Source: Candidatus Brocadiia bacterium
GTDB lineage: Bacteria > Planctomycetota > Brocadiia > CAIUPP01
Reading direction: 5' to 3'
Length of the DNA: 64,000 bases
NCBI GenBank assembly: GCA_050015075.1
Contig: JBEKCB010000007.1
Location: 1-64,000, forward strand
Shown here: piece by piece, positions 1-64,000 of the stretch
Layout: the number at the start of each line of letters is the position of its first letter
How positions within the stretch are numbered: position 1 is the stretch's first letter
Notes under the pieces: generated by a model
What the model was told of the DNA's origin: nothing
Database searches by the model: none
What the model saw: the letters and a program-made list of their open reading frames with translations, nothing else
Program-made: the position numbers and the translations under genes

Positions 1-35
1 TAATCCTCCAGCGTCTTTCTCAACACATGCTGCAC

Positions 36-93
36 GGGCGTGTCCTCCCAAAAGTGTCCTTGAATCCAACCGGAGGATACGCCCTTTTCTTTC
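36..93. terminator. 13-bp stem-loop followed by a T-rich tract; possible intrinsic terminator or leader structure of a divergent gene beyond the window edge
   Basis: GGGCGTGTCCTCC (36-48) pairs with GGAGGATACGCCC (72-84) with one mismatch, followed by TTTTCTTTC. Confidence 0.4.
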
Positions 94-236
94 TCCCGAC
101 AATTTACACACGATAGGGTACACTACCTCCCCATTTCCTGCGCTTGCTTGCGCGCGCGGATTTTTGATACGCTGTATTCAATGACGTTTCAGCGCGGCAA
201 CAACCCTCTCGGCTCGTCTTCAACCGCAGGAGCGCG

Positions 237-722
237 ATGTTGGAAACGCAGGGAAAACTGACCTGGATCGTGCCGGACGTCCTCGCCGCGATGGGCCGGC
301 CGTACGATCTGCGCAAGGCCGTCGAGCTGTTCAAGGACGCCGGGATCGGCGTGGTCATCAGCCTCACCGAGACGGCGCTCAACACCGACATCCTGGCCGA
401 GTTCGACATCGAGTATCATCACATCCCGGTGGACGACTACCGCGCCCCGGACGCGGCGCAGATCGAGCGATTCGTCTCGGTCGTCGCGGCGGCGCGCGAG
501 GCGGGGCGCAGGACGCTGGTGCACTGCTTCGCCGGGCGGGGTCGCAGCGGCACCATGGCCGCCTGCTATCTCGTCAGCCTCGGGCGGACGCCGGAGGAAG
601 CGCTCGCCGAAGTCCGCTCGCTCCGGCCCGGCGCGGTCGAGACCGAAGAACAGGAAGAGGCCGTCCACGACTACGCGAAGCACCTCCGGCAGAAGCGCGG
701 GCGGCGCGGACACGCGGACTGA
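237..722 (+). CDS. Dual-specificity protein phosphatase
   Basis: PTP signature VHCFAGRGRSGT (HCxxGxxR), acid loop IPVDDYRAP, RSLRPGAVETEEQ; AGGAG RBS. Confidence 0.92.
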   Translation: MLETQGKLTWIVPDVLAAMGRPYDLRKAVELFKDAGIGVVISLTETALNTDILAEFDIEYHHIPVDDYRAPDAAQIERFVSVVAAAREAGRRTLVHCFAGRGRSGTMAACYLVSLGRTPEEALAEVRSLRPGAVETEEQEEAVHDYAKHLRQKRGRRGHAD

Positions 723-742
723 AAAGGCCGAAAGCGAAATTC

Positions 743-772
743 TTGACTCCGCCGACGCGAATGGGGTAAACT
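743..772 (+). promoter_or_regulatory. Putative sigma70 promoter
   Basis: TTGACT-N18-TAAACT upstream of CDS 836. Confidence 0.45.
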
Positions 773-835
773 CGCTTCAGACGACCGCGGCGGAAAAAAC
801 GGTGGATTCGACTTCTCTTCGCAAGCCGAAAGGGC

Positions 836-1543
836 GTGCCGATGCTCGAGCCGGTTTTCGACGCCCCCGATTACGAGGAGTGGGACGAGAACGACTGGGA
901 GCGCTTCCTTCAGCGCGCCGACGCCCGCACCGCGAAATTCCAGGAACTCTTCGAGACGCTGGTCCATCACCCGCACCGCGACCGCCTCATCGCGCATGAG
1001 ATGGGCTGGGAAGACGACCTGGCGGAATGCGGCGGCACGGCGTCGAAATGCCCCTCCTGCGACAAGCGCTTCGACTGCGAGGCCTACGAAATGCTCCGGC
1101 TGATGTCCGAGCCGGAGCGTCTCGACGACGACCCGGATGCCGAGGACCTCGTCGGTTGCTTCGAGCAGCTCCGCGAAATCCCCGCCTACGTCAGCGCGCA
1201 GGATTTCGCCACGCGGCTGGAGGACCTGCTCGAACGGCGGATGCAGAAATGGAGCGACGACGAGGACGCGCGGCGCGCCGTCTTCGCCGCCCAGATGGTC
1301 TCCGCGCAGGTCGCCGGCGGCCACGGCATCGGCTACGAGCGCGATTCCCTCTGCGGCAACATCGCCAACTGCAAGCGCGCCCTGCGCAGCCTCGGCGCCT
1401 GCCGCGAGCAGATCCTGGTCCTTCAGGAGCGCCGCCTGATTCGCCCCGACGACCTTCTCGCCCTCTCCGTCGAAGCCGAGCAGACCTCCGCCGAAATCAA
1501 CCGATGGATCGAGAGCCTTCGCGCCCAGATCTGGTGGCGCTAG
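836..1543 (+). CDS. Hypothetical protein with acidic N-terminus, four-Cys cluster and helical C-terminal domain
   Basis: Protein-like composition; CGGTASKCPSCDKRFDC; C-terminal AQVAGGHGIGY...KRALRSL resembles four-helix-bundle proteins. Confidence 0.75.
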   Translation: MPMLEPVFDAPDYEEWDENDWERFLQRADARTAKFQELFETLVHHPHRDRLIAHEMGWEDDLAECGGTASKCPSCDKRFDCEAYEMLRLMSEPERLDDDPDAEDLVGCFEQLREIPAYVSAQDFATRLEDLLERRMQKWSDDEDARRAVFAAQMVSAQVAGGHGIGYERDSLCGNIANCKRALRSLGACREQILVLQERRLIRPDDLLALSVEAEQTSAEINRWIESLRAQIWWR

Positions 1544-1576
1544 CGCGGCGTCCTGGAATTAATTTGCATGGCGCGC

Positions 1577-1664
1577 CGTCATTCTGAGCGAAGCGAAGAA
1601 TCTCATACGCTGCGCTCTGGCAACGATTTGTGGAGTGAGATGCTTCGCTGCGCTCACCATGACG
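1577..1664. repeat. CGTC-tagged REP-like inverted doublet
   Basis: CGTCATTCTGAGCGAAGCGAAGAATCTCA (1577-1605) and inverted TGAGATGCTTCGCTGCGCTCACCATGACG (1636-1664); 4 mismatches; intergenic. Confidence 0.8.
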
Positions 1665-1748
1665 CGTGCTAGATTTATGTAAGTTATTTTTCGCGACGCC
1701 ACACTGGTCGTTCGCGTTGCGGCAAGCTCGAAAGGGGCGACGGCGGCC

Positions 1749-2711
1749 ATGCAATACCGCAAGATGGGAAAATGGGGCGTCAAGCTCAGTTGCCTGGGCG
1801 TCGGGAGCTACCTGACCATCGGCATGAAGATGGACGACGCGGCCTCCCGCGAGGTCGTCCGCTTCGCCTACGACAACGGCATCAACTACTTCGACACCGC
1901 CGACGCCTACAACAAAGGGCGGGCCGAAATCGCGCTCGGTAAGATCCTGGCGGACTTCCCGCGCTCTTCGATCTTTCTGCTCACCAAGCTCTTCTGGCCG
2001 ATGGGCCCGGGCCCGAACGACCGCGGCCTCTCCGCCAAGCACATCCGCGAAAGCTGCGACGCCAGCCTCAAGCGCCTCCGGATGGATTACGTGGACCTTC
2101 TCATGTGCCATCGGCCGGACCCGGATACGGCGCTCGAGGAGACGATCCGCGCGATGGAAGACCTGGCCCGGCAGGGCAAGATCATTTACTGGGGCGTCAG
2201 CGAATGGCCGCCGGTGTTGATTCAGCAGGCGCAGGCGGTGGCCGCGCAGATGAACGCGCGCGCGATGGGCGTCAGCCAGCCGCGCTACAGCCTGCTCTGG
2301 CGCGAGCCGGAGAAGGAACTCTTCCCGCTGACCGCGCGCGAGGGAATCGGGAACGTCACGTTCTCGCCGCTGGCGCACGGCACGCTCACGGGCAAGTATC
2401 TGCCCGGCCGGCCCGCGCCCGCCGGCACGCGCGCCGCCGACCCGGAAACCAATTCGGTGATCATGTCCATGTATTGGAAAGAGGAGCAGAAGCAGGCGAG
2501 CCAGGAGTTCGTCAAGATCGCAGCGGGGCTGGCCGTCACCGCCGCGCAACTTGCCGCGGCCTGGTGTCTGCGCCGGCCCGAAGTCACCAGCGTCATCCTC
2601 GGCATCAGCCGCCTCGACCAGCTTAAAGAAAACCTCAAGGCCGTGGAGCTGGAGATTCCGCCCGAAGTCCTTCAGAAACTCGACGCGCTGTTTCCCGCAA
2701 CAGCGGTCTGA
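1749..2711 (+). CDS. Aldo/keto reductase (Kv-beta/Tas-like)
   Basis: GINYFDTADAY, LLTKLFWPMGPGPNDRGLSAKHI, SLKRLRMDYVDLLMCH, FSPLAHGTLTGKY. Confidence 0.95.
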   Translation: MQYRKMGKWGVKLSCLGVGSYLTIGMKMDDAASREVVRFAYDNGINYFDTADAYNKGRAEIALGKILADFPRSSIFLLTKLFWPMGPGPNDRGLSAKHIRESCDASLKRLRMDYVDLLMCHRPDPDTALEETIRAMEDLARQGKIIYWGVSEWPPVLIQQAQAVAAQMNARAMGVSQPRYSLLWREPEKELFPLTAREGIGNVTFSPLAHGTLTGKYLPGRPAPAGTRAADPETNSVIMSMYWKEEQKQASQEFVKIAAGLAVTAAQLAAAWCLRRPEVTSVILGISRLDQLKENLKAVELEIPPEVLQKLDALFPATAV

Positions 2712-2868
2712 CAGGATCTTCACGCGCCGCTGACGAGACTCTATCCAACCGCAGGATTTGCCTCATTTGCGCTTTTCTGCGCCGCCTCCGCCGAAATTTG
2801 CTGAAACGCCTGTTTTGCGCGGAAGTTCTCGATTTCATTGGCGATTCGCGAGCGAAATAGCCCTGATT

Positions 2869-2897
2869 TTGCTTACTTTTCTCACTTCTGCTACAAT
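2869..2897 (+). promoter_or_regulatory. Putative sigma70 promoter with extended -10
   Basis: TTGCTT-N17-TACAAT preceded by TG. Confidence 0.6.
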
Positions 2898-2962
2898 ACT
2901 CGACCTAATGGGTTATATGCGTTGACAAAACGCAACATATAGCGGTATTCAGGAGAAAAGTG

Positions 2963-4501
2963 ATGAGAAATGCACGCGCGTTCGTGGATGATTACCGGCG
3001 CAAAGGGTATCCGGACGACCGAATTCGAATCATCGCGAGCATGCGGCCGGAGCCGTTGCGGACTGAGGCTCTTCAGATTCTGGATGCCGAGGCGCCCGCT
3101 CTGAAAGAGGCCGACGCGCCGCCCGCCGGACATGAAGACGTTGGGCTGACGACATCGGAGCAGGCGGCCATTCAGGCCGACGAAGTGACGGCGGTCATCG
3201 AGCCGGCCGAGGCGGCATCCGCCGCGCCCGCGCCGGCGCCGGCGACGCCGCATCCGGACGTCGAGGCGCTCCGACAGGAAGTCGCGGCAGCTCACGACGA
3301 GCGCGACAAGATCGCGGCCGACCTGCGGAAGACCGCCGCCGAGTTGACGCGCACGCGTGCGGAAGTGACGCGCCTGAATTCCGATAATACCGAACTTCCG
3401 GCCCTGCGCAAACGGATCAGCGAACTCGAAGTGGCGCTGGCCACGAAGGAAAGCCTGCTGACCGAGAAGGACCAGGCGCTCTCCGAAAAGGAGACGGCGC
3501 TGGCCGTAGAGCGCGCGGAGCTCGAGGCGGCCGGCAGCCGCGTCGAGGCGCTGGCCGCGACCGTCGAAGGCCAGTCCGATCGGATACGGGAAATGGAAGC
3601 GCTCCATCAGCAGTTGGCCGGCGCGGACACGGAGCTGGAAGAATTGCGCGCCGCCGCCGCGCAGCTCAAGCAGGGCGTCGAGGCGAAGTGCGAGCACATC
3701 GCCGAACTCCAGGCCGACGTCACGAAGACCCGCGACGAGGCCGCGGCGCTGCGCCAGCAGGTTGAGTCGAACGAGAAAGCGGTCGGGCTGCTCCAGGACA
3801 AGCTCAGCTCGCGCGAGATCGAACTCACATCGCTCCGCGCGCATTTCGATCGCGAAGCGGCCGACCTGAAGAAACGCGCGGACCAGGAGATGTGGATCGT
3901 CCGCCGGCGGCTCCGCCGGTTCCAGAAGGGCGCGCTGCTCGGCGGCGCGGTCGCCGCATGCTTCCTGGCGGTGTTGGTGTATTACACCTTCGGCGGATCG
4001 AGCGACGACTCCCTGATGGCGAAAAACCTGGCCGCGGCCGCGAGCCATGAGCACCGGAGCGTCGCGGCGGCGACCTCGGTCCAGACGCCGCCTGCGCCGC
4101 TGCGCGCGCCCGGCAACCTCGCCCAGGCGCCCGCGCCCGCCAACCAGCCGGGCGCCGCCAAGCCGGTCGTCTGGAATCTCCCGAAAGTTGACGAGCCGCC
4201 GCGCAACAACGTGGTGACGCCGCCGCACAGCAACTTCACGCCGCCGCAGGCCCGCAGCTCTTCGACGCCGCCGGCGGCATTGGCCATTCCGGCGACGCCC
4301 GCGCCCAAGCCGGCCGCTGGTTCGAAGGTGGTCACCTACACGGTCAAGAGCGGAGAGACCCTCTGGATGATCAGCGAGAAGGTGCTCGGCAAGGGCGACT
4401 CGTGGCGCGAGATTGCCAAAGAGAACAAGATCAGCGTGGCGCAGGCCGGGCATCTGACGGCGGGGACGGTCTTGACGATCACCGTACCTGCGTCGAACTA
4501 A
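2963..4501 (+). CDS. Coiled-coil membrane protein with C-terminal LysM domain
   Basis: Long heptad-rich region, one TM (GALLGGAVAACFLAVLVYYTF), Pro/Ala linker, LysM YTVKSGETLWMISEKVLGKGDSWREIAKEN; AGGAG RBS (alternative GTG start at 2960). Confidence 0.88.
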   Translation: MRNARAFVDDYRRKGYPDDRIRIIASMRPEPLRTEALQILDAEAPALKEADAPPAGHEDVGLTTSEQAAIQADEVTAVIEPAEAASAAPAPAPATPHPDVEALRQEVAAAHDERDKIAADLRKTAAELTRTRAEVTRLNSDNTELPALRKRISELEVALATKESLLTEKDQALSEKETALAVERAELEAAGSRVEALAATVEGQSDRIREMEALHQQLAGADTELEELRAAAAQLKQGVEAKCEHIAELQADVTKTRDEAAALRQQVESNEKAVGLLQDKLSSREIELTSLRAHFDREAADLKKRADQEMWIVRRRLRRFQKGALLGGAVAACFLAVLVYYTFGGSSDDSLMAKNLAAAASHEHRSVAAATSVQTPPAPLRAPGNLAQAPAPANQPGAAKPVVWNLPKVDEPPRNNVVTPPHSNFTPPQARSSSTPPAALAIPATPAPKPAAGSKVVTYTVKSGETLWMISEKVLGKGDSWREIAKENKISVAQAGHLTAGTVLTITVPASN

Positions 4502-4511
4502 GGGACCCCGC

Positions 4512-5648
4512 GTGATCCTTTTCCGACCGATGCGCGCGGGGCCGGTGACCGTCGCGGGGCGCATGGCGCGGTCTGCCACCTTCGAAAACGCCGGCGACGC
4601 GCAAGGCCGGCCCGGCGAGGCGATCCGCAAGATGTACGTGGCGCTCGCGCGGGGCGGCGCGCCCTGGATCGTTTCCGGCTACGCCTTCATCCTTCCGAAC
4701 GGCCGTTCCGCCGCGACGCAGAGCGGCATCCACTCCGACGAACTGGTCGGCCCGTGGCGGCAGATCACCGAGGCGGTCCACCAGGAGCGCGCGGAGGTCA
4801 AGTTCTTCATGCAGATCGCACACGGCGGCCGCCAGGTGCCCGCCGACCTCGTCAGCGAGCCGATTGCGCCTTCGGCCGTGGCGGTCGGCGGCGGAGTCCG
4901 CCCGCGCGAGATGACCGCGCGCGAGATCGAGGAAATGCTCGACGCCTTCGGCCAGGCCGCCCGCCGCGCGCGCGAGGCCGGCTTCGACGGAGTCCAGCTC
5001 CACTGCGCCCACGGTTACCTGCTCAGCGAATTCCTCTCGCCGCACACCAATCGCCGCACCGATGAATGGGGCGGCACGCCGGAGCGCCGCCGCCGCTTCG
5101 TGGTCGAGGCGTTCCGCCGCGCGCGCGCCGCCGCCGGGCCGAACCTGGCCGTCACCGTCAAGCTCAACTGCGAGGACTTCATCCAGGACGGCCTTTCTCT
5201 CGGCGAGAGCTGCGAGGCCGCGCGCGCCCTGGCCTCCGAAGGGATTGACGCCATCGAGGTCAGCGGCTGGATGGCCGAAGGCGACGAGCGCTACGCGCCC
5301 ATGCGCAAGGGCGACCCGAAACCGCAGGAGGAAGCGTACTATCTCACGCAGGCCGTGGAGATCAAGCGCGCGGTCGGCGCCGTACCGGTCGGCGCCTGCG
5401 GCGGGTTCCGCTCCTACGACGTCATGGCCCGCGCGCTTGAGGGCGACGGGCTGGACTTCGTCGCCGTCTCGCGCCCGTTCATCGCCGAGCCGGACTTCGT
5501 CGCGCGGCTCCGCGCCGGACAGCCGCGCGCCACGTGCATCTCGTGCAACGAATGCTCCACGCGCCGCAACGGGCCCGTGCATTGTCCCCTGGTCGCCGAC
5601 GGCCGCCTCAAGCCGCCCGCGCCCGGATTATTCCCGCCGAAGTCATGA
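4512..5648 (+). CDS. NADH:flavin oxidoreductase (old yellow enzyme family)
   Basis: QIAHGGRQ, AGFDGVQLHCAHGYLLSEFLSPHTNRRTDEWGG, C-terminal CISCNEC. Confidence 0.95.
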   Translation: MILFRPMRAGPVTVAGRMARSATFENAGDAQGRPGEAIRKMYVALARGGAPWIVSGYAFILPNGRSAATQSGIHSDELVGPWRQITEAVHQERAEVKFFMQIAHGGRQVPADLVSEPIAPSAVAVGGGVRPREMTAREIEEMLDAFGQAARRAREAGFDGVQLHCAHGYLLSEFLSPHTNRRTDEWGGTPERRRRFVVEAFRRARAAAGPNLAVTVKLNCEDFIQDGLSLGESCEAARALASEGIDAIEVSGWMAEGDERYAPMRKGDPKPQEEAYYLTQAVEIKRAVGAVPVGACGGFRSYDVMARALEGDGLDFVAVSRPFIAEPDFVARLRAGQPRATCISCNECSTRRNGPVHCPLVADGRLKPPAPGLFPPKS

Positions 5649-6646
5649 CCGATCGCCTCGATTATAAAGTCGAACTCGACACCTACAGCGGCCCGCTCGA
5701 CCTGCTGCTGTACCTCATCCGGCAGGCCGAGGTGGACCTCTGGAACCTCCCGATCGCGCGCATCACCGAGCAGTACCTCCGGTACATGGAGCTGATGACC
5801 GAGCTGAACATCAACGTCGCCGGCGAATTCATCGTGATGGCGGCGCAACTGATCGAGATCAAGTCGCGCATGATGACGCCCGAGCCTGAGCCCATGCCTG
5901 AGGAAGAGCCGGACGACCCGCGGATGGAACTCGTGCGCCAGCTCCTGGAGTACAAGCGCTTCAAGGAAGCGGCGCTGGCGCTGAACGACCGGGCCGAGCT
6001 GCAGTCGGAGCGGTTCGCGCGGCCCGGCGAGCGGCCGGACGGGACGGTCGGTCCCGTTTCGGGAGCGCCGGCCGGCGTCAGCCTCTGGACGCTGTTCGAG
6101 GCGTTCTCGAAGATCCTCCAGCAGACCGGCGGCGGCCACGAACTCGTCTTCGACCCGATGCCCCAGGAGAGAATCCAGCGCGAACTGGAAGAGACGATGC
6201 GCACGGCGGGCCGGTTGACCTTCGTCGGAGTTTTTCAGGGGCAGATGACGCGCCTGCGGCTGATCGGCACATTCATCGCCCTGCTGGAACTGGTAAAGCA
6301 GCAGGTCCTCCACGTGGAGCAGGCGGAGGCGTTCGGCGAAATCTGGCTGACGTACGTGCCGCCGGAGGAACGCGTGCAGGCCGCGCCGCCGCTTCCTCCC
6401 GAGCCGGCGCCTGAATCCCCGCCGCCCGCGCCGGCCGCCGAACCGGACGAGCCGGCCGATGACGAATGGCCCGACGAAGATTCCAGCATCGTCCTGCCCG
6501 ATGTCCCGTCGGTTGACGAACCGCTTCCCGCGCCGCCGCCCGACGATGCGGACGAGCAGGACGAGGAGGACGAGGATGAGACTGACGACGAGGACGAGGA
6601 CGAGGATGAGGACGAGACCGACGACGAGGACGAGGGCGGCGAATAG
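5645..6646 (+). CDS. scpA: Segregation and condensation protein A (SMC kleisin) with long Pro-rich and acidic tail
   Basis: YKVELDTYSGPLDLLLYLI, EFIVMAAQLIEIKSRMM, ELVRQLLEYKRFKEAA, TFIALLELVK; ATGA overlap with upstream gene. Confidence 0.93.
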   Translation: MTDRLDYKVELDTYSGPLDLLLYLIRQAEVDLWNLPIARITEQYLRYMELMTELNINVAGEFIVMAAQLIEIKSRMMTPEPEPMPEEEPDDPRMELVRQLLEYKRFKEAALALNDRAELQSERFARPGERPDGTVGPVSGAPAGVSLWTLFEAFSKILQQTGGGHELVFDPMPQERIQRELEETMRTAGRLTFVGVFQGQMTRLRLIGTFIALLELVKQQVLHVEQAEAFGEIWLTYVPPEERVQAAPPLPPEPAPESPPPAPAAEPDEPADDEWPDEDSSIVLPDVPSVDEPLPAPPPDDADEQDEEDEDETDDEDEDEDEDETDDEDEGGE

Positions 6647-6658
6647 CAACTGACGGAA

Positions 6659-6739
6659 GGGAGACTGGGAGATTAGGTGATTGGGAGATTGGGACATTGC
6701 GGTCTCTAATCTCCTAATTTCCCAATCTCCTGATCACCC
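6659..6739. repeat. Inverted array of 8-bp tandem repeats
   Basis: Five GGGAGATT-like units (6659-6698) followed by four AATCTCC(C/T)-like inverted units (6708-6739). Confidence 0.85.
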
Positions 6740-6759
6740 ATACTCGCGAAGGAGAGAGC

Positions 6760-7341
6760 TTGGAGCACAGGGTCCTGGCATTTGCGGGCAGCCCTCGGCG
6801 GGGCGGGAACTCCGAGAAGCTCCTCGACAGCGCGCTGGCCGGCGTCGCCGCCGCCGCGCCCGGAGCGGCGATCACGAAGATCGTGCTCAACGAGCTTAAA
6901 TTCGCGCCCTGTCAGAACTGCCGCTTCTGCAACACGACCGGCTACTGCCGGTTCGCCGCGGGCGACGACATGAAGGGCATCTACGAGGCGCTCGACGCGT
7001 CGGACCGGTTCGTCATCGCCTCGCCGATCTACTTCGCCAGCATCTCCGCGCAGCTCAAGACCATGATTGACCGCTGCCAGGCGATCTGGGCGCGCAAGTA
7101 CCTGCTCAAGCGCCCGCACGCGAACCCGGACCGCAAGGCGCTTTTCCTCTCCTGCGGCGGGTTCAAGCACGACCGGTTCTACAAGTGCGCGCGGCAGGTC
7201 ATCGCCGCATGGTGCGTCGTGCTGGACATCCGGCTCACCGGCGAACTCTTCTATCCTTCCATTGACGCGCTCGGCGACATCCTGAAGCATCCCACCGCGC
7301 TCGACGATGCGTTCAGCGCCGGGCAAGAACTGATGAAGTAG
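6760..7341 (+). CDS. Iron-sulfur flavoprotein / NADPH-dependent FMN reductase (flavodoxin family)
   Basis: GSPRRGGNSEKL, CQNCRFCNTTGYC, ASPIYFASISAQLKTMIDRCQ; AGGAG RBS before TTG. Confidence 0.92.
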   Translation: MEHRVLAFAGSPRRGGNSEKLLDSALAGVAAAAPGAAITKIVLNELKFAPCQNCRFCNTTGYCRFAAGDDMKGIYEALDASDRFVIASPIYFASISAQLKTMIDRCQAIWARKYLLKRPHANPDRKALFLSCGGFKHDRFYKCARQVIAAWCVVLDIRLTGELFYPSIDALGDILKHPTALDDAFSAGQELMK

Positions 7342-7449
7342 CCGGCGGAAGTCCGCTTTCAGCTCGCAGCGCTTTCGTAGATTTTCCTCGTCTCTCGTGC
7401 TAAGATGCAACCCTCGATTTTCCGATATGAAATTGCGCGGGAGCAACCC

Positions 7450-8865
7450 ATGACGACTTCTTGGAGCATGCGCAGGGAGAAAGATTCTCTCGGCGAGGTC
7501 GAGGTGCCGGCCGCGGCTTATTACGGCGTCCAGACGCAGCGGGCGGTGGAGAACTATCCGATCAGCGGGCTGCGCGTCAGCCCGTTCCTGGTGCGCGCGG
7601 CGGGCTGCGTCAAGAAGGCCGCCGCCCAGACGAACGGCGCCGCCGGCCGCCTGCCGCCGAAGGTCGCCGCCGCCATCGCCGAGGCGGCCGACGACGTGAT
7701 CTCGCTGAAACTGCTCGACCAGTTCGTCGTGGATGCCTTCCAGAGCGGCGCGGGCGTCTCGTTCCACATGAACGTCAACGAGGTCATCGCGAACCGCGCG
7801 ATCGAGATCCTCGGCGGCCGGCGCGGCGACTACGCCGTGGTCCATCCGAACGACCACGTGAACCTGGGCCAGTCCACCAACGACGTCGTGCCGACCTCGA
7901 TGCGCCTCGCCGCGCTGATGCTGCTGCGCGAGGCGGAGCCGGTCTTCCTGGAGGCCGTGCGCGCGCTGCGCGCCAAGGCAAAGGAATTCGAAGGCGTCGT
8001 CAAGGCCGGCCGCACGCACATGATGGATGCCGTGCCGCTGACGCTCGGGCAGGAATTCGGCGGCTACGCCTCGGCGATCGAGCGCGCCGCGAACGCCGTG
8101 CGGGAATCGTCGGCGCACCTGCGCGCGCTCGGCATCGGCGCCAGCGCCGTCGGCACCGGCGTCAACACGTTCAGAGGCTACCGCGAGGAGGTCGTCCGCC
8201 GGCTCCGCGACCTGACCGCGCTCGAACTCCAGCCCGCGCCGGACCTCTTCGAGGCCACGCAAAGCCTGGCCCCGTTCGCGATCCTCTCCGGCGCGCTCAA
8301 GGCGCTGGCGCTGGAGTGCATCCGCATCGGCAACGATTTCCGCCTGTTGAGTTCCGGCCCGGTCACCGGCCTCGGCGAGATTCATCTGCCCGCGCTGCAG
8401 CCGGGGTCCTCGATCATGCCCGGCAAGGTCAACCCCGTCATGCCGGAGATGCTCGCGATGGTCGGGTTCCAGGTGGTCGGGAACGACGCGGCGATCTCGC
8501 TGGCGGTGCAGGCGGGGCAGCTTGAGCTGAACGTCATGATGCCGCTCGTCGCGCACAACCTGCTGCAATCGCTGCAGATCCTGCCGAACGCGATCGGGGC
8601 GTTCACAGCGAAATGCGTCGCGGGCGTGAGCGCCGACGCGGAGCGCTGCCGCCGTTACGCGGAGAGCACGCCCGCGCTGGCCACGATCCTCGACACGGTC
8701 TGCGGCTATCAGAAGGCCGCCGAGATCGTCAAGCGCTCGCTCGCCAGCGGAAAGTCCATCCGCGAAACGGCGCTCGAGCTGGGCTACGTCACGCGCGAGC
8801 AGGCCGAAAAGCTCCTGTCCCCCGAAGCGCTGATTCGGCCCGAGAGCGAACGCCGCGCGCGATGA
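7450..8865 (+). CDS. aspA: Aspartate ammonia-lyase (fumarase/aspartase family)
   Basis: EKDSLGEVEVP, YYGVQTQRAVENY, HPNDHVNLGQSTND, GSSIMPGKVNP; start may be 7468. Confidence 0.85.
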   Translation: MTTSWSMRREKDSLGEVEVPAAAYYGVQTQRAVENYPISGLRVSPFLVRAAGCVKKAAAQTNGAAGRLPPKVAAAIAEAADDVISLKLLDQFVVDAFQSGAGVSFHMNVNEVIANRAIEILGGRRGDYAVVHPNDHVNLGQSTNDVVPTSMRLAALMLLREAEPVFLEAVRALRAKAKEFEGVVKAGRTHMMDAVPLTLGQEFGGYASAIERAANAVRESSAHLRALGIGASAVGTGVNTFRGYREEVVRRLRDLTALELQPAPDLFEATQSLAPFAILSGALKALALECIRIGNDFRLLSSGPVTGLGEIHLPALQPGSSIMPGKVNPVMPEMLAMVGFQVVGNDAAISLAVQAGQLELNVMMPLVAHNLLQSLQILPNAIGAFTAKCVAGVSADAERCRRYAESTPALATILDTVCGYQKAAEIVKRSLASGKSIRETALELGYVTREQAEKLLSPEALIRPESERRAR

Positions 8866-8893
8866 ATAACTCTTCCACCACGACGGCACGAAT

Positions 8894-9003
8894 TTTCACC
8901 ACGACGACAGGACGAGCACTACGGGACGGCCGTTACCGCAATCCGCTGTTCTTGATGTTCGTTATGTGACGTTCGTCGTGCTCATTGTGTCGTTGTGGTG
9001 AAA
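8894..9003. repeat. Intergenic inverted repeat element (CACCAC...GTGGTG type)
   Basis: TTTCACCACGACGACAGGACGAGCAC pairs imperfectly with GTGCTCATTGTGTCGTTGTGGTGAAA; a partial extra left arm lies near 8873-8891. Confidence 0.65.
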
Positions 9004-9011
9004 GTTGAGGA

Positions 9012-9039
9012 TTGAAAAGCGGGGGCGAAATGGTAGAAT
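9012..9039 (+). promoter_or_regulatory. Putative sigma70 promoter
   Basis: TTGAAA-N16-TAGAAT with TG extension. Confidence 0.5.
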
Positions 9040-9115
9040 GACCGGCGATTTGCACTCGCGGGTGTCGGCCTTGGAGCGGCCGGACACCGGCCCAGGGCGG
9101 AAGGAGGCGGACCCG

Positions 9116-10039
9116 ATGAGATGCTCTCGCGGCGGAATAACGTGGCCGGCGGCGGTTCTTGTCCTGGCGCTGTGGCCGTGCGCGCCGCTGCTTGCGCAGG
9201 ACTACGCGATCAAACTGCACCGCCCGCAGGCCGTCGGGCTGAAATACCACCTGTCGGCCAGCGGCCGGAGCACCCGCACCCAGGTCCTCAAGTCCGGCGA
9301 CAAAATCCTCCAGAATGAATCCGTGAAATTCGCGGTGGAATGCGAGTGCGCGGTGACCGTCCTCGCGGTGGACGATAAAGGAAAGCCGTCCAAGCTCTCC
9401 CTGCAGATCGAGAAACTGACCCGGACGGACGATGCCGGCGCGAAGGAACTGGTGAGCAAGGGCGGCATCGTCACCGTTTCGATGAAGGACGAGGTCGAGG
9501 TTTCCGAGATGGACGACCGCCGCCTGCCATTGCCGGCCCAGGAGGCGATTACGGTGATCCTTCCGCTGGATCCCAATGGGCCGACGGACGACGAGCTTTT
9601 CGGCACGACCGCCCGGAAGAAGCCGGGCGATCATTGGGACGTCAACACCGACTTGATGGCGAAGGACCTGCTGCGCCGCCGGGCGACGGCGGGTACGGCG
9701 GACCTCAGCGGGACCGTCACCCTTGAGAAAGTCGCACGGGTCGGAACTACGGAGTGCCTGCAGATCAGCGGCTCCGTGGACTGCTCGAAGTATATTCCCG
9801 CCGTGCCGAGCGAAGTGAAAGTCGAGAAGGGGTTCTTGAAAATCAGCTTTTCCGAGAAGCTGCCGGTCGTTGTATCCATGCCGGCGCTCGAGATGACGCA
9901 GTCGGCGAATATCGGCTACACGATGAAGGGCAGACCGGACCCCACCGGAGACGAGATGACGATTGACGTCGGCGGTACGCTGACCAACTTATCGCGCGTG
10001 ACCGGCGTGCAAGAGCCTGCGGCAACCGTTCCGAACTGA
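9116..10039 (+). CDS. Secreted hypothetical protein (beta-rich)
   Basis: AGGAGG RBS, signal peptide ending APLLA-QD; no recognised motif. Confidence 0.8.
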   Translation: MRCSRGGITWPAAVLVLALWPCAPLLAQDYAIKLHRPQAVGLKYHLSASGRSTRTQVLKSGDKILQNESVKFAVECECAVTVLAVDDKGKPSKLSLQIEKLTRTDDAGAKELVSKGGIVTVSMKDEVEVSEMDDRRLPLPAQEAITVILPLDPNGPTDDELFGTTARKKPGDHWDVNTDLMAKDLLRRRATAGTADLSGTVTLEKVARVGTTECLQISGSVDCSKYIPAVPSEVKVEKGFLKISFSEKLPVVVSMPALEMTQSANIGYTMKGRPDPTGDEMTIDVGGTLTNLSRVTGVQEPAATVPN

Positions 10040-10088
10040 CCCGGGTCCGGATCCGCCGGCGCCGCCCGCCGGAAAGGAAGGTGCTTCG

Positions 10089-12716
10089 ATGGTTCGGCGT
10101 TCCCGGCCCCTCCACAGTTGCGCGGCGCTGATGCTGGGTCTTTGCGGGGCGGCCGGACTGCGCGCCGCGGAGAACGTTCCTCCATCCGCGCCGCCGCTGG
10201 TCCCCTTCACGCTTCCATGGAACGACGTTTCACCGGGCCTGACCAACCTCAGCGGCTGGCTCGAAAAGCCCGCCGGGAAATCCGGCTTCATCATCGCAAA
10301 GGACGGCCATCTCCGCGCCGGAGATCAGCGCATCCGGCTTCTGGGCGTCAATCTCTGCTTCGAGGCCAACTTCCCCAAGCACGAGGATGCCGACCAGATC
10401 GCGCCGCGCATGGCGCGCTTCGGGATCAACTGCGTCCGCTTTCACCACATGGACACCAACGCCTCGCCGCAAGGACTGCTCAAGGACGATCGGCGCACGA
10501 TAGACCCCGCGCAACTGGAGCGCCTCGACTACCTCATCTCCCGGCTGAAGGCGAACGGCATCTACGCAGACCTGAACCTGCACGTCGGGCGCAATTTCCC
10601 GGGGCTGCCGGAGGCCGGCGGCATCAGCTTCGATAAGGCGCTGGACCATTTCGTGCCGCAGATGATCGAGTCGCAGCACGAGTACGCGCGCGACCTTCTC
10701 ACGCACGTCAATCCCTACACCGGCAAAAGCTACGCGGACGAACCGGCGGTCGCGCTCATCGAGATCAGCAACGAGGACGGCCTGATCCGCGAGTGGCTCT
10801 GGGGCAACCTGGACGCTCTGCCGTCTTTCTATGAGCGCGAGCTTACCCGGCAATGGAACGACTGGCTCAAGGCGCGCTATGCCGGCGCGGCGGCGCTCAG
10901 GGCCGTATGGAATGCCGCGGACCAGCCGCTGAGCGCTACGGAAATGCTCTCGAACGGCGGTTTCGCGAACGGGGCGGACGGATGGGGCCTGGAGCAGCAC
11001 GACGGCGCGCAGGCGACCGCGGCGGCCGCCAAGGACGGTCCGGCCGGCGGCCCGGCGCTGCGGCTCACCGTGCAGCGACCGGGACAGGAAAGCTGGCACG
11101 TCCAATTCGGCCAGCCCGGCTTGAAGGTGCGGGCCGGCTCGACCTACACGTTCAGCTTCCAGGCCCGCAGCGAGCGGCCGCGCGCCATCGCGGCGGTGGT
11201 CGGCCAGGCGCACGAGCCCTGGACTGCGGTGGCGTCCACGCGGGCGGCGCTCGACAGGGAATGGCGCACGTTCCATCTGGTTTTCGTCGCGCCCGAGACG
11301 GACGAGAATGCGCGCGTGGTTTTCTCGGACCTGGGTCATGCGGGCGATGTTTGCGAGTTCGCGGCCGTGTCATTCCGCGCGGGCGGCGTCGCCGGCCTCC
11401 GCGCGGGCGAAGATCTCGGCGCCGTCGCCCCGCTGCTGAAGAAGGAATTTGCCGGCCGCGCTCCGGCCGTTCAGCGCGACTGGATCCGGTTCATGTGGGA
11501 GACCGAGGAGCGCTACTGGACCGGTATGCGCCGGTTCATCCGCGACGACCTCCACTGCGGCTCGCTCGTGGTCGGCACGGCATCCAGCTACAGCCCGTTC
11601 GCGATCCAGGCGGAGATGGACGTCACGGATTGTCATAATTACTGGCAACACCCGCACTTCCCCGGAAGACCGTGGGACCCGGTCAACTGGATTGTGCGCA
11701 ACGTCCCGATGGCCGGCGCGCCGGACGGCGGCACGCTGGGCATGCTGCTGACGCGCGCGGCCGGGAAGCCGCTGGTCTGCACCGAGTACAATCACCCCGC
11801 GCCGAACACCTACTCGTCGGAGGCGTTCCTGCTGCTCGGCGCCTATGCGGCGCTGCACGATCTCGATGGAATTTTCGCGTTCGCCTATTCGCACGGCGCC
11901 GACTGGAACCGCGGCACCTTCGCGAATTTCTTCGACATCGCCGAGCATCCGACGAAGATGGTCGCGCTGCCCGCCGCGGCGGCGCTCTTCGAGCGCGGCG
12001 ACGTCCGGACGACCGACCCGCCGACCGTAGTGCCTTACACCGTGGAAAGTTGCATCGAAGTGATCCGGAAATTCGACGACCTGCCGACCGCGGAGCGCCT
12101 CGGCGCGGACCCGGCGGCCGTTTTCGAGGGGCGCGTCGCGCTCGCGCCAACGCCGGAGGCCGGACCTGCCGCGCCGGCGCTCAAGCCCGCCGCGGCCAAG
12201 CCGGGTTCCAGCGCCACCGGCGAACTCTTCTGGGGGCCGGCGACAGCGGCGGAGAAGGGCTTCGTGCTGGTGAAGGCGCCCCGCAGCAAAGCGCTGATCG
12301 GCGCCGCGGACGAGCGCGCCTTCAAGCTGGGCGATGGCGTCGAAGTCACGCCCGGCAAGACCATGCAGGACTGGTCAGCCATCACGCTGACGGTCCTCGA
12401 CGGCGAGGGCTTCAAGGCGCCCGCGCGCATCCTCGTCACCGCCACCGGCTACGTGCAGAATACAGGGATGGTCTGGAAGGACGACAAACACGATTCGGTC
12501 GGCAGCGATTGGGGCCATGCGCCGGCGCTTGCCGAGGGCATCCCGGCCGCGATCACGCTGCCGCTCGAAGCCGGAGCGACGATGCGCGCCTGGGCGCTGG
12601 ACGGCTGCGGACAGCGCGGCGAAGAAGTCCCGGTCAAGTCCGCCGCGGGCAGGGCGACGATAGCGATTGGACCCGAGTTCAAGACGCTCTGGTATGAGAT
12701 CGAGCTGGCGAGGTAG
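10089..12716 (+). CDS. Secreted clan GH-A glycoside hydrolase with inserted CBM4-like module (GH148-like)
   Basis: GINCVRFHHMD, YARDLLTHVNPYTG, EISNEDG (acid/base), internal CBM4/9-like segment, HNYWQHP, CTEYNHPAPN (nucleophile). Confidence 0.8.
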   Translation: MVRRSRPLHSCAALMLGLCGAAGLRAAENVPPSAPPLVPFTLPWNDVSPGLTNLSGWLEKPAGKSGFIIAKDGHLRAGDQRIRLLGVNLCFEANFPKHEDADQIAPRMARFGINCVRFHHMDTNASPQGLLKDDRRTIDPAQLERLDYLISRLKANGIYADLNLHVGRNFPGLPEAGGISFDKALDHFVPQMIESQHEYARDLLTHVNPYTGKSYADEPAVALIEISNEDGLIREWLWGNLDALPSFYERELTRQWNDWLKARYAGAAALRAVWNAADQPLSATEMLSNGGFANGADGWGLEQHDGAQATAAAAKDGPAGGPALRLTVQRPGQESWHVQFGQPGLKVRAGSTYTFSFQARSERPRAIAAVVGQAHEPWTAVASTRAALDREWRTFHLVFVAPETDENARVVFSDLGHAGDVCEFAAVSFRAGGVAGLRAGEDLGAVAPLLKKEFAGRAPAVQRDWIRFMWETEERYWTGMRRFIRDDLHCGSLVVGTASSYSPFAIQAEMDVTDCHNYWQHPHFPGRPWDPVNWIVRNVPMAGAPDGGTLGMLLTRAAGKPLVCTEYNHPAPNTYSSEAFLLLGAYAALHDLDGIFAFAYSHGADWNRGTFANFFDIAEHPTKMVALPAAAALFERGDVRTTDPPTVVPYTVESCIEVIRKFDDLPTAERLGADPAAVFEGRVALAPTPEAGPAAPALKPAAAKPGSSATGELFWGPATAAEKGFVLVKAPRSKALIGAADERAFKLGDGVEVTPGKTMQDWSAITLTVLDGEGFKAPARILVTATGYVQNTGMVWKDDKHDSVGSDWGHAPALAEGIPAAITLPLEAGATMRAWALDGCGQRGEEVPVKSAAGRATIAIGPEFKTLWYEIELAR

Positions 12717-12732
12717 TTCTGCGAGAAAAAAC

Positions 12733-13887
12733 ATGCGCCTCCGACATCTGCTGGTTCTGACCGCGCTGACGGCGGCGACGCCGGCGCTGGTCGCCTTCGG
12801 CGCCCAGGCGGACCTCGACGCCGCGGAGAAGCTCACCGCCGAGGCCTGCGAGGCCATGTCGCACAAGAACTTCGAGCCGGTCCTGGAACTGATCCGCAAC
12901 GGCGACATCCGCAGCGAACTCGTCCAGCGCATGCCCCAAAGCTACCCTACCGATCCGAAGGAGCGGGAGCGGATCGGCACGGGTTTCATGGAAACGATCG
13001 CGACGGGCGTCCCCGCAATCTGGTCCTACGCCACGGATGCCGAGCGCTTTCTGTCGCCGCCGCGCGATGAGAAGGGCTTGCTCGTCGTGCCCGTGCGCTT
13101 CGATTCCAGGAATACGGAGAAGGTGCAAGTCACCGTCTTCCAGGTCTTCCGCTATCGAACCTCTCCGGAAGGCCTGCGGCTGGTCAACATCGAGACGCCG
13201 CTGACCGGGCCGGACATCGTCTCCACGGCGGCGGCCCTGATGCCTGCGCACTGGCCGGAGTCGCCGGAGGACAAGGAGAAAAAGCAGCGGAAGCATGCCA
13301 TGATCGTGCAGATGATGCGCGGGTCGCACTTCGAAGCGGAGAAGGCCGCGCGCGAGGCGTTGAAGGAGTCGCCCGAGGACATGGTCTTCCGGTTGACGCT
13401 GGCCCGCGCGCTGGGCTCGATGAAGAAGTACGATGATGCTAAGGAGCTGTATCGCGACATGCTTGCGCGCGGCCAGGCCGTCCTGTTCGCGCACTACCAA
13501 CTGGCGGCGATGGCCATCGAGGAGCAGCACTACGACGAGGCCATCGCACAGCTCCAGCTCGTGCTCGACGGCCTGCCCGAAGACGACTGGCTCCTGGCCC
13601 AACTCGCCAACGCGCAGATGCTGGCCGGCAAGACCGCCGAGGCAAAGGCGACGCTCGATCGCGCCCTCAAGCTGAGTCCCTTAAGCCGCCACGCTCTTCA
13701 GCAGCGCGCGCGGCTCCGAATCCGCGAAAAAGATCTCGACGGCGCCGCCGCCGACCTGCGTACGGTCAAGGAGCACCACGGGCAGAACATCGTGGTGCTG
13801 CTGAAGGACCCCGATTTTTCGCAGGTGGTCCTGATGGAGAAATACGGCGACATCATTGGCCGCCAATTCCAGCCGGCGCCACACTAG
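12733..13887 (+). CDS. Secreted tetratricopeptide-repeat protein
   Basis: Signal peptide; C-terminal TPR-like helices (AHYQLAAMAIEEQHYDEAIAQLQ, AEAKATLDRALKLSP). Confidence 0.8.
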   Translation: MRLRHLLVLTALTAATPALVAFGAQADLDAAEKLTAEACEAMSHKNFEPVLELIRNGDIRSELVQRMPQSYPTDPKERERIGTGFMETIATGVPAIWSYATDAERFLSPPRDEKGLLVVPVRFDSRNTEKVQVTVFQVFRYRTSPEGLRLVNIETPLTGPDIVSTAAALMPAHWPESPEDKEKKQRKHAMIVQMMRGSHFEAEKAAREALKESPEDMVFRLTLARALGSMKKYDDAKELYRDMLARGQAVLFAHYQLAAMAIEEQHYDEAIAQLQLVLDGLPEDDWLLAQLANAQMLAGKTAEAKATLDRALKLSPLSRHALQQRARLRIREKDLDGAAADLRTVKEHHGQNIVVLLKDPDFSQVVLMEKYGDIIGRQFQPAPH

Positions 13888-13915
13888 AGAAGTCCGGCCG
13901 GGAGCTCGGCGGCGC

Positions 13916-15925
13916 TCACGGCGAGGGGCGCAGGAAGAGGATCGAACGCACGCGGTCACGCGGGATGGAGACCGCGCCGAGAAACTCCGATTGCCCCGTG
14001 AGCCGGTCCGCCGAGAGCGTGCAGGAGCGCAGCGTGAACCGGCCCTCGCTCGTCACGACGCGGACCGCCGCCTCGGGCGCGAGCGGCTTGCCGCCCGGCG
14101 CGGGAAACTGGATGGACGCGACCTGGCCCAGGTCAGGCTGCACCTCGTCATGGCCGGTCTGAAGCGAGAATCGGCCATCCGCGAGCGTCACGGATTGCGC
14201 CGTGATCGCGTTGCCGTTCGTGAGCGTGACCCGGACCGATCCGGCCGCCGGCGCCGGCGCGCCGCCGGCAGTGACGACGCCCGGCAGCACGCGAAGGCGC
14301 TTGATCGAAACTGGCGCGAATCCGGCGAACACGACGTAGAGGCCGTCCTTCGGCCCGGGACGGGGTGCTGCGAACGGTCCCTGCGCCTGATCGTCCTGCC
14401 ACGCCCGGACCGTGCTGTCTTTCGGGTCGTACGAACACCGGAGCCGAACGCTGAGCGCGCGCGGTGCGGCAAACCGCAGCGACTGCGCCCAGTCGCGTCT
14501 CGCCGCCGGCGCTCCCTTCGACAGGCTGACCATGTCGTTTCCGTTGCCCCGGAATCCGAACAGCACGCCGCTCCTCTGACTCGGTGCGGCGGCCGGGCCG
14601 TAGACGGCTGGAGGCCTCTCGCCCATCCATCCGGTTTCGCTGGCGAAGAGGATCATCTCGCAGTCGAGCGGCACATCTTCCGAAGTCTCGACATCGGCCT
14701 CGACCGTGACCGGACCTTCTTGCGGCAAAATGGCCGCGATGATGCTGCCGTCCGTCACGTCGCCCGGCGTGGCCAACCGTCCGTTCTCAAACTCCCACTT
14801 GCCGCGGACGGCCATCCACTGGCCCATGCCGCCCGTGTCGAAAGGCGCATCGAGAAACGGCTGCGCCGCCGCGCTGAAGCGGACTTCCGACAGGCTCGGC
14901 GTCGGAAGGGTCAGTTCGCCCAGCGCCTCGCTGGCGAGAACTATTTGGTCCGGGCCGATGGAGCGGACTTCGCCCAGGACGAAGTCGCCGTTCGCCAGCG
15001 CGATTCGAGCGCCCGTTCCCGGCGGGCCCGCGGTCGTCAACTCGATGTGGTCCAGGACCGACGCGCGCACGCGCACCTCGTTCGGGAATTCCGGGCATCG
15101 CATGTGCAGCCAGCCGTCTTCGCCCAGGCTGAGCACCGTGCCGGTGAACCGATCTCCCGGCGCGGTCGTGACCCGATCACGGCTCGGATCTACCGCCAGC
15201 GACCAGCCCGCCGCTTCGGCAGGCGGTAAACCGCCGAGCCGGAATGTGACAAACGCGTCCGACTCGTCGCTGCCCTTCAACTGCGGCGCCCACGCTGTGT
15301 GATAGAGCTCGGGCTGCTCGACCGCGCGGGCCCGGGCGATGTTACCGGCGAACACCACTCCCTCGCGCGGCTCAATTTTCAGTTCCGCAAGCGGTATCGC
15401 CAGGGCGACTTCCCAACAGGCGGTCCGGGTCGCGCAGGCGCAGCGCCAGGGCGGCGCGTCGGGCGGCACCTGCCGGGCCGCGACTTTTTTGTCTGCGTAA
15501 GTGAAGTCCAGCGCGCGCCCGATCGGGTTCACGAGGAGTTGGCGCCAGTTGGAGCGCTCCGGCCCGGGGCACAGGAAGATCTCGATGTGGTCGTCGCGGA
15601 ACAGGTCGTTGCTGCCGCGCGGCGCACGCGCCACCAGCCGTGCCGGCTCCGGCTCGAGCGCGCGGACGGCGACATAGAGGCACTGGTCGTCCCAGAGCAT
15701 GGCGAACTGCGTCTGGAACAGCGGCCCGACCTCGGCGCCGCCGAGGTAGGTGAACCCGGTCTGCCAGGGCACGCCGCGCCAGCAGTCGTCGTCGAAATTC
15801 GCGTCGAGCCGCGGCGGCGTTTTCGCGCGGAACACCGTGCAGTTCCGCGCCTCGGCCAAGGCGGGACGGCCAAGGAACGCCAGCGCCAGGGCAAGGACCC
15901 AGGCGGCGCGAACTGAGTTTTTCAT
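13916..15925 (-). CDS. Secreted protein with N-terminal CBM9-like sugar-binding domain and further beta domains
   Basis: PRLDANFDDDCW, FAMLWDDQCLYVAV, DDHIEIFL, WEVALAIPLAEL; repeated LANGD/LTNGN hairpin modules. Confidence 0.78.
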   Translation of the reverse strand: MKNSVRAAWVLALALAFLGRPALAEARNCTVFRAKTPPRLDANFDDDCWRGVPWQTGFTYLGGAEVGPLFQTQFAMLWDDQCLYVAVRALEPEPARLVARAPRGSNDLFRDDHIEIFLCPGPERSNWRQLLVNPIGRALDFTYADKKVAARQVPPDAPPWRCACATRTACWEVALAIPLAELKIEPREGVVFAGNIARARAVEQPELYHTAWAPQLKGSDESDAFVTFRLGGLPPAEAAGWSLAVDPSRDRVTTAPGDRFTGTVLSLGEDGWLHMRCPEFPNEVRVRASVLDHIELTTAGPPGTGARIALANGDFVLGEVRSIGPDQIVLASEALGELTLPTPSLSEVRFSAAAQPFLDAPFDTGGMGQWMAVRGKWEFENGRLATPGDVTDGSIIAAILPQEGPVTVEADVETSEDVPLDCEMILFASETGWMGERPPAVYGPAAAPSQRSGVLFGFRGNGNDMVSLSKGAPAARRDWAQSLRFAAPRALSVRLRCSYDPKDSTVRAWQDDQAQGPFAAPRPGPKDGLYVVFAGFAPVSIKRLRVLPGVVTAGGAPAPAAGSVRVTLTNGNAITAQSVTLADGRFSLQTGHDEVQPDLGQVASIQFPAPGGKPLAPEAAVRVVTSEGRFTLRSCTLSADRLTGQSEFLGAVSIPRDRVRSILFLRPSP

Positions 15926-16192
15926 CGGCGTTCATCACCCATTGCAGATTCCGTGCGTGACTTCCGTATTATCCGTTAAGATACCCGCGCATGCAACGAC
16001 GCGCTCCTTCGGGCCGCCGCAGTACGGACGGCGGATTGTCGCCAAGAGACGCAGGACGCGCAACTGCAAATGGGGATAGAGAGGCTGTTGAAGAACATCT
16101 TTTGTGTTGGGGCAGCGAACGGCCCGCCGGTCAACTGCGAAAGGCGCGGACTTTGAAGAGCGTACTTTGTGGATGACCGCTCGAGACAGCTT

Positions 16193-16243
16193 CGCCGCGG
16201 AGAACGCCGACCAACCGCGATTAAGAAGGCGTTCTCCGCGGCG
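16193..16243. terminator. Perfect 16-bp stem-loop downstream of the PEP-CTERM gene
   Basis: CGCCGCGGAGAACGCC (16193-16208) / GGCGTTCTCCGCGGCG (16228-16243); no clear U-tract. Confidence 0.55.
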
Positions 16244-16275
16244 CAATCAGCTTCCATACCCGCCGTTCACGCGGC

Positions 16276-17097
16276 TTACCGTCGAATTCGGCGCACCACG
16301 GCCATCACGCCGCAGCCCGCAAGGAAAAGGCTCAAGGTCGCCGGCTCAGGGCAGGGGCTTTCGGCCAGCGCTACGTCCAGCGCATAGCCGTTGTAGATGC
16401 CGCCGTCGCCGCCGGAAACCGTGATGGGATTCCCGCCGCCGTTGATGGTCAAGTCCAGGTCGAACTCTGACGCCGAAGTTCCGAGCCCGTCGGAGCCCGC
16501 GGGATCCAAGCCATCAATGCTGAGACCGTCCGTGCTCCAGTCAATGCTTGAGAGGGTCAAGACGTGCCCGGTGCCGCCCGCCGCGGGAACAATTCCGAGC
16601 TCCACGTCTTCTCCATCCTCCAGCATCTGCAGCAGGAAGTTGGCGGTCGGGGCCGCTGGCTGCACCCAGGGCTGACCGCCGGTGCCGAGCGAAGACATGC
16701 CTTGAAAGACCGTGCTGCCCGGCGCGTACGTCTGGATATAGTTGAACTTGCCATTGATCCAGTTGGCCACCGAGGTCCCGGTGTTCGGATCTGTCTGCAT
16801 GAAGTTGCCGCCCGCCAACAGTTGGCCGGCCGCCACCCAGGTTGATTGTCCGCCCATGAGCAAGTCGCCGTACGTCCCGGGATAGGCGTTTGACAGCCAG
16901 GTGAACGAGTTGATCGTCGCAGTCGGAGCGCAGAAATTATTTCCGTTCGTGCCATTCGGCCCGACCTGGTTCTGCCCCACGTCTCCAAAGGCCGCGGTCG
17001 TCGTCTCGTCTACGCTGTAACTGAAAGCCTGTCCTGTGCGCGCGAAGAGAAAAAGACCGGCAGCAAGCACGGCAATCGTAAAACAACGGACATTCAT
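16276..17097 (-). CDS. PEP-CTERM surface protein, putative papain/C39-like cysteine peptidase fold
   Basis: Signal peptide; C-terminal CPEPATLSLFLAGCGVMAVVRRIRR; candidate triad NFCAPTA, GHVLTL, LDP. Confidence 0.85.
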   Translation of the reverse strand: MNVRCFTIAVLAAGLFLFARTGQAFSYSVDETTTAAFGDVGQNQVGPNGTNGNNFCAPTATINSFTWLSNAYPGTYGDLLMGGQSTWVAAGQLLAGGNFMQTDPNTGTSVANWINGKFNYIQTYAPGSTVFQGMSSLGTGGQPWVQPAAPTANFLLQMLEDGEDVELGIVPAAGGTGHVLTLSSIDWSTDGLSIDGLDPAGSDGLGTSASEFDLDLTINGGGNPITVSGGDGGIYNGYALDVALAESPCPEPATLSLFLAGCGVMAVVRRIRR

Positions 17098-17224
17098 GCT
17101 GAGTCTCCCCCATAAAAATCCGTGGTCCCCATTGCCCGGTCAATTTCGGTCAGCCTTCTCGTTTCGATCCTCTCCCTTCTATTTATAAACTATGCGAGAT
17201 TAGAGTAGAACCCGTTCAGTATTA

Positions 17225-17241
17225 AGCAAACCGGATGCCGG
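17225..17241 (-). promoter_or_regulatory. Sigma54 (-24/-12) promoter of the PEP-CTERM gene
   Basis: Minus strand reads CCGGCATCCGGTTTGCT, exact GG-N10-GC spacing. Confidence 0.7.
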
Positions 17242-17418
17242 AAACAGTAAAAGCCGCGCAGTGGCAAGGCGAAAATCGATGGCAGTCTTAACTACTGTCA
17301 CAAGGTAAATTACGACAATAGCGATAGGTTATGCCGAGTGTGGCGTTTCCGCACCCCCTGGGGATGTTGCCGAGTCTCAACACGCACTTCGGGTGAAAGT
17401 TGCGAAGGCTGGACGAGG

Positions 17419-18954
17419 CTAATTCTTGTCCCAGACGATTCGAGTCAGGGAGAATGGCTTTATCGCGATCGGCCCCGTGGCGTTTTGCGTCTCTATCCTT
17501 GCCGCTTTTCTATCGAGGTCGAGAAGGCCGGATGTGGCGAGGGTTTCGACCCGGCCGGGCTTGCGGTCCTGGAACAACGTTGAAGGATCGAAGGAAAGAT
17601 CGGCGCCAGACGCGTTCTCCACCAGAAGCGTCGTGCGCCTGGGCGACTCGAAAAGTCCCGCCTCGACTGGAATAAAATATTCAGTCTTCGCTCCGCCGCC
17701 CGAAACCGAGCGTTCGTCCGCCTGGACCATGCGCTGGAAAGAGCTGCTCCGATTGGCTGCCTCGCTCAACCAGCGGAACGCCGCGGCCGTGGGGACCGCG
17801 GCGTAGCTTCTTTGGCCATCCGGGACGAACATCGCGTGGGAATCTTTCGGCCTGAAGCTGTACATGAACAAGAGCGAGGCCGTCACCGAGGGATGGCGAA
17901 GCTGCACCAGGGCCATGCGCGTCGTGGTCAGCATCTCCATCGCGGGCGACATCGGCTCGCCGTTCTCGCCGCGGTCGGTCACCGGATTTGCGCCGCGCGT
18001 ATTCCATTCCGTAATCCAAAGTTCCTTGCCGGGCAACCGGCGTTCGAAGTCCTGAAGGATGCGGTCCACTCCCTCGTCCACGCGGGCCATCATGGCGTTG
18101 AGACGCGCCGCCGCGTTCTCCTCCGTCGGCGGCGTCGCCCCGGCCTCGGGATCGCCCATCACCTCGCGCAGCCGCGGATAGAGATGCAGCGTGACGGCGT
18201 CGAACCACGGTTCCGGCCGCAGGTCCTCGTCCCATTTCCGGAGCCGCTGTCCGAACCTGCCCCTTCGCACGTCAATGGCGCCGGCGGCCGCTTGCACGGC
18301 CACCTTGACATTGGCCGGCAAGAAAGGCTTTATCGCATCCAGATATTGTTTCATGATCTGCATGCTGGCCGGTTCATCGGGCCAGCGCGCCAGGCTGGTC
18401 GGATCGTTGCCCATCGCGACCCAGAATTCATTTCCCAATTCGATCCGCTGCGGGACGATGCCCTCGCCGGCCAGGCGCTTGAACCATTCTACCTGCTCCT
18501 CGACACTGGAGGATTCCAGGTTCGGGACAAAAACGACCTGCGCTCCGATCTCTCGCGCAAAGGGCTCGAACTGCTCGAAGGTCACCCCCTTCGGCTTGCC
18601 GCGCGCGATGTTGGCGGCGGCGATAACCCAGAACCGCACATAGGCCGAACTGTCTGGCTTCTCCTGGATTTCAATCAGCCCCGTGCGCCAGTTGTAAAAG
18701 TTGGAGTCGGAGCCGCCGGGGAAACGCGCCAGCCCGATCTCCATCGTCTTCAGCACCGCGACCTTGGCCGGGTCCTCCAGGAGGCGTTCATAAAACGCCG
18801 TCGTCGAAGCGCCGAAAATGGGGCCTTGCAAAGGGCGCGGCTTGCCTGAAGGCTTGAGCGTGAGCGTGTCGGCAGCAGCAGCCGAGACCCCGATCAGCAC
18901 AAGAAACAGGATCGGCATCCGAAGCAGTCCGTTCCGCCGCGTCCGAACGTCCAT
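17419..18954 (-). CDS. Secreted clan GH-A glycoside hydrolase (GH51/GH79-like)
   Basis: ARFPGGSDSNFYNWRTG, IELGNEFW, DAVTLHLY, ELWITEWN; signal peptide. Confidence 0.8.
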   Translation of the reverse strand: MDVRTRRNGLLRMPILFLVLIGVSAAAADTLTLKPSGKPRPLQGPIFGASTTAFYERLLEDPAKVAVLKTMEIGLARFPGGSDSNFYNWRTGLIEIQEKPDSSAYVRFWVIAAANIARGKPKGVTFEQFEPFAREIGAQVVFVPNLESSSVEEQVEWFKRLAGEGIVPQRIELGNEFWVAMGNDPTSLARWPDEPASMQIMKQYLDAIKPFLPANVKVAVQAAAGAIDVRRGRFGQRLRKWDEDLRPEPWFDAVTLHLYPRLREVMGDPEAGATPPTEENAAARLNAMMARVDEGVDRILQDFERRLPGKELWITEWNTRGANPVTDRGENGEPMSPAMEMLTTTRMALVQLRHPSVTASLLFMYSFRPKDSHAMFVPDGQRSYAAVPTAAAFRWLSEAANRSSSFQRMVQADERSVSGGGAKTEYFIPVEAGLFESPRRTTLLVENASGADLSFDPSTLFQDRKPGRVETLATSGLLDLDRKAARIETQNATGPIAIKPFSLTRIVWDKN

Positions 18955-19188
18955 GGCGTTCGAAGCCTCCTGCTCGAGCTGGAATTTACCCAAAGACCCT
19001 CCTCCACAAGACCAACGGGCAAACACGGCACAAGAAGACCAAGTTCCCATGCGCGTCGAACCTGGACGCCATGAGGGTCAGCCTACTCTTAATATCCTCT
19101 GGCGACCACGTCATGGACAGGTCGTGCGGCCCCGGGTCCCTTCGCAGCATACTCGCTGCGAGTGTTCAAAAAGTCCCACAGTTTACCG

Positions 19189-19908
19189 TCACCATTGGTA
19201 CTGCTCTAATCGCCATGGTAGGTACAGGCATGGCTCGGCATGGCCTTCGAACGATGCCCATTGCGCCACCCGATGGGCGTCGCGGAGCGTCCCGAATAAA
19301 CCGTTTTGGTTGAGGCGAATGCCGAATTCCGCATGAACATCCTTTTCGCCACCTGTGCAAAGCAACGTATGGCTTTCTTTCACAGCGTCTCCGAAAACTT
19401 CGAATCCCATAAGGTTCCCATCATCTGCCGGCGGTAGCCCTAGCTTCAGGACTTCCGTACGCTCCGAGACATATGGGCCGCTGGCGAACATTGAGTCATG
19501 CATTGGACCGGCTTCACCCAGAAGGGCTTCGAGGAATTCTTTGTGTAGCGAGGTTCCGAGCAGCAGCACGTCCGCGGCACCCTGAAGGAACTCACGGGCG
19601 AACTCGCTCGCTGTGTCAAGTTTCGAAAAGGCATAAGGCCAGATGTTGGCAGGCTCGGGCGGGTGTCTTTTCATCCAAGGATACAGTTCAGCGAGACGAT
19701 GGGGTTGAACTCCCATTTTAGCGGCAATATCGATATTAGTCTGATTTGGCGCCTCGTTCAAGAACCAAGAGTCCGGAAACACCTCGGTTACGCATGGCGA
19801 CAGGGAAACTACATACTCGGGGACGAGTTCTGCACTCATCCATTCTCTTCTGCGGAAGCGCTTCGTGAGGAAGTAGCCTCCGGACGTGTATTCGAGTGAC
19901 CGTGACAT
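19189..19908 (-). CDS. Hypothetical protein, lower GC than flanks
   Basis: 239-aa ORF with natural composition; no recognised motif. Confidence 0.7.
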   Translation of the reverse strand: MSRSLEYTSGGYFLTKRFRRREWMSAELVPEYVVSLSPCVTEVFPDSWFLNEAPNQTNIDIAAKMGVQPHRLAELYPWMKRHPPEPANIWPYAFSKLDTASEFAREFLQGAADVLLLGTSLHKEFLEALLGEAGPMHDSMFASGPYVSERTEVLKLGLPPADDGNLMGFEVFGDAVKESHTLLCTGGEKDVHAEFGIRLNQNGLFGTLRDAHRVAQWASFEGHAEPCLYLPWRLEQYQW

Positions 19909-20168
19909 TGGCTGTTAGCCTCACCAGCGCCGAGCAAATGTTTCCAGTTTGCAACCGCGAAATTGCACCTTGGGTGAAGATACATTCTCCGTACCTCTGT
20001 GCGCAAGCGCGAGACCGAAGGCGAAAGGTTGAAGCGACAGGATCTCCACTGCCATTGTTCGTAATTTTCCTAATGGCTGCCTCACGACGGTCAGGCATCC
20101 AAATCATGTTTAGCGGCTGAGCGCGCTCCCGTCAAGCAATTCCCGCGCCGGCGGCGCGGAAATCTCGG

Positions 20169-20196
20169 TTGCTATTTCATTCAGGGATGATAGAAT
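20169..20196 (+). promoter_or_regulatory. Putative sigma70 promoter
   Basis: TTGCTA-N16-TAGAAT with TG extension. Confidence 0.45.
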
Positions 20197-20237
20197 CCTG
20201 GCGGGCAGGTTCCCAACGATCAACCCGGAGGATGCGC

Positions 20238-21296
20238 ATGCCCAAGGAAACGATGACGCCCCGCGAGCGCTGGCTGGCGGTGCTGCGGCGCGAGAAGCCG
20301 GACCGCGTGCCGATGGATTACTGGGGGACGTCGGAAGCGACCGCGAAGCTGAAGCGGCACCTCGGCGTGGCCACCACCGAGGAAGTGTTCGCGCGGCTGC
20401 ACATTGACGCGCCGCTGGACGTCGGGCCGAAGTACGTCGGGCCGAAGCTGCCGCCGGGGACGAACCTGTACGGGATCCGCATGCAGACGATGCGCCACGA
20501 GGGCGGCGAATACCTCGAGAACGCCGACGCGCCGCTCGCCAAATATAACTCCGTGGCGGAGATCGAGAAGCACTACCGCTGGCCCAGTATTGACTGGTTC
20601 GACTTCTCCGGCCTTCCGAAGCAGGTCGAGGGTCAGGAGCGCCGCCCGATCCGCGGCGGCGGCTCTGAACCGTTCCTCACTTACAAGGCGCTGCGCGGAC
20701 AGGAGCAGGCGTTTATGGACCTGGCGCTCAACCCGGAAATCGTCCACTACTGCCTCGACAAGCTTTTCGACCTGGCCTATGAGCAGACGCGCCGGATCTA
20801 CGAGGCGATCCCCGGCAAGGTCGCGATCTCGTATATCGCCGAGGACATGGGCGGCCAGACCGACCTGATGATGTCCGTCAAGCACATCCGCGAATTCCTG
20901 CTGCCGCGGATGAAACGGATGATCGCCCTGACGCACAGCGCCGGCGCGTACGCCTTCCACCACAACGACGGCTCTTGCTGGCGCATCCTGCCGGACATGA
21001 TCGCGGCGGGGATTGACGTGCTCAACCCGATCCAGTGGCGATGCCGGGGAATGGAGCGCGAGCGGCTGAAGCGCGACTTCGGCGACAAGCTGATCTTCCA
21101 CGGCGGGGTGGACAACCAGCACACGCTTCCGTTCGGCACGGTCGCAGAGGTGCGGCAGGAAGTCATTGACAACCTGCGCATTCTCGGCGCCGGGGGCGGC
21201 TACATCATCGCCCCGTGCCACAACATCCAGGTCGTCGGCCCGGCGGAGAACGTCGTGGCGATGTACGAGACCGGGTACGAACACGGCTGGAGCTGA
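20238..21296 (+). CDS. Uroporphyrinogen decarboxylase / MtaA-CmuA superfamily protein
   Basis: MTPRERWLAVLRREKPDRVP, AEDMGGQ, HHNDG, GIDVLNPIQ, FHGGVDNQ, GGGYIIAPCHNIQ. Confidence 0.9.
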   Translation: MPKETMTPRERWLAVLRREKPDRVPMDYWGTSEATAKLKRHLGVATTEEVFARLHIDAPLDVGPKYVGPKLPPGTNLYGIRMQTMRHEGGEYLENADAPLAKYNSVAEIEKHYRWPSIDWFDFSGLPKQVEGQERRPIRGGGSEPFLTYKALRGQEQAFMDLALNPEIVHYCLDKLFDLAYEQTRRIYEAIPGKVAISYIAEDMGGQTDLMMSVKHIREFLLPRMKRMIALTHSAGAYAFHHNDGSCWRILPDMIAAGIDVLNPIQWRCRGMERERLKRDFGDKLIFHGGVDNQHTLPFGTVAEVRQEVIDNLRILGAGGGYIIAPCHNIQVVGPAENVVAMYETGYEHGWS

Positions 21297-21313
21297 CCGG
21301 CCGGGAATCACCA

Positions 21314-23722
21314 TCACTCCAGGACGATGACGGCCACGTCCTCCGCCTTCAGCGATAGCGTGAGCTTTCCATCCGCGACAGGCAGTTCCGCGCCGCCGAC
21401 GAGCTCACGGACCTTTCCCGAAGCCTTGCCGCTCAGCACGATGACCGCTTCCGTTTCCCGGCCGCTGTCGTTGAACACCGTCAGGTACTTTTCGCCGAAG
21501 CGTTCCACCCAAACCTTCGGGTCCTCGCATCGGGCGCGGGTGATCGGCTGCCAGCCCGCCTCGGCCACGGTCCGGCACAGCGGCACGTACTTCCTGAACA
21601 GGTCGCGGTCGCGGTTGTAGAGCGCGGGCTGGCTGAAGTAGTGGCCCTCGGAGGCGTTCTGGCTGAAGAAGCCGGGGAACATGCCGCAGGCCAGGCAGCG
21701 CTTCATGTACTTCTCGACCAGTTCATGGGGGAAGGCCGCGAAGTCCGTGTTCATCAGGAAGCAGTACGGCTTCGGCCCGCACAGGACCCGGCGGCAGAGC
21801 AGTTCCTCCTCGGACATCGGCCGCCATTTTCCGCCGGGGTTCCAGTCAGTTTCGGTCCCCATGACGTCCAGCCACGGCGCCAGCCAGCAGAGCCGGCCCG
21901 GCGTGCCGTTGGCCATCATCAGTTTGCCCATGCCGTGCACGTCTTCGGCGATGGCGCGGACGTACTCGAACGCGATCAGGCCGCGGAAAACCGCGGGCTT
22001 GAAGTCGTCGGCCGAAAAGGTCAGCGGCGCCTGCGCGGCAGCCAGGTGCTCGCGGCGGAAATCCAGCTCGGCCGTCACATAGCCTTCGCTGGAATCAACG
22101 TACTCTCCGCCGAGGTCGCCCTTGCGGCCCTTGCCGTACAGCTTCTCCTTCCAGTCCGCGTTCCACTTGTTCTTGAAGTCCGTCACGTCTCCCGGAATGC
22201 CGGGCGAAGAGTTCATGCTCCAGACGGCCCCGTCGCACCACGGCTCATGAAGGATGCGGGCCACGAACTGCCCCGACTCGTCATAGTGGCCGCTGGTCAG
22301 CAGGGCCTGGGCTTCGCGGTCGCCCTTAGCCGCCCGCCTTCTGGCCTCGGCCAGCGCGGCCTCCGGCGTCCGCGGCAGCTCCTTCGGCATGGGCATCCAC
22401 CAGGTCATCGGCTCGGTGTAGCGGAACGTGATGATGTCGTGGGCGTTATCCCATTCGGTTTCGTCATTGCCCTCCTTGAACCGAAAGCCGAAGTCCTGCC
22501 AGCCGGCGACCTGGCTGATCTTCTGGAACGGCATCCAGATTCCCTGCCGCGGCGTGCGGCAGCGGAAATAGTCCGGGAAGAGCTCGTAGAGCCCGGCGGC
22601 CGCGCCGCGGAACCCGGCCGCGCCGGCGAAGGGATAGGCGCAGAAGGAGAACTCAGCCGTGGGCTTCTCCTTCGCCAGGCCCAGGTCATAGGCGATGTAG
22701 AGTTCGCTCAATCCGGCGGCAAACCCGACGCGGAAGAACGCGGGCCTGCCCATGTCCAGGGCGATGGCCCGGCCCTGGTCTCCTTTGGTGACGGCGGCAA
22801 ACGGGTACATGGACAGCCGGCCGGTCCCGCTGTCTCCGAATCGTGTAGCGCACACGTTCCCATAGGGCGAGGCGGCCGTTTCCCGGCGCGGGCTTGCCCA
22901 CCAGCGCCAACCGTCGCCGGAAACGGGTGTCGCATAGATCAGAGTCACGGCGCGGTCCTTGCCGGTGGTATCGGCCAGGCTGCCGGTGAAGAAGGCGGCC
23001 CGGCCCTGCAGGGACTTCTTGAACTCCAGCTTCAGGCCCAGCGCCTCTCCATTCTCCAGCGAATGGAAGTCGGAATCGGCGGCTGCGTCGCGGACCCAGA
23101 AGCCCTCCGTTCCGGCCGCGGCGGGCTTGACGGGCACGCCGTCGAAGATCACGGCGTCGCGCGCGGTTGCGATCTGGCACAACTGCGGATGCTTGAACGA
23201 CGCCTTCCCGGCATGCGAGCGGAGCAGCATGTGGAAGTACACTTCTTTGACCGGCTTGGCGGGGAAGACCCGCACTTCCACGCGCTGCCAGTCATGAGTG
23301 CCGACCTTGAACGGCGCGACCTGGCCCCAGAGCGGCTCGCCGTCCATGTAGACGAGATCGAGGTAGAGCGAGTAATCCGCGTCCCGCTGCCCGCCGACGC
23401 CCTCGGCCTTGCTCCAGACCGAAGCGAGGATCGGCAGGGGCGCCGCCTGGTTGAGGACCACCGACTGGCTGAGGCCGCCCCTGGCGTTGCGGTCGGCCCC
23501 GTTGTCGCAGATGAAGGCTTCCCCATCGCGCCTGAAAGGGAACTCGCTCTGATAGGGCCGCCAGGCGTCGTCCTTCAGCAGGCTCTTCTGGCTCTCGTCA
23601 GCCCGGACGACCGCTCGGGTAACCTGGGCGCGGGCCTGCGAGCTGAGCAACAGGGCAAGCACCAGCGGAACCAGGGCCGCGCACCGCCTGATATTGCCGT
23701 CGGTCACTTGTGTCACGGCCAT
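21314..23722 (-). CDS. Secreted protein, CBM-like N-terminus plus putative glycoside-hydrolase barrel
   Basis: GGAG RBS, signal peptide, GTHDWQRVEV (CBM-like), GEYVDS, MMANG, DVMGTE; family uncertain. Confidence 0.7.
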   Translation of the reverse strand: MAVTQVTDGNIRRCAALVPLVLALLLSSQARAQVTRAVVRADESQKSLLKDDAWRPYQSEFPFRRDGEAFICDNGADRNARGGLSQSVVLNQAAPLPILASVWSKAEGVGGQRDADYSLYLDLVYMDGEPLWGQVAPFKVGTHDWQRVEVRVFPAKPVKEVYFHMLLRSHAGKASFKHPQLCQIATARDAVIFDGVPVKPAAAGTEGFWVRDAAADSDFHSLENGEALGLKLEFKKSLQGRAAFFTGSLADTTGKDRAVTLIYATPVSGDGWRWWASPRRETAASPYGNVCATRFGDSGTGRLSMYPFAAVTKGDQGRAIALDMGRPAFFRVGFAAGLSELYIAYDLGLAKEKPTAEFSFCAYPFAGAAGFRGAAAGLYELFPDYFRCRTPRQGIWMPFQKISQVAGWQDFGFRFKEGNDETEWDNAHDIITFRYTEPMTWWMPMPKELPRTPEAALAEARRRAAKGDREAQALLTSGHYDESGQFVARILHEPWCDGAVWSMNSSPGIPGDVTDFKNKWNADWKEKLYGKGRKGDLGGEYVDSSEGYVTAELDFRREHLAAAQAPLTFSADDFKPAVFRGLIAFEYVRAIAEDVHGMGKLMMANGTPGRLCWLAPWLDVMGTETDWNPGGKWRPMSEEELLCRRVLCGPKPYCFLMNTDFAAFPHELVEKYMKRCLACGMFPGFFSQNASEGHYFSQPALYNRDRDLFRKYVPLCRTVAEAGWQPITRARCEDPKVWVERFGEKYLTVFNDSGRETEAVIVLSGKASGKVRELVGGAELPVADGKLTLSLKAEDVAVIVLE

Positions 23723-23853
23723 GTCTCCAGTTTTCAAGACCGCACGCCCCTCCGCAATCGCCCAATAGTAGCAAGCGTTTCGGCAACTCGCAAGCCGGGA
23801 CCGAGCCGCAAGTTGCAACAATTTGCGACACGTCCCGCGCGGGCGCCGGCATC

Positions 23854-23882
23854 TTGCGGGACACCCGCGACAAGCGTATAAT
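23854..23882 (+). promoter_or_regulatory. Putative sigma70 promoter, with a divergent partner TTGCGA-N17-TACTAT on the minus strand near 23765-23793
   Basis: TTGCGG-N17-TATAAT. Confidence 0.6.
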
Positions 23883-23957
23883 CCAGTGTCCGCGGCCACC
23901 GCGAGTTTGAGAGGAGCTTCTCGCCGACGCCCGATGAATCCCCGGCAAGGAAATCCC

Positions 23958-25091
23958 GTGCGCTGCGCGCTCGTCCATGATTGGTTGACGGGCATGCGGG
24001 GCGGAGAAAAGGTCCTCGAGGTCCTCTGCGAGCTTTTCCCCGAGGCCGATCTCTACACGATGGTGCACGTTCCCGGCAGCGTCACGCCTGTGATCGAGAA
24101 CCGGCGCATCTTCACCTCGTGCCTGGACCGGTTGCCCGGCGTCGGAAGTTACTACCGGAACTTGCTGCCGCTCATGCCGTGGGCGGCGGGGCGGATGCGG
24201 CTTGAAGGTTACGACCTGGTCGTCGCCGTCAGCCATTGCGTGGCGCACGGGGTGCGCGTCGCGGAAGGCACGCGGTTCGTCTGCTATTGCCTGACGCCGA
24301 TGCGCTACGCGTGGGACCAGTTGGAGGCCTACCGTCCGCGCGGCTGGCGCGCCCGCCTCCAATACTTCCTCCTGCGCCGGTTGCAGCCGCGACTGCGGGA
24401 ATGGAACCGGCAGGCCGCGCGGCGGGTGACCGAGTATGTCTCCGATTGCCAGAACGTGCGCGAGCGCGTCCGGCGCTGCCTTGACCGGGAGTCGGCGGTG
24501 ATCTATCCTCCGGTGGACACCGATTACTTCCATCCGGTGGAGGCCGCGCCCGGCGGCTTCTATTTGTGGGCGGGCGCGCTGGCGCCGTACAAGCGCATGG
24601 ACATGGCGCTCGAGGCGTTCCGCGCGCTCGACCGCGAGCTGGTGGTGATCGGCGACGGCCAAGACCTCGGCTGGGCGCGAAGGACGGCGCCGCCGAACGT
24701 GAAATTCCTCGGCCGCCAGCCGGACGACGTGCTGCGGCGGCATTACTCGGCGTGCAGGGCGCTGATCTACCCGGGCGAGGAGGATTTCGGCCTCGTGCCG
24801 CTGGAAGCCCAGGCGTGCGGACGGCCGGTCATCGCCTATGGCCGCGGCGGCGCGCTCGAGACCGTCGTGGACCCGGCGCAGGCCGCGCCGCAGGCGGGCG
24901 CGACGGGCATCCTCTTCCGCGAGCCGACCGCCGCGGCGCTCGTCGAAGCCGTCCGCCGGTTCGAGCGGTCCGAGGCGGCCTTCCGCGCCGAAACGCTGCG
25001 CGCGAACGCGCTGCGCTTCAGCCGCGAACGGTGCAAGGCCGCGCTCCGCGACAATCTCCTGTCGCCGCAGAAGGGAACGGAGCAATGCTGA
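23958..25091 (+). CDS. Glycosyltransferase family 4
   Basis: ALVHDWLTGMRGGEKVLE, VIYPPVDT, EEDFGLVPLEAQACGRPVIAYGRGG. Confidence 0.95.
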   Translation: MRCALVHDWLTGMRGGEKVLEVLCELFPEADLYTMVHVPGSVTPVIENRRIFTSCLDRLPGVGSYYRNLLPLMPWAAGRMRLEGYDLVVAVSHCVAHGVRVAEGTRFVCYCLTPMRYAWDQLEAYRPRGWRARLQYFLLRRLQPRLREWNRQAARRVTEYVSDCQNVRERVRRCLDRESAVIYPPVDTDYFHPVEAAPGGFYLWAGALAPYKRMDMALEAFRALDRELVVIGDGQDLGWARRTAPPNVKFLGRQPDDVLRRHYSACRALIYPGEEDFGLVPLEAQACGRPVIAYGRGGALETVVDPAQAAPQAGATGILFREPTAAALVEAVRRFERSEAAFRAETLRANALRFSRERCKAALRDNLLSPQKGTEQC

Positions 25092-25138
25092 GGCGCTGGT
25101 CATTTTCCTGACGCGCTTTATGGGGTTCATCAACCGGA

Positions 25139-26800
25139 ATGCGCACTGAAGAGACCGCTCCGATCGCCGCGCCGCGCGGGACGCTGACGGGGCTGTTCGT
25201 CGCCCTGGCGCTGACGGCGGGAGTGGAGATCGCGCTTGCCGCGCGGTCGCCGCTCATCGCGAAGGACGGCGTGACTTTCATCGAGGTCGCGCAGCAGCTC
25301 GCCGTATCGCCCATCGAGACGATCCGCGCATCGGTCCAGCATCCCGGCTACCCGGCGATGATCCTGGCGGCGCGGCGCGTCATCGGCCTGTTCGGGCCGG
25401 TGGATGATTTAAGCGCGTGGATATGGGCCGCGCGGGCGCCGGTGATGCTGTTCGGCCTGCTGAACGTGCTCGTGTTCTGGTGCTGGGTCCGCCGCGCGTT
25501 CGATAACCGCGTGGCCGGCATTGCGGCGGTCTTCCTCGCGATTCTGCCGGTTTTCTGCGAGAGCGCCGCGGACACCATGAGCGACGCGCCGCACCTGTTC
25601 TTCTATCTCCTGTCGGCCTGGTTGATCACCGAAGGAATGGTCCGGCGCAGGTTCTGGTTTTTCCCGCTGGCCGGCGCGGCGAGCGGCCTGGCCTACTGGA
25701 TACGGCCCGAAGGCCTGGCGCCGGTCGTCGTCGGCGCCGGCGTCATTGCGCTCCTCGCCGTCTTTGGACGCGAGAAGCCGCTGCGGGCGCTTGCCTGGCT
25801 GGCCGGGTTGCTGATCGCCACGGGAATCGTCGCGGCGCCATACACATGTCTTAAGGGGAAACTGACGGACAAGAAGGACTTGAGCACCCTCGTGCGCAGC
25901 GAATCCAACGAGCAGTCCGGCCGCAGCGTCACGGGCGCACCGCCCGCCGCGCCGCCGGGTCCGGTCGCCTGGCAGCCGACACCGGTCCCGGCCGTCTCGC
26001 AGCCGGCTCCAGGCCCGGCCGCATCGCAGCCGACTCCGGCCCCGGTCGCGGTTCAACCGGTTCCTCGGAGCGGCCGTCTCGTCGCGCTGGCGAACGCCGT
26101 GGGCATGCTCGCCATGCAGTGGACGGTAGGGCTGCGCTACTTTATTACATGGCTGGTTGCGATGGGGTTTGTCTTCCCTGGCGCGCCGAAGGCCCAGCCG
26201 CGCCCGAAGCTCTTCCTGGCTGCCCTGGCCGGCTTCAACATCGTGCTCCTGATCCTGCTGTACCTGGTGGCGGGCTACATCGCGGGGCGCCACACGATGC
26301 CGCTGCTGTGCGTGAGCCTTGCCTGGGCAGGCAGCGGGACCATCTGGCTGGGCGGGAAGTTGTCGGGGCTGCTGGCTTCGCGTTCGGCCGCGACGACGAG
26401 ACTCAGCCCCGGCCTCCTGGCGGGCCTGTTGGTCGCGGGGTCCGTACTGGGGCTGCTGCCGCGAAGCCTGCGGCCGCTCCACGAGCATGCGCGGCCGGTG
26501 CTCCAGGCCGCACGCTGGATCGGGGACCACGCGCAGCCCGGCGACACGCTCCTGACCAACACCTGCTACGGGACGTTTTATTCCCGGGTGCCCGGCCGCG
26601 TCATGCAGGTGGGCGAGACGTTTCCCGCCTCCTTCAAGCAGGACCTGCGCTGGCCGTACCGGTTTGTGCTGCTGGACCGCACGGCTTCGAACTTTCAGCA
26701 GGTGCAGACGCCGGAGCTTCTCAAGTCCCACGTGCTGGTGAAGATCGCGGGGCTTCCCGATGACAACCCCATCGTCCTCGAATCGCGTCCGCCGCGGTAG
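25139..26800 (+). CDS. GT-C fold membrane glycosyltransferase (ArnT/PMT-like)
   Basis: Multiple TMs; KDGVTFIEVA, QHPGYP, MSDAPHLFF, LAYWIRPEG. Confidence 0.8.
   Translation: MRTEETAPIAAPRGTLTGLFVALALTAGVEIALAARSPLIAKDGVTFIEVAQQLAVSPIETIRASVQHPGYPAMILAARRVIGLFGPVDDLSAWIWAARAPVMLFGLLNVLVFWCWVRRAFDNRVAGIAAVFLAILPVFCESAADTMSDAPHLFFYLLSAWLITEGMVRRRFWFFPLAGAASGLAYWIRPEGLAPVVVGAGVIALLAVFGREKPLRALAWLAGLLIATGIVAAPYTCLKGKLTDKKDLSTLVRSESNEQSGRSVTGAPPAAPPGPVAWQPTPVPAVSQPAPGPAASQPTPAPVAVQPVPRSGRLVALANAVGMLAMQWTVGLRYFITWLVAMGFVFPGAPKAQPRPKLFLAALAGFNIVLLILLYLVAGYIAGRHTMPLLCVSLAWAGSGTIWLGGKLSGLLASRSAATTRLSPGLLAGLLVAGSVLGLLPRSLRPLHEHARPVLQAARWIGDHAQPGDTLLTNTCYGTFYSRVPGRVMQVGETFPASFKQDLRWPYRFVLLDRTASNFQQVQTPELLKSHVLVKIAGLPDDNPIVLESRPPR
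25955..26062 (+). repeat. Four 27-bp (9-aa) Pro-rich tandem repeats inside the GT-C gene
   Basis: PGPVAWQPT PVPAVSQPA PGPAASQPT PAPVAVQPV. Confidence 0.75.
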
Positions 26801-26860
26801 CCGCTTGTAGTGTGCCGGCAAGGGCATAGAAAGTAGCGCCTGACGGCGCCGCTGCAAGCA
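26801..26860. repeat. GTAG-type REP doublet, copy 1
   Basis: CCGCTTGTAGTGTGCCGGCAAGGGCATA...AGCGCCTGACGGCGCCGCTGCAAGCA; near-identical arms recur at 42756-42836. Confidence 0.8.
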
Positions 26861-26872
26861 GCAGAGGCGCAG

Positions 26873-28324
26873 TCAGTCCCGCTCCAGCAACCGCAGGTCG
26901 CCGGCCTGGGCCTTCGTCGTGAAGCCCGGCGCGTCGCCACGGTCATCGCTGATCATGAGCCAGCGCACGCCGGAACCCACGGCGCCGGCCTTCTCCACGA
27001 TCGGCCAGTCCCGGTCGAGCGCAACGAGGAACATGCAGCCGATGTGCCGGTCCGCGCAGATGACGCCGTTCGCCGGCTCGGACCGCACCGCCGCCGCCAG
27101 GCGGTCCAGCTTGGGCCAGTAGCCGGCCAGTTGCCGCGTCTGCTGAAGGTCTGTTGTCCAGTAAATTCCCGCCACGACGAGCTGCGCCGCGACGAGCAGG
27201 GCAAAAACCGGCCGGCGGAAACGGTCCCAGGGCGCGGCGAAGAACCACATGGACGCCCACAGGACCGGCAGCGTCGGCATCATGTAACGCGTTCCCTGCT
27301 CGCCCCACCACACGATGTAAAGTCCCAGGTAAAACGGGAACGCCCACGCGAGGACGTTGGGCGCGCGCATCGCGAAACGCCACCAGCCGACGGCGAAGAG
27401 GATGAATAGCGGCACGAAGATGAACAGCGTGTTGGGAATCCACCGGCCCTTCGCATCGTAGCTCTTGAACATGCCCGGGATCAGCAGGCGCCCGACTTCC
27501 GTGACGCGCAGGCGCACCCCTTCGGCCACCAGCGCGGGCAGCGGCCTGTCCTTATTCTGATTGCGGAATTCGCCGACGTACGTCACCGTGCCCGGCCCTT
27601 GCTCTGCAGCGGAGGCCGATTGCCACGACAGGAACCCGATCGCCGACGCCAGCGCAATGACCGACGCGATGCCGCCCAGGAGAAAGCACCGGCCCCAGGA
27701 GACCCGGCGCCGGCACGCCAGCACGATCAGCATCACGCCGAACCCCGAAGCGATGAACACGCCCGCCGGGCGTATCCAGCAAAGGAATGCGATCAGCGCG
27801 CTGCCGGCCAGCGTCAGGCCGATCGCCTGGCCGATGCGAAGTTCCGTCGCCAGGGTCAGCAGGTTCACCGCCCAGATCATGGCCGCCATGAACCCGATCT
27901 CGGGCACCGTGCGGCGGTAGTAATACCAGAACCCGACGTTCGTCATGACCAGCGCCGTCAGCAGCAGCGCGTGGTTGCCGAAGTATTTCCGGCTCCAGAG
28001 ATACAGCCCCAGCATGAAGAGTACGGCCAGGAACCACTGCATGAGCCCGATGGCGATAAACGGCCGGACAGCTTGCAGGGCGAAAGCAGGCGCAATCAGG
28101 AGCGGATAGCCGGGAGCATAATGGAGATACCGCTCGCCGGAGAACCGGGTGAACCCGTGCCCCGTGCCGAGGCTTCTGGCAATGGAGAGATAGGAGCTTT
28201 CGTCGGGGCCCGGGAGCCAGCCCGAGCCGATCTGCATCGCCAGCAGCGCCGCGAGCACGATCAGCCAGAAGACGAAATGCTCCTCCGGCTTCCGCAGGTA
28301 ATCTTTCAGCGGCCGAGACTCCAT
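26873..28324 (-). CDS. GT-C fold membrane glycosyltransferase (ArnT/PMT-like)
   Basis: PDESSYLSIARSLGTGHGF, YAPGYPLLIAP, VPEIGF, WIRPAG, RYMMPTLP; multiple TMs. Confidence 0.8.
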   Translation of the reverse strand: MESRPLKDYLRKPEEHFVFWLIVLAALLAMQIGSGWLPGPDESSYLSIARSLGTGHGFTRFSGERYLHYAPGYPLLIAPAFALQAVRPFIAIGLMQWFLAVLFMLGLYLWSRKYFGNHALLLTALVMTNVGFWYYYRRTVPEIGFMAAMIWAVNLLTLATELRIGQAIGLTLAGSALIAFLCWIRPAGVFIASGFGVMLIVLACRRRVSWGRCFLLGGIASVIALASAIGFLSWQSASAAEQGPGTVTYVGEFRNQNKDRPLPALVAEGVRLRVTEVGRLLIPGMFKSYDAKGRWIPNTLFIFVPLFILFAVGWWRFAMRAPNVLAWAFPFYLGLYIVWWGEQGTRYMMPTLPVLWASMWFFAAPWDRFRRPVFALLVAAQLVVAGIYWTTDLQQTRQLAGYWPKLDRLAAAVRSEPANGVICADRHIGCMFLVALDRDWPIVEKAGAVGSGVRWLMISDDRGDAPGFTTKAQAGDLRLLERD

Positions 28325-28512
28325 CCCGTTGCTCCAGGGCCGGCGCGCATCATGCGCGGGCAGTGTCGGGCAGGCGCCGGGATTCTAGCAGACTCCGCGC
28401 TGCGCGGCAATCGCCCGCGAGAAGGCTTGACGACAGGAAAGGAAAGAGTAAACTGCCTGCGGCCTTGGTCCATTTCACGCTGAACCGGAATACGCTGGAC
28501 GGAACACCGCCG

Positions 28513-29676
28513 ATGAAAATCGCTCTCACGAACGTGGACTTCGATCCGGCCCGAGGCGGCGCCGAGACCTACGTGCGGAACTTCGCCCGAAAGCTCCTCC
28601 GCGGCGGCCACGAGGTCCACGTCTATACCGCGACGTGGGACGCGGCGGAAAAAGGGCCCGTCTATCATCCCGTTCCGCTTCCTCCGTTCCACATGCTGCG
28701 GGATTATTCCTGGGCCCTGCGCACCCGCGACCTGCTGCTCAAGGAGAAATTCGACGTCATCCACGGCTTCGGGAAGAGCGTGTACATGGACGTCTACCGG
28801 CCCGGAGGCGGAGTGCGCCGCGCGGAGCTGGAATACAAGGCCAGGCTGGCGAAGAGCGTCGCGGGCCGGGCGTGGGTCCGCTTTCGCAGCGGGATACGGC
28901 TGCAGCATCAGCTCCTGCTGCGGCTGGAGAGAATGCAGTTCGCGCCGGGCGGCGCGCACGAGATCATCGCCGTCTCGAACATGGTCCGCGACGAGATCAC
29001 CCGGTATTATCACTGCGAGCCGGAGCGCATCACCGTGATCCACAACGGCGCCGATCTGGCGCGGTTTACGTCCGATCTGCGCGAGAGGTTCCGGAAGCCT
29101 GCGCGGCGGGAACTCGGCCTCGCGGAGGACGAACTCATGATCCTCCTCGTGGGCCACAACTACCACCGCAAGGGCGTTCCATTTTTGATCCGCGCGCTGC
29201 CGGAACTTCGGAAGCTGGGGACGCCGTTCCGCGTGTTGGTCGTAGGCCGAGGCCGCCGAGATCCCTGCGACCGGCTGGCCCGGAAGCTCGGCGTCGGCGA
29301 CCTGATTCAATACGCGGGAGCCAGCAGCCTGCCTGAGAAGTTCTACGCCGCCGCGGACATCTTCTGCCTGCCGAGCCACTACGACCCCTGCGCCAACGCG
29401 CTGCTCGAGGCGCTCGCCTGCGGTCTGCCCGCCGTCACGAGCGCCACGAACGGCTCCGGCGAACTGCTCACGGACAAGGAAGGCTACGCCGTCCCGTTCG
29501 GCGATGCGCCGCAACTGGCCGAGCGCATCGGCGAGTTCTTCGACCGCGACCGCCGCGAGGCCGCATCGGTCGCCGCGCGCGCCCTGGCCGAGTCCCACTC
29601 AGCCGAGCGCAATTTCGAGGAGGTGATGAAGGTGTACGCCAAGGCGCTCGCGCGCAAGCGCTCGCCGGGGCGATGA
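28513..29676 (+). CDS. Glycosyltransferase family 4 (WaaG-like)
   Basis: GGAETYVRNF, VIHNGADL, RKGVPFLIRA, FCLPSHYDPCANALLEALACGLP. Confidence 0.93.
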   Translation: MKIALTNVDFDPARGGAETYVRNFARKLLRGGHEVHVYTATWDAAEKGPVYHPVPLPPFHMLRDYSWALRTRDLLLKEKFDVIHGFGKSVYMDVYRPGGGVRRAELEYKARLAKSVAGRAWVRFRSGIRLQHQLLLRLERMQFAPGGAHEIIAVSNMVRDEITRYYHCEPERITVIHNGADLARFTSDLRERFRKPARRELGLAEDELMILLVGHNYHRKGVPFLIRALPELRKLGTPFRVLVVGRGRRDPCDRLARKLGVGDLIQYAGASSLPEKFYAAADIFCLPSHYDPCANALLEALACGLPAVTSATNGSGELLTDKEGYAVPFGDAPQLAERIGEFFDRDRREAASVAARALAESHSAERNFEEVMKVYAKALARKRSPGR

Positions 29677-29714
29677 ATTGACCCTTTCCCGATCGCTCAC
29701 CTGTTCCGACGGCG

Positions 29715-32700
29715 CTAACGTTTCAGTTTGTAGACGTGATCGGCCAACGAGGCAAAATCATCGCTGAACTCTCCACGATCTGAAGCGAGGGTGCGCCCTT
29801 CGCCGAGCACTTCAATGTTGGTCCCGGCCCGAAGTCCCTCGATACGAATGACGGCCTTGCCGTCAGCGCCGGCGTTCTGTGCGAAAATGAAAGTCGCCCC
29901 CTCGGATTCCGTCGCCTTGCAGCGGCACGGCTGAGCGTTGTTCATGGTCATCTGAACCTTGCCGCGCGCCGGCTCGCCGAGAATGGCGGGTGCCAGATGG
30001 GCGACCTGCTCATTGAGTTGCTTCAGCGCCGCCGCCATTTTATCGTCCGGGACCGGCGGCTTGTCGCCCTGCTGCATGCGATAGCCGATCGCCGTCGCCC
30101 CGTGAATAATCGCGCTCCAGATTGCGGCTCGCGCTTGCGCCGGTTCCAGAGACGGGGTCACTTCCAGCCAGAATACGACGGGTCGTCCGGGACCGGCCAG
30201 CCTGCCGAGTTCGTCCACTCCTTCTCCGACGCGGTTCAGCCAATCCGCCGCGGCGGCTGCGGGGTCGGCCGGCAGCACGAATCCCGCCGCATCGCAGTTC
30301 TCAATGTATCCGGGATATAACGCCTGCCGCGTCTCTTTGTCCCACATCGCCGAAGAGGGCATGAAGCCGGGGCTGAGTGTGACAAAAACCGGACGGGTCT
30401 TCTGCATCTTTCTCATCCAGTGATAGACGTCTGCCACTTTTTTCACCGAACGAATCTCCGGCTCATAGTCATAGAGCCAAACTCGCCGGCCGTTCTCGTC
30501 GAACGCCCCGATCTGTTTCACAAAACCGTAACCGGCTTCGCCCGGATACACGGCGGTGATTCGGAAAACCAATTCTTTGAAGCTGACCGGGCTTGCCAAT
30601 TTGAATTCCTGCTTGCCGGACTCTTTCTTCAAACCAACCGTGAGGATCTCCTTTCCATCGGCCAGGAAAACCATCTCTTTGGCAGCCTCGCGCGAGGGGG
30701 TCGGTTCGATCCAGACCGCCAGGCTGCTCACCGTGACCGGCTTGGCCAATGTAATCTGGACCTCGGCGCCTTGCATGGTTTCCAACAAGACGCCTTCCTC
30801 GGTGGATGCGGGATTGAATGCCTCTGCGGCCGCGCCATGAGGCCGGTGCGGCCGGTTGAGAATCGCCGCGTTTACGTCAACAGGCATGGGCGGAGTCGGC
30901 AGCATCGTCACCGGGCGGTCCGGCTGGTCCTCCTGTGTCAAAGCCAGCAAGTTAGGTTGACCAAAGGTCTCCGTATCCGCCCCCAAAACTCCGTAGAGCC
31001 CTTTATCAGTGATTCTCCTGAGAAATTCCCGCCCATAATGGAATGCCCAGGTGCTCTCGCCCGCGTCGCCGTTGACAAACACCGTATTGGCGCCTAAGTC
31101 CAATGCTTCCTGGACCTGAATATCCGCATCAGAGAAGAGTTCGGGAGGAACTTTCCCTTCGACGAGCTGGGTGCCGAGCGCCCACGCGTTCTGAATCCTG
31201 GGCTTGGCCTGAACGCGCAGCATGAGCGGGAACAGCTTCTTGCCGTTGACGATGAATTCCCGGTTCGCCCCGATCTTCACCTGCCCTTGCTCGTCAATGG
31301 TTTTCCGGAATTCCGCCACCGGCGCCATCCCGGCGCTTTTCCTGTATTGGGCCCACATGCCGTCGGTGAATTTGTCGTCGCCGGGGAAAACGTGCATCCC
31401 AAGACACCATGGCTTGTCGTAATCGACGCCGAGCGCCGTCTTGATCATCTTCACGAACTCGGCGTCGTCCTCGTACATCCAGCGGTCCATGTAAGCGAAG
31501 AAAGCGTCATGGTCCCAGATCTTCTCAGCCTTCATGAGGTGCGCCGCCAACGCTGTTCCAACCGAGGAACTGATGGAAGAAGCTCTCCGATATCCCTCGG
31601 ACTGGGTGCGATCGGGTCCGGGCCACAAGCCCGGCCAGAGCTGCTCATAAGGACCTCGGTCCGTCTGCCCCGACAACGGAAACTGGCCCGTATAACGGAC
31701 GTCGGCGCCGGTCCAGGTCACTCCAAATTCCGTGGCCTGGTCCTCACCGAAGGCGGTTTCGGGCGCATTCTTGCTGATGTGCAGCATCTCCTGGTCCTGC
31801 AGGAGGATGGCGGCGAGAACGATGGGGAGTTTACGCCCACAACCGAATCCGCCCTGGGAAATCCAACCGCCCGCTTCACCCGACTTCCCGCGCTTGGCGA
31901 TGGCCCAATTGTCAATCCCGACCTGGATCATGCCCTGGCACAGCCTGGTCTTTTGCTCCCGCGACGCATCGGTGCAGAGCTGCAAAGCGGCCACGCTCAC
32001 CACCGACGCGATCTCACGCCCGTAACCGGGCATGTTGTCCGAAGGATGCACGTCCCGACTTTCCCAGGAGTAGACGTGGTCAAGCCATGGGCGTTGAAAG
32101 GCGCGCTCCAGCTCCGCCCACGACCAGGGCGGAGCGCTGCTCGGCGGCGCGACGCTCGGCAACAGCTCCCAATGAATTTCACTGGCGCGGTGGAGGACGT
32201 CTTTACTTAGGTCGCAATAGCCCGGGCGGAAAGTATCCTGTGGAACGGCTTCCTTAAGGCACGTCAGCACGGCGGCTGCTTTCATGAAGTAGGACTCGTT
32301 TCCGGGCACCTTGTCGGCGGTCAGTCCGGGTTCAAAGCTGAGCGCCGAGACCAGCGAATCTCCCGGCTTGAGTTCCAGGGGATACTTCGCCGTTAATTCC
32401 TGCCGAAAACAATTGGCAAACCGGCCGTCATAGGCGCTATAGCCCGTCACGGGCGGATTCAGCATCGAACCGTTGCGAAAAGTTTTGCCTTGTCCGGTTG
32501 GCGCCGGCGTAACCTCGACCACGGTCACCGGCCCGACCACATAGTAGTCGCCGGTTACGAATTGGCCGACGGGCGCCTTCTTGTCAAACTTCCAGGTTAT
32601 CCCATATTGCGAAACGCTGTCCTGCACCGGCAGGTCTTTGAGCGCCGACGCCTGGGGAGCATCGGCGGCCAGGCTCATGCCGCCGCAAAACCCGGCTGCC

Positions 32701-32735
32701 AGGAACAGACTCAGCCACATCCGTAACGATTTCAT
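29715..32735 (-). CDS. Large secreted protein: uncharacterised N-terminal domain (paralog of 35161-36771) fused to a GH-like barrel with inserted beta-sandwich
   Basis: Signal peptide after MKSLR; shared SQYGITW...VGQFVTGDYYVVGPVT and WDHDAFFAYMDRWM; C-terminal RPVVFWLE, WSAIIHGATAIGY. Confidence 0.8.
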   Translation of the reverse strand: MKSLRMWLSLFLAAGFCGGMSLAADAPQASALKDLPVQDSVSQYGITWKFDKKAPVGQFVTGDYYVVGPVTVVEVTPAPTGQGKTFRNGSMLNPPVTGYSAYDGRFANCFRQELTAKYPLELKPGDSLVSALSFEPGLTADKVPGNESYFMKAAAVLTCLKEAVPQDTFRPGYCDLSKDVLHRASEIHWELLPSVAPPSSAPPWSWAELERAFQRPWLDHVYSWESRDVHPSDNMPGYGREIASVVSVAALQLCTDASREQKTRLCQGMIQVGIDNWAIAKRGKSGEAGGWISQGGFGCGRKLPIVLAAILLQDQEMLHISKNAPETAFGEDQATEFGVTWTGADVRYTGQFPLSGQTDRGPYEQLWPGLWPGPDRTQSEGYRRASSISSSVGTALAAHLMKAEKIWDHDAFFAYMDRWMYEDDAEFVKMIKTALGVDYDKPWCLGMHVFPGDDKFTDGMWAQYRKSAGMAPVAEFRKTIDEQGQVKIGANREFIVNGKKLFPLMLRVQAKPRIQNAWALGTQLVEGKVPPELFSDADIQVQEALDLGANTVFVNGDAGESTWAFHYGREFLRRITDKGLYGVLGADTETFGQPNLLALTQEDQPDRPVTMLPTPPMPVDVNAAILNRPHRPHGAAAEAFNPASTEEGVLLETMQGAEVQITLAKPVTVSSLAVWIEPTPSREAAKEMVFLADGKEILTVGLKKESGKQEFKLASPVSFKELVFRITAVYPGEAGYGFVKQIGAFDENGRRVWLYDYEPEIRSVKKVADVYHWMRKMQKTRPVFVTLSPGFMPSSAMWDKETRQALYPGYIENCDAAGFVLPADPAAAAADWLNRVGEGVDELGRLAGPGRPVVFWLEVTPSLEPAQARAAIWSAIIHGATAIGYRMQQGDKPPVPDDKMAAALKQLNEQVAHLAPAILGEPARGKVQMTMNNAQPCRCKATESEGATFIFAQNAGADGKAVIRIEGLRAGTNIEVLGEGRTLASDRGEFSDDFASLADHVYKLKR

Positions 32736-32820
32736 GGTTCTCCCTTTCAGAAGGCGGCCAGGGTCCACATATCGCGCGCAGTATGCTGCGCGCTCGTGAC
32801 GGTCAGCCATCAAAGTTCGC

Positions 32821-32849
32821 ATTCTGACTATCCGAATTCCGCCTGTCAA
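32821..32849 (-). promoter_or_regulatory. Putative sigma70 promoter
   Basis: Minus strand TTGACA-N17-CAGAAT. Confidence 0.6.
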
Positions 32850-32963
32850 GTCGGGAGTCGAAGATCGGCGGGCCGTGCTTAATTCCGCGAAGGATTTCGG
32901 CTCCTGCTTCGACTAGAATAGTGGACATCCGGTTTTCGCACCAACCGTGTTGAGCATGGGACC

Positions 32964-33497
32964 ATGGACACGCCCCGATTCGAACAACTGTTCGACCGGC
33001 ACTTTGAAGAGATCTACGGCTACGTCGCCTTCAGGATCGCGCCGGACATTGACGGCGCCCGGGATGTCACGCAGGAAGTCTTCACGGCCGCGCTGGCATC
33101 CTTCCTTAGCCTGCGGCAGAACGAGAAAGCCGGCGCCTGGCTGCGTGGGATCGCCAGGCATAAAGTCGCCGACTACTTTCGCAACCGGCGGGCCGCGCCC
33201 GCGTCGGTCGGCGACGCCATCAATGAGGTTCGGAGTCGTCCGGATGGCCCGCTCTCGTCGGCGCAAGCGGCCGCAATTCAGGTATCCATCGCCTTGCGCC
33301 GCCTTCCGCAGCGAGACGCGGAGCTGTTGGAGGATAAGTACCTGGAGAGCCGCTCCGTCAAGGAGATGGCCGAAAGTCGCGGGACGACCGAAAAAGCGGT
33401 GGAGTCGGCGCTTTCCCGGGCGCGCGAAGCGTTTCGCGCGATAATGTCCGAGGTTCAAACGAAGGAGGGTTACCCGAATGAACACGGACCTGGATGA
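32964..33497 (+). CDS. ECF-type RNA polymerase sigma factor
   Basis: Region 2 ARDVTQEVFTAA...AWLRGIARHKVADYFR; region 4 SVKEMAESRGTTEKAVESALSRAR. Confidence 0.93.
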   Translation: MDTPRFEQLFDRHFEEIYGYVAFRIAPDIDGARDVTQEVFTAALASFLSLRQNEKAGAWLRGIARHKVADYFRNRRAAPASVGDAINEVRSRPDGPLSSAQAAAIQVSIALRRLPQRDAELLEDKYLESRSVKEMAESRGTTEKAVESALSRAREAFRAIMSEVQTKEGYPNEHGPG

Positions 33498-33999
33498 CGA
33501 CTTCGCGCTTGAGAAAACGTTCAAGGATGCGTCCGGGGCATTCCCACCGCCGGACGGACTGAAGGACCGGATGCGGGCCTCTCTCGCGGGCAGGGCGACG
33601 GCGACGCGCAGTCACACGTGGCTGTGGCGTTGCGCCGCGGCAGCGGTCGCCGCGTGCGTTCTGATCGGCCTGGCAGTCTGGATGATCGGCAGACCGGAGA
33701 ACCGTCATGACCGCGTCCGGGAGGAACGCGGGGCGGCCGGCGTCGTCCTGCCGCCGCCTGTTGCCGCAAAGCCGGCTGATCTTCCGTCGGCCGATTACCT
33801 GGTCTATTCTCGTGCGTGGGAAGAATCTCCCGATGCACTGGACGACCTGCTGACGCGCGACGCAGCGGTCCTGCTTCGGCCGGAACCGATTCCGACCGAG
33901 TTGAACACGCTCAGGTTTCTTCAGACCATGAACCAGACTAAGGAGAAGCACAATGAGAAACACAGCATGCGCAACGTTCATTCTGGCGCTTTTGTTTAG
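33478..33999 (+). CDS. Putative single-pass membrane anti-sigma factor
   Basis: AGGAGG RBS, overlaps the sigma gene, PPPDGLKDRMRASL then TM WLWRCAAAAVAACVLIGLAVWMI. Confidence 0.72.
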   Translation: MNTDLDDDFALEKTFKDASGAFPPPDGLKDRMRASLAGRATATRSHTWLWRCAAAAVAACVLIGLAVWMIGRPENRHDRVREERGAAGVVLPPPVAAKPADLPSADYLVYSRAWEESPDALDDLLTRDAAVLLRPEPIPTELNTLRFLQTMNQTKEKHNEKHSMRNVHSGAFV

Positions 34000-35146
34000 C
34001 ACCGGTCCAGCCCTGGCGGCAGAAGGCGAGTCGGTAGCGCCCGACCTCGGGCGCAACGCGGCGCTGACGTACTGGCGCGCCTTCGCCATGAGTCCTGTAA
34101 TGACCGACGATGAGCTGAAAATCTTCAACCCTCGCCCTGGGACCGAGCCCAAGACGTCGCCGGAGAAGAACGCTGCGTTAGTCAAACGATGGGGCCAGGC
34201 TCTGCAACTGATGCACCAGGCGGCCGCCGTCTCGCAATGCGACTGGGGAATTGATTACGAGAAAGAGGGATTGCATGCGTCGCTTCCACATTTCTCCAAG
34301 GCCTGGACCTTGGCAAGGGCCGCGGCCTTTCGCGCGAAATATCTCTGGGAGAAGGGGCAGCGGAAGGACGCGGCGGAGGACCTCCGCGCGACAGTGGTCA
34401 TGGCGCGTCACGTCGGAAACGATGGGCGAGAGACGGACATTGCGCTGTTCATGCAGATCGCGATCGAGGGGCTTGTGCAGGATGCCGCGGCGCAATTGCT
34501 GACCGACCGGGAGGCGGCCGACCTGTTCGCGGATGTTCTTGGAGATCTCAGCAATGGACCTTCGGCGCTCCTCTCCAAGAACGCGATCCTGGCGGAAAAG
34601 AGAGTTCGCATTTTATGGATGCGTCATCGGGCAGAGTCTGAGCCGGATATCGGAAAGAAACTCGCAAAAGACTTGGGGCCGGCCGAGTCGGAAACGAGGA
34701 AGGAAGTTTTAATCAAGCTCAGCCAAACGCAGAACGCGGATATACTGAAGTGGCTCGACGAGGAACTCAAGCAGTACGACGACATGGCGGCTATCGCTGA
34801 CCTGCCCTTCCAGGAGTTCCAAACCAGGTGGGCGGCGCTTGACGAGAGAATCAAGGCAAGCAAGAACCCGTTCTCTGAACTCATTCTCCCTTACATAGTA
34901 AGCGTCCGCAAGGAAGAGGAGCGCTACCGCATCAGATGGGCTATGGTCCGAGCAGCCATCGAGATCAGGCGCGAAGGTGAGAGCGCCCTGACCAAGGTCA
35001 CGGATCCGCACGATGGAAAGCCCTTCCAGTACACGGCTCTGGAGGGCGGCGCCTTCGAACTGAAGTCAACCATGCTGGTACGCGGCCGGCAATTCGACCA
35101 GCCGCTCGTCATGACCTTCGGGCGCCCGCCGGCCGGGAAGGACTGA
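33953..35146 (+). CDS. Secreted alpha-helical hypothetical protein
   Basis: AGGAG RBS, signal peptide, NAALTYWRAF, CDWG, LPH, C-terminal DPHDGKPFQY...FELKS. Confidence 0.82.
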   Translation: MRNTACATFILALLFSTGPALAAEGESVAPDLGRNAALTYWRAFAMSPVMTDDELKIFNPRPGTEPKTSPEKNAALVKRWGQALQLMHQAAAVSQCDWGIDYEKEGLHASLPHFSKAWTLARAAAFRAKYLWEKGQRKDAAEDLRATVVMARHVGNDGRETDIALFMQIAIEGLVQDAAAQLLTDREAADLFADVLGDLSNGPSALLSKNAILAEKRVRILWMRHRAESEPDIGKKLAKDLGPAESETRKEVLIKLSQTQNADILKWLDEELKQYDDMAAIADLPFQEFQTRWAALDERIKASKNPFSELILPYIVSVRKEEERYRIRWAMVRAAIEIRREGESALTKVTDPHDGKPFQYTALEGGAFELKSTMLVRGRQFDQPLVMTFGRPPAGKD

Positions 35147-35160
35147 CCGCGCGCCGTAAT

Positions 35161-36771
35161 CTATCTCCCGTTCCGGGCGGGGCCTTTGGGTTCTTTGGCG
35201 ATGGCGTTTTTGTAATAGCTGTCGTCGTGCTGCTGTTTCCAGCCGTCGGTCGGCGGCATGCCGGGGCCGGCGCGGTATTTCGCCCACATTTCGTTGACGA
35301 AATCGTCCCAGCATTCACCTTGCCGGCACCAGCTCTTGTCGTAGTCAACACCGATGGTGGCTTTGAGTGTTTTAATGTTGGCGCTGTCTTTTTCGAACAT
35401 CCAGCGGTCAACGTAATCGAAGAACGCGTCGTGGTCCCAGGCTTTTTCGGCGTGCAGCAGGTGGAGCGCCAGGGCCTGGGCGACCCAGGCGACGGTGGTG
35501 CTGGTGCGGCGGTAGCCTTCGCTGGTTTTCTGGCCAGCGCCCCAGGTCGAGGGCTGCGTGTGTTCGTAGGGACCCCAGGCGGCCCCGCGAGCATAGTCGC
35601 GGCCGATCCCGGTGACTTCATCTATGCCGGAGTGACCGGTGAAGACGACCTTGGCGCCGGTCCAGGAGTCGCCGTAGGCGGTCTGTTCATCTTCGCCGAA
35701 GCAGGCTTTGGGGAAGTGCTTATTAATGTTGGCAAGTTCCTCGTCGCCGAGGAGGAATCCGGCGAAGACGATGGGGATCTTGCGGCCGCTGGCGTGGCCG
35801 CCCCAGCAGTACCATCCGGGATGTCCGGAGCGGATCATGCCGCCCAGGTCTATGCCGATCTGCACGAAGTTATCGAGGAGCGGCTCTTTCTGCTGGGGCG
35901 TGAAGTTGCAGCACAGGAGCAGCGCGGCATTGCCGACGACGCGGCCGATCTCGCGGCCGTACCACGGCATGTTGTCGGCCGGTTCATCGAACCCGAAGAA
36001 GCAGGTGTTGACCCACGGGCGCTGCGTCCAGCCGATGTATTGCTGGAGCGGCGGCGCGTCGGCGGGGCGGACGACGTCGGGCAGCAGCTCGCGCTTCAGA
36101 TTGCGCGCCAGGTAGATTTTTTGAGTGCGGTCGCAGAACGCGGGGCGGAACGCGTCCGCCGGCAGCGGCTCGGCGACGCAGGTCAGCACGGCGGCGTCTC
36201 TGACCGGGCTGGCATCGCCCACGGCGCGGGATTCCGTTTCGCTGCTGTCGCCCTGCAGCGGAACGTGGAGGACCAGCCCCATCGGCATGCTGATCGTGGA
36301 GACGAAGGAATCGCCGGGCTTCATGGAGACCGGGAGCTTCCGGATCAGCGACGGGTCAAAATAGTTTCTGACGCCGCTGTCGTAGGAGACTTTTCGATCC
36401 GCCGGCGGATTGAGCATGAAGCCGTTGCGGACGCGGTTCTTTTCCGCCTGCTGCTTATCCAACGGGTCGAGTTGAGCGGCGGGAATTTCGGCGCCGTAAA
36501 GAGGCTTGGGCGTGATCGCGGTGATCGTCACCGGCCCGACGACGTAAAAGTCGCCATTGACGAATTGCCCGACTCGCGCCGGCTTCGCAAACGTCCAGGT
36601 CATGCCGTACTGCGAGAGGCTGTCTTTCAAGGGAAGGTCATCGAGCTTGGGCGCCGCCGGGGCGTTGGCCTCGGTGTAAATGACGGCCGGCTTTTCCTGG
36701 CTCCAGCATGGACTCGACAGGCCCGCGACCGCCGCGACAGAGAGACCGATCACTGCAATCTTTTCGAACAT
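35161..36771 (-). CDS. Secreted uncharacterised protein (paralog of the N-terminal half of 29715-32735)
   Basis: SQYGMTWTFAKPARVGQFVNGDFYVVGPVT, NMPWYGREI, FGEDEQT, SEGYRR, WDHDAFFDYVDRWM. Confidence 0.85.
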   Translation of the reverse strand: MFEKIAVIGLSVAAVAGLSSPCWSQEKPAVIYTEANAPAAPKLDDLPLKDSLSQYGMTWTFAKPARVGQFVNGDFYVVGPVTITAITPKPLYGAEIPAAQLDPLDKQQAEKNRVRNGFMLNPPADRKVSYDSGVRNYFDPSLIRKLPVSMKPGDSFVSTISMPMGLVLHVPLQGDSSETESRAVGDASPVRDAAVLTCVAEPLPADAFRPAFCDRTQKIYLARNLKRELLPDVVRPADAPPLQQYIGWTQRPWVNTCFFGFDEPADNMPWYGREIGRVVGNAALLLCCNFTPQQKEPLLDNFVQIGIDLGGMIRSGHPGWYCWGGHASGRKIPIVFAGFLLGDEELANINKHFPKACFGEDEQTAYGDSWTGAKVVFTGHSGIDEVTGIGRDYARGAAWGPYEHTQPSTWGAGQKTSEGYRRTSTTVAWVAQALALHLLHAEKAWDHDAFFDYVDRWMFEKDSANIKTLKATIGVDYDKSWCRQGECWDDFVNEMWAKYRAGPGMPPTDGWKQQHDDSYYKNAIAKEPKGPARNGR

Positions 36772-36995
36772 GACAGGATTCCCTTTCGTTTCGGCCCCAG
36801 ACGAGACCGGAAGCGCCCGCCGCCTCGCGCGGTCTCTCCACTTTCACTTGCGCGCCCACTTATAGCAGGCGCCCTATGCTATTTCAACAGCCGGGGTTGG
36901 CATATCGTCAGCAGGTGGAATAAAATGACAGAGGCGCGAGCGCGGGTGCGGCCGGCGCCGGTCACGCGATCCATGCAGGCACTAGCGGAGGGGAA

Positions 36996-37433
36996 ATGAT
37001 GAGCGGAATGGAATCGCCGCGCCGAATGCGGGCGCGGGGGCTGTTCATAGGCGTGCTGATCGTCCTCCTCGTGGCCGCAGTGATCGTACTCGCCGCGTGG
37101 GCGACGCGCCTGCAAGCGCGGGAACGGGGCTTGCGCAACGCCGCTGCGCAAAATGCAGTCGTAGGCGGGCAAGAGGCGCCGGCTCCGGTCACCGGGCAGG
37201 AGGAAGCGGTCGCCGGGGAAGCGCCGCCGCCGCCCATGGCGGAAGCGGCGCCTGTCGCGCCGGGCCCGGAGGTGGACTATCTATGGATCGGCGGATGGTG
37301 GGGGTGGGACGGCCGATGGGTTTGGCATGCCGGCTATTGGGCGCGCAGGCCGCATCCGGGCGCGGTTTGGGTTCCCCATGCCTGGGCTCGCAGCTCGCGC
37401 GGCTGGGTTCACAGCGGCGGCCGCTGGCGCTGA
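36996..37433 (+). CDS. Membrane-anchored WxxGxW (YXWGXW) repeat protein
   Basis: N-terminal TM; YLWIGGWWGWDGRWVWHAGYW, AVWVPHAW, WVHSGGRW. Confidence 0.85.
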   Translation: MMSGMESPRRMRARGLFIGVLIVLLVAAVIVLAAWATRLQARERGLRNAAAQNAVVGGQEAPAPVTGQEEAVAGEAPPPPMAEAAPVAPGPEVDYLWIGGWWGWDGRWVWHAGYWARRPHPGAVWVPHAWARSSRGWVHSGGRWR

Positions 37434-37469
37434 GAGCGGCCACAGGGTAAATCCCGGTCAAGGAACGTC

Positions 37470-38969
37470 ATGAATATGCGATCCCGAAATCCTGTCTTGC
37501 GGCCGGGCGCGCTGATGCTGCTGCTCGGCGCGGTCGTGTGCCTGGCCGGGTGCGCCGCGCGGGCGGCGGACTCGACGATCCGGGACGAGTGGGACGTCAT
37601 GTCGCTGTCCGGCGTGCAGATCGGCTACGACCACACGATCACGCGCAGGGTGGCTGAGCCGCAGCCGGAGATCGTGACCTTGACCTTCTCCGAGACGCGC
37701 ATCAAGGATTTCGGCGCCACGCTCGTCACGCACGAGACCGAGGAAGACCACGAGACGCCCGAAGGGGCGCTGCTCCGTGTGACCTATTCCGTGTCCGGCG
37801 CGGAGATGAGCGACTCCGAGGCGAGGATCGAGAACGGCAAGCTGATCGTGACCACGCATACCGGCGGGACGACGCACGTCACCGAGACCGCCTGGGACCC
37901 GGAGGTGCTCGGCCCCGAAGCGCAGATGCGCCGGATGCGCGAGTCGGGCTTCCCGGTCGGCAAGGGCGTCACGTTCAAGGAGTACCTGCGCGAAATCAAC
38001 AAAGTCGTCACGTCCACGATCACGGTCGAGGGCCGCGAGACGGTGACGATCGCGGGCAAGCCGCGCGAGCTTTACAAGGCCACGGAGGTGACCGACGCGC
38101 TGCCGGGAGTGGTGACGCGCGTCTGGCTCGACGAGACCGGCGACGAGCTTAAGAGCGTGACGAACGACGGCTTCGAAGAGATCTGCGTCACGCGCGAGGA
38201 GGCGCTGGGCGCGGTGACCTCGCCCGATCAGACCGACCTGGCGACGCTGTCCGTGATCGTCTCGAACGTGAAGTTCGACCGGCCGGACCTGGTCACGGAG
38301 GCGCTCTACCGGATCGAAGGCCGCGTCGAGAATCTGAAGCTCGAGGACCGGCGTCAGAAGATCGAGAAGCAGGGCCCCGGCTGGGTGCTGCTGCGCGTGA
38401 AGGCGCTCGGCGACGCGGCGGAGCCTTCGGCGGAGAAGCCCGGGCCGGAATACCTGGCCGCCTCCGCTTATCTGCAGAGCGACGACCCGGATATCCAGCG
38501 CATGGCGCGCGACAACGTCTCGCCCGACGCCTCGCCGGAGACCAAGGCAAGACAGCTCGCCGCGTGGGTGGTCAGGTACATCACCCAGAAGGACTACAAC
38601 GTCGGCTTCGCCTCGGCGAAGGAGACGCTGTTCTCGCGCGAGGGCGATTGCAAGGAGCACTCCCTGCTGCTCGCCGCGCTGCTGCGGGCGGCGGGAATCC
38701 CGTCGCGAGTGGCTGTCGGCGTCGTCTACGCGAACGGCCAGTTCATGAGCCACATGTGGACCGAGGCGTACCTCAACGACTGGACCGCCCTCGACGCCAC
38801 GCTGTCGGGCGGCAACATCGTGGATGCCGCCCACATCAAGCTGGGCGGCAGCGCGATGGACGGCCCCACTCCCGACGACGCCGCGCTCATCGTCGAGGCG
38901 CAGGCGCATCAGAACCTCAAGATCAACGTTCAGGAGTTCAAAGCGGAACGCGCGCCGGAAGCTCCTTGA
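37470..38969 (+). CDS. Transglutaminase-like secreted protein, possible lipoprotein
   Basis: LAGC lipobox-like; GDCKEHSLLLAALLRAAGIPSR, HMWTEAY, WTALDAT (Cys-His-Asp). Confidence 0.92.
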   Translation: MNMRSRNPVLRPGALMLLLGAVVCLAGCAARAADSTIRDEWDVMSLSGVQIGYDHTITRRVAEPQPEIVTLTFSETRIKDFGATLVTHETEEDHETPEGALLRVTYSVSGAEMSDSEARIENGKLIVTTHTGGTTHVTETAWDPEVLGPEAQMRRMRESGFPVGKGVTFKEYLREINKVVTSTITVEGRETVTIAGKPRELYKATEVTDALPGVVTRVWLDETGDELKSVTNDGFEEICVTREEALGAVTSPDQTDLATLSVIVSNVKFDRPDLVTEALYRIEGRVENLKLEDRRQKIEKQGPGWVLLRVKALGDAAEPSAEKPGPEYLAASAYLQSDDPDIQRMARDNVSPDASPETKARQLAAWVVRYITQKDYNVGFASAKETLFSREGDCKEHSLLLAALLRAAGIPSRVAVGVVYANGQFMSHMWTEAYLNDWTALDATLSGGNIVDAAHIKLGGSAMDGPTPDDAALIVEAQAHQNLKINVQEFKAERAPEAP

Positions 38970-39014
38970 CACTCCACAACGCCGCGGAAGAAGATAGTTC
39001 CCGCCGAGACTCCG

Positions 39015-39043
39015 TTGACCGGGGCAATTTCAGTCGGTAGACT
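39015..39043 (+). promoter_or_regulatory. Putative sigma70 promoter
   Basis: TTGACC-N17-TAGACT. Confidence 0.6.
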
Positions 39044-39076
39044 CTTTGCACGTCGGCGAAAGCCGTTTTTGAAATC

Positions 39077-39092
39077 TGCTCCACGTGGAACA
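39077..39092. other. parS-like 16-bp palindrome
   Basis: TGCTCCACGTGGAACA, one mismatch from the perfect palindrome TGTTCCACGTGGAACA; intergenic. Confidence 0.5.
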
Positions 39093-39111
39093 CCCTAAGA
39101 GGAGAAGAGGA

Positions 39112-42100
39112 ATGCGGCACCTCGTGGCGATTCTGGCGCTGGCCGGCCTGGCGGCGATGGCTACGGCTCAAACTACGGCAACCAAACCCAAGGGAGCGCC
39201 GCGACCGATGGAGCAGGCGCCGGCCGCCGATCAGCCGGACTCGACCGGGCTCTATAACGCGGCGCTGCTGGAGCTTGGCGCCACGGCCAAGGGCAGCGGG
39301 GCGGCCTTCAACAGGGACTGGCCGCCGGACAACATGCTGGTGCGCGACATGTACAGCGGCGGGACCATCTTCGACAAGAGCGGCTCGCTCAAGGGCGGCC
39401 GCGTGGATATCCGCCTCCTGATCCCCGTGGACATCAAGGCCATCGAGGTCGTGGGGCTGGACTACCACGGCACGAGGCAACCGAAGGCCATAGACATTTT
39501 CGTCGAGGGCAAGCGGGTCGGGCACGCGGACCTGGCGGACGCTCCGGGACAAATCCAGCGCATCGAGCTGGAGGCCCATGGGCAGAACGTCGGGATTCTC
39601 GTCACCGACGAATATCCGCCCCGGCCGCTGGACTACGGCGGCTGGATGCGGTTGCGGGTGCTGACGACGACCAATGTGGCGGAGAAGATGAAGACGCCGG
39701 CGCAGTATGACGTGAAGGCGTCGCCGTCGAACCTGGTCCCGACGGGCGGCAGCGCGGCCGAGGGCAAGGTCCAAGTCGTCGGCCAGCCGCGCATGACCCA
39801 GGGCCATCCCTGCACGCTGTGGGACAACGAGGACATCGCCCATTACAAGGACATGCTGAAGACGAGCAAGGAACTCCAGGCCCAATTGGCCGGGCTCAAG
39901 ACTTCAATGGATATCCGGATGACGCAGCCGTTCGGCATTCCCCAGCCGGAGAAAGGGCCGGACGGCCAGTGGATGCACCTGATTGACAACAAGGTGTCGC
40001 CGAACGGACAGACGTACGGCGCGATTCACAATCAGCTCGCCCTGGACATCGCCAACCTCGGCGCGGTGTACGTCCTGACGGGCGAGGAGAAGTACGCGGA
40101 CTTCTGCAAGAAACTACTGCTGGCCTACGCGGACGCTTATCCCAATTACGGCATCGGGGCGCGGCCGGGCTTCAACCATGACCCGAGCAAGGTCTTCGAC
40201 CAGCGCCTGAGCGACGCCACGTGGCTGATCCAGGTCGCGCGCGGTTACGACCTGATCCACAACCTGCCCTCGATCACGCCCGAGGAGCGGAAGCACATCG
40301 AGGACGACCTGGTCAGGGCCAACGGCCGCCATATCACGGAGAACCACGCGGCGGTCGAGGCGCCGACCAACTGGTCGGCGATTGACACCTGCGCGGTCCT
40401 GACGGCCGGCTATGCCTGCGACGACGAGAAGCTGATCAACATCGCTTATTACGGTCTCCAGGGCACCGAGGAGAAGCCGACCGGCGGCCTGTTCGAGAGG
40501 CACTTCACGCAGCCGATTGACGTGGACGGCATGTGGGCCGAGGGCGCCATGGGCTATCAGTTCATGGCCCTGCAGGCGCTGGTCATGGACGCCGAGGAGC
40601 TGTGGCACCACGGCATAGACATGTACCGCTATCACAATTGCGCCCTGAAGCGGCTGTTCGATTCGCCGCTGCAATTCTGCTATCCGGACCTGACGACGCC
40701 GGCCACGCACGATTCGGGCCGCGACTCGATCGTCGGCGGCGATTCCTACGTCTACGAATACGCTTACCGCCGCTACCGCGATCCGAGCTACCTGCTGATC
40801 CTCAACCAGACCGGCCGCCACCTGGACGCCCATTTCCAGCAGTTCCCCGTCTCGGTGCTTTATGACCGCGACCCGAAAGAGAAGCAGCCGGCCGTGGAAT
40901 TCAAGAGCGTGAACTTCTTCGGCGTCGGCTACGGCATTACGCGGATCACCACTCCGGCGGGCATCACCAGCCTGCTGCTGGAATACGGGCCGAACCGCTC
41001 GCACGGCCATCCCGACAAGCTGTGCCTCGATCTCTATGCCTTCAACGACCAGCTCATGATGGACCCGGGCAGCGTCTGGTACGAACTGCCGCTCTACTTG
41101 CAGTGGTACCACAGCACGCTGGCCCACAACACGCTGGTCGTGGACGAGCGCAACCAGGTCATGTGCGGGGCGACGCAACTGGTTTACGCTCCGGCCGAGA
41201 CCATGGGCATGCAGCGCGCCTCGTGCCGCGACGCCTATCCCGGCGTCATCATGGACCGGGCGACGTTCATGACGGCGGACTACGTGGCCGACATCTTCGG
41301 CGCGTTCGCGAGCCTGCAGCGCAGGTACGACCTGGCCTGGCACATTCGCGGCGAATTCGCCTCGGACTTGAAGCTGGATCCGACGACGCTGCCGGAACCG
41401 AGGGAGTTCGGATACGTGGCCTTGACCAACGTCCGCAAGGCCGCGCCGAGCGACAAGGCCTGGTCCGCGACGGTGACGCGCGAGGGCAACGTCGCGCGGT
41501 TCGTGGCCGCCGGCGGAACCCCGACGGAAGTCATCGTCGGCGACGGGCATTACGGTCTCGAAACGCCGCCGGCGATCCTGGAGCGGCGCGAGACCGCGGC
41601 GACCGTCTACGGCAATGCCATTGACATTTCCGGCGGCAAGCAGGCTTACGTCAAGGGCCTCCAGCAGGAGGGCAGCCTGGAAGCCGGTTACGGCCTGCTG
41701 AAGGTCGAGACGGCCAAAGGCACGGACCTGTGCTTCGCGTCGTACCGGCCGGGCGCGTACCAGGCCGGCGGGCTGGAGACGGACGCCCAGCAGGCGTTCG
41801 TGGTGATGGACGGCCATGCGGTGAAGGCCATGTACCTCGGCGGCGGCAAGATGCTGAAGGCCGGCGGTGCGGCGCTCGAGCGAAGCGAGCCGGGCCTGGC
41901 CTGCATCGAGAAGGCGGATACCGGCGCGTACGTGCTGGCCAACCCGTCGCCGAGCGACGCCACGGTCACGGTGACCTTCAAGCCGCTGGCCGCGATGGAA
42001 GCGTTCAACCTGGACCTCACAGGCCGGCGCAGCGGCGCCGCGACGGTCAGCCCGGGCGCGGTGGCCAACTCGTTCTCGCTGCAAATGAAGGCGACGTCGA

Positions 42101-42753
42101 GGGTGGAGTTCGCCCCCAAGGGCGCGATCAGCGTCTATGACCAGCGTCAGGCCGTGCTCCAGCAGCGCCAGGCCGAGCAGGAAGCGGCCATGAGCAAGGC
42201 CCATGACGAGTGCGTGGCCCGGACCAAGGTCCGCGAGGCCGAGGCCAAGGCCAGGCCGGCTCCGGCAAACACCGTGATCGTCGTCCAGGGCCGGAACTTC
42301 TCGGCCGAAGGCGGCGGCCATGTCCAGACCTCGGACCTGAAGCGGGCCGTCGCCAGCGGAACGTGCATCCTGCAGTGGGACGCCCAGGGCCAGTGGCTCG
42401 AATGGACGTTCGACGTGCCTGCCGAGGGCTATTACAACTTGACCCTCTGCTACTGCAGCGAGCTGGACCTGGCGCAGCGCCAGATCAAGGTCGCCGGCGA
42501 GGTGCAGGAACCGTTCGCCCCGATGGTCTTCCCGTCCACCGGCGGCTGGGCCAACGGCTCGGACGACTGGCGGCTGTTCACGGCCTCGAACCCGACGAAC
42601 GACAAGCCGCTGCTGCTGAAGTTCAAGCAGGGAAAGAACGTGGTCCGCCTGACGAACCTGAACGGGCGCGGAATCAACGTGGACTATGTGGCCCTGACCA
42701 GCCCGGACGTCAAGGTGACGCGCAAGTTGCTGGCCGGAATGCTGAAAAAATAG
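39112..42753 (+). CDS. Secreted polysaccharide lyase (alginate lyase plus heparinase II/III domains, PL17-like) with C-terminal CBM6/35-like module
   Basis: QRLSDATW, DGMWAEGAMGYQFMAL, SHGHPDKL, DPGSVWY, WYHSTLAHNTLVVDE; C-terminal GQWLEWTFDVPAEGYYNL, FPSTGGW, GINVDYVAL. Confidence 0.85.
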   Translation: MRHLVAILALAGLAAMATAQTTATKPKGAPRPMEQAPAADQPDSTGLYNAALLELGATAKGSGAAFNRDWPPDNMLVRDMYSGGTIFDKSGSLKGGRVDIRLLIPVDIKAIEVVGLDYHGTRQPKAIDIFVEGKRVGHADLADAPGQIQRIELEAHGQNVGILVTDEYPPRPLDYGGWMRLRVLTTTNVAEKMKTPAQYDVKASPSNLVPTGGSAAEGKVQVVGQPRMTQGHPCTLWDNEDIAHYKDMLKTSKELQAQLAGLKTSMDIRMTQPFGIPQPEKGPDGQWMHLIDNKVSPNGQTYGAIHNQLALDIANLGAVYVLTGEEKYADFCKKLLLAYADAYPNYGIGARPGFNHDPSKVFDQRLSDATWLIQVARGYDLIHNLPSITPEERKHIEDDLVRANGRHITENHAAVEAPTNWSAIDTCAVLTAGYACDDEKLINIAYYGLQGTEEKPTGGLFERHFTQPIDVDGMWAEGAMGYQFMALQALVMDAEELWHHGIDMYRYHNCALKRLFDSPLQFCYPDLTTPATHDSGRDSIVGGDSYVYEYAYRRYRDPSYLLILNQTGRHLDAHFQQFPVSVLYDRDPKEKQPAVEFKSVNFFGVGYGITRITTPAGITSLLLEYGPNRSHGHPDKLCLDLYAFNDQLMMDPGSVWYELPLYLQWYHSTLAHNTLVVDERNQVMCGATQLVYAPAETMGMQRASCRDAYPGVIMDRATFMTADYVADIFGAFASLQRRYDLAWHIRGEFASDLKLDPTTLPEPREFGYVALTNVRKAAPSDKAWSATVTREGNVARFVAAGGTPTEVIVGDGHYGLETPPAILERRETAATVYGNAIDISGGKQAYVKGLQQEGSLEAGYGLLKVETAKGTDLCFASYRPGAYQAGGLETDAQQAFVVMDGHAVKAMYLGGGKMLKAGGAALERSEPGLACIEKADTGAYVLANPSPSDATVTVTFKPLAAMEAFNLDLTGRRSGAATVSPGAVANSFSLQMKATSRVEFAPKGAISVYDQRQAVLQQRQAEQEAAMSKAHDECVARTKVREAEAKARPAPANTVIVVQGRNFSAEGGGHVQTSDLKRAVASGTCILQWDAQGQWLEWTFDVPAEGYYNLTLCYCSELDLAQRQIKVAGEVQEPFAPMVFPSTGGWANGSDDWRLFTASNPTNDKPLLLKFKQGKNVVRLTNLNGRGINVDYVALTSPDVKVTRKLLAGMLKK

Positions 42754-42755
42754 AG

Positions 42756-42836
42756 CCGCTCGTAGTGTGCCCGTAAGGGCATACGTTTTTCCACTGCGCT
42801 TGACGGAAGCAGCGCCTGACGGCGCCACTGCAAGCA
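42756..42836. repeat. GTAG-type REP doublet, copy 2
   Basis: CCGCTCGTAGTGTGCCCGTAAGGGCATA...AGCGCCTGACGGCGCCACTGCAAGCA; matches 26801-26860 with a longer spacer. Confidence 0.8.
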
Positions 42837-42871
42837 ATACGCTCGCGCGGGTGAGACCGGAGATTCCCGTG

Positions 42872-43324
42872 ATGCACTTTGACATGGACCACATCGCCTT
42901 GAACGTGCGCGACATGAATTCCATGCTCCGGTTCTACGTCGCCGTCCTGGGCCTGAAGCCGGAACGGCTCGATCTCTACCGCAAGCGGAAGGCGCCGTTC
43001 CCGTCGGTGCGCGTTAATGCCGACACCATCATTGACCTGTTCCCTGCGGCGATGTGGCAAGGCAAACAGGGGAAGCGCGTCCGGAAGCTGAATCCCGACG
43101 CCCGGCTCAACCACGTCTGCCTGGCGATCCGGAAAGGGGAATGGGCTTCCTTCCTGAAGCGGATCCGGAAATGCGGCGTCCACGTGCTGGAAGGCCCCGT
43201 GCCGCGATGGGGAGCGCACGGCACGGGGATTTCGGTTTACTTCTACGACCCCGACGGAAATAAGATCGAGGTCCGGCATTACCCGGCCAAGAAGCGCGGG
43301 CGAATAGAAGGCCTCGTGTCATGA
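42872..43324 (+). CDS. VOC/glyoxalase family protein
   Basis: DHIALNVRD...FYVAVLGL, NHVCLAI, GAHGTGISVYFYDPDGNKIEVR. Confidence 0.92.
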   Translation: MHFDMDHIALNVRDMNSMLRFYVAVLGLKPERLDLYRKRKAPFPSVRVNADTIIDLFPAAMWQGKQGKRVRKLNPDARLNHVCLAIRKGEWASFLKRIRKCGVHVLEGPVPRWGAHGTGISVYFYDPDGNKIEVRHYPAKKRGRIEGLVS

Positions 43325-43508
43325 CAGCCTCTCGCGCCGCGTGAAGGTCCCAGTTGACCGCCGGCCATCCGCCTGCTTTCCAGCGCCTTCCCTATGAGCA
43401 GAAACCTTATGCACTTTTCAGGACGGACGGCGGCAGGATTTGCTTGACATGGCCGGCCGCGTCCGAGAGACTTATTTTAAGGAGTGCGGTTGGATAAGGA
43501 GGCAAGCC

Positions 43509-43985
43509 ATGTCAATATCACATCGTTCGTCCCCATGGTTCCTGATTGCGGCGGGCTTCATGTGCCTGGCCTGCGCGTTCACGGCGACCCGGACCGAGGC
43601 AGCCGCGAAGGCGGCTTTCCCCGTCCAGTCGTCGGAATTGCGCGGGATTCTAGCCAGCGTGGACACAGCCACCGGCAGCTTCATTATGGCGACCGAGGTG
43701 ACGCGAGGCGTGCCCGGGCCGGAGGTGCGGATGTTCACGAACGCACAAACGGTCATCATCGTTGACGGCTCGAACGGCATCTTTGCCTTGTTGAGACCCG
43801 GGATGTTCGTCACCGTCGTCGCGGCGAACGGCGTCGCCGTACTGGTTGACGCTCGCACCAGCGGGCCTGCGCCGTTGTCTCCCGAAGCGGGCGGGTTATT
43901 GGTGAAGATGGGTCTCGTAAAGCAGGCCGAGGGCCTTCAGGCCGCGGGCCCCTTCAACCGCCGCTCGCAGAGCGCCGGCGCCTGA
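43509..43985 (+). CDS. Small secreted hypothetical protein (OB-fold/DUF5666-like)
   Basis: AGGAGG RBS, signal peptide, GILASVDT...TVIIVDG...LLRPGMFVTV; overlaps the convergent GT4 by 49 bp. Confidence 0.65.
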   Translation: MSISHRSSPWFLIAAGFMCLACAFTATRTEAAAKAAFPVQSSELRGILASVDTATGSFIMATEVTRGVPGPEVRMFTNAQTVIIVDGSNGIFALLRPGMFVTVVAANGVAVLVDARTSGPAPLSPEAGGLLVKMGLVKQAEGLQAAGPFNRRSQSAGA

Positions 43986-45046
43986 GCGGCCTGGACGCTC
44001 GGCATGACGTGGGACAACACGTCCCACGTGCGCTCGGCGCATTGCCGCCATGAGAACTGCGCCGCGCGCTCGATCCCGCGCTCGCCGAGGCGGCGCCGCT
44101 TTTCCTTGTCGGTCAGGAGCGCCAGCATCGCGTCGGCTATTGCGCGGACGTCGCCGGGATTGACGTAGGCTGCCGCGTCGCCCATCACCTCGCGCAAGGC
44201 GGGGATATCGCTGACCAGCGCGGGCGTGCCGCAGGCCGCCGCCTCGAGCGCGGCCAGGCCGAAGCTTTCATGAAGCGACGGGAGCACCAGCAGCGCCGCG
44301 CTCCGATAAATCGCCGCCAGCTCCTCGCTGTCATTGACTTGGCCGAGCCATCGGACGCGGTCCGCGCCGATCCGCGCGACGACGGCCTCCGTCTCCGGCG
44401 CGAGCGCGAAGGGAGAGCCCTTTCGGCCCACGACCCAAAGGGCGCACGCCGTCTTGTCGCGGATTTCGGCGAACGACGCGAGCAGGCCGTGGAGGTTCTT
44501 GGCCGAGCTCAGGCTGCCGACGAACAGCACCACGGGCAGGCGGCGCGGCTCGCGGGGCGGGGCGAAGGTCCGGCTGACGCCGAGCGGGATCACGCGGATC
44601 TTCGCCGCCGCGGAGGGAAAACGCGCTGCGATCCGTTCGGCCTCGGCATGGGAAACCGTGATGACCGCGTCGGCGCGCCACATCGCCCGCGCGACGACGA
44701 GGCGGTAATAGTTGCGGAATGCCCAGCGGTAACTCCCGGCGACCTCCATGAAGGGCAAGGAATGGATCGTCACCACCAGGCCGGTGCGCCTGGGAACGTA
44801 GAGCGGCGCCACATTGGCCGGGCAGAAAAGGACCTTGTAGCGGCCGGCCAGCCGCGGCAGGACCAGGTGCTCCCAGCATTGCCGGCCGTATCTCGTCGTC
44901 GCGCCCGGGGTGGCCACGTCGAAGGGCAGCGCCCGTTCCCGCAACGCGCCGACGAGTTCGCGGGCATAGCGCTGGACGCCGGATAACCCGGCGTGCTTCA
45001 GCACGCGACCGTCAATCAGGACCGCCGCTTTTTCGTTAGCGATCAT
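43937..45046 (-). CDS. Glycosyltransferase family 4
   Basis: SGVQRYARELV, FVGSLSSAKNL, PSLHESFGLAALEAAACGTP. Confidence 0.93.
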   Translation of the reverse strand: MIANEKAAVLIDGRVLKHAGLSGVQRYARELVGALRERALPFDVATPGATTRYGRQCWEHLVLPRLAGRYKVLFCPANVAPLYVPRRTGLVVTIHSLPFMEVAGSYRWAFRNYYRLVVARAMWRADAVITVSHAEAERIAARFPSAAAKIRVIPLGVSRTFAPPREPRRLPVVLFVGSLSSAKNLHGLLASFAEIRDKTACALWVVGRKGSPFALAPETEAVVARIGADRVRWLGQVNDSEELAAIYRSAALLVLPSLHESFGLAALEAAACGTPALVSDIPALREVMGDAAAYVNPGDVRAIADAMLALLTDKEKRRRLGERGIERAAQFSWRQCAERTWDVLSHVMPSVQAAQAPALCERRLKGPAA

Positions 45047-46287
45047 TCAGGCCGCACTGTTCCTCCGCCTTGCCGGCCTGCATGCTCGGGAATCCGTTCC
45101 CGCTGGGAGCGGGATGACGTGTGATTGACTTCGCGCACCAGGACGCCCTCGCACTCGGGAAGAAGCGCGGGCCGGAGAGCGGTCTGCTGTTCCATGGGGA
45201 TTGAGGTCGGTTCGGTGCGCGCGGGGCCGGTGATCGTCCGAATGGGCGCCTGCCAGCTGATCTGACCCTCCTGGACAAAAGAGAACGGCACGTTGCGGAT
45301 TTTGAGTTCCGCCGCCGCCTCCAGCACCGAGTCGCGCTTCTCGATGGAGCAACAGGCCACCATGTGCCCGCCGCCGCCGGCGCCGGTGATCTTGCCGCCG
45401 GTCATTCCCGCCTCGCTGAGCCGCTCGTAGATCGCATCTATCGCCGGATTGGAGACATCCTTGCTGAACTGTTTCTTCTGCTGCCAGAGGAGATGCAGGA
45501 GGCCGCCGATCCGCTCGACGTCCACGTCCTCGAGGGCCTCGCGCATCTCGGCCACGCGCATCTTGGAGGCGTGAAAGGCTTCGAGCGACCTGCCGCCGTT
45601 CTTCATCGCCGTGCGCTGGTCCTCGATGATGCCGCCGGAAGCCTTCCGCTCTCCCAGCCAGAAGAGCAGCAGGGCCTGGTTCAGTATGCGCTCGCCGGCC
45701 CGGCCGATGTCCAGGGGGCGGGTGCGGACCTTGTTTCCTCCCAGGAACTCGAAATGGTTGAATCCGCCGAACGCGGCGGCGTACTGGTCCTGCCGGCCCG
45801 AGGCGTTCCCCAGCCGGACCGTCTCGATCTCATACGCCAGTTCCGCCAGATCGTAATTGTTCAGCTTCTTGCCATGCCGGGCGGCGTTGAAGGCGCCGAG
45901 GACCGCCATGCACATGGCGCCCGATCCGCCGAGGCCGCTCCGCATGGGAAGGCTTGAATAGACGAACAGCTCAAAGCCGCCGCGGCCGTCGTACATCGCC
46001 TGGGCGGCCGCCTTGATGAAGTCCAGTTGTCCGTCGAACGCCATGTCCTTGAAGCTGGGATAGACCATCGGCTGGGGGCGCGTATTGGCGTGAATGATCA
46101 CCGTGGGATCGCGCGACAGCCGCAACCGCGCGAGCATGAAGACCGAGATGGTCGCATTGACGACCTCGCCGCCGAACTGCTCCGGGTACGGCGAGACGTC
46201 GGTGCCGCCGCCCGCCAGGCTGATGCGCGTGGGGGCCTGGCTGATGATCTCCACTTCATACAGGCCGTTTCCATTTCCGTTCGCCAT
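45043..46287 (-). CDS. GHMP sugar kinase, HddA-like (heptose-7-phosphate kinase type)
   Basis: APTRISLAGGGTDV, PMRSGLGGSG, GRQDQYAAAFGGFN, GGKITGAGGGG; true start at MANGNGNG. Confidence 0.88.
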   Translation of the reverse strand: MANGNGNGLYEVEIISQAPTRISLAGGGTDVSPYPEQFGGEVVNATISVFMLARLRLSRDPTVIIHANTRPQPMVYPSFKDMAFDGQLDFIKAAAQAMYDGRGGFELFVYSSLPMRSGLGGSGAMCMAVLGAFNAARHGKKLNNYDLAELAYEIETVRLGNASGRQDQYAAAFGGFNHFEFLGGNKVRTRPLDIGRAGERILNQALLLFWLGERKASGGIIEDQRTAMKNGGRSLEAFHASKMRVAEMREALEDVDVERIGGLLHLLWQQKKQFSKDVSNPAIDAIYERLSEAGMTGGKITGAGGGGHMVACCSIEKRDSVLEAAAELKIRNVPFSFVQEGQISWQAPIRTITGPARTEPTSIPMEQQTALRPALLPECEGVLVREVNHTSSRSQRERIPEHAGRQGGGTVRPE

Positions 46288-47024
46288 CAACGTGGCCTCC
46301 TCTGCTTTTCGGGCGTCAATCCGCCGGCCATCTGTTTGCGGAACTCTTCCAGGGAGGACATGGTGCCGATGTCCGCGAACCCGGCGTCGCAAGTATAGGC
46401 GGCGATGCGTCCGCTCAGCCGCGGAAAAACGTCCTTCTCCAGCGAGAAGGCCGTCCCGCGCTTGAACGGCTCGAGAGCCTGCCGGCTCATGACGTACACG
46501 CCGCCGTTGATCCAGCCCGGACCGGCGTGCGGCTTCTTCTCCTCGAATCCCGCGACGCGCCCTTCCCGGACCGTCACCTTCCCGAAGCGGCTGCAGTCGT
46601 CCTGGCGCGCGAGCGCCATGGTGGCGGGCAGCCCTTGCTCGCGGTGGGTCCGGAGCATCGCCCGCCAGTCCTCCGGCAGGAACGTGTCCGCGTTGGCCAC
46701 GAGCGCGGCGTCGCGCCACAGCGGCTGCGCCCACAGCAGCGCGCCGCCGGTGCCCAGCGGCTCCGGTTCCACGGAGTACTCGATCCGCCATCCGAAGCGC
46801 GCCCCGTCGCCGAAGTACGCCTCGATCTGTTCCCACCGGTAGCTCACCGCCAGCACAAACCGCCGGAAACCCAGAGAGCCGAAGTGGTCGAGGAGCAGTT
46901 GGAGGAACGGGCGATCGCCCACGGGAACCATGGACTTGGGAACGCTGTCGGTGATGGGGCGCAGCCGCGTGCTCAGGCCGCCCGCCAGCAGACAAACCGG
47001 GAAGTCCTGCACTCTCGGGTCCAC
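46287..47024 (-). CDS. Sugar-phosphate nucleotidyltransferase, HddC-like
   Basis: LLAGGLSTRLRPITDSVPKSM, EPEPLGTGGAL, NADTF, FSLEKDVFP, FADIGT; GAGG RBS before GTG. Confidence 0.88.
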   Translation of the reverse strand: MDPRVQDFPVCLLAGGLSTRLRPITDSVPKSMVPVGDRPFLQLLLDHFGSLGFRRFVLAVSYRWEQIEAYFGDGARFGWRIEYSVEPEPLGTGGALLWAQPLWRDAALVANADTFLPEDWRAMLRTHREQGLPATMALARQDDCSRFGKVTVREGRVAGFEEKKPHAGPGWINGGVYVMSRQALEPFKRGTAFSLEKDVFPRLSGRIAAYTCDAGFADIGTMSSLEEFRKQMAGGLTPEKQRRPR

Positions 47025-47041
47025 AGCTGCACCTCTTCGGT

Positions 47042-48241
47042 CTATGCGTGAGCGTGTCGCGTCATGAAATCGCGCAAAGTGTTCATCAGATAGTCCACGT
47101 GTTGCGGACCCAGGTCCTGGTGGACGCCGACGTGGAATCCATGCGTGCCCACGTACTCGGCCTCGGGGAACTGACCGGGTTCGTATCCCAGGAACGCAAA
47201 GCCGGCGCACTGAGTGGGCATGGAGAGGAACAGGTTGCGGGTGTCAATGCCGGCTTCCTCCAGGTGGCGGACGAGTTCGTCCCGGGTGAACGGGGCGTTC
47301 TCCGCCACCAGGATAGGCAGCGCGTGCGGCCCGATGCGCTCGTGGTCCTCCTGGCGGAAGGTCGTCAGGTGCGGCTCGAACTCGCGGAGCCGCTCCATCA
47401 TTTCGGCGAGATTGCGGCTGCGCTTCTCCAGGATCTCGTGGTACACGCCGAGGCTGCCCAATCCGACGGCGGCCTCCAGCTCGTTCATCTTGCTGGAGAA
47501 GCCGATCCGCTCGAAGACGAACCGCGCGTCGGACCCGTACTGGAACCGCCGCTTGCAGCCGCCGCCCGAGCTGTTGATCACGCAACTCTTGCACTTGCAC
47601 GCCCGGCCGTGCGACCGGAGCGAGCGGATGACCTCGGCGAAGTCCTCCCGGTCGGTGGTGATGACGCCGCCCTCGACGGAGGTGATGATGTGCGCCAGGT
47701 AGAGGCTGTAGGCGGCCATGTCGCCGAGTGTGCCGACGTTGCGCCCCTTATACGTGGCGCCGTGGGCTTCGGCGGCGTCCTCGACGACGAACAGGTCGTG
47801 TCGCCTGGCGATGGCGTTGATCGTGTCCATCTCGGCCGGCTTGCCCATGAGGTGAACGGGCATGATGGCCACCGTGCGATCGGTGACGGCCGCCTCGATG
47901 CGGGCCGGGTTGATGTTCAGCGTGGCCCGCTCGACGTCCACGAAGGCCGGCGTGAACCCGGCCTGGAGCACCGCGTTGCCGGTGGCGACGAAGGAGAGCG
48001 ATGGCACGATGACCTCATCGCCGCGCTCAGCGCCGAAATCGTACAGGGCGGCCAGCGCCAGAGCGTCGGCATCCGCGCCGCTCGATACGGCGACGGCCTC
48101 GCGCGTGCCGGTGAGTTCAGCGAAGCGCTGCTCGAATTCGCGGACCATTTTGCCGCTCGACACGCGGCCGCTTTCCAGGGCCGCGAGGACGCGCTGCTTC
48201 GCGTCATCGGTGATCGTGATGGTTCCGAAAGGAATCTTCAT
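47042..48241 (-). CDS. DegT/DnrJ-fold PLP/PMP enzyme with His in place of the catalytic Lys (E1/RfbH/ColD-type C3-dehydratase-like)
   Basis: EDAAEAHGA; SLYLAHIITSVEGG (H at the K position); HGRACKCKSC...GCKRRF Cys cluster. Confidence 0.85.
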   Translation of the reverse strand: MKIPFGTITITDDAKQRVLAALESGRVSSGKMVREFEQRFAELTGTREAVAVSSGADADALALAALYDFGAERGDEVIVPSLSFVATGNAVLQAGFTPAFVDVERATLNINPARIEAAVTDRTVAIMPVHLMGKPAEMDTINAIARRHDLFVVEDAAEAHGATYKGRNVGTLGDMAAYSLYLAHIITSVEGGVITTDREDFAEVIRSLRSHGRACKCKSCVINSSGGGCKRRFQYGSDARFVFERIGFSSKMNELEAAVGLGSLGVYHEILEKRSRNLAEMMERLREFEPHLTTFRQEDHERIGPHALPILVAENAPFTRDELVRHLEEAGIDTRNLFLSMPTQCAGFAFLGYEPGQFPEAEYVGTHGFHVGVHQDLGPQHVDYLMNTLRDFMTRHAHA

Positions 48242-48271
48242 GGACCGCCTTTGCTTGCCGCTGCTCGGAAC

Positions 48272-49207
48272 TCAAACATTGCCGTAGGAGAACTTGGGCA
48301 GAAGCCGGTAGGACTTGATGAGTTCCGCGATGCCTTCTCGGAGCGTGCGCCCGGCCTTGAAGCCCGCCGCCTCGATCCTGGCGTTGGAGACGATGTAGTC
48401 GCGCTTGTCCGGGTCCTTGCCCAACGCGTATTCGGCAATGTGGAAATCCGGAATCTGCGCCTTGATCTCCTCGCACAGTTCCCGCTTGGACAGGTTCGCC
48501 TCGGACAGCCCCACGTTGTAGGGGCGTCCCTTCAGCCGGTCGAAATTCTCCAGGCAGAAGAGGAACGCGTCGGCCACGTCGCGCACGTGCAGGAAGTTGC
48601 GCTTGAAGTCCCCCTCGAACAGGACGATGAACCGGTCATTGACCGCGCGGAACACGAAGTCGTTCACCAGCAGGTCCGTCCGCATGCGCGGGCTGGCGCC
48701 GAAGACCGTGGCCAGGCGCAGCGTGACGGTGTTGTCCGCGGCGAGCAGCTCTCCCTCGATCTCCACCTTCAGCCGCCCGTACAAGCTGACCGGCCGCAGC
48801 GGCGTCTCCTCGGTGCAGTACTTGCCTTTCTCCCCGACTCCGTAGCCGCTGTTCGTGGTGGGAAAGATGATGAGCTGGCTCCCGGAGCGCAGTTTCAGGA
48901 TATCGCGGACCGCGTCCCGGATCACCGTCGTCGCGCCGACCGGGTCCTGGTTGCACAGCGGGGCGCCGGTCAGGCAGGCGAGCGGGAAGACGGCGTCAAC
49001 GTCCTTGAGGCACCGCGCGAGAAGGTCGCGGTCCCGGCAGTCTCCGCGCACCACGTCGAATCGAGGATTCGCACAGCATTCGAGGAGGGAACTCTGGCGG
49101 TACATGAAGTTGTCCAGCGCCAGCACCGCGTGCCCCGCCGCCAGCAATCGAGGGACCATGACCGAGCCAATATACCCGGCGGCGCCCGTCACGAGAATCT
49201 TCGCCAC
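48272..49207 (-). CDS. NAD-dependent sugar epimerase/dehydratase/reductase (extended SDR)
   Basis: ILVTGAAGYIGS, SLYGRLK (YxxxK), RLATVFGASPRMRTDLLVNDF. Confidence 0.93.
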   Translation of the reverse strand: MAKILVTGAAGYIGSVMVPRLLAAGHAVLALDNFMYRQSSLLECCANPRFDVVRGDCRDRDLLARCLKDVDAVFPLACLTGAPLCNQDPVGATTVIRDAVRDILKLRSGSQLIIFPTTNSGYGVGEKGKYCTEETPLRPVSLYGRLKVEIEGELLAADNTVTLRLATVFGASPRMRTDLLVNDFVFRAVNDRFIVLFEGDFKRNFLHVRDVADAFLFCLENFDRLKGRPYNVGLSEANLSKRELCEEIKAQIPDFHIAEYALGKDPDKRDYIVSNARIEAAGFKAGRTLREGIAELIKSYRLLPKFSYGNV

Positions 49208-49264
49208 GTCGCGCTCCGAAGCGCCTTCAGGTCCACTCAAAGGCACAAAATGCCTACTCTCTGA

Positions 49265-49293
49265 ATCTTACCTATTCTGTCGGGTTTTCGCAA
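49265..49293 (-). promoter_or_regulatory. Putative internal sigma70 promoter
   Basis: Minus strand TTGCGA-N17-TAAGAT. Confidence 0.55.
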
Positions 49294-49351
49294 GATGTAT
49301 TCTGCGAGGCACCGCGGCCTGTGCAGGGCTTGCGAAGATTGAAGCTCGGCC

Positions 49352-50929
49352 CTATTGCATGGTAATGATGCGGTCCCGAGGCACGCCGAGCGCCTTCAGC
49401 CGCTCGACGCGCTCGCCGATCCCGACAATGGCCGCCACCACGATGGTGTCGCCGCTTTGAGCCATCTCCTTCTCCGTCATCGTCGGGCGCCCGAGCAATC
49501 GCGGCGGCGCCGTGGGCCGGAACGGGCACACGGCCTTGATGTGGACGGGCAGGCGCCTGGCCATCGCGCAGAGGACGCGGGCCACATCGCCCTCTCCGTA
49601 CAGAACCAGGTCGGTGCGGCGTTCCTGAATGGCAAAGCCCAGCGCCAGGGAGCACTGTCTGAACCAGTACCGGTCGAAGGCGATAATCCTCTTAAGGAAG
49701 GAGACCAGCGCTTTGGATTTGCGAACGCCCTCATGGGCGGCGGAACTGCCCGCTCGAGGGGCGGCGAGGGCGGCCGCGCGCCACTTGACCCGCCACTGAT
49801 GCCACAGAATGCGAAGCGCCACCGGCCGCAGATACAGACGCGTCCAGCGGCCGAGCCGGTGACCGAAGGGCGGTACATGCGCGGAGGCCGGCCCCTGCGC
49901 CGGGGCGCCCGAGCCCGCGCGTTCCCGCAAAGCGATCTTGCGTTCACCCAGACGATAAGGCCGCGTCACCGCGTCGAGCCGGTCGTACCGCCAGGACGGC
50001 AGCCAGTCCGGGTCCACCAGGTCTTCCAGCGGGGCGGCGCTCGGCGGGCGGACCGCGTCCAGGCGCAGCTTGCGCAGGGCCGGGCACTCGAGGAAGGGCA
50101 GCGTTCGGTTTGAATGGAGGCACATCAGCGCCCGGGTGGACATGTGCCGTCCGTCGTGCGGCCCGGCGTAATTGCGATCGCCGGCCTGGCCGGGATGCCA
50201 CACATGGTACAGCCACTCCGCGTCCTGCCAGACTTCCCGCTTTCCGAGGTTGACGAGCCGCCACGTCATCTCGTAAGCGCCCGCAATATGGCCCAGGTAG
50301 TCCAGGTGCATGTCGGACCCGCCGATGGCGACCAGGTCGTCGCGGCGCGCGGCCATGCACGCGCCGTAGTTCCGCGTGTGCAGAGGGTCGGCCTTGTCGA
50401 GCAATCCCAGCGGCTTGCCGTTGACCCAGTTGATGCACCCGAAGCCGGTGATGTCCTCGAACCGCGCTCGGTCGAAGGGATAGAAGCTCGGGTGGTTGTT
50501 GCGGACTTCGTCCAGATGCAGCACGATGTTCGGGTCCGCCTGGAAGGCGTTGCGGATGGACTCGATGAACGTGGGGCGCGCCAGGGCGTCGGAGTCCGCG
50601 AAGCACACGACGCGGCCGCGCGCCAGCAGGATGCCCGCGTTGTACATGGCGTGCTTGTGGTAGCACAGACCCGGGTCCATGCCCAGCACGGCCCAGACGT
50701 CCACAGGCGGCGCCTGGCCGGAAGCGGCCGCGCGGTCCATCCGCTCGCGCAGGGCCGGCCACTCGCGCTGATAGTACTCGATCCAGATGATCTCGTAACG
50801 CTCGCGGTCAACGGTCTGCTCGGCGAGGCAGTCGAGCAGGTGCGCGCTCTCCCGGCAGGACCAGTCCAGCAGGACCAGGCTGACATCCACGCCGGCGGGG
50901 CGCTCTCTATTGACGATGAACCGGGTCAC
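49352..50929 (-). CDS. GT2-like glycosyltransferase with C-terminal Rossmann-like domain
   Basis: LAEQTVDRERYEIIWIE, YNAGILLARGRVVCFADSD, LYHVWHP; C-terminal LVLYGEGDVAR; GTGA overlap. Confidence 0.82.
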   Translation of the reverse strand: MTRFIVNRERPAGVDVSLVLLDWSCRESAHLLDCLAEQTVDRERYEIIWIEYYQREWPALRERMDRAAASGQAPPVDVWAVLGMDPGLCYHKHAMYNAGILLARGRVVCFADSDALARPTFIESIRNAFQADPNIVLHLDEVRNNHPSFYPFDRARFEDITGFGCINWVNGKPLGLLDKADPLHTRNYGACMAARRDDLVAIGGSDMHLDYLGHIAGAYEMTWRLVNLGKREVWQDAEWLYHVWHPGQAGDRNYAGPHDGRHMSTRALMCLHSNRTLPFLECPALRKLRLDAVRPPSAAPLEDLVDPDWLPSWRYDRLDAVTRPYRLGERKIALRERAGSGAPAQGPASAHVPPFGHRLGRWTRLYLRPVALRILWHQWRVKWRAAALAAPRAGSSAAHEGVRKSKALVSFLKRIIAFDRYWFRQCSLALGFAIQERRTDLVLYGEGDVARVLCAMARRLPVHIKAVCPFRPTAPPRLLGRPTMTEKEMAQSGDTIVVAAIVGIGERVERLKALGVPRDRIITMQ

Positions 50930-51636
50930 GGCCTGCCCTTCGCTCTTCGGGCCAGGTTCTCGGCGGCGATCTGGCGCCCTTCTTCCCAGGCGATGAAGAC
51001 CAGTTCGTCGGCGAACTCCCGGGGCTTGACGTACGTCGCATCCAGCGGCGCCTTGCCCGCCTCGAAATGCATGTGCTCGAGCACAATGTCCTTCAAGTAG
51101 GCGAGGCGGTCGCAACCGAGGGCCTTGAGCTTCCGGAAGATGTCGTACAGATGGGTGTCAATGTAGTCGCGGTTGTACTCGACAGGCACCAGCCCGCCCG
51201 CCAGCGCCCACGCTTCGCGGTGGAAGGCCGGCAGGCAAGGCAGCGCCGCTCCTCGAAACAGGTCGTTGCACCACACGAGCGCAATCCGATCGGGGAACCG
51301 GTTGAGCGCCTCGACCACCGCCGTATCCCAGCCGGCAGTGCGGCACACGACGTCATCGTTCATCAGCATGAGGTAGTCGCCCCGCGCGGCCGCGTAACAC
51401 GCGCCGGTCATGGCGCCCATCTTGGCGGACCGCCCAATGCACCGGCGGACCGACAGCCTCGGATGGCCCACGTTGTGGCTGGCGCGATCGTCGGCATCCA
51501 GGAAGAGCACCACCTCGATGCGGTCCGGCCGGTCCGCCGTGGCTACGATGCTCTCGAACAGCCTCGCGACGCAGTCCGGACGGCCCCGAACGGGAAGCAG
51601 AAGGCTGAGGACGCTGTTCTGTGCGATTTCCGCCAT
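50926..51636 (-). CDS. Glycosyltransferase family 2
   Basis: SLLLPVRGRP, IEVVLFLDADD, YLMLMNDD, YIDTHLYD. Confidence 0.88.
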   Translation of the reverse strand: MAEIAQNSVLSLLLPVRGRPDCVARLFESIVATADRPDRIEVVLFLDADDRASHNVGHPRLSVRRCIGRSAKMGAMTGACYAAARGDYLMLMNDDVVCRTAGWDTAVVEALNRFPDRIALVWCNDLFRGAALPCLPAFHREAWALAGGLVPVEYNRDYIDTHLYDIFRKLKALGCDRLAYLKDIVLEHMHFEAGKAPLDATYVKPREFADELVFIAWEEGRQIAAENLARRAKGRP

Positions 51637-51654
51637 GTCGGAGCCGCATTCCAA

Positions 51655-53127
51655 TCACGAATAGAGATTGCGCCGGATCGGCTGCTCCAGCATTTTCTTC
51701 ACGTGGACGACGGTCGGCCGGCCGAATTTCTCTTCGAGCATTTGCAGATAGCGCGGGTTGCTGTGATACGCGCGGAAGGCCTCGTCCCTGAACCGCAGCA
51801 CCTCGGCGGCGGACAGGTGCTTGGTTGGCAACGGCTGCGTGTCGGGGCTGAGCTGCGCGTAAGCTCCCCACGTGTCCGGCAGGCGGAGCCGCGCGTTGAG
51901 GGCGTCCTGGTACAATCGGGAGCCGGGGTACGCCATGGCACAATACAGGTTCAGGTACTCGAAGTTGTGCCGGTACGCCTCATCCAGGGTCTGCCGCATC
52001 GTCTCGGCATCGTCGTCGGGCAGGCCGACGATGTAGTTCGCGATGATGTGGATGCCCGCCTCCTTCGTCCAGCGGATGGCATTCTCCACTTTCTCCGCCG
52101 TCACGCCTTTTTCCACGCCGTCCCTGACGTTCGCCGAGGCGGATTCGAATCCATAGGCCAGCCACCGCATGCCCGCCCGCCGAAGCTTCTTGAGCAGTTC
52201 GGGCGTGACGGTGTCCACGCGCGCGTACGCCCACATGTTCAGATCGTAGTTTCGCTCGATCAGCGCATCGCAGAACTGCTCGATGCGGTCGCGTTTGAGC
52301 ACGAACAGCTCGTCGAGAATCTTGATCGTCCTGACGTGCCAGCGGTTCACGAGGAGGTCAATTTCCTCGACGACCTGCCCGATGCTGCGATAGCGGATGC
52401 CGCTCTCGCCGAAAAGCGCGTTGATGCAGCAGAAGTGGCAGCGGAACGGGCAGCCGAGCGAGGTGTAAATCACGGCGTAAGGGCTGCGCTCGTGAAGGCG
52501 GCCGAAGCAGTGCCAGTTGTGCGCGCGGTACCGGTCCATGGGAAGCAAGTCCCACGCCACGCCCGGCAACTCCGCGTCCAGGTCCTCGATCAGCGGCGCG
52601 GCTCCGTTGAATACGATTCGGCCGTCCCGGCGATGCCACAGGCCGGGGATGGCGGCAAGGTCCTCGCTGCCGGCGCGCAGCGCCCTCAGCAACGGCTGGA
52701 TCGTACGCGGGCCTTCGCCCTGGCACACGAAATCGGCGGCCTCTTCCCGGAGCGTCCGTTCCGGCAGGGCCGAGACGTGAAGCCCGCCGAGCATCTGCTT
52801 CACATCGGGCGCCGCGTTTCGAACGGCGGCGCAGATGGCGCCGGCCGCCGGCATTTTCTGCGTCGAGGCCGATGGGTTCGCGCCGAACACCACGGTCATG
52901 GCCAGACGAGGCCGCGCCTCGGCAACCCGCCGCGCCACTTCCTCGGGGCCGAGGCCTTCCGCTTCCGCATCGAGGATCGCCACGCGGAAGCCCGCATTGC
53001 GGGCGTTCGTGGCCAGAAGGCCGGCCCAGACCGGCGGCTCCACGGCCGCGAACTCGCCGGCGAGCGCCTGGTAGGCCTGGTTCCGTCCGCCGGGATTGAT
53101 CAACAGCAAGTCCAGCCGGTCGCTCAT
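51655..53127 (-). CDS. Cobalamin-binding radical SAM protein
   Basis: N-terminal B12-binding region (GGLHVSALPE, QGEG), TSLGCPFRCHFC, YGFES, NYIVGLP. Confidence 0.93.
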   Translation of the reverse strand: MSDRLDLLLINPGGRNQAYQALAGEFAAVEPPVWAGLLATNARNAGFRVAILDAEAEGLGPEEVARRVAEARPRLAMTVVFGANPSASTQKMPAAGAICAAVRNAAPDVKQMLGGLHVSALPERTLREEAADFVCQGEGPRTIQPLLRALRAGSEDLAAIPGLWHRRDGRIVFNGAAPLIEDLDAELPGVAWDLLPMDRYRAHNWHCFGRLHERSPYAVIYTSLGCPFRCHFCCINALFGESGIRYRSIGQVVEEIDLLVNRWHVRTIKILDELFVLKRDRIEQFCDALIERNYDLNMWAYARVDTVTPELLKKLRRAGMRWLAYGFESASANVRDGVEKGVTAEKVENAIRWTKEAGIHIIANYIVGLPDDDAETMRQTLDEAYRHNFEYLNLYCAMAYPGSRLYQDALNARLRLPDTWGAYAQLSPDTQPLPTKHLSAAEVLRFRDEAFRAYHSNPRYLQMLEEKFGRPTVVHVKKMLEQPIRRNLYS

Positions 53128-54176
53128 CGCGCCGCCCGCCCCGCTTTCCGCCCGACCAGCGCCCGGGCCGCCGAGACGACGTCCCTGGGACCCGGGTAAT
53201 AAGTGGACTCACTGCATGCGGGCACGGGCGTATCGGGCAAGCCGATCCGCGCAGGCGCCGCCTTGAATGCGCCCGGCCCGACGCCCGAAAGGGTCTGCGC
53301 GATGACCTCGCCGCCCACCCCGAACAGCGTGTGACCCGTGTCCACCACCAGCAGGCGCCCGGTCTTGCGCACCGACTCGCACACCGGCGCCGGATCGAGC
53401 GGGCGCAGCCAGCGGAGATCAATGACTTCGGCCTCGATGCCATGTTCCTCGGCCAGTGTGCCCGCGGCCAGCAGGGCATCGGCCAGCGCGTAACTCAGGG
53501 CTACGATGGTCAAATCCGATCCTTCCCGGACCGTCTGCGGCGGCCCCGGCGGACGGAAGTAGACGCCCTCTTCCACGTGCCCGGAAAGGTTCCAAAGCCA
53601 CTTGTGTTCCATCAACATCACCGGCCCGGCGGCTTCCAGGGCCGCGTAAAGCAGCATACCCTTGGCGTCCGCGGGAGTAAAGGGAACGGCGACGCGCAGT
53701 CCCGGGAAATGCGCCAGGACCGCGTGGAGGGCCTGGCTGTGCTGGGCGGCCGAACCCCAGCCCCGGCAGGCGACCGAGCGGATCGCCATGGGAGTTGCGG
53801 TTTGATGGCCGAACATCAGGTCCCACTTGGCGGCGTGGTTGGCAATCTGGTCCAGGCCGACCAGCAGAAAGTCGTTGCGGGGATGGACGACGATGGGGCG
53901 CAGCCCGCCCAGGCTCATGCCGATGCCCATGCCGGTGATGATTTCCTCGGCCGTGGGGACATCGAAGACGCGTTCCTCGCCGAAGACCTCCTGAAGTCCT
54001 TTCGTCGTCCCGTAAGTCCCGCCCAGGTCCGCGACGCCCTCGCCGAAGAGCCGCACGCGCGCATCGGTCTCCAGCGCCAGCCGCGTGGCCTCGGCCAGGG
54101 CCTGCTGGTACGTCAGCGGCCGCTTTCCTTGAGCGAGAAGCTCGGGCAGCTTGGGCGTCGTTCCCCAGTTGCTCAT
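53124..54176 (-). CDS. TPP-dependent dehydrogenase E1 beta-like subunit
   Basis: FGEERVFDVPTAE, DQIANHAAK, AQHSQAL, PFTPADAKG, EVIDLRWLRPLD. Confidence 0.92.
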   Translation of the reverse strand: MSNWGTTPKLPELLAQGKRPLTYQQALAEATRLALETDARVRLFGEGVADLGGTYGTTKGLQEVFGEERVFDVPTAEEIITGMGIGMSLGGLRPIVVHPRNDFLLVGLDQIANHAAKWDLMFGHQTATPMAIRSVACRGWGSAAQHSQALHAVLAHFPGLRVAVPFTPADAKGMLLYAALEAAGPVMLMEHKWLWNLSGHVEEGVYFRPPGPPQTVREGSDLTIVALSYALADALLAAGTLAEEHGIEAEVIDLRWLRPLDPAPVCESVRKTGRLLVVDTGHTLFGVGGEVIAQTLSGVGPGAFKAAPARIGLPDTPVPACSESTYYPGPRDVVSAARALVGRKAGRAAR

Positions 54177-54194
54177 CGGTCTGCTGACCCATCT

Positions 54195-55118
54195 CTAAAC
54201 GTGGCGGTACTCCAGGACGGTCTCTTCACTCTTCAGCGCCTCGGCGTAGGCCCGGTCAACCTGGCCGCTGACCTCCGCGTCAATCGCATCAGCCTCCGCG
54301 CGGGCCAGCGTGCAGCGGGCCACCTTCATGGGGCAGTACTTCTCAAAGAGTTCCATCTCGACCGCGTCGCGGAAGCCGGCGGCGATGTCGTCGCGGATGC
54401 CGTTGTGGTCATATCGGCGGACCGTGCTGCACTCGACGAACAGCGGTCCGCCGGCCTCGCGCACGCGCCGGATCGGCTCGGCCAGCGCCCGGTGAAGCGC
54501 GAAGACGTCGTTGGCCACCTCGATGGAGAAGTCATGCGTTTCCATGCCGAAGGCCCGCGCCACCGCCGCCGGATGCGCCGCCCGCCGGACGCGCTGCGGC
54601 GTGTAGACGCTGTAGCGGTTGTTTTCGCAGAGGAAGATCACCGGCGCGCCGCGGAGCTGGGCGTAGTTGAGGCTCTCCGCGAACACGCCCTCGTCGGCCG
54701 CCGCGTCGCCGAACAACACGGCCGCCACCGTCGGCCGCCGCACGGCCAGCCCCAATCCGACGGCGATGGGCAAGGCGCCGCCGACGATGCTCGTCGTGCC
54801 CACCAGGCTGTTCTTGCGGTCCACAAGGTGCATCGAGCCGCCGTATCCGCCGCTGCACCCGCATCGGCGACCCAGCAACTCGCCGAAGAAAGCCACCAGG
54901 TCGCCGCCGTTGGCCAGATAAAGCGCGTGCGATCGGTGCGTGCCGATTTTCAGATCGTCCGGGGCCAGGTGCGCGCACAGCGCCACCGCGACGGATTCCT
55001 GCCCGACGCTCAAGTGCACCGGACACTGCATCACGTTGGACGCGTACACGTCCAGGATCTTCTGCTCAGCGTGACGGACCAGCGACAGGGTCCGGTAAAG
55101 TTGGCTGTTTTCTTCCAT
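54195..55118 (-). CDS. TPP-dependent dehydrogenase E1 alpha-like subunit
   Basis: PVHLSVGQE, THRSHA, GGSMH, FGDAAADEG...CENNRYS (GDG-X-NN variant). Confidence 0.92.
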   Translation of the reverse strand: MEENSQLYRTLSLVRHAEQKILDVYASNVMQCPVHLSVGQESVAVALCAHLAPDDLKIGTHRSHALYLANGGDLVAFFGELLGRRCGCSGGYGGSMHLVDRKNSLVGTTSIVGGALPIAVGLGLAVRRPTVAAVLFGDAAADEGVFAESLNYAQLRGAPVIFLCENNRYSVYTPQRVRRAAHPAAVARAFGMETHDFSIEVANDVFALHRALAEPIRRVREAGGPLFVECSTVRRYDHNGIRDDIAAGFRDAVEMELFEKYCPMKVARCTLARAEADAIDAEVSGQVDRAYAEALKSEETVLEYRHV

Positions 55119-55196
55119 GGTTTCGCTGCCGGGCCAGGTTGCGCGGCATCTCAGTCCTTTTGAGCCGGATGCTCGAACGGCGTGAGGCGGCCGCGT

Positions 55197-56126
55197 TCAC
55201 TTCTGACAGAAAGCCAGGCCGACGAATGATTTCATCGAAGGGCCGGCCGGCTTCGGCTGTGCGGGCGCCGGGGTCGCATAGTCATGCCGTCCGGCGGCCT
55301 CGGCATGGTAGGCCGACGACGGAAACCGCGTTTCGAGGTCAACCACCCGCGCGAATCCCGCTTCCTTCAGGCAGCGCCGCAGGAGCTTTTCCGACAGGTA
55401 GACGGAGTTGTCAAAGCACCATGGGAACGGATTCGAGAACACCTGGTTCGGTTCGCCCATTCTGATGACATACTCATCGTCATCCCAGACATTGGTGATC
55501 AGCAGCAGGGCTTCGCGGGTGATCGAGCGCAGGAAGTGAAGATGACGAAGAGGTTCCGTCAAATGCTGAAGAACGCTCATCGAAACCACCACGTCGTATT
55601 CGGGGCAGTTGGGTATGACGCCCAGGCGCAGATCGTAACCGGCGTGGACGAATTTTGCCTTGGTGCCCAGCAACCGATTCAGGAAATCAACGCACGCGCC
55701 CCGGTCGTCCTGATCATAACCGACCGCGAGCCTCATTCCACGCCTCGACATCGCCACGGGAATATATCCGGCGAAGCAGCCGATGTCCGCCAACGACTTC
55801 TCGCCGAGGTCGTGAATGTGTTCGCACAACTGGTCTACAAATCCGTCGTAGACCTGGCGTATCGCCGAATTGGCCAGGCTGAATGCCTGCGCTTCCTGAT
55901 CGGCGACCAAGAGACGCGGCACGGACGCGCTGGGGTATTTGGCGGCATCGTATCCCGGCCAGCGAATCTGCCCCGCACTCGGGTTCCGCGTCACAAACGT
56001 ATAGCCGGCGCCGACTTCGAGCTGGTCCGTGATGATGAAGGGCTGATAGGTAAAGCTTCCGGAGCAGATGAGCCGCTTGGCCTCTTCCGCATCAGCTTCG
56101 GTTTTGACGAACGGCCTCAAGTCCAC
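55197..56126 (-). CDS. Class I SAM-dependent methyltransferase
   Basis: LADIGCFAGY, YDVVVSMSVLQHLTEP; GAGG RBS before GTG. Confidence 0.85.
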   Translation of the reverse strand: MDLRPFVKTEADAEEAKRLICSGSFTYQPFIITDQLEVGAGYTFVTRNPSAGQIRWPGYDAAKYPSASVPRLLVADQEAQAFSLANSAIRQVYDGFVDQLCEHIHDLGEKSLADIGCFAGYIPVAMSRRGMRLAVGYDQDDRGACVDFLNRLLGTKAKFVHAGYDLRLGVIPNCPEYDVVVSMSVLQHLTEPLRHLHFLRSITREALLLITNVWDDDEYVIRMGEPNQVFSNPFPWCFDNSVYLSEKLLRRCLKEAGFARVVDLETRFPSSAYHAEAAGRHDYATPAPAQPKPAGPSMKSFVGLAFCQK

Positions 56127-56235
56127 GTGAGCCTCGCTTAACCGTAAGGGTCGCGCGGGTGTCTCGCCACCCGCCTAACCCGCGGGAATCTGTGTCTGAT
56201 CGAAGCCCATGCGATGGTCAGGCGTCAACCCTCGG

Positions 56236-56264
56236 ATTCTGACAACCGAGGTTGCCTCTGTCAA
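56236..56264 (-). promoter_or_regulatory. Putative internal sigma70 promoter overlapping an inverted repeat
   Basis: Minus strand TTGACA-N17-CAGAAT; CAACCCTCGG/CCGAGGTTG palindrome around the -10. Confidence 0.6.
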
Positions 56265-56286
56265 GCAATTGTCCTGCGCGGCGATG

Positions 56287-58866
56287 TCAACCGCGGCCGA
56301 GGGTGTCGTCTATCATGGCGCGCGCCTGCGCTTCGGTCAAAGCCAGGAGAATGCCGGGCGTTTCTCTGTCCGCCTTGCGAGCCAGATTCAGCGGTCCCAA
56401 CGTAAGAGGCGCCGCAAGGACGCACCGTCCGTAGGCGACCAGATTGTAGCCCTTGTACGATCCGATCAGGGTGGGCGGAGGGCTTCCCTCGTAGCGCGGC
56501 AGGGCTTTCACCGCTTTCACGGCGACTTCGCCGGCAACCGATGGGATGCCGAGAAACGCGTCGCCCACGCGGCAGACCAGGTAAGGCTCGCCGTCCCCGG
56601 CCAGGCTCAGGAATCCGTCAATGGCCTGGATCAACTGATCGCGGGTCTCACCGATGATTATCCATGGCTGCGCGCGGTCCGCCGCACGGGTGAAGTCAAT
56701 GCGTCCGAGCGCGGCGGGCGCGCCGTAAAAAAGGCCGCGATAAAGGACCACGTTGTAGCCCCGGTAGGCCTGGAACAATTGAGGTTGGTCGGAGGCGTGC
56801 GCGACCGCCTCGTTGACTGCGGCGGACGCGGGCTTGCTCTGTTCCTTGCACGCCGGCGCGTTGTGCGTGGAGGCCAGGTCGGCATCCTTTCGTTCGACCT
56901 CCTGCGCGGTGAACTCGGTCCACGCCGTTGTGGGAATGCCGTTCTCATGGAGCGCGCGGACGATCCGCTTGAGCCTCTGATAGCGGACTTGCGCGTCAAT
57001 ATAAGGGGATTCGCTGTGCCACTCGCCGTCGGGGATGGCCACGGGGTAACGAGAATAGAGTTGTTCCCGGGGCGTGCGGAATTTAATGCCGAACTCCTCG
57101 GGCCGGTTCCAGTAGTCGGAGCCTCGGAAAAGCATCAGCGGGTTGACGAAGGGCACGCGCCCGATCCAGGGTTTCAGCGCCTTGAAGAACTCGATCGCCT
57201 CATCCACGTCCGCCTCGGTCTCGCCCGGAATCCCCACAATCGCGTTCACCTCGGTGGTGATGCCGGCCTCCGCGGCAAACCGCAGATTGTCGTGAACGAC
57301 CTCCTTGCTGTACCCTTTCCGCTGAAGTTTCATCGTATTGGCGGACCAGCCATCCACGCCGAACCGCAGGCAGACGAAGCCGGCCTTCGCGAGCTTGAGG
57401 TAATATTCCTTTCCGGCGCGCTTGTTGCAGCGGAGTTGCGCGGTCATGTGAATCGCCAGGCCCCGCCGGATGATTTCATCGCACAGCCTCTCGATCAGCG
57501 ACGTGTCGCCGTGCAGGTCGCTCTCATTGAAGACGAACTCGACGGCGCCCATCTTGCAGAAGTACTCGATATCGTCCACCACTTTCTCCGGCGTGCGGGC
57601 GCGCCAGTGGAAACGCTCCGCGCAAAAGCGGCAACGCGACCACGGACATCCTCGGCTTCCCACAATCGGCACCAGCCAGTAGCCGTTCCAGTTTCGATAA
57701 CGCCGCGGGTCGGTCCATTCGTAACGCGGATGACCCAGCGGATCGAGTTCGGCCGGAATGGGGCCCGGCTGGAATTCACGGTCGGGCGTATCGCCGCGCG
57801 ACCAGACGCCCGGCAGGTCGTGCGGCTTTTCGCCCCTGAGGATGGCTTTGACCAGCGGCCCGACCGTGAGGTCCGCCTCGCCCACGACGGTATAATCCGC
57901 CGGCGGGAAGATGAACTTGGCGACGCCCGGCTGCAGGCAGCTCATGCCTCCTGCAATCACCACCAGGCCGGGGAGGCGGCTGCGCACTTCCTGCACGATG
58001 TGCCGGGCGAACGTGAGGTTCGCCTGCTGCAGCGAACAGGCAAGGATCTTCGGTTGCGCCCGCACCAGTTTGGCGACGATCTCATCCATGTCCGGCTGGA
58101 AGTAGCCGACAAAATCGTCTTTTTCCCACTCGAGGTAGTGAACGGACTGCCAGGGGTCCTCCGGCATGCGCCGGCCCGCAGGCGTTCTCATCACGGGGAT
58201 CGCGTCCAGAATCCGGTCCGAGTGGAAGCGATGATAGATGATATTGTCCAGGTCCACTGTCTGGAGGCGGATCCCCTCGCGTGCGAGCGCCATCTGCACA
58301 TAACCGAATCCCACGGGCAATTGGGCGATGCTCCGGGCAGGGAAGTCCAGCAGAATCACATCCTGTCCCGGGAGGAACTCGATCTCCGGGATTTCAATGG
58401 GATAGATGCTCTTGACGGCGGGGACCCAGGCGCGCGAGGGGATCGCTCTCCAATCGAGATTTTTCAGGTCGTCCAGGGTCACTTGCCTGACGCGCGCGGG
58501 CAAGGCCTTGCGCATGCGGTCCAGGACGCGCCCGCGGACCTCGCACAGGAAAACGGTGCTCACGGCGGCGGGCAGAGACTCCGGGCGCATGGCGGCCATC
58601 CCGGCAAAGTCTCCGGCGGCGCGCACCGGGTCCTCATCCACGATCACCGAAACGCGTTCTCTCAAAATGGGCGATTGTTCGAGAAGATACCGGGCAAGGC
58701 GCCCGGCGCCGAAGAAGGCCACTCCGCCCTCCATGCCGGCGAGATGGTTGGCCAGAACCGACACGCAGCGACGGTCCTCCTCGCCGCCGTCAAACCGAAA
58801 ACAGCGCGCGCGCGAGAAAACCATTTCCTTGAGATCGGCCTCAAGGGTTATGGCGGCATTCGCCAT
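56287..58866 (-). CDS. Cobalamin-binding radical SAM protein with N-terminal Rossmann-like domain and two C-terminal YxGYN modules
   Basis: FFGAGRLA; LPVGFGY, IAGGMSC, VGEAD; SRGCPWSRCRFC; YRGYNVV and YKGYNLV modules. Confidence 0.9.
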   Translation of the reverse strand: MANAAITLEADLKEMVFSRARCFRFDGGEEDRRCVSVLANHLAGMEGGVAFFGAGRLARYLLEQSPILRERVSVIVDEDPVRAAGDFAGMAAMRPESLPAAVSTVFLCEVRGRVLDRMRKALPARVRQVTLDDLKNLDWRAIPSRAWVPAVKSIYPIEIPEIEFLPGQDVILLDFPARSIAQLPVGFGYVQMALAREGIRLQTVDLDNIIYHRFHSDRILDAIPVMRTPAGRRMPEDPWQSVHYLEWEKDDFVGYFQPDMDEIVAKLVRAQPKILACSLQQANLTFARHIVQEVRSRLPGLVVIAGGMSCLQPGVAKFIFPPADYTVVGEADLTVGPLVKAILRGEKPHDLPGVWSRGDTPDREFQPGPIPAELDPLGHPRYEWTDPRRYRNWNGYWLVPIVGSRGCPWSRCRFCAERFHWRARTPEKVVDDIEYFCKMGAVEFVFNESDLHGDTSLIERLCDEIIRRGLAIHMTAQLRCNKRAGKEYYLKLAKAGFVCLRFGVDGWSANTMKLQRKGYSKEVVHDNLRFAAEAGITTEVNAIVGIPGETEADVDEAIEFFKALKPWIGRVPFVNPLMLFRGSDYWNRPEEFGIKFRTPREQLYSRYPVAIPDGEWHSESPYIDAQVRYQRLKRIVRALHENGIPTTAWTEFTAQEVERKDADLASTHNAPACKEQSKPASAAVNEAVAHASDQPQLFQAYRGYNVVLYRGLFYGAPAALGRIDFTRAADRAQPWIIIGETRDQLIQAIDGFLSLAGDGEPYLVCRVGDAFLGIPSVAGEVAVKAVKALPRYEGSPPPTLIGSYKGYNLVAYGRCVLAAPLTLGPLNLARKADRETPGILLALTEAQARAMIDDTLGRG

Positions 58867-58878
58867 CTCTTTTTCCCT

Positions 58879-61800
58879 CTACTTCACCCGCACCGCAAGC
58901 TCAAAGCCATGGGCGATGAGATCGTCGGGCGGAATCGAACTCAATTCCTTCCGGATATCTTCGGTCAGGAGGTCCTTCCCTTCGTACGAGCGCACGAAAT
59001 GCAGCACCTCGACGTCCGGGGCCTCCATGAATTCACGAATCCCGTATTCCTCGAAGCGCTTCCGGTTCACGTGGGCCGGGTTGAGCATGGATTCGAGGTA
59101 CTCCTTCGGCTCTCTTCCCATCTTGCGCCGCATGACCGCGTCCAGGCCGCGCTTTCTGCAATGAGCCAGGATGGCCTCCGGAGTGAGGCGAAGATGAATC
59201 CACGGGAAGTCGTCGAAATAGCCGAACATATGATGCCCGAACGGCGAGAAATAAAGAGGGCCGGCCTGCAAATAAATGCAGCCGCCGGAGCAGGTGACGC
59301 GTTTCATTTCCTGCAGCGCGCGTGCGGGGTCTGTGATATGTTCGAGCGTGGCAATGGAGAAGCACGCGTCAAAGCTGCCGTCGGGGAAGTCCATTTCCGT
59401 CGCCCCCATTCGGCGATACGTGATGCGGGGATTGGGATACGCGCAGCCGACCGTGGCCAGCAGGTCAATGCCGGTCATGGATGCGGGCTCTTCGGCCAGG
59501 AGAAGATCGCACACGAGCCCGTCGCTGCAGCCGACTTCCAGCACGTGCTTGCCCTTCAGCGGCGGAACGAAGCGGAACATGCTGTTGAGATAGGCCTTGT
59601 TGTACACGATGCGATGCACGTCCTCGCCCCGGTACGTGCGAGCCGGACGATCGGCGGATGCGATAATCAGCCAGTCGGCCAATTGCGCCGCGAGCGCCTC
59701 CGCATGGTTGTCGGCCCACTTCGGCCGGCCATCGCACGGAAGGATGACGACATCGCAGCGTTCCTTGCGAAGGGCCTCCAGGAGTTCGGGCGACAAGCGG
59801 GCCGGATCGAAGAGGTCCGTCTCGCGGCCCTGGGCATCCTTCAGGACATGCATGGGGCCTTCGGCGTACTCCCGAGCCCAATGCGCGGGCGCCAGGCAGG
59901 CGACCTCGTAATCCGGGAATTGGCGCACCAGCCGTTTCGCCGTGGCGGGGGCGACGGTCCCCAGGAACAGCGCTTTGACTTTTCCGCCGGCCTTCGAACG
60001 GCGCTGAATTTCCTGCTGCACCTCCTCGATGGTGTTCCCGATCAGGCATTGACTGTAATTCCCCTTTTGCGCGCGCGCCAGCTCGAACGCTCCCTCGCTC
60101 TGCGGCGTGGCGAAATATTTTGTCGCGCAGAAGGTGATGGTGAAACCTTGATAATCGGGCAGCACCGTGCGGGCGGTTGCCGAAGCCGAATCATCGCCGA
60201 CCGGCGGCAGCGCGCGCGGATTTTCAACCCGAGCGCCGCCGCTCCGCCGCGGCGGGCGCGGGGTCAGCGCGGATATCAGTTTCTTCGTCAAGGCCCGCGG
60301 CCCGAAGCCGGGAGGATTCCTTCTGCCGCTGAGCTTGACGCCCAGAGAACGGCCGAGTTCGAAGAGAATCGCCGCGGCCTGCGAGAAACTGACCTTCTGC
60401 CGAACCAGCTCGTTGCGCACGAAGGGAGAGCCGTCGGCGGAAGATGTGACTTGATCTATCCGGCTTCGCGCGTCTGCTTCGGAGGCGCACGCCAGGACTC
60501 CTTCACGAGACCGCGCGGACTCCTCCCTCAAGTCCATTTCTCCGAATGCCAGCGGCACGGCCAGGACCGTTCTGCCGAATTCAACGACATTGTACGACTT
60601 GTATGAGGAGAGCAGAATGGGCGCATAGCCGCCGCGAACGATCGGCGTACGCTGCAGGCGCTCCAGGACTTTTTCGGCGATCCGCATGCGGCCCTCATCG
60701 CCGCTCGCCGCGTACTGCGTCCGGGCTTTTGCCAGTTCGGTCACGAGCAGGCTGCGAAACAGCGGGAATGGTTCCGAGGCTCGGACCACCTCTTCCAGTT
60801 GTGCGGCAAAGCGGTCCGGCTCCGTCGGCCCCTCGCCGCCGAGGAGTCCATAGATCCGCCTGGGGATTGCGACGAACGGGGCCAGCCGCTCGTCGGGCAG
60901 CCACACACTCTCTTCCAGCTTGGAGAGCCGGCCCGTGTCCAGCCACTCGGCGACAAAGACGTCCAGGTCCTTGTTCCAGAGCCGTTGGGAAGCGGCGGAA
61001 CCGTGCGGCAGGGTGGCGCCGGCGAGATGCGTGACGCAAACCTCAGGCGTGCACACCAGCTTGTAGCGCGTTTCCCAGATTTTCAGGCTGTAGTCAATGT
61101 CGAGGAAGTACTTGCTGAAGGCCTCATTGAAGCGAATGTCGCCCACTCTGCGCATGTGGACCAGGAGGCAGGCGCTGCATGCGCAGGGCGTTTCGCGGGG
61201 ACGCTCCGGCACATCCAGGAGATGCGAGTGCGACCCGAACCGGTCGCCCATCATATACGCGCCGGTGAAGGATATATTGCCCGCGGCGTCTTTGTGCATG
61301 GGCGCGACGACGCCCACGTCCGGCTCCAGGGCGCGCAGCAGACCGTCCAGCCAGCCGTTTTCGACATACACGTCGTCATCCATGAGAACCAGGTAGTCGC
61401 TCCGGACCGCTCGAAGGACTTTGTTCATTTCCCGCGGATGATTGAAATCCCGGCTCCGATTGTTGTCGAGCAGAATGAGTTCCGCCTCGCTCGCGTGCTC
61501 CTTGAGCAGCGAAAGGCAGCGGGCGGAGTGCGTCTGCCGGAAATCGGCGCTGACGACCGCGATGGTCACCGAGGGCTTCCGCGACGATGTGTCGGACGAT
61601 CCGGTGGGCCACCAGTTGACGTACTCCGGCCGACGGAACATATAAGGATCCGTGATATGGCCCAGCCGGCGGGTATAGCCGCTTCGTTTTCGCGCGGCGG
61701 ATGATTCGTCAATCAGCGCGGCGAGGCGAAGCGCATTGGTCCGCCGCTCGTCGAGCTTCTCCATGAAGCGCCGGGAGTCCGCCTCGTGGATTTCCTGGCT

Positions 61801-62427
61801 GGGCACATAAACTTTGGCTTCCTCGGATTGGAAAACCGACTTGGCCTTCCCGTCCGCAGCCTTGTCAAAATTGTCATGCTCGAAAACCACGTCGGGCAGG
61901 TAGAAGATGCGTTTGTGGCCCAGGTGCGCGAGCATGCAATACGTGTCGTAGATGTGATCGTCAATCCGATACCGATGGTAGTCGGCCGGGCACAGGCCGA
62001 TCTCACGGCAGGCCCTGCGCGAGAGGCAGGGGAACGTGCACAACTTCTCACGGAAGAGCAGGTCGTTGAGATGGACGAGGGCGATGTCGTCCCGGACGGA
62101 TCGAAACACGTCGCCCACCGCCCGGTCCCAGTTCTTCGTTCGGACGATGATGTCATCGTTGACGAGCATCACGTGGCGGCCCGACGACGCCTCGAAACAG
62201 GCGCGGTTGAGCCGGCCCATGGAAAGCCCCGGCGGAACGACGACTTTTTTCAGACTGAGAGCGCTGAACTGGATGGACTGAGAGGCTTTGTCGTCCTCGT
62301 CCAGGCAGAGGACGACCTCCAGCGATCCCGGAACGAGGACCGTCTCGGCCACGCTCTCCAGGAAGCGCCGCACCAGCTCCGGCCGTCCCCTCGTCGGGAG
62401 GAGCAGCGAGTATTCGAACACGTTCAA
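58879..62427 (-). CDS. Multidomain GT2-GT2-(YxGYN modules)-methyltransferase
   Basis: SLLLPTRGRP...LVNDD; LVLMDDDVYV...FLDIDYS; YKSYNVV; VLEVGCSDG, FSIATLEHITDP, PLYFSPFGHH. Confidence 0.9.
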   Translation of the reverse strand: MNVFEYSLLLPTRGRPELVRRFLESVAETVLVPGSLEVVLCLDEDDKASQSIQFSALSLKKVVVPPGLSMGRLNRACFEASSGRHVMLVNDDIIVRTKNWDRAVGDVFRSVRDDIALVHLNDLLFREKLCTFPCLSRRACREIGLCPADYHRYRIDDHIYDTYCMLAHLGHKRIFYLPDVVFEHDNFDKAADGKAKSVFQSEEAKVYVPSQEIHEADSRRFMEKLDERRTNALRLAALIDESSAARKRSGYTRRLGHITDPYMFRRPEYVNWWPTGSSDTSSRKPSVTIAVVSADFRQTHSARCLSLLKEHASEAELILLDNNRSRDFNHPREMNKVLRAVRSDYLVLMDDDVYVENGWLDGLLRALEPDVGVVAPMHKDAAGNISFTGAYMMGDRFGSHSHLLDVPERPRETPCACSACLLVHMRRVGDIRFNEAFSKYFLDIDYSLKIWETRYKLVCTPEVCVTHLAGATLPHGSAASQRLWNKDLDVFVAEWLDTGRLSKLEESVWLPDERLAPFVAIPRRIYGLLGGEGPTEPDRFAAQLEEVVRASEPFPLFRSLLVTELAKARTQYAASGDEGRMRIAEKVLERLQRTPIVRGGYAPILLSSYKSYNVVEFGRTVLAVPLAFGEMDLREESARSREGVLACASEADARSRIDQVTSSADGSPFVRNELVRQKVSFSQAAAILFELGRSLGVKLSGRRNPPGFGPRALTKKLISALTPRPPRRSGGARVENPRALPPVGDDSASATARTVLPDYQGFTITFCATKYFATPQSEGAFELARAQKGNYSQCLIGNTIEEVQQEIQRRSKAGGKVKALFLGTVAPATAKRLVRQFPDYEVACLAPAHWAREYAEGPMHVLKDAQGRETDLFDPARLSPELLEALRKERCDVVILPCDGRPKWADNHAEALAAQLADWLIIASADRPARTYRGEDVHRIVYNKAYLNSMFRFVPPLKGKHVLEVGCSDGLVCDLLLAEEPASMTGIDLLATVGCAYPNPRITYRRMGATEMDFPDGSFDACFSIATLEHITDPARALQEMKRVTCSGGCIYLQAGPLYFSPFGHHMFGYFDDFPWIHLRLTPEAILAHCRKRGLDAVMRRKMGREPKEYLESMLNPAHVNRKRFEEYGIREFMEAPDVEVLHFVRSYEGKDLLTEDIRKELSSIPPDDLIAHGFELAVRVK

Positions 62428-62474
62428 CGGCCATCCTCCGGTTCAGCCCGACGCATCAGACAGCAGCGGCGCGC

Positions 62475-64000
62475 TTACGCTTTTGCCGTCTTTCTCAAAC
62501 CGAGAAACCAGGCGCGCCAGCCCGGCTTGGGTTTGGCATCCTCCGTCCGCCGCATGGCTTCGAGAGCGGCATGCGCTTGCGAGACAGCCTGGTCCTTGTC
62601 TGCGATCTCAGCGTCCTTCTCGGCAATCACTTTCCAGAGCGTGGCGAGCTCGGCGTCCTTATGCTCCATTTCCTGTCGGAGCGTGGCTAGATCGGCCTCG
62701 CTCGCCCGCCGCAGAGCTTCAAGAGCTGCGCGCAATTGGCAGGCGTCCTGGTCCTTGCCGGCAATCGCCGCCTCTTTTTCAGCGACCACTTTACGAAGCG
62801 CGGCGATTTCTTCATCCTGGCGTTCCGTCCCTTTTCGGAGCGCGGCCAGATCGGCCTCGGCCGCGCGGCGCAGGGCTTCGAGAGTCGCGCGCAATTGGCA
62901 GGCGTCCTGGTCCTTGCCGGCAATCGCCGCCTCTTTTTCAGCGACCACTTTACGAAGCGCGGCGATTTCTCCATCCCTGCGTTCCGTCTCTTTACGGAGC
63001 GCGGTCAGATCGGCCTCAGCCGCGCGACGCAGGGCTTCGAGAGCCGCGCGCAGTTGCGAGACGGCCTGGTCCTTGCCGGCCATTGCGGCGTCTTTTTCAG
63101 CGACCGCCTTACGGAGCGCGGCGATTTCTCCATCCTTGCGCACCGTCCCTTCGCGGAGCGCGGCCAGATCGGCCTCGCGCACCGCGGCGGCGGCTTGCAG
63201 CGCCCCGATTTGCGCCGCCTTTTCATCGAATTCAACGCGGAGGCGCCTGGAGCGCGCTCGATCAACGAGTTGTTGCGCCTGGGGCACGTCCTCCGCTACG
63301 ACGAGCATGTGCTGCGCCTGGAGTTCATTCAAACGCGGCGCGTCGAGGCTTCGCAGGTCCAGCGGCCCCAACTCCACCGAAGCCGCATAGACTCTGCCGG
63401 CGTACCGCACGAGGTTATACCCTTCGTGATTTCCGATGAGGGCGGGAGAATCGTCCGCGATCGGCGGCTCGTTGAGCCTGGGCAGCAGACTTTCCATGCT
63501 CTCCGAACGGAGGACTTCGGGTCGCTCGCGAAGGGCTTGTCGGGTTATATCGAGACCTTGGAGAAGGGCATGCGGAACCGCGTATATGTTTTTCTCGTAT
63601 CGGAAAAGAGCGTAAGTGCGCGTGTAGCAGAGCGGCGGAGGCGGCTGCTGGAGGCTGTCTTCAATGCCCGGAAAAGCGATGTCGGTCGGCTCCCAGCCCT
63701 GGCTCTGCGGCAGGCGGCGCACGCTCCAGATCGAATGATTGATCGAGTACTTCTCGAAGGTCTCGCCGACGGCCAGCACGACGCCGCAATGGACGGTTTG
63801 GAAATAATCGGTCTCTTTGCCCTGGTCGAGGAACCCGCGCTCGAAGTCGCGGATGCGGCCTTCGCAGTCGTGCCCGCAAAGAATTCCGCCGCTCCGCACC
63901 AGGTTGGAGTAGGCCTGAATGTCCCGCAGGACGCCGCCGTAGCGGTGGTCCCCGTCAATGAACACCAGGTCAAAGGCGCCCTCTTTGAGTATCGCGGCGG
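62475..64000 (-). CDS. 5'-truncated SAM methyltransferase (Methyltransf_24-like) with YxGYN modules, long coiled coil and basic amphipathic tail
   Basis: Frame open to the window edge: AFDLVFIDGDHRY...VRSGGILCGHD; HEGYNLVRY; ends GWRAWFLGLRKTAKA. Confidence 0.88.
   Translation of the reverse strand, partial: AAILKEGAFDLVFIDGDHRYGGVLRDIQAYSNLVRSGGILCGHDCEGRIRDFERGFLDQGKETDYFQTVHCGVVLAVGETFEKYSINHSIWSVRRLPQSQGWEPTDIAFPGIEDSLQQPPPPLCYTRTYALFRYEKNIYAVPHALLQGLDITRQALRERPEVLRSESMESLLPRLNEPPIADDSPALIGNHEGYNLVRYAGRVYAASVELGPLDLRSLDAPRLNELQAQHMLVVAEDVPQAQQLVDRARSRRLRVEFDEKAAQIGALQAAAAVREADLAALREGTVRKDGEIAALRKAVAEKDAAMAGKDQAVSQLRAALEALRRAAEADLTALRKETERRDGEIAALRKVVAEKEAAIAGKDQDACQLRATLEALRRAAEADLAALRKGTERQDEEIAALRKVVAEKEAAIAGKDQDACQLRAALEALRRASEADLATLRQEMEHKDAELATLWKVIAEKDAEIADKDQAVSQAHAALEAMRRTEDAKPKPGWRAWFLGLRKTAKA
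62541..63176 (-). repeat. Four 159-bp (53-aa) tandem repeats encoding a coiled coil
   Basis: EADL units start at 63176, 63017, 62858 and 62699 (period 159); units 2 and 3 are nearly identical in DNA. Confidence 0.92.

Follow-up and report, generated by a model that had tools for sequence, protein, structure and literature searches.

A repeated 57-residue module in the enzymes of a Wzm/Wzt-type glycan locus from a Candidatus Brocadiia bacterium, possibly a glycan-binding domain

Several enzymes of bacterial glycan assembly are described with accessory domains that contact the glycan. In the accessible text of PMC11127046 the GT-C glycosyltransferases ORF12/GT136 from Citrobacter youngae and EmbC and AftD from mycobacteria possess carbohydrate-binding modules (CBMs), which are single immunoglobulin-like C-terminal extracytoplasmic domains proposed to raise the local acceptor concentration; ORF12 is functional without its CBM, which is hence optional. 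The C-terminal CBM of the transporter component Wzt (Pfam PF14524), situated beside the ATPase domain, binds the chain end according to the available sections of PMC9445017. For ORF6 of the K. pneumoniae O7 locus the portions of PMC11231755 available describe a predicted, immunoglobulin-like CBM between head and coiled coil. Glucansucrases carry tandem glucan-binding repeats, several of which are required for efficient transfer (PMC12375890, accessible text).

The stretch of DNA analysed here, hereafter the window, comprises 64,000 nucleotides and contains a glycan locus in which three adjacent enzymes share a repeated module. With modest confidence we favour the reading that this module represents a new family of small, non-catalytic, CBM-like glycan-binding domains that hold enzymes on the chain.

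Copies of the module and their host proteins

All six copies in the window lie on the minus strand, at the places given for them in the preliminary description. The first host is a B12-binding radical SAM protein of 859 aa (56287-58866, minus strand; Pfam PF02310, below the cut-off, and PF04055), in which a small Rossmann-like N-terminal domain, the B12 domain and the radical SAM domain are followed by two modules at 56611-56787 (aa 694-752; iE 3.6e-13 with the independent HMM described below) and, at the C-terminus, 56302-56478 (aa 797-855; iE 1.2e-12; AlphaFold pLDDT 94.4). A possible degenerate half-copy between the two (56509-56583, minus strand) is weak, with only 7.1 bits in the deep HMM.

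The second host, a putative polymerase of 1182 aa (58879-62427, minus strand; PF00535 at 323-379, PF08241), combines two GT2-like domains, two modules and a class I methyltransferase, the first GT2 domain being proposed from homologues with an N-terminal PF00535. Its modules were located at 60448-60624 (aa 602-660; iE 1.2e-10) and 59998-60174 (aa 752-810; iE 2e-07), the latter being divergent, of a subtype whose loop contains E-G-A-F. The third host is cut by the window (62475-64000, minus strand; complete at 62475-64316, 613 aa) and consists of a Methyltransf_24 domain, two modules, a long coiled coil and a basic/aromatic C-terminal tail, an architecture of methyltransferase plus coiled coil that makes it a candidate WbdD-like chain terminator. 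Its first module (63468-63644; iE 1.6e-05) is divergent, and the second (63255-63449; iE 6.8e-10), of a long-loop subtype, lies just before the coiled coil.

Directly upstream and past the window end are wzt (529 aa; C7:64313-65902), encoding an O-antigen-type exporter ATPase with a seventh module between the ATPase and Wzt_C domains (G000:C7:64946-65137; iE 3.8e-12), and wzm (C7:65904-66743). The presence of Wzm and of a Wzt with a C-terminal CBM beside glycosyltransferase genes places the locus in the ABC-transporter-dependent pathway. The preliminary description was correct in its inventory of six copies for the window, but overlooked the copy in Wzt and the GT-C hosts treated below. The remaining genes of the cluster (43937-56126, minus strand; assigned with Pfam and NCBIfam) are free of the module and encode a methyltransferase, a TPP E1 alpha/beta pair, a second B12 radical SAM protein, two GT2 enzymes, an epimerase, a DegT protein, a nucleotidyltransferase-like ORF, a heptose-kinase-like GHMP kinase and a GT4 enzyme.

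The independent HMM was seeded with one distant protein, and the window copies as well as every host of 50% identity or more were excluded from it; it nevertheless recovered all six copies and the seventh (iE 3.6e-13 to 1.6e-5). In a six-frame search of the genome its next-best match reached only iE 6.2, and a deep HMM detected no module in the whole genome beyond the known copies. Of the 15 pairwise comparisons among the six copies, 11 scored above all 500 shuffles, and the weak pairs were those with 59998-60174 or 63468-63644. These two copies were also recovered poorly or not at all by leave-one-protein-out HMMs, 59998-60174 being missed.

Fold, conservation and distribution of the module

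Modelled alone (pLDDT 94.4), the module is predicted to form a compact domain of about 57 aa with a three-strand sheet, a short helix, a strand and a helix. None of the seven copies had a significant match in Pfam (best E 0.054), no significant NCBIfam family was obtained across the modules, the three window stretches had no PHROG match, and a profile of the seven copies retrieved no PDB sequence at E<=10, all of which bears out the earlier impression that the domain is unnamed. The literature searched, largely papers outside subscription and without supplements, likewise holds no description of it. The best result of a fold search with the module model was VIA-align Z 4.5 among 48,161 chains, a search in which so small a domain may be missed, and Foldseek returned nothing at E<=0.001 from the PDB and viral models, which does not imply a novel fold. 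Two cyanobacterial clusters in the ESM Atlas (0.75-0.76) are a lead only; a 4-copy protein gave no usable match there. PHROG matches of two multi-repeat proteins were weak, lacked a single significant stretch and were rejected as repeat-summed noise. The prediction of a module homodimer (score 0.21, mark 0.42) counts neither way.

Aromatic residues are conserved in columns 7, 10, 15, 19 and 20 (F/W/Y in 64-89% of copies), together with an N in 819 of 908 and a D in 709 of 915 copies, and the pattern is similar between GT-C and cytoplasmic hosts. A point against glycan binding is that D30, G27 and S47 may have capping or turn roles. The glucan-binding repeats and the related choline-binding and CROP repeats are, like the module, tyrosine-rich. 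As in CBMs in the CAZy sense, a discrete, non-catalytic predicted fold is fused to GT2, GT4 and GT-C hosts. The fold differs from the beta-sandwich of most CBMs, which counts against glycan binding.

The family comprises 1,363 protein clusters at 50% identity from many bacterial phyla, with 1-16 copies per protein, and its hosts in glycan loci are glycosyltransferases, methyltransferases, radical SAM enzymes, sulfotransferases and Wzt. In Azospirillum lipoferum 4B, AZOLI_RS30765 and AZOLI_RS33525 contain two copies each. It counts against glycan binding that chemically different glycans would then have to be recognised by a single family in so many phyla. Genomic contexts were drawn from a top-150 list, in which single-copy weak matches are under-sampled. 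The preliminary description had proposed that restriction to glycan clusters and co-occurrence in several genes be examined; the module is nearly confined to such loci, and at least two module ORFs (maximum six) occur in 43 of 64 regions. Two exceptions weigh against glycan binding: a lipoprotein-like protein with a single terminal copy in a non-glycan neighbourhood (G156), and one radical SAM pair amid housekeeping genes (L104). Two further matches were dismissed as chance, one being an 80-aa frame overlapping another gene (G335) and the other a pattern match without HMM support (L084). Phages gave no module match, and a weak search among 180 candidates found no single-module protein of 32-118 aa.

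Within module-bearing regions the module is absent from all 55 homologues of nucleotide-sugar precursor enzymes and from all 23 Wzm, whereas 16 of 19 Methyltransf_24 and 23 of 43 GT2b homologues carry it, as do 9 of 28 Wzt-like matches. Copies within one protein have a mean identity of 0.427 (90th percentile 0.626) and include near-identical tandem expansions; close relatives among the radical SAM proteins have 2 versus 3 copies. Mean identity is 0.320 for the same host class across loci and 0.283 across classes within a locus, over a background of 0.270. A locus-specific address code arising through concerted evolution was tested on such data and is weak at most.

Glycan binding and the alternative readings

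Modules also form the C-terminal end of 13-helix GT-C glycosyltransferases (P0062 family) that have no Pfam match. The predicted model of this family shows many transmembrane helices, a large first external loop and a C-terminal extracytoplasmic domain; Foldseek ranks 1-27 were all GT-C, and with model residues 9-787 VIA-align gave Z 19.0 against STT3 (rmsd 6.9, 465 aligned) and Z 16.8 against ArnT. The modules begin at residue 791, past the C-terminal domain, which lies outside the cytoplasm in those structures, and a hand assignment of the 13 helices on one predicted model places 20 K+R inside versus 7 outside, so that the GT-C modules are predicted to be periplasmic. The hosts also include cytoplasmic proteins that depend on SAM, nucleotide sugars or ATP. 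No GT-C of this family was found in the genome under study, but at two loci (L035, E 1.7e-106; L050, E 8.1e-66) it shares the locus with module-bearing Wzt and glycosyltransferases. Copy number varies from 0 to 6 among 14 GT-C relatives, and in one of them (P0174, 38% identical) an F5/8 type C discoidin-like domain occupies the module slot (E 8.2e-6; 26.4 bits versus the Pfam cut-off of 28.2). The dependence of this swap on one sub-cut-off protein, and of the topology on one model assigned by hand, counts against glycan binding.

Under the glycan-binding reading each copy would weakly bind the lipid-linked glycan chain and tandem copies would add avidity, so that the same polymer would hold the polymerase, the methyl-, radical SAM and sulfo-modifying enzymes, the terminator and the exporter and, after export, GT-C side-chain enzymes. 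What brings the enzymes together would be the chain they have in common, not direct binding between proteins, and the module would be an optional booster which orthologous enzymes gain and lose. This reading is suggested by the hosts on both membrane faces (the periplasmic one predicted), the discoidin-like replacement, the variable copy number among close relatives, the contrast of precursor enzymes and Wzm with Methyltransf_24 and GT2b proteins, and the conserved aromatic columns, N and D, alike in both groups of hosts. The module slots also match places reported for CBMs, namely GT-C C-termini and the terminator junction of head and coiled coil (accessible text of PMC11127046 and PMC11231755). 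More tentatively, and with doubt prevailing, the module may be a pathway-wide address tag. Grafted onto polymerase, modifiers, terminator, exporter and periplasmic GT-C enzymes, and made also as module-only multivalent proteins, it would order the steps of glycan assembly across the membrane, either because it follows a chain feature common to all or because it associates with itself.

Cohesin-dockerin systems and the docking domains of PKS/NRPS are known cases of a small module carried by more than one enzyme of a pathway. A docking or scaffold code, which corresponds to the complex assembly envisaged in the preliminary description and in which modules bind each other or a common partner surface and thereby join polymerase, modifiers, terminator and Wzt, is unlikely here. 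The several module ORFs per region agree with it, as do nearest neighbours that share the locus and differ in host class (10 of 214 versus 3.1 expected), a second small Rossmann-like accessory domain that recurs in module loci (18 and 10 regions) as a possible partner, and the multi-protein complexes established for these pathways (PMC11231755, accessible text). Module-only genes, a 4-copy gene of 254 aa in L055, a 3-copy gene in L045 and, at two places in G426, a 2-copy gene immediately preceding a SPASM radical SAM gene, would be its adaptors. They fit that role and glycan binding equally well, which counts against the latter; they may however be split fusion ends, since fused forms are known (P0122, Azospirillum). 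Predicted periplasmic GT-C copies could not meet cytoplasmic hosts, copy identity follows host class more than locus, and just 9 of the 28 Wzt-like matches carry the module. The polymerase recruitment site of WbdD is, moreover, C-terminal and membrane-proximal in the available text of PMC11231755, whereas the modules here lie beyond the coiled coil on the far side. Of the two roles in the preliminary description, docking or glycan binding, the evidence leans towards the second, and pure docking is disfavoured by the predicted periplasmic copies, the variable copy number in orthologues and the tracking of host type over locus.

Binding of the bilayer surface or of the undecaprenyl-pyrophosphate end on either face would account for both faces, the differing glycan chemistries, the conserved aromatics and the module-free soluble precursor enzymes, but is improbable given a mean net charge of -1.3, the absence of a conserved basic patch and hosts (GT-C, Wzt) that are membrane-bound already. 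Little credence is also given to the idea that the module serves as a structural spacer, or is a mobile, mostly neutral insert disseminated by recombination within glycan loci, and only adjusts reach or chain length: tandem expansions, gain and loss in orthologues and modules preceding coiled coils fit it, but many copies are C-terminal tails separating nothing (radical SAM, GT-C), and strong conservation over 915 copies together with absence from adjacent precursor genes indicates selected binding.

Significance and comparison with known systems

The uncurated family flags those locus enzymes whose substrate is probably the polymer rather than a free precursor. In nitrifiers, planctomycetes, magnetotactic Nitrospirota and Azospirillum it thereby offers a way into many cobalamin and SPASM radical SAM enzymes and sulfotransferases that are still uncharacterised, and into a GT-C family that lacks annotation. 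The question of how a set of modifying enzymes reaches one lipid-linked chain, both before its export and afterwards, becomes testable. Should the module bind glycan, it would constitute a new family of CBMs; should it dock, glycoengineering would gain a reusable assembly tag; as an address tag it would serve as a portable part with which new modifying enzymes (cobalamin radical SAM enzymes and sulfo-, pyruvyl- and phospho-transferases) are recruited onto a surface glycan.

Compared with the CBMs of GT-C enzymes, as far as the accessible text of PMC11127046 describes them, the module is likewise an optional C-terminal accessory domain, predicted to be extracytoplasmic, but is a 57-aa alpha/beta unit in 1-6 tandem copies that is common to cytoplasmic pathway enzymes too. 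It shares with Wzt_C the transporter and the position adjoining the ATPase domain, and differs in being added to the ATPase-CBM linker as an insert, with Wzt_C retained and no sequence match to it (PMC9445017, available sections); the literature searched holds no report of such an insert. The third window host resembles WbdD-type terminators with a coiled-coil ruler in its methyltransferase head and coiled coil, and O7 ORF6 in having its modules in the slot between them, although the slot domain of ORF6 is immunoglobulin-like and terminator function is only proposed for the window protein (portions of PMC11231755 available). Like glucansucrase repeats the module is tandem and attached to a glycosyltransferase, whereas it has no Pfam match to those repeats, its unit is longer and predicted to fold independently, and its hosts comprise many unrelated enzyme folds (PMC12375890, accessible text). 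Set against cohesin-dockerin pairs and PKS/NRPS docking domains it has no sequence match, occurs on both predicted membrane faces and has only one candidate partner domain, while the module-only tandem proteins are reminiscent of scaffoldins.

Module copies in the operon

The six copies of the ~57-aa module listed in the preliminary description were all confirmed, two in each of three adjacent minus-strand ORFs encoding a B12 radical SAM protein (56287-58866), a GT2-GT2 protein in which the copies precede a methyltransferase domain (58879-62427), and a Methyltransf_24 protein in which they precede a coiled coil (62475 to past the window end). Pairwise comparison of these copies placed 11 of 15 pairs above all 500 shuffles; the copies at 59998-60174 and 63468-63644 were divergent and were weak or missed using leave-one-protein-out HMMs. 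An independent HMM, grown from one distant protein with the window copies and hosts at least 50% identical excluded (19 further sequences dropped), recovered all six and a seventh copy from the genome (iE 3.6e-13 to 1.6e-5), the best other match being at iE 6.2. The seventh copy lies outside the window (C7:64946-65137, same contig) in the upstream exporter ATPase Wzt, between the ATPase and Wzt_C domains.

The operon starts with wzm, followed by wzt (one copy) and then Methyltransf_24, GT2-GT2 and B12 radical SAM with two copies each. The genes that follow, all free of modules, comprise a methyltransferase, a TPP E1 pair, a second B12 radical SAM, two GT2, an epimerase, DegT, a heptose-kinase-like kinase and a GT4. 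At 43937-55118 (minus) a heptose-7-phosphate-kinase-like GHMP kinase (NF049969, 218 bits, below cut-off) and a nucleotidyltransferase-like ORF were found together with the DegT, epimerase, TPP E1 alpha/beta and second B12 radical SAM genes, a gene set suggesting that the glycan contains heptose as well as branched or C-methylated sugars. In the Methyltransf_24 protein, a terminator candidate, the coiled coil (62500-63200, minus) has near-identical repeats and varies in length among close relatives (proteins of 546-666 aa), both matching the expectation for a chain-length ruler.

The B12 radical SAM has a small N-terminal Rossmann-like domain (58462-58734, minus) that resembles the C-terminal domain (~49355-49620, minus) of a GT2 encoded at 49352 (E 2e-6 in a profile comparison among six seeds). 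It also occurs in related regions (18 and 10 of them) and may be a second shared module. Three other ORFs (26873-28324, 29715-32849 and 35161-36771, all minus) were not annotated with confidence: one that is multi-pass, GT-C-like and free of modules, and two whose related products look secreted, one of these weakly matching an NADase-type glycan-binding domain (E 0.0045).

Fold, distribution and hosts of the module

The module had no Pfam or PDB sequence match. AlphaFold2 confidently predicted a compact domain (pLDDT 94.4, 17 copies) with strands 3-8, 11-16 and 19-24, a short helix, strand 44-46 and helix 49-58, and the same elements reappeared in a full-length host model. The consensus over 915 copies (mean net charge -1.3) is P-x-L-h-x-x-Y-x-G-[YF]-N-h-h-x-[YF]-x-G-x-[FY]-Y-[AG]-h-P-Q-x-L-G-x-h-D-h and, after a variable loop, h-h-x-[AG]-x-[ST]-x-x-E-h-K-x-x-I, with the conserved N in 819 of 908 copies and the conserved D in 709 of 915.

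Among 1.84 billion representatives searched, 1,363 clusters matched the profile at E≤0.001 (613 at 1e-10). The best 150 of the 1,363, a list biased toward multi-copy proteins, and the first hits included 164 proteins with 1-13 copies apiece and 603 in total; one further protein has 16, the highest number. A Pfam family was assigned at 1e-7 to 61 of 146 new top matches scanned; 58 were methyltransferases, radical SAM proteins, GT2/GT4, or sulfo- or pyruvyl-transferases. The others were a GSCFA protein, an adenylation-carrier-thioesterase protein ending in four modules (P0102), and a GT2/PSD1 fusion (P0133, a possible chimera that joins a GT2 fragment and two modules to PSCyt2/PSD1 domains).

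A degenerate DNA pattern applied to 185,579 genomes gave 78 stretches, merged into 64 regions on 63 contigs. Copies were HMM-confirmed in 63 regions (338 copies, 141 ORFs), and no domain reached 10 bits among 9,125 reversed sequences. At least two module ORFs were present in 43 of 64 regions and at least three in 20, counts in which some ORF pairs in L039, L059 and L080 are frameshift pieces and L038 repeats the locus of another genome, G001. Record titles assigned the regions to Nitrospirota, Nitrospinota, Planctomycetota, delta-, alpha- and gammaproteobacteria, Cyanobacteria, Leptospiraceae, Acidobacteria, Methylomirabilis and Omnitrophica. Distribution near home was patchy (2 of 41 relatives; 4 of 401 genomes from the same phylum, including the own genome and one chance match). 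Of five whole genomes searched, three had all their copies in one locus; in the other two the extra sites examined were a radical SAM pair, a wzm-wzt pair and a GT.

Classed by us from clusters and Pfam, the 141 ORFs comprised 30 GT2/GT4, 19 B12 radical SAM, 16 Methyltransf_24, 13 sulfotransferase-like, nine Wzt, seven SPASM radical SAM, five GT-C-like, four coiled-coil, four glycerophosphotransferase-like and 34 other proteins or fragments. Eight Wzt have an intact ATPase domain, and in each of these the only copy starts 82 residues past the Walker B motif, ahead of Wzt_C. Within module-bearing regions the module occurred in 9 of 28 Wzt-like matches, 16 of 19 Methyltransf_24 and 23 of 43 GT2b homologues; it was absent from all 23 Wzm and from all 55 homologues found for six precursor enzymes. 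A partial exception is Azospirillum, with two plasmid-borne glycan loci of two module-bearing genes each, where a fusion protein whose annotation is adenylyl-sulfate kinase carries modules. In A. lipoferum 4B (AZO_p6, L102:21505-28667) this fusion is followed by a methyltransferase, a PEP-utilising enzyme, an amidotransferase and a cytidylyltransferase, presumably resembling Campylobacter O-methyl phosphoramidate genes.

Since orthologous enzymes were found both with and without it, the module is optional. Genes consisting of two to four modules alone also occurred (L055:17696-18469, L045:14886-15542, L061:13145-13618, L104:5860-6300), two of them immediately upstream of a gene for a SPASM radical SAM, relatives of which carry modules fused N-terminally. 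One genome, G156, encodes a lipoprotein-like 340-aa protein that has no Pfam match, ends in a single module and has no glycan genes near its own (L018:1471-2493, minus).

Predicted membrane-embedded GT-C hosts

By our reading, 18 top matches are apparent multi-pass membrane proteins. The full-length model of one, P0062 (pLDDT 83.1), retrieved GT-C structures at all Foldseek ranks 1-27 (best E 1.3e-4), and its residues 9-787 align to STT3 (Z 19.0), ArnT (16.8) and PglB (15.4). Its 13 hand-assigned helices, with 20 K+R inside and 7 outside, indicate an N-in, C-out topology, and its two modules, starting at residue 791, are predicted from the model to lie on the periplasmic side. Family members are encoded at L025:7640-10777, L034:9901-12639, L035:16768-19206, L050:3671-6190 and L074:9487-11358, and in L035 and L050 they have module-bearing genes for Wzt, coiled-coil proteins and GTs as neighbours. 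The family had no Pfam or NCBIfam match and is apparently itself unannotated. Among 14 relatives, eight carry 1-6 modules and six none (one probably cut short); in P0174 a discoidin-like F5/8 type C domain occupies the module slot (E 8.2e-6, below the Pfam cut-off).

Putative function and comparison with known systems

The module is a real, new domain family: a folded, conserved, optional, multi-copy accessory domain that occurs almost exclusively in glycan loci, on the exporter and on enzymes that act on the polymer. The preliminary description had proposed docking or glycan binding. We consider it most likely that the module binds the glycan chain, with repeats adding avidity, because only the lipid-linked glycan (or the membrane) would be encountered by every one of these hosts: the cytoplasmic GTs, the methyltransferases, Wzt and the periplasmic GT-C enzymes. 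Counted against chain binding are that the discoidin-like domain swap is a single case and that a lone copy sits on the lipoprotein-like protein in a non-glycan locus.

Assembly of the pathway enzymes through protein-protein contacts between modules appears unlikely: it would fit the co-occurrence of several module ORFs per locus, the module-only genes and a small excess of nearest neighbours within the same locus (10 of 214 vs 3.1 expected), but mean identity is higher among copies sharing a host class (0.320) than among those sharing a locus (0.283; background 0.270), and cytoplasmic copies would be out of reach of the predicted periplasmic ones. Membrane targeting or a role as a neutral spacer is less probable still.

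The module was uncurated in the domain libraries scanned, and no description was found in the openly available literature searched. Chain binding has published parallels: some GT-C enzymes carry CBMs, which attach to the acceptor polysaccharide and are not always required (PMC11127046), a CBM is predicted between catalytic head and coiled coil in the terminator of K. pneumoniae O7 (PMC11231755), the chain end is bound jointly by the Wzt CBD and ATPase domain (PMC9445017), and efficient transfer by a glucansucrase needs tandem glucan-binding repeats (PMC12375890). WbdD recruits the polymerase at its membrane-proximal end (PMC11231755). The module probably works like a CBM and is a candidate member of that class. 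The pathway itself, in which export is by Wzm/Wzt and the terminator candidate has a coiled coil, is of a known kind; what is unusual is a single domain common to many unrelated enzyme folds, the exporter and the post-export enzymes of one pathway.
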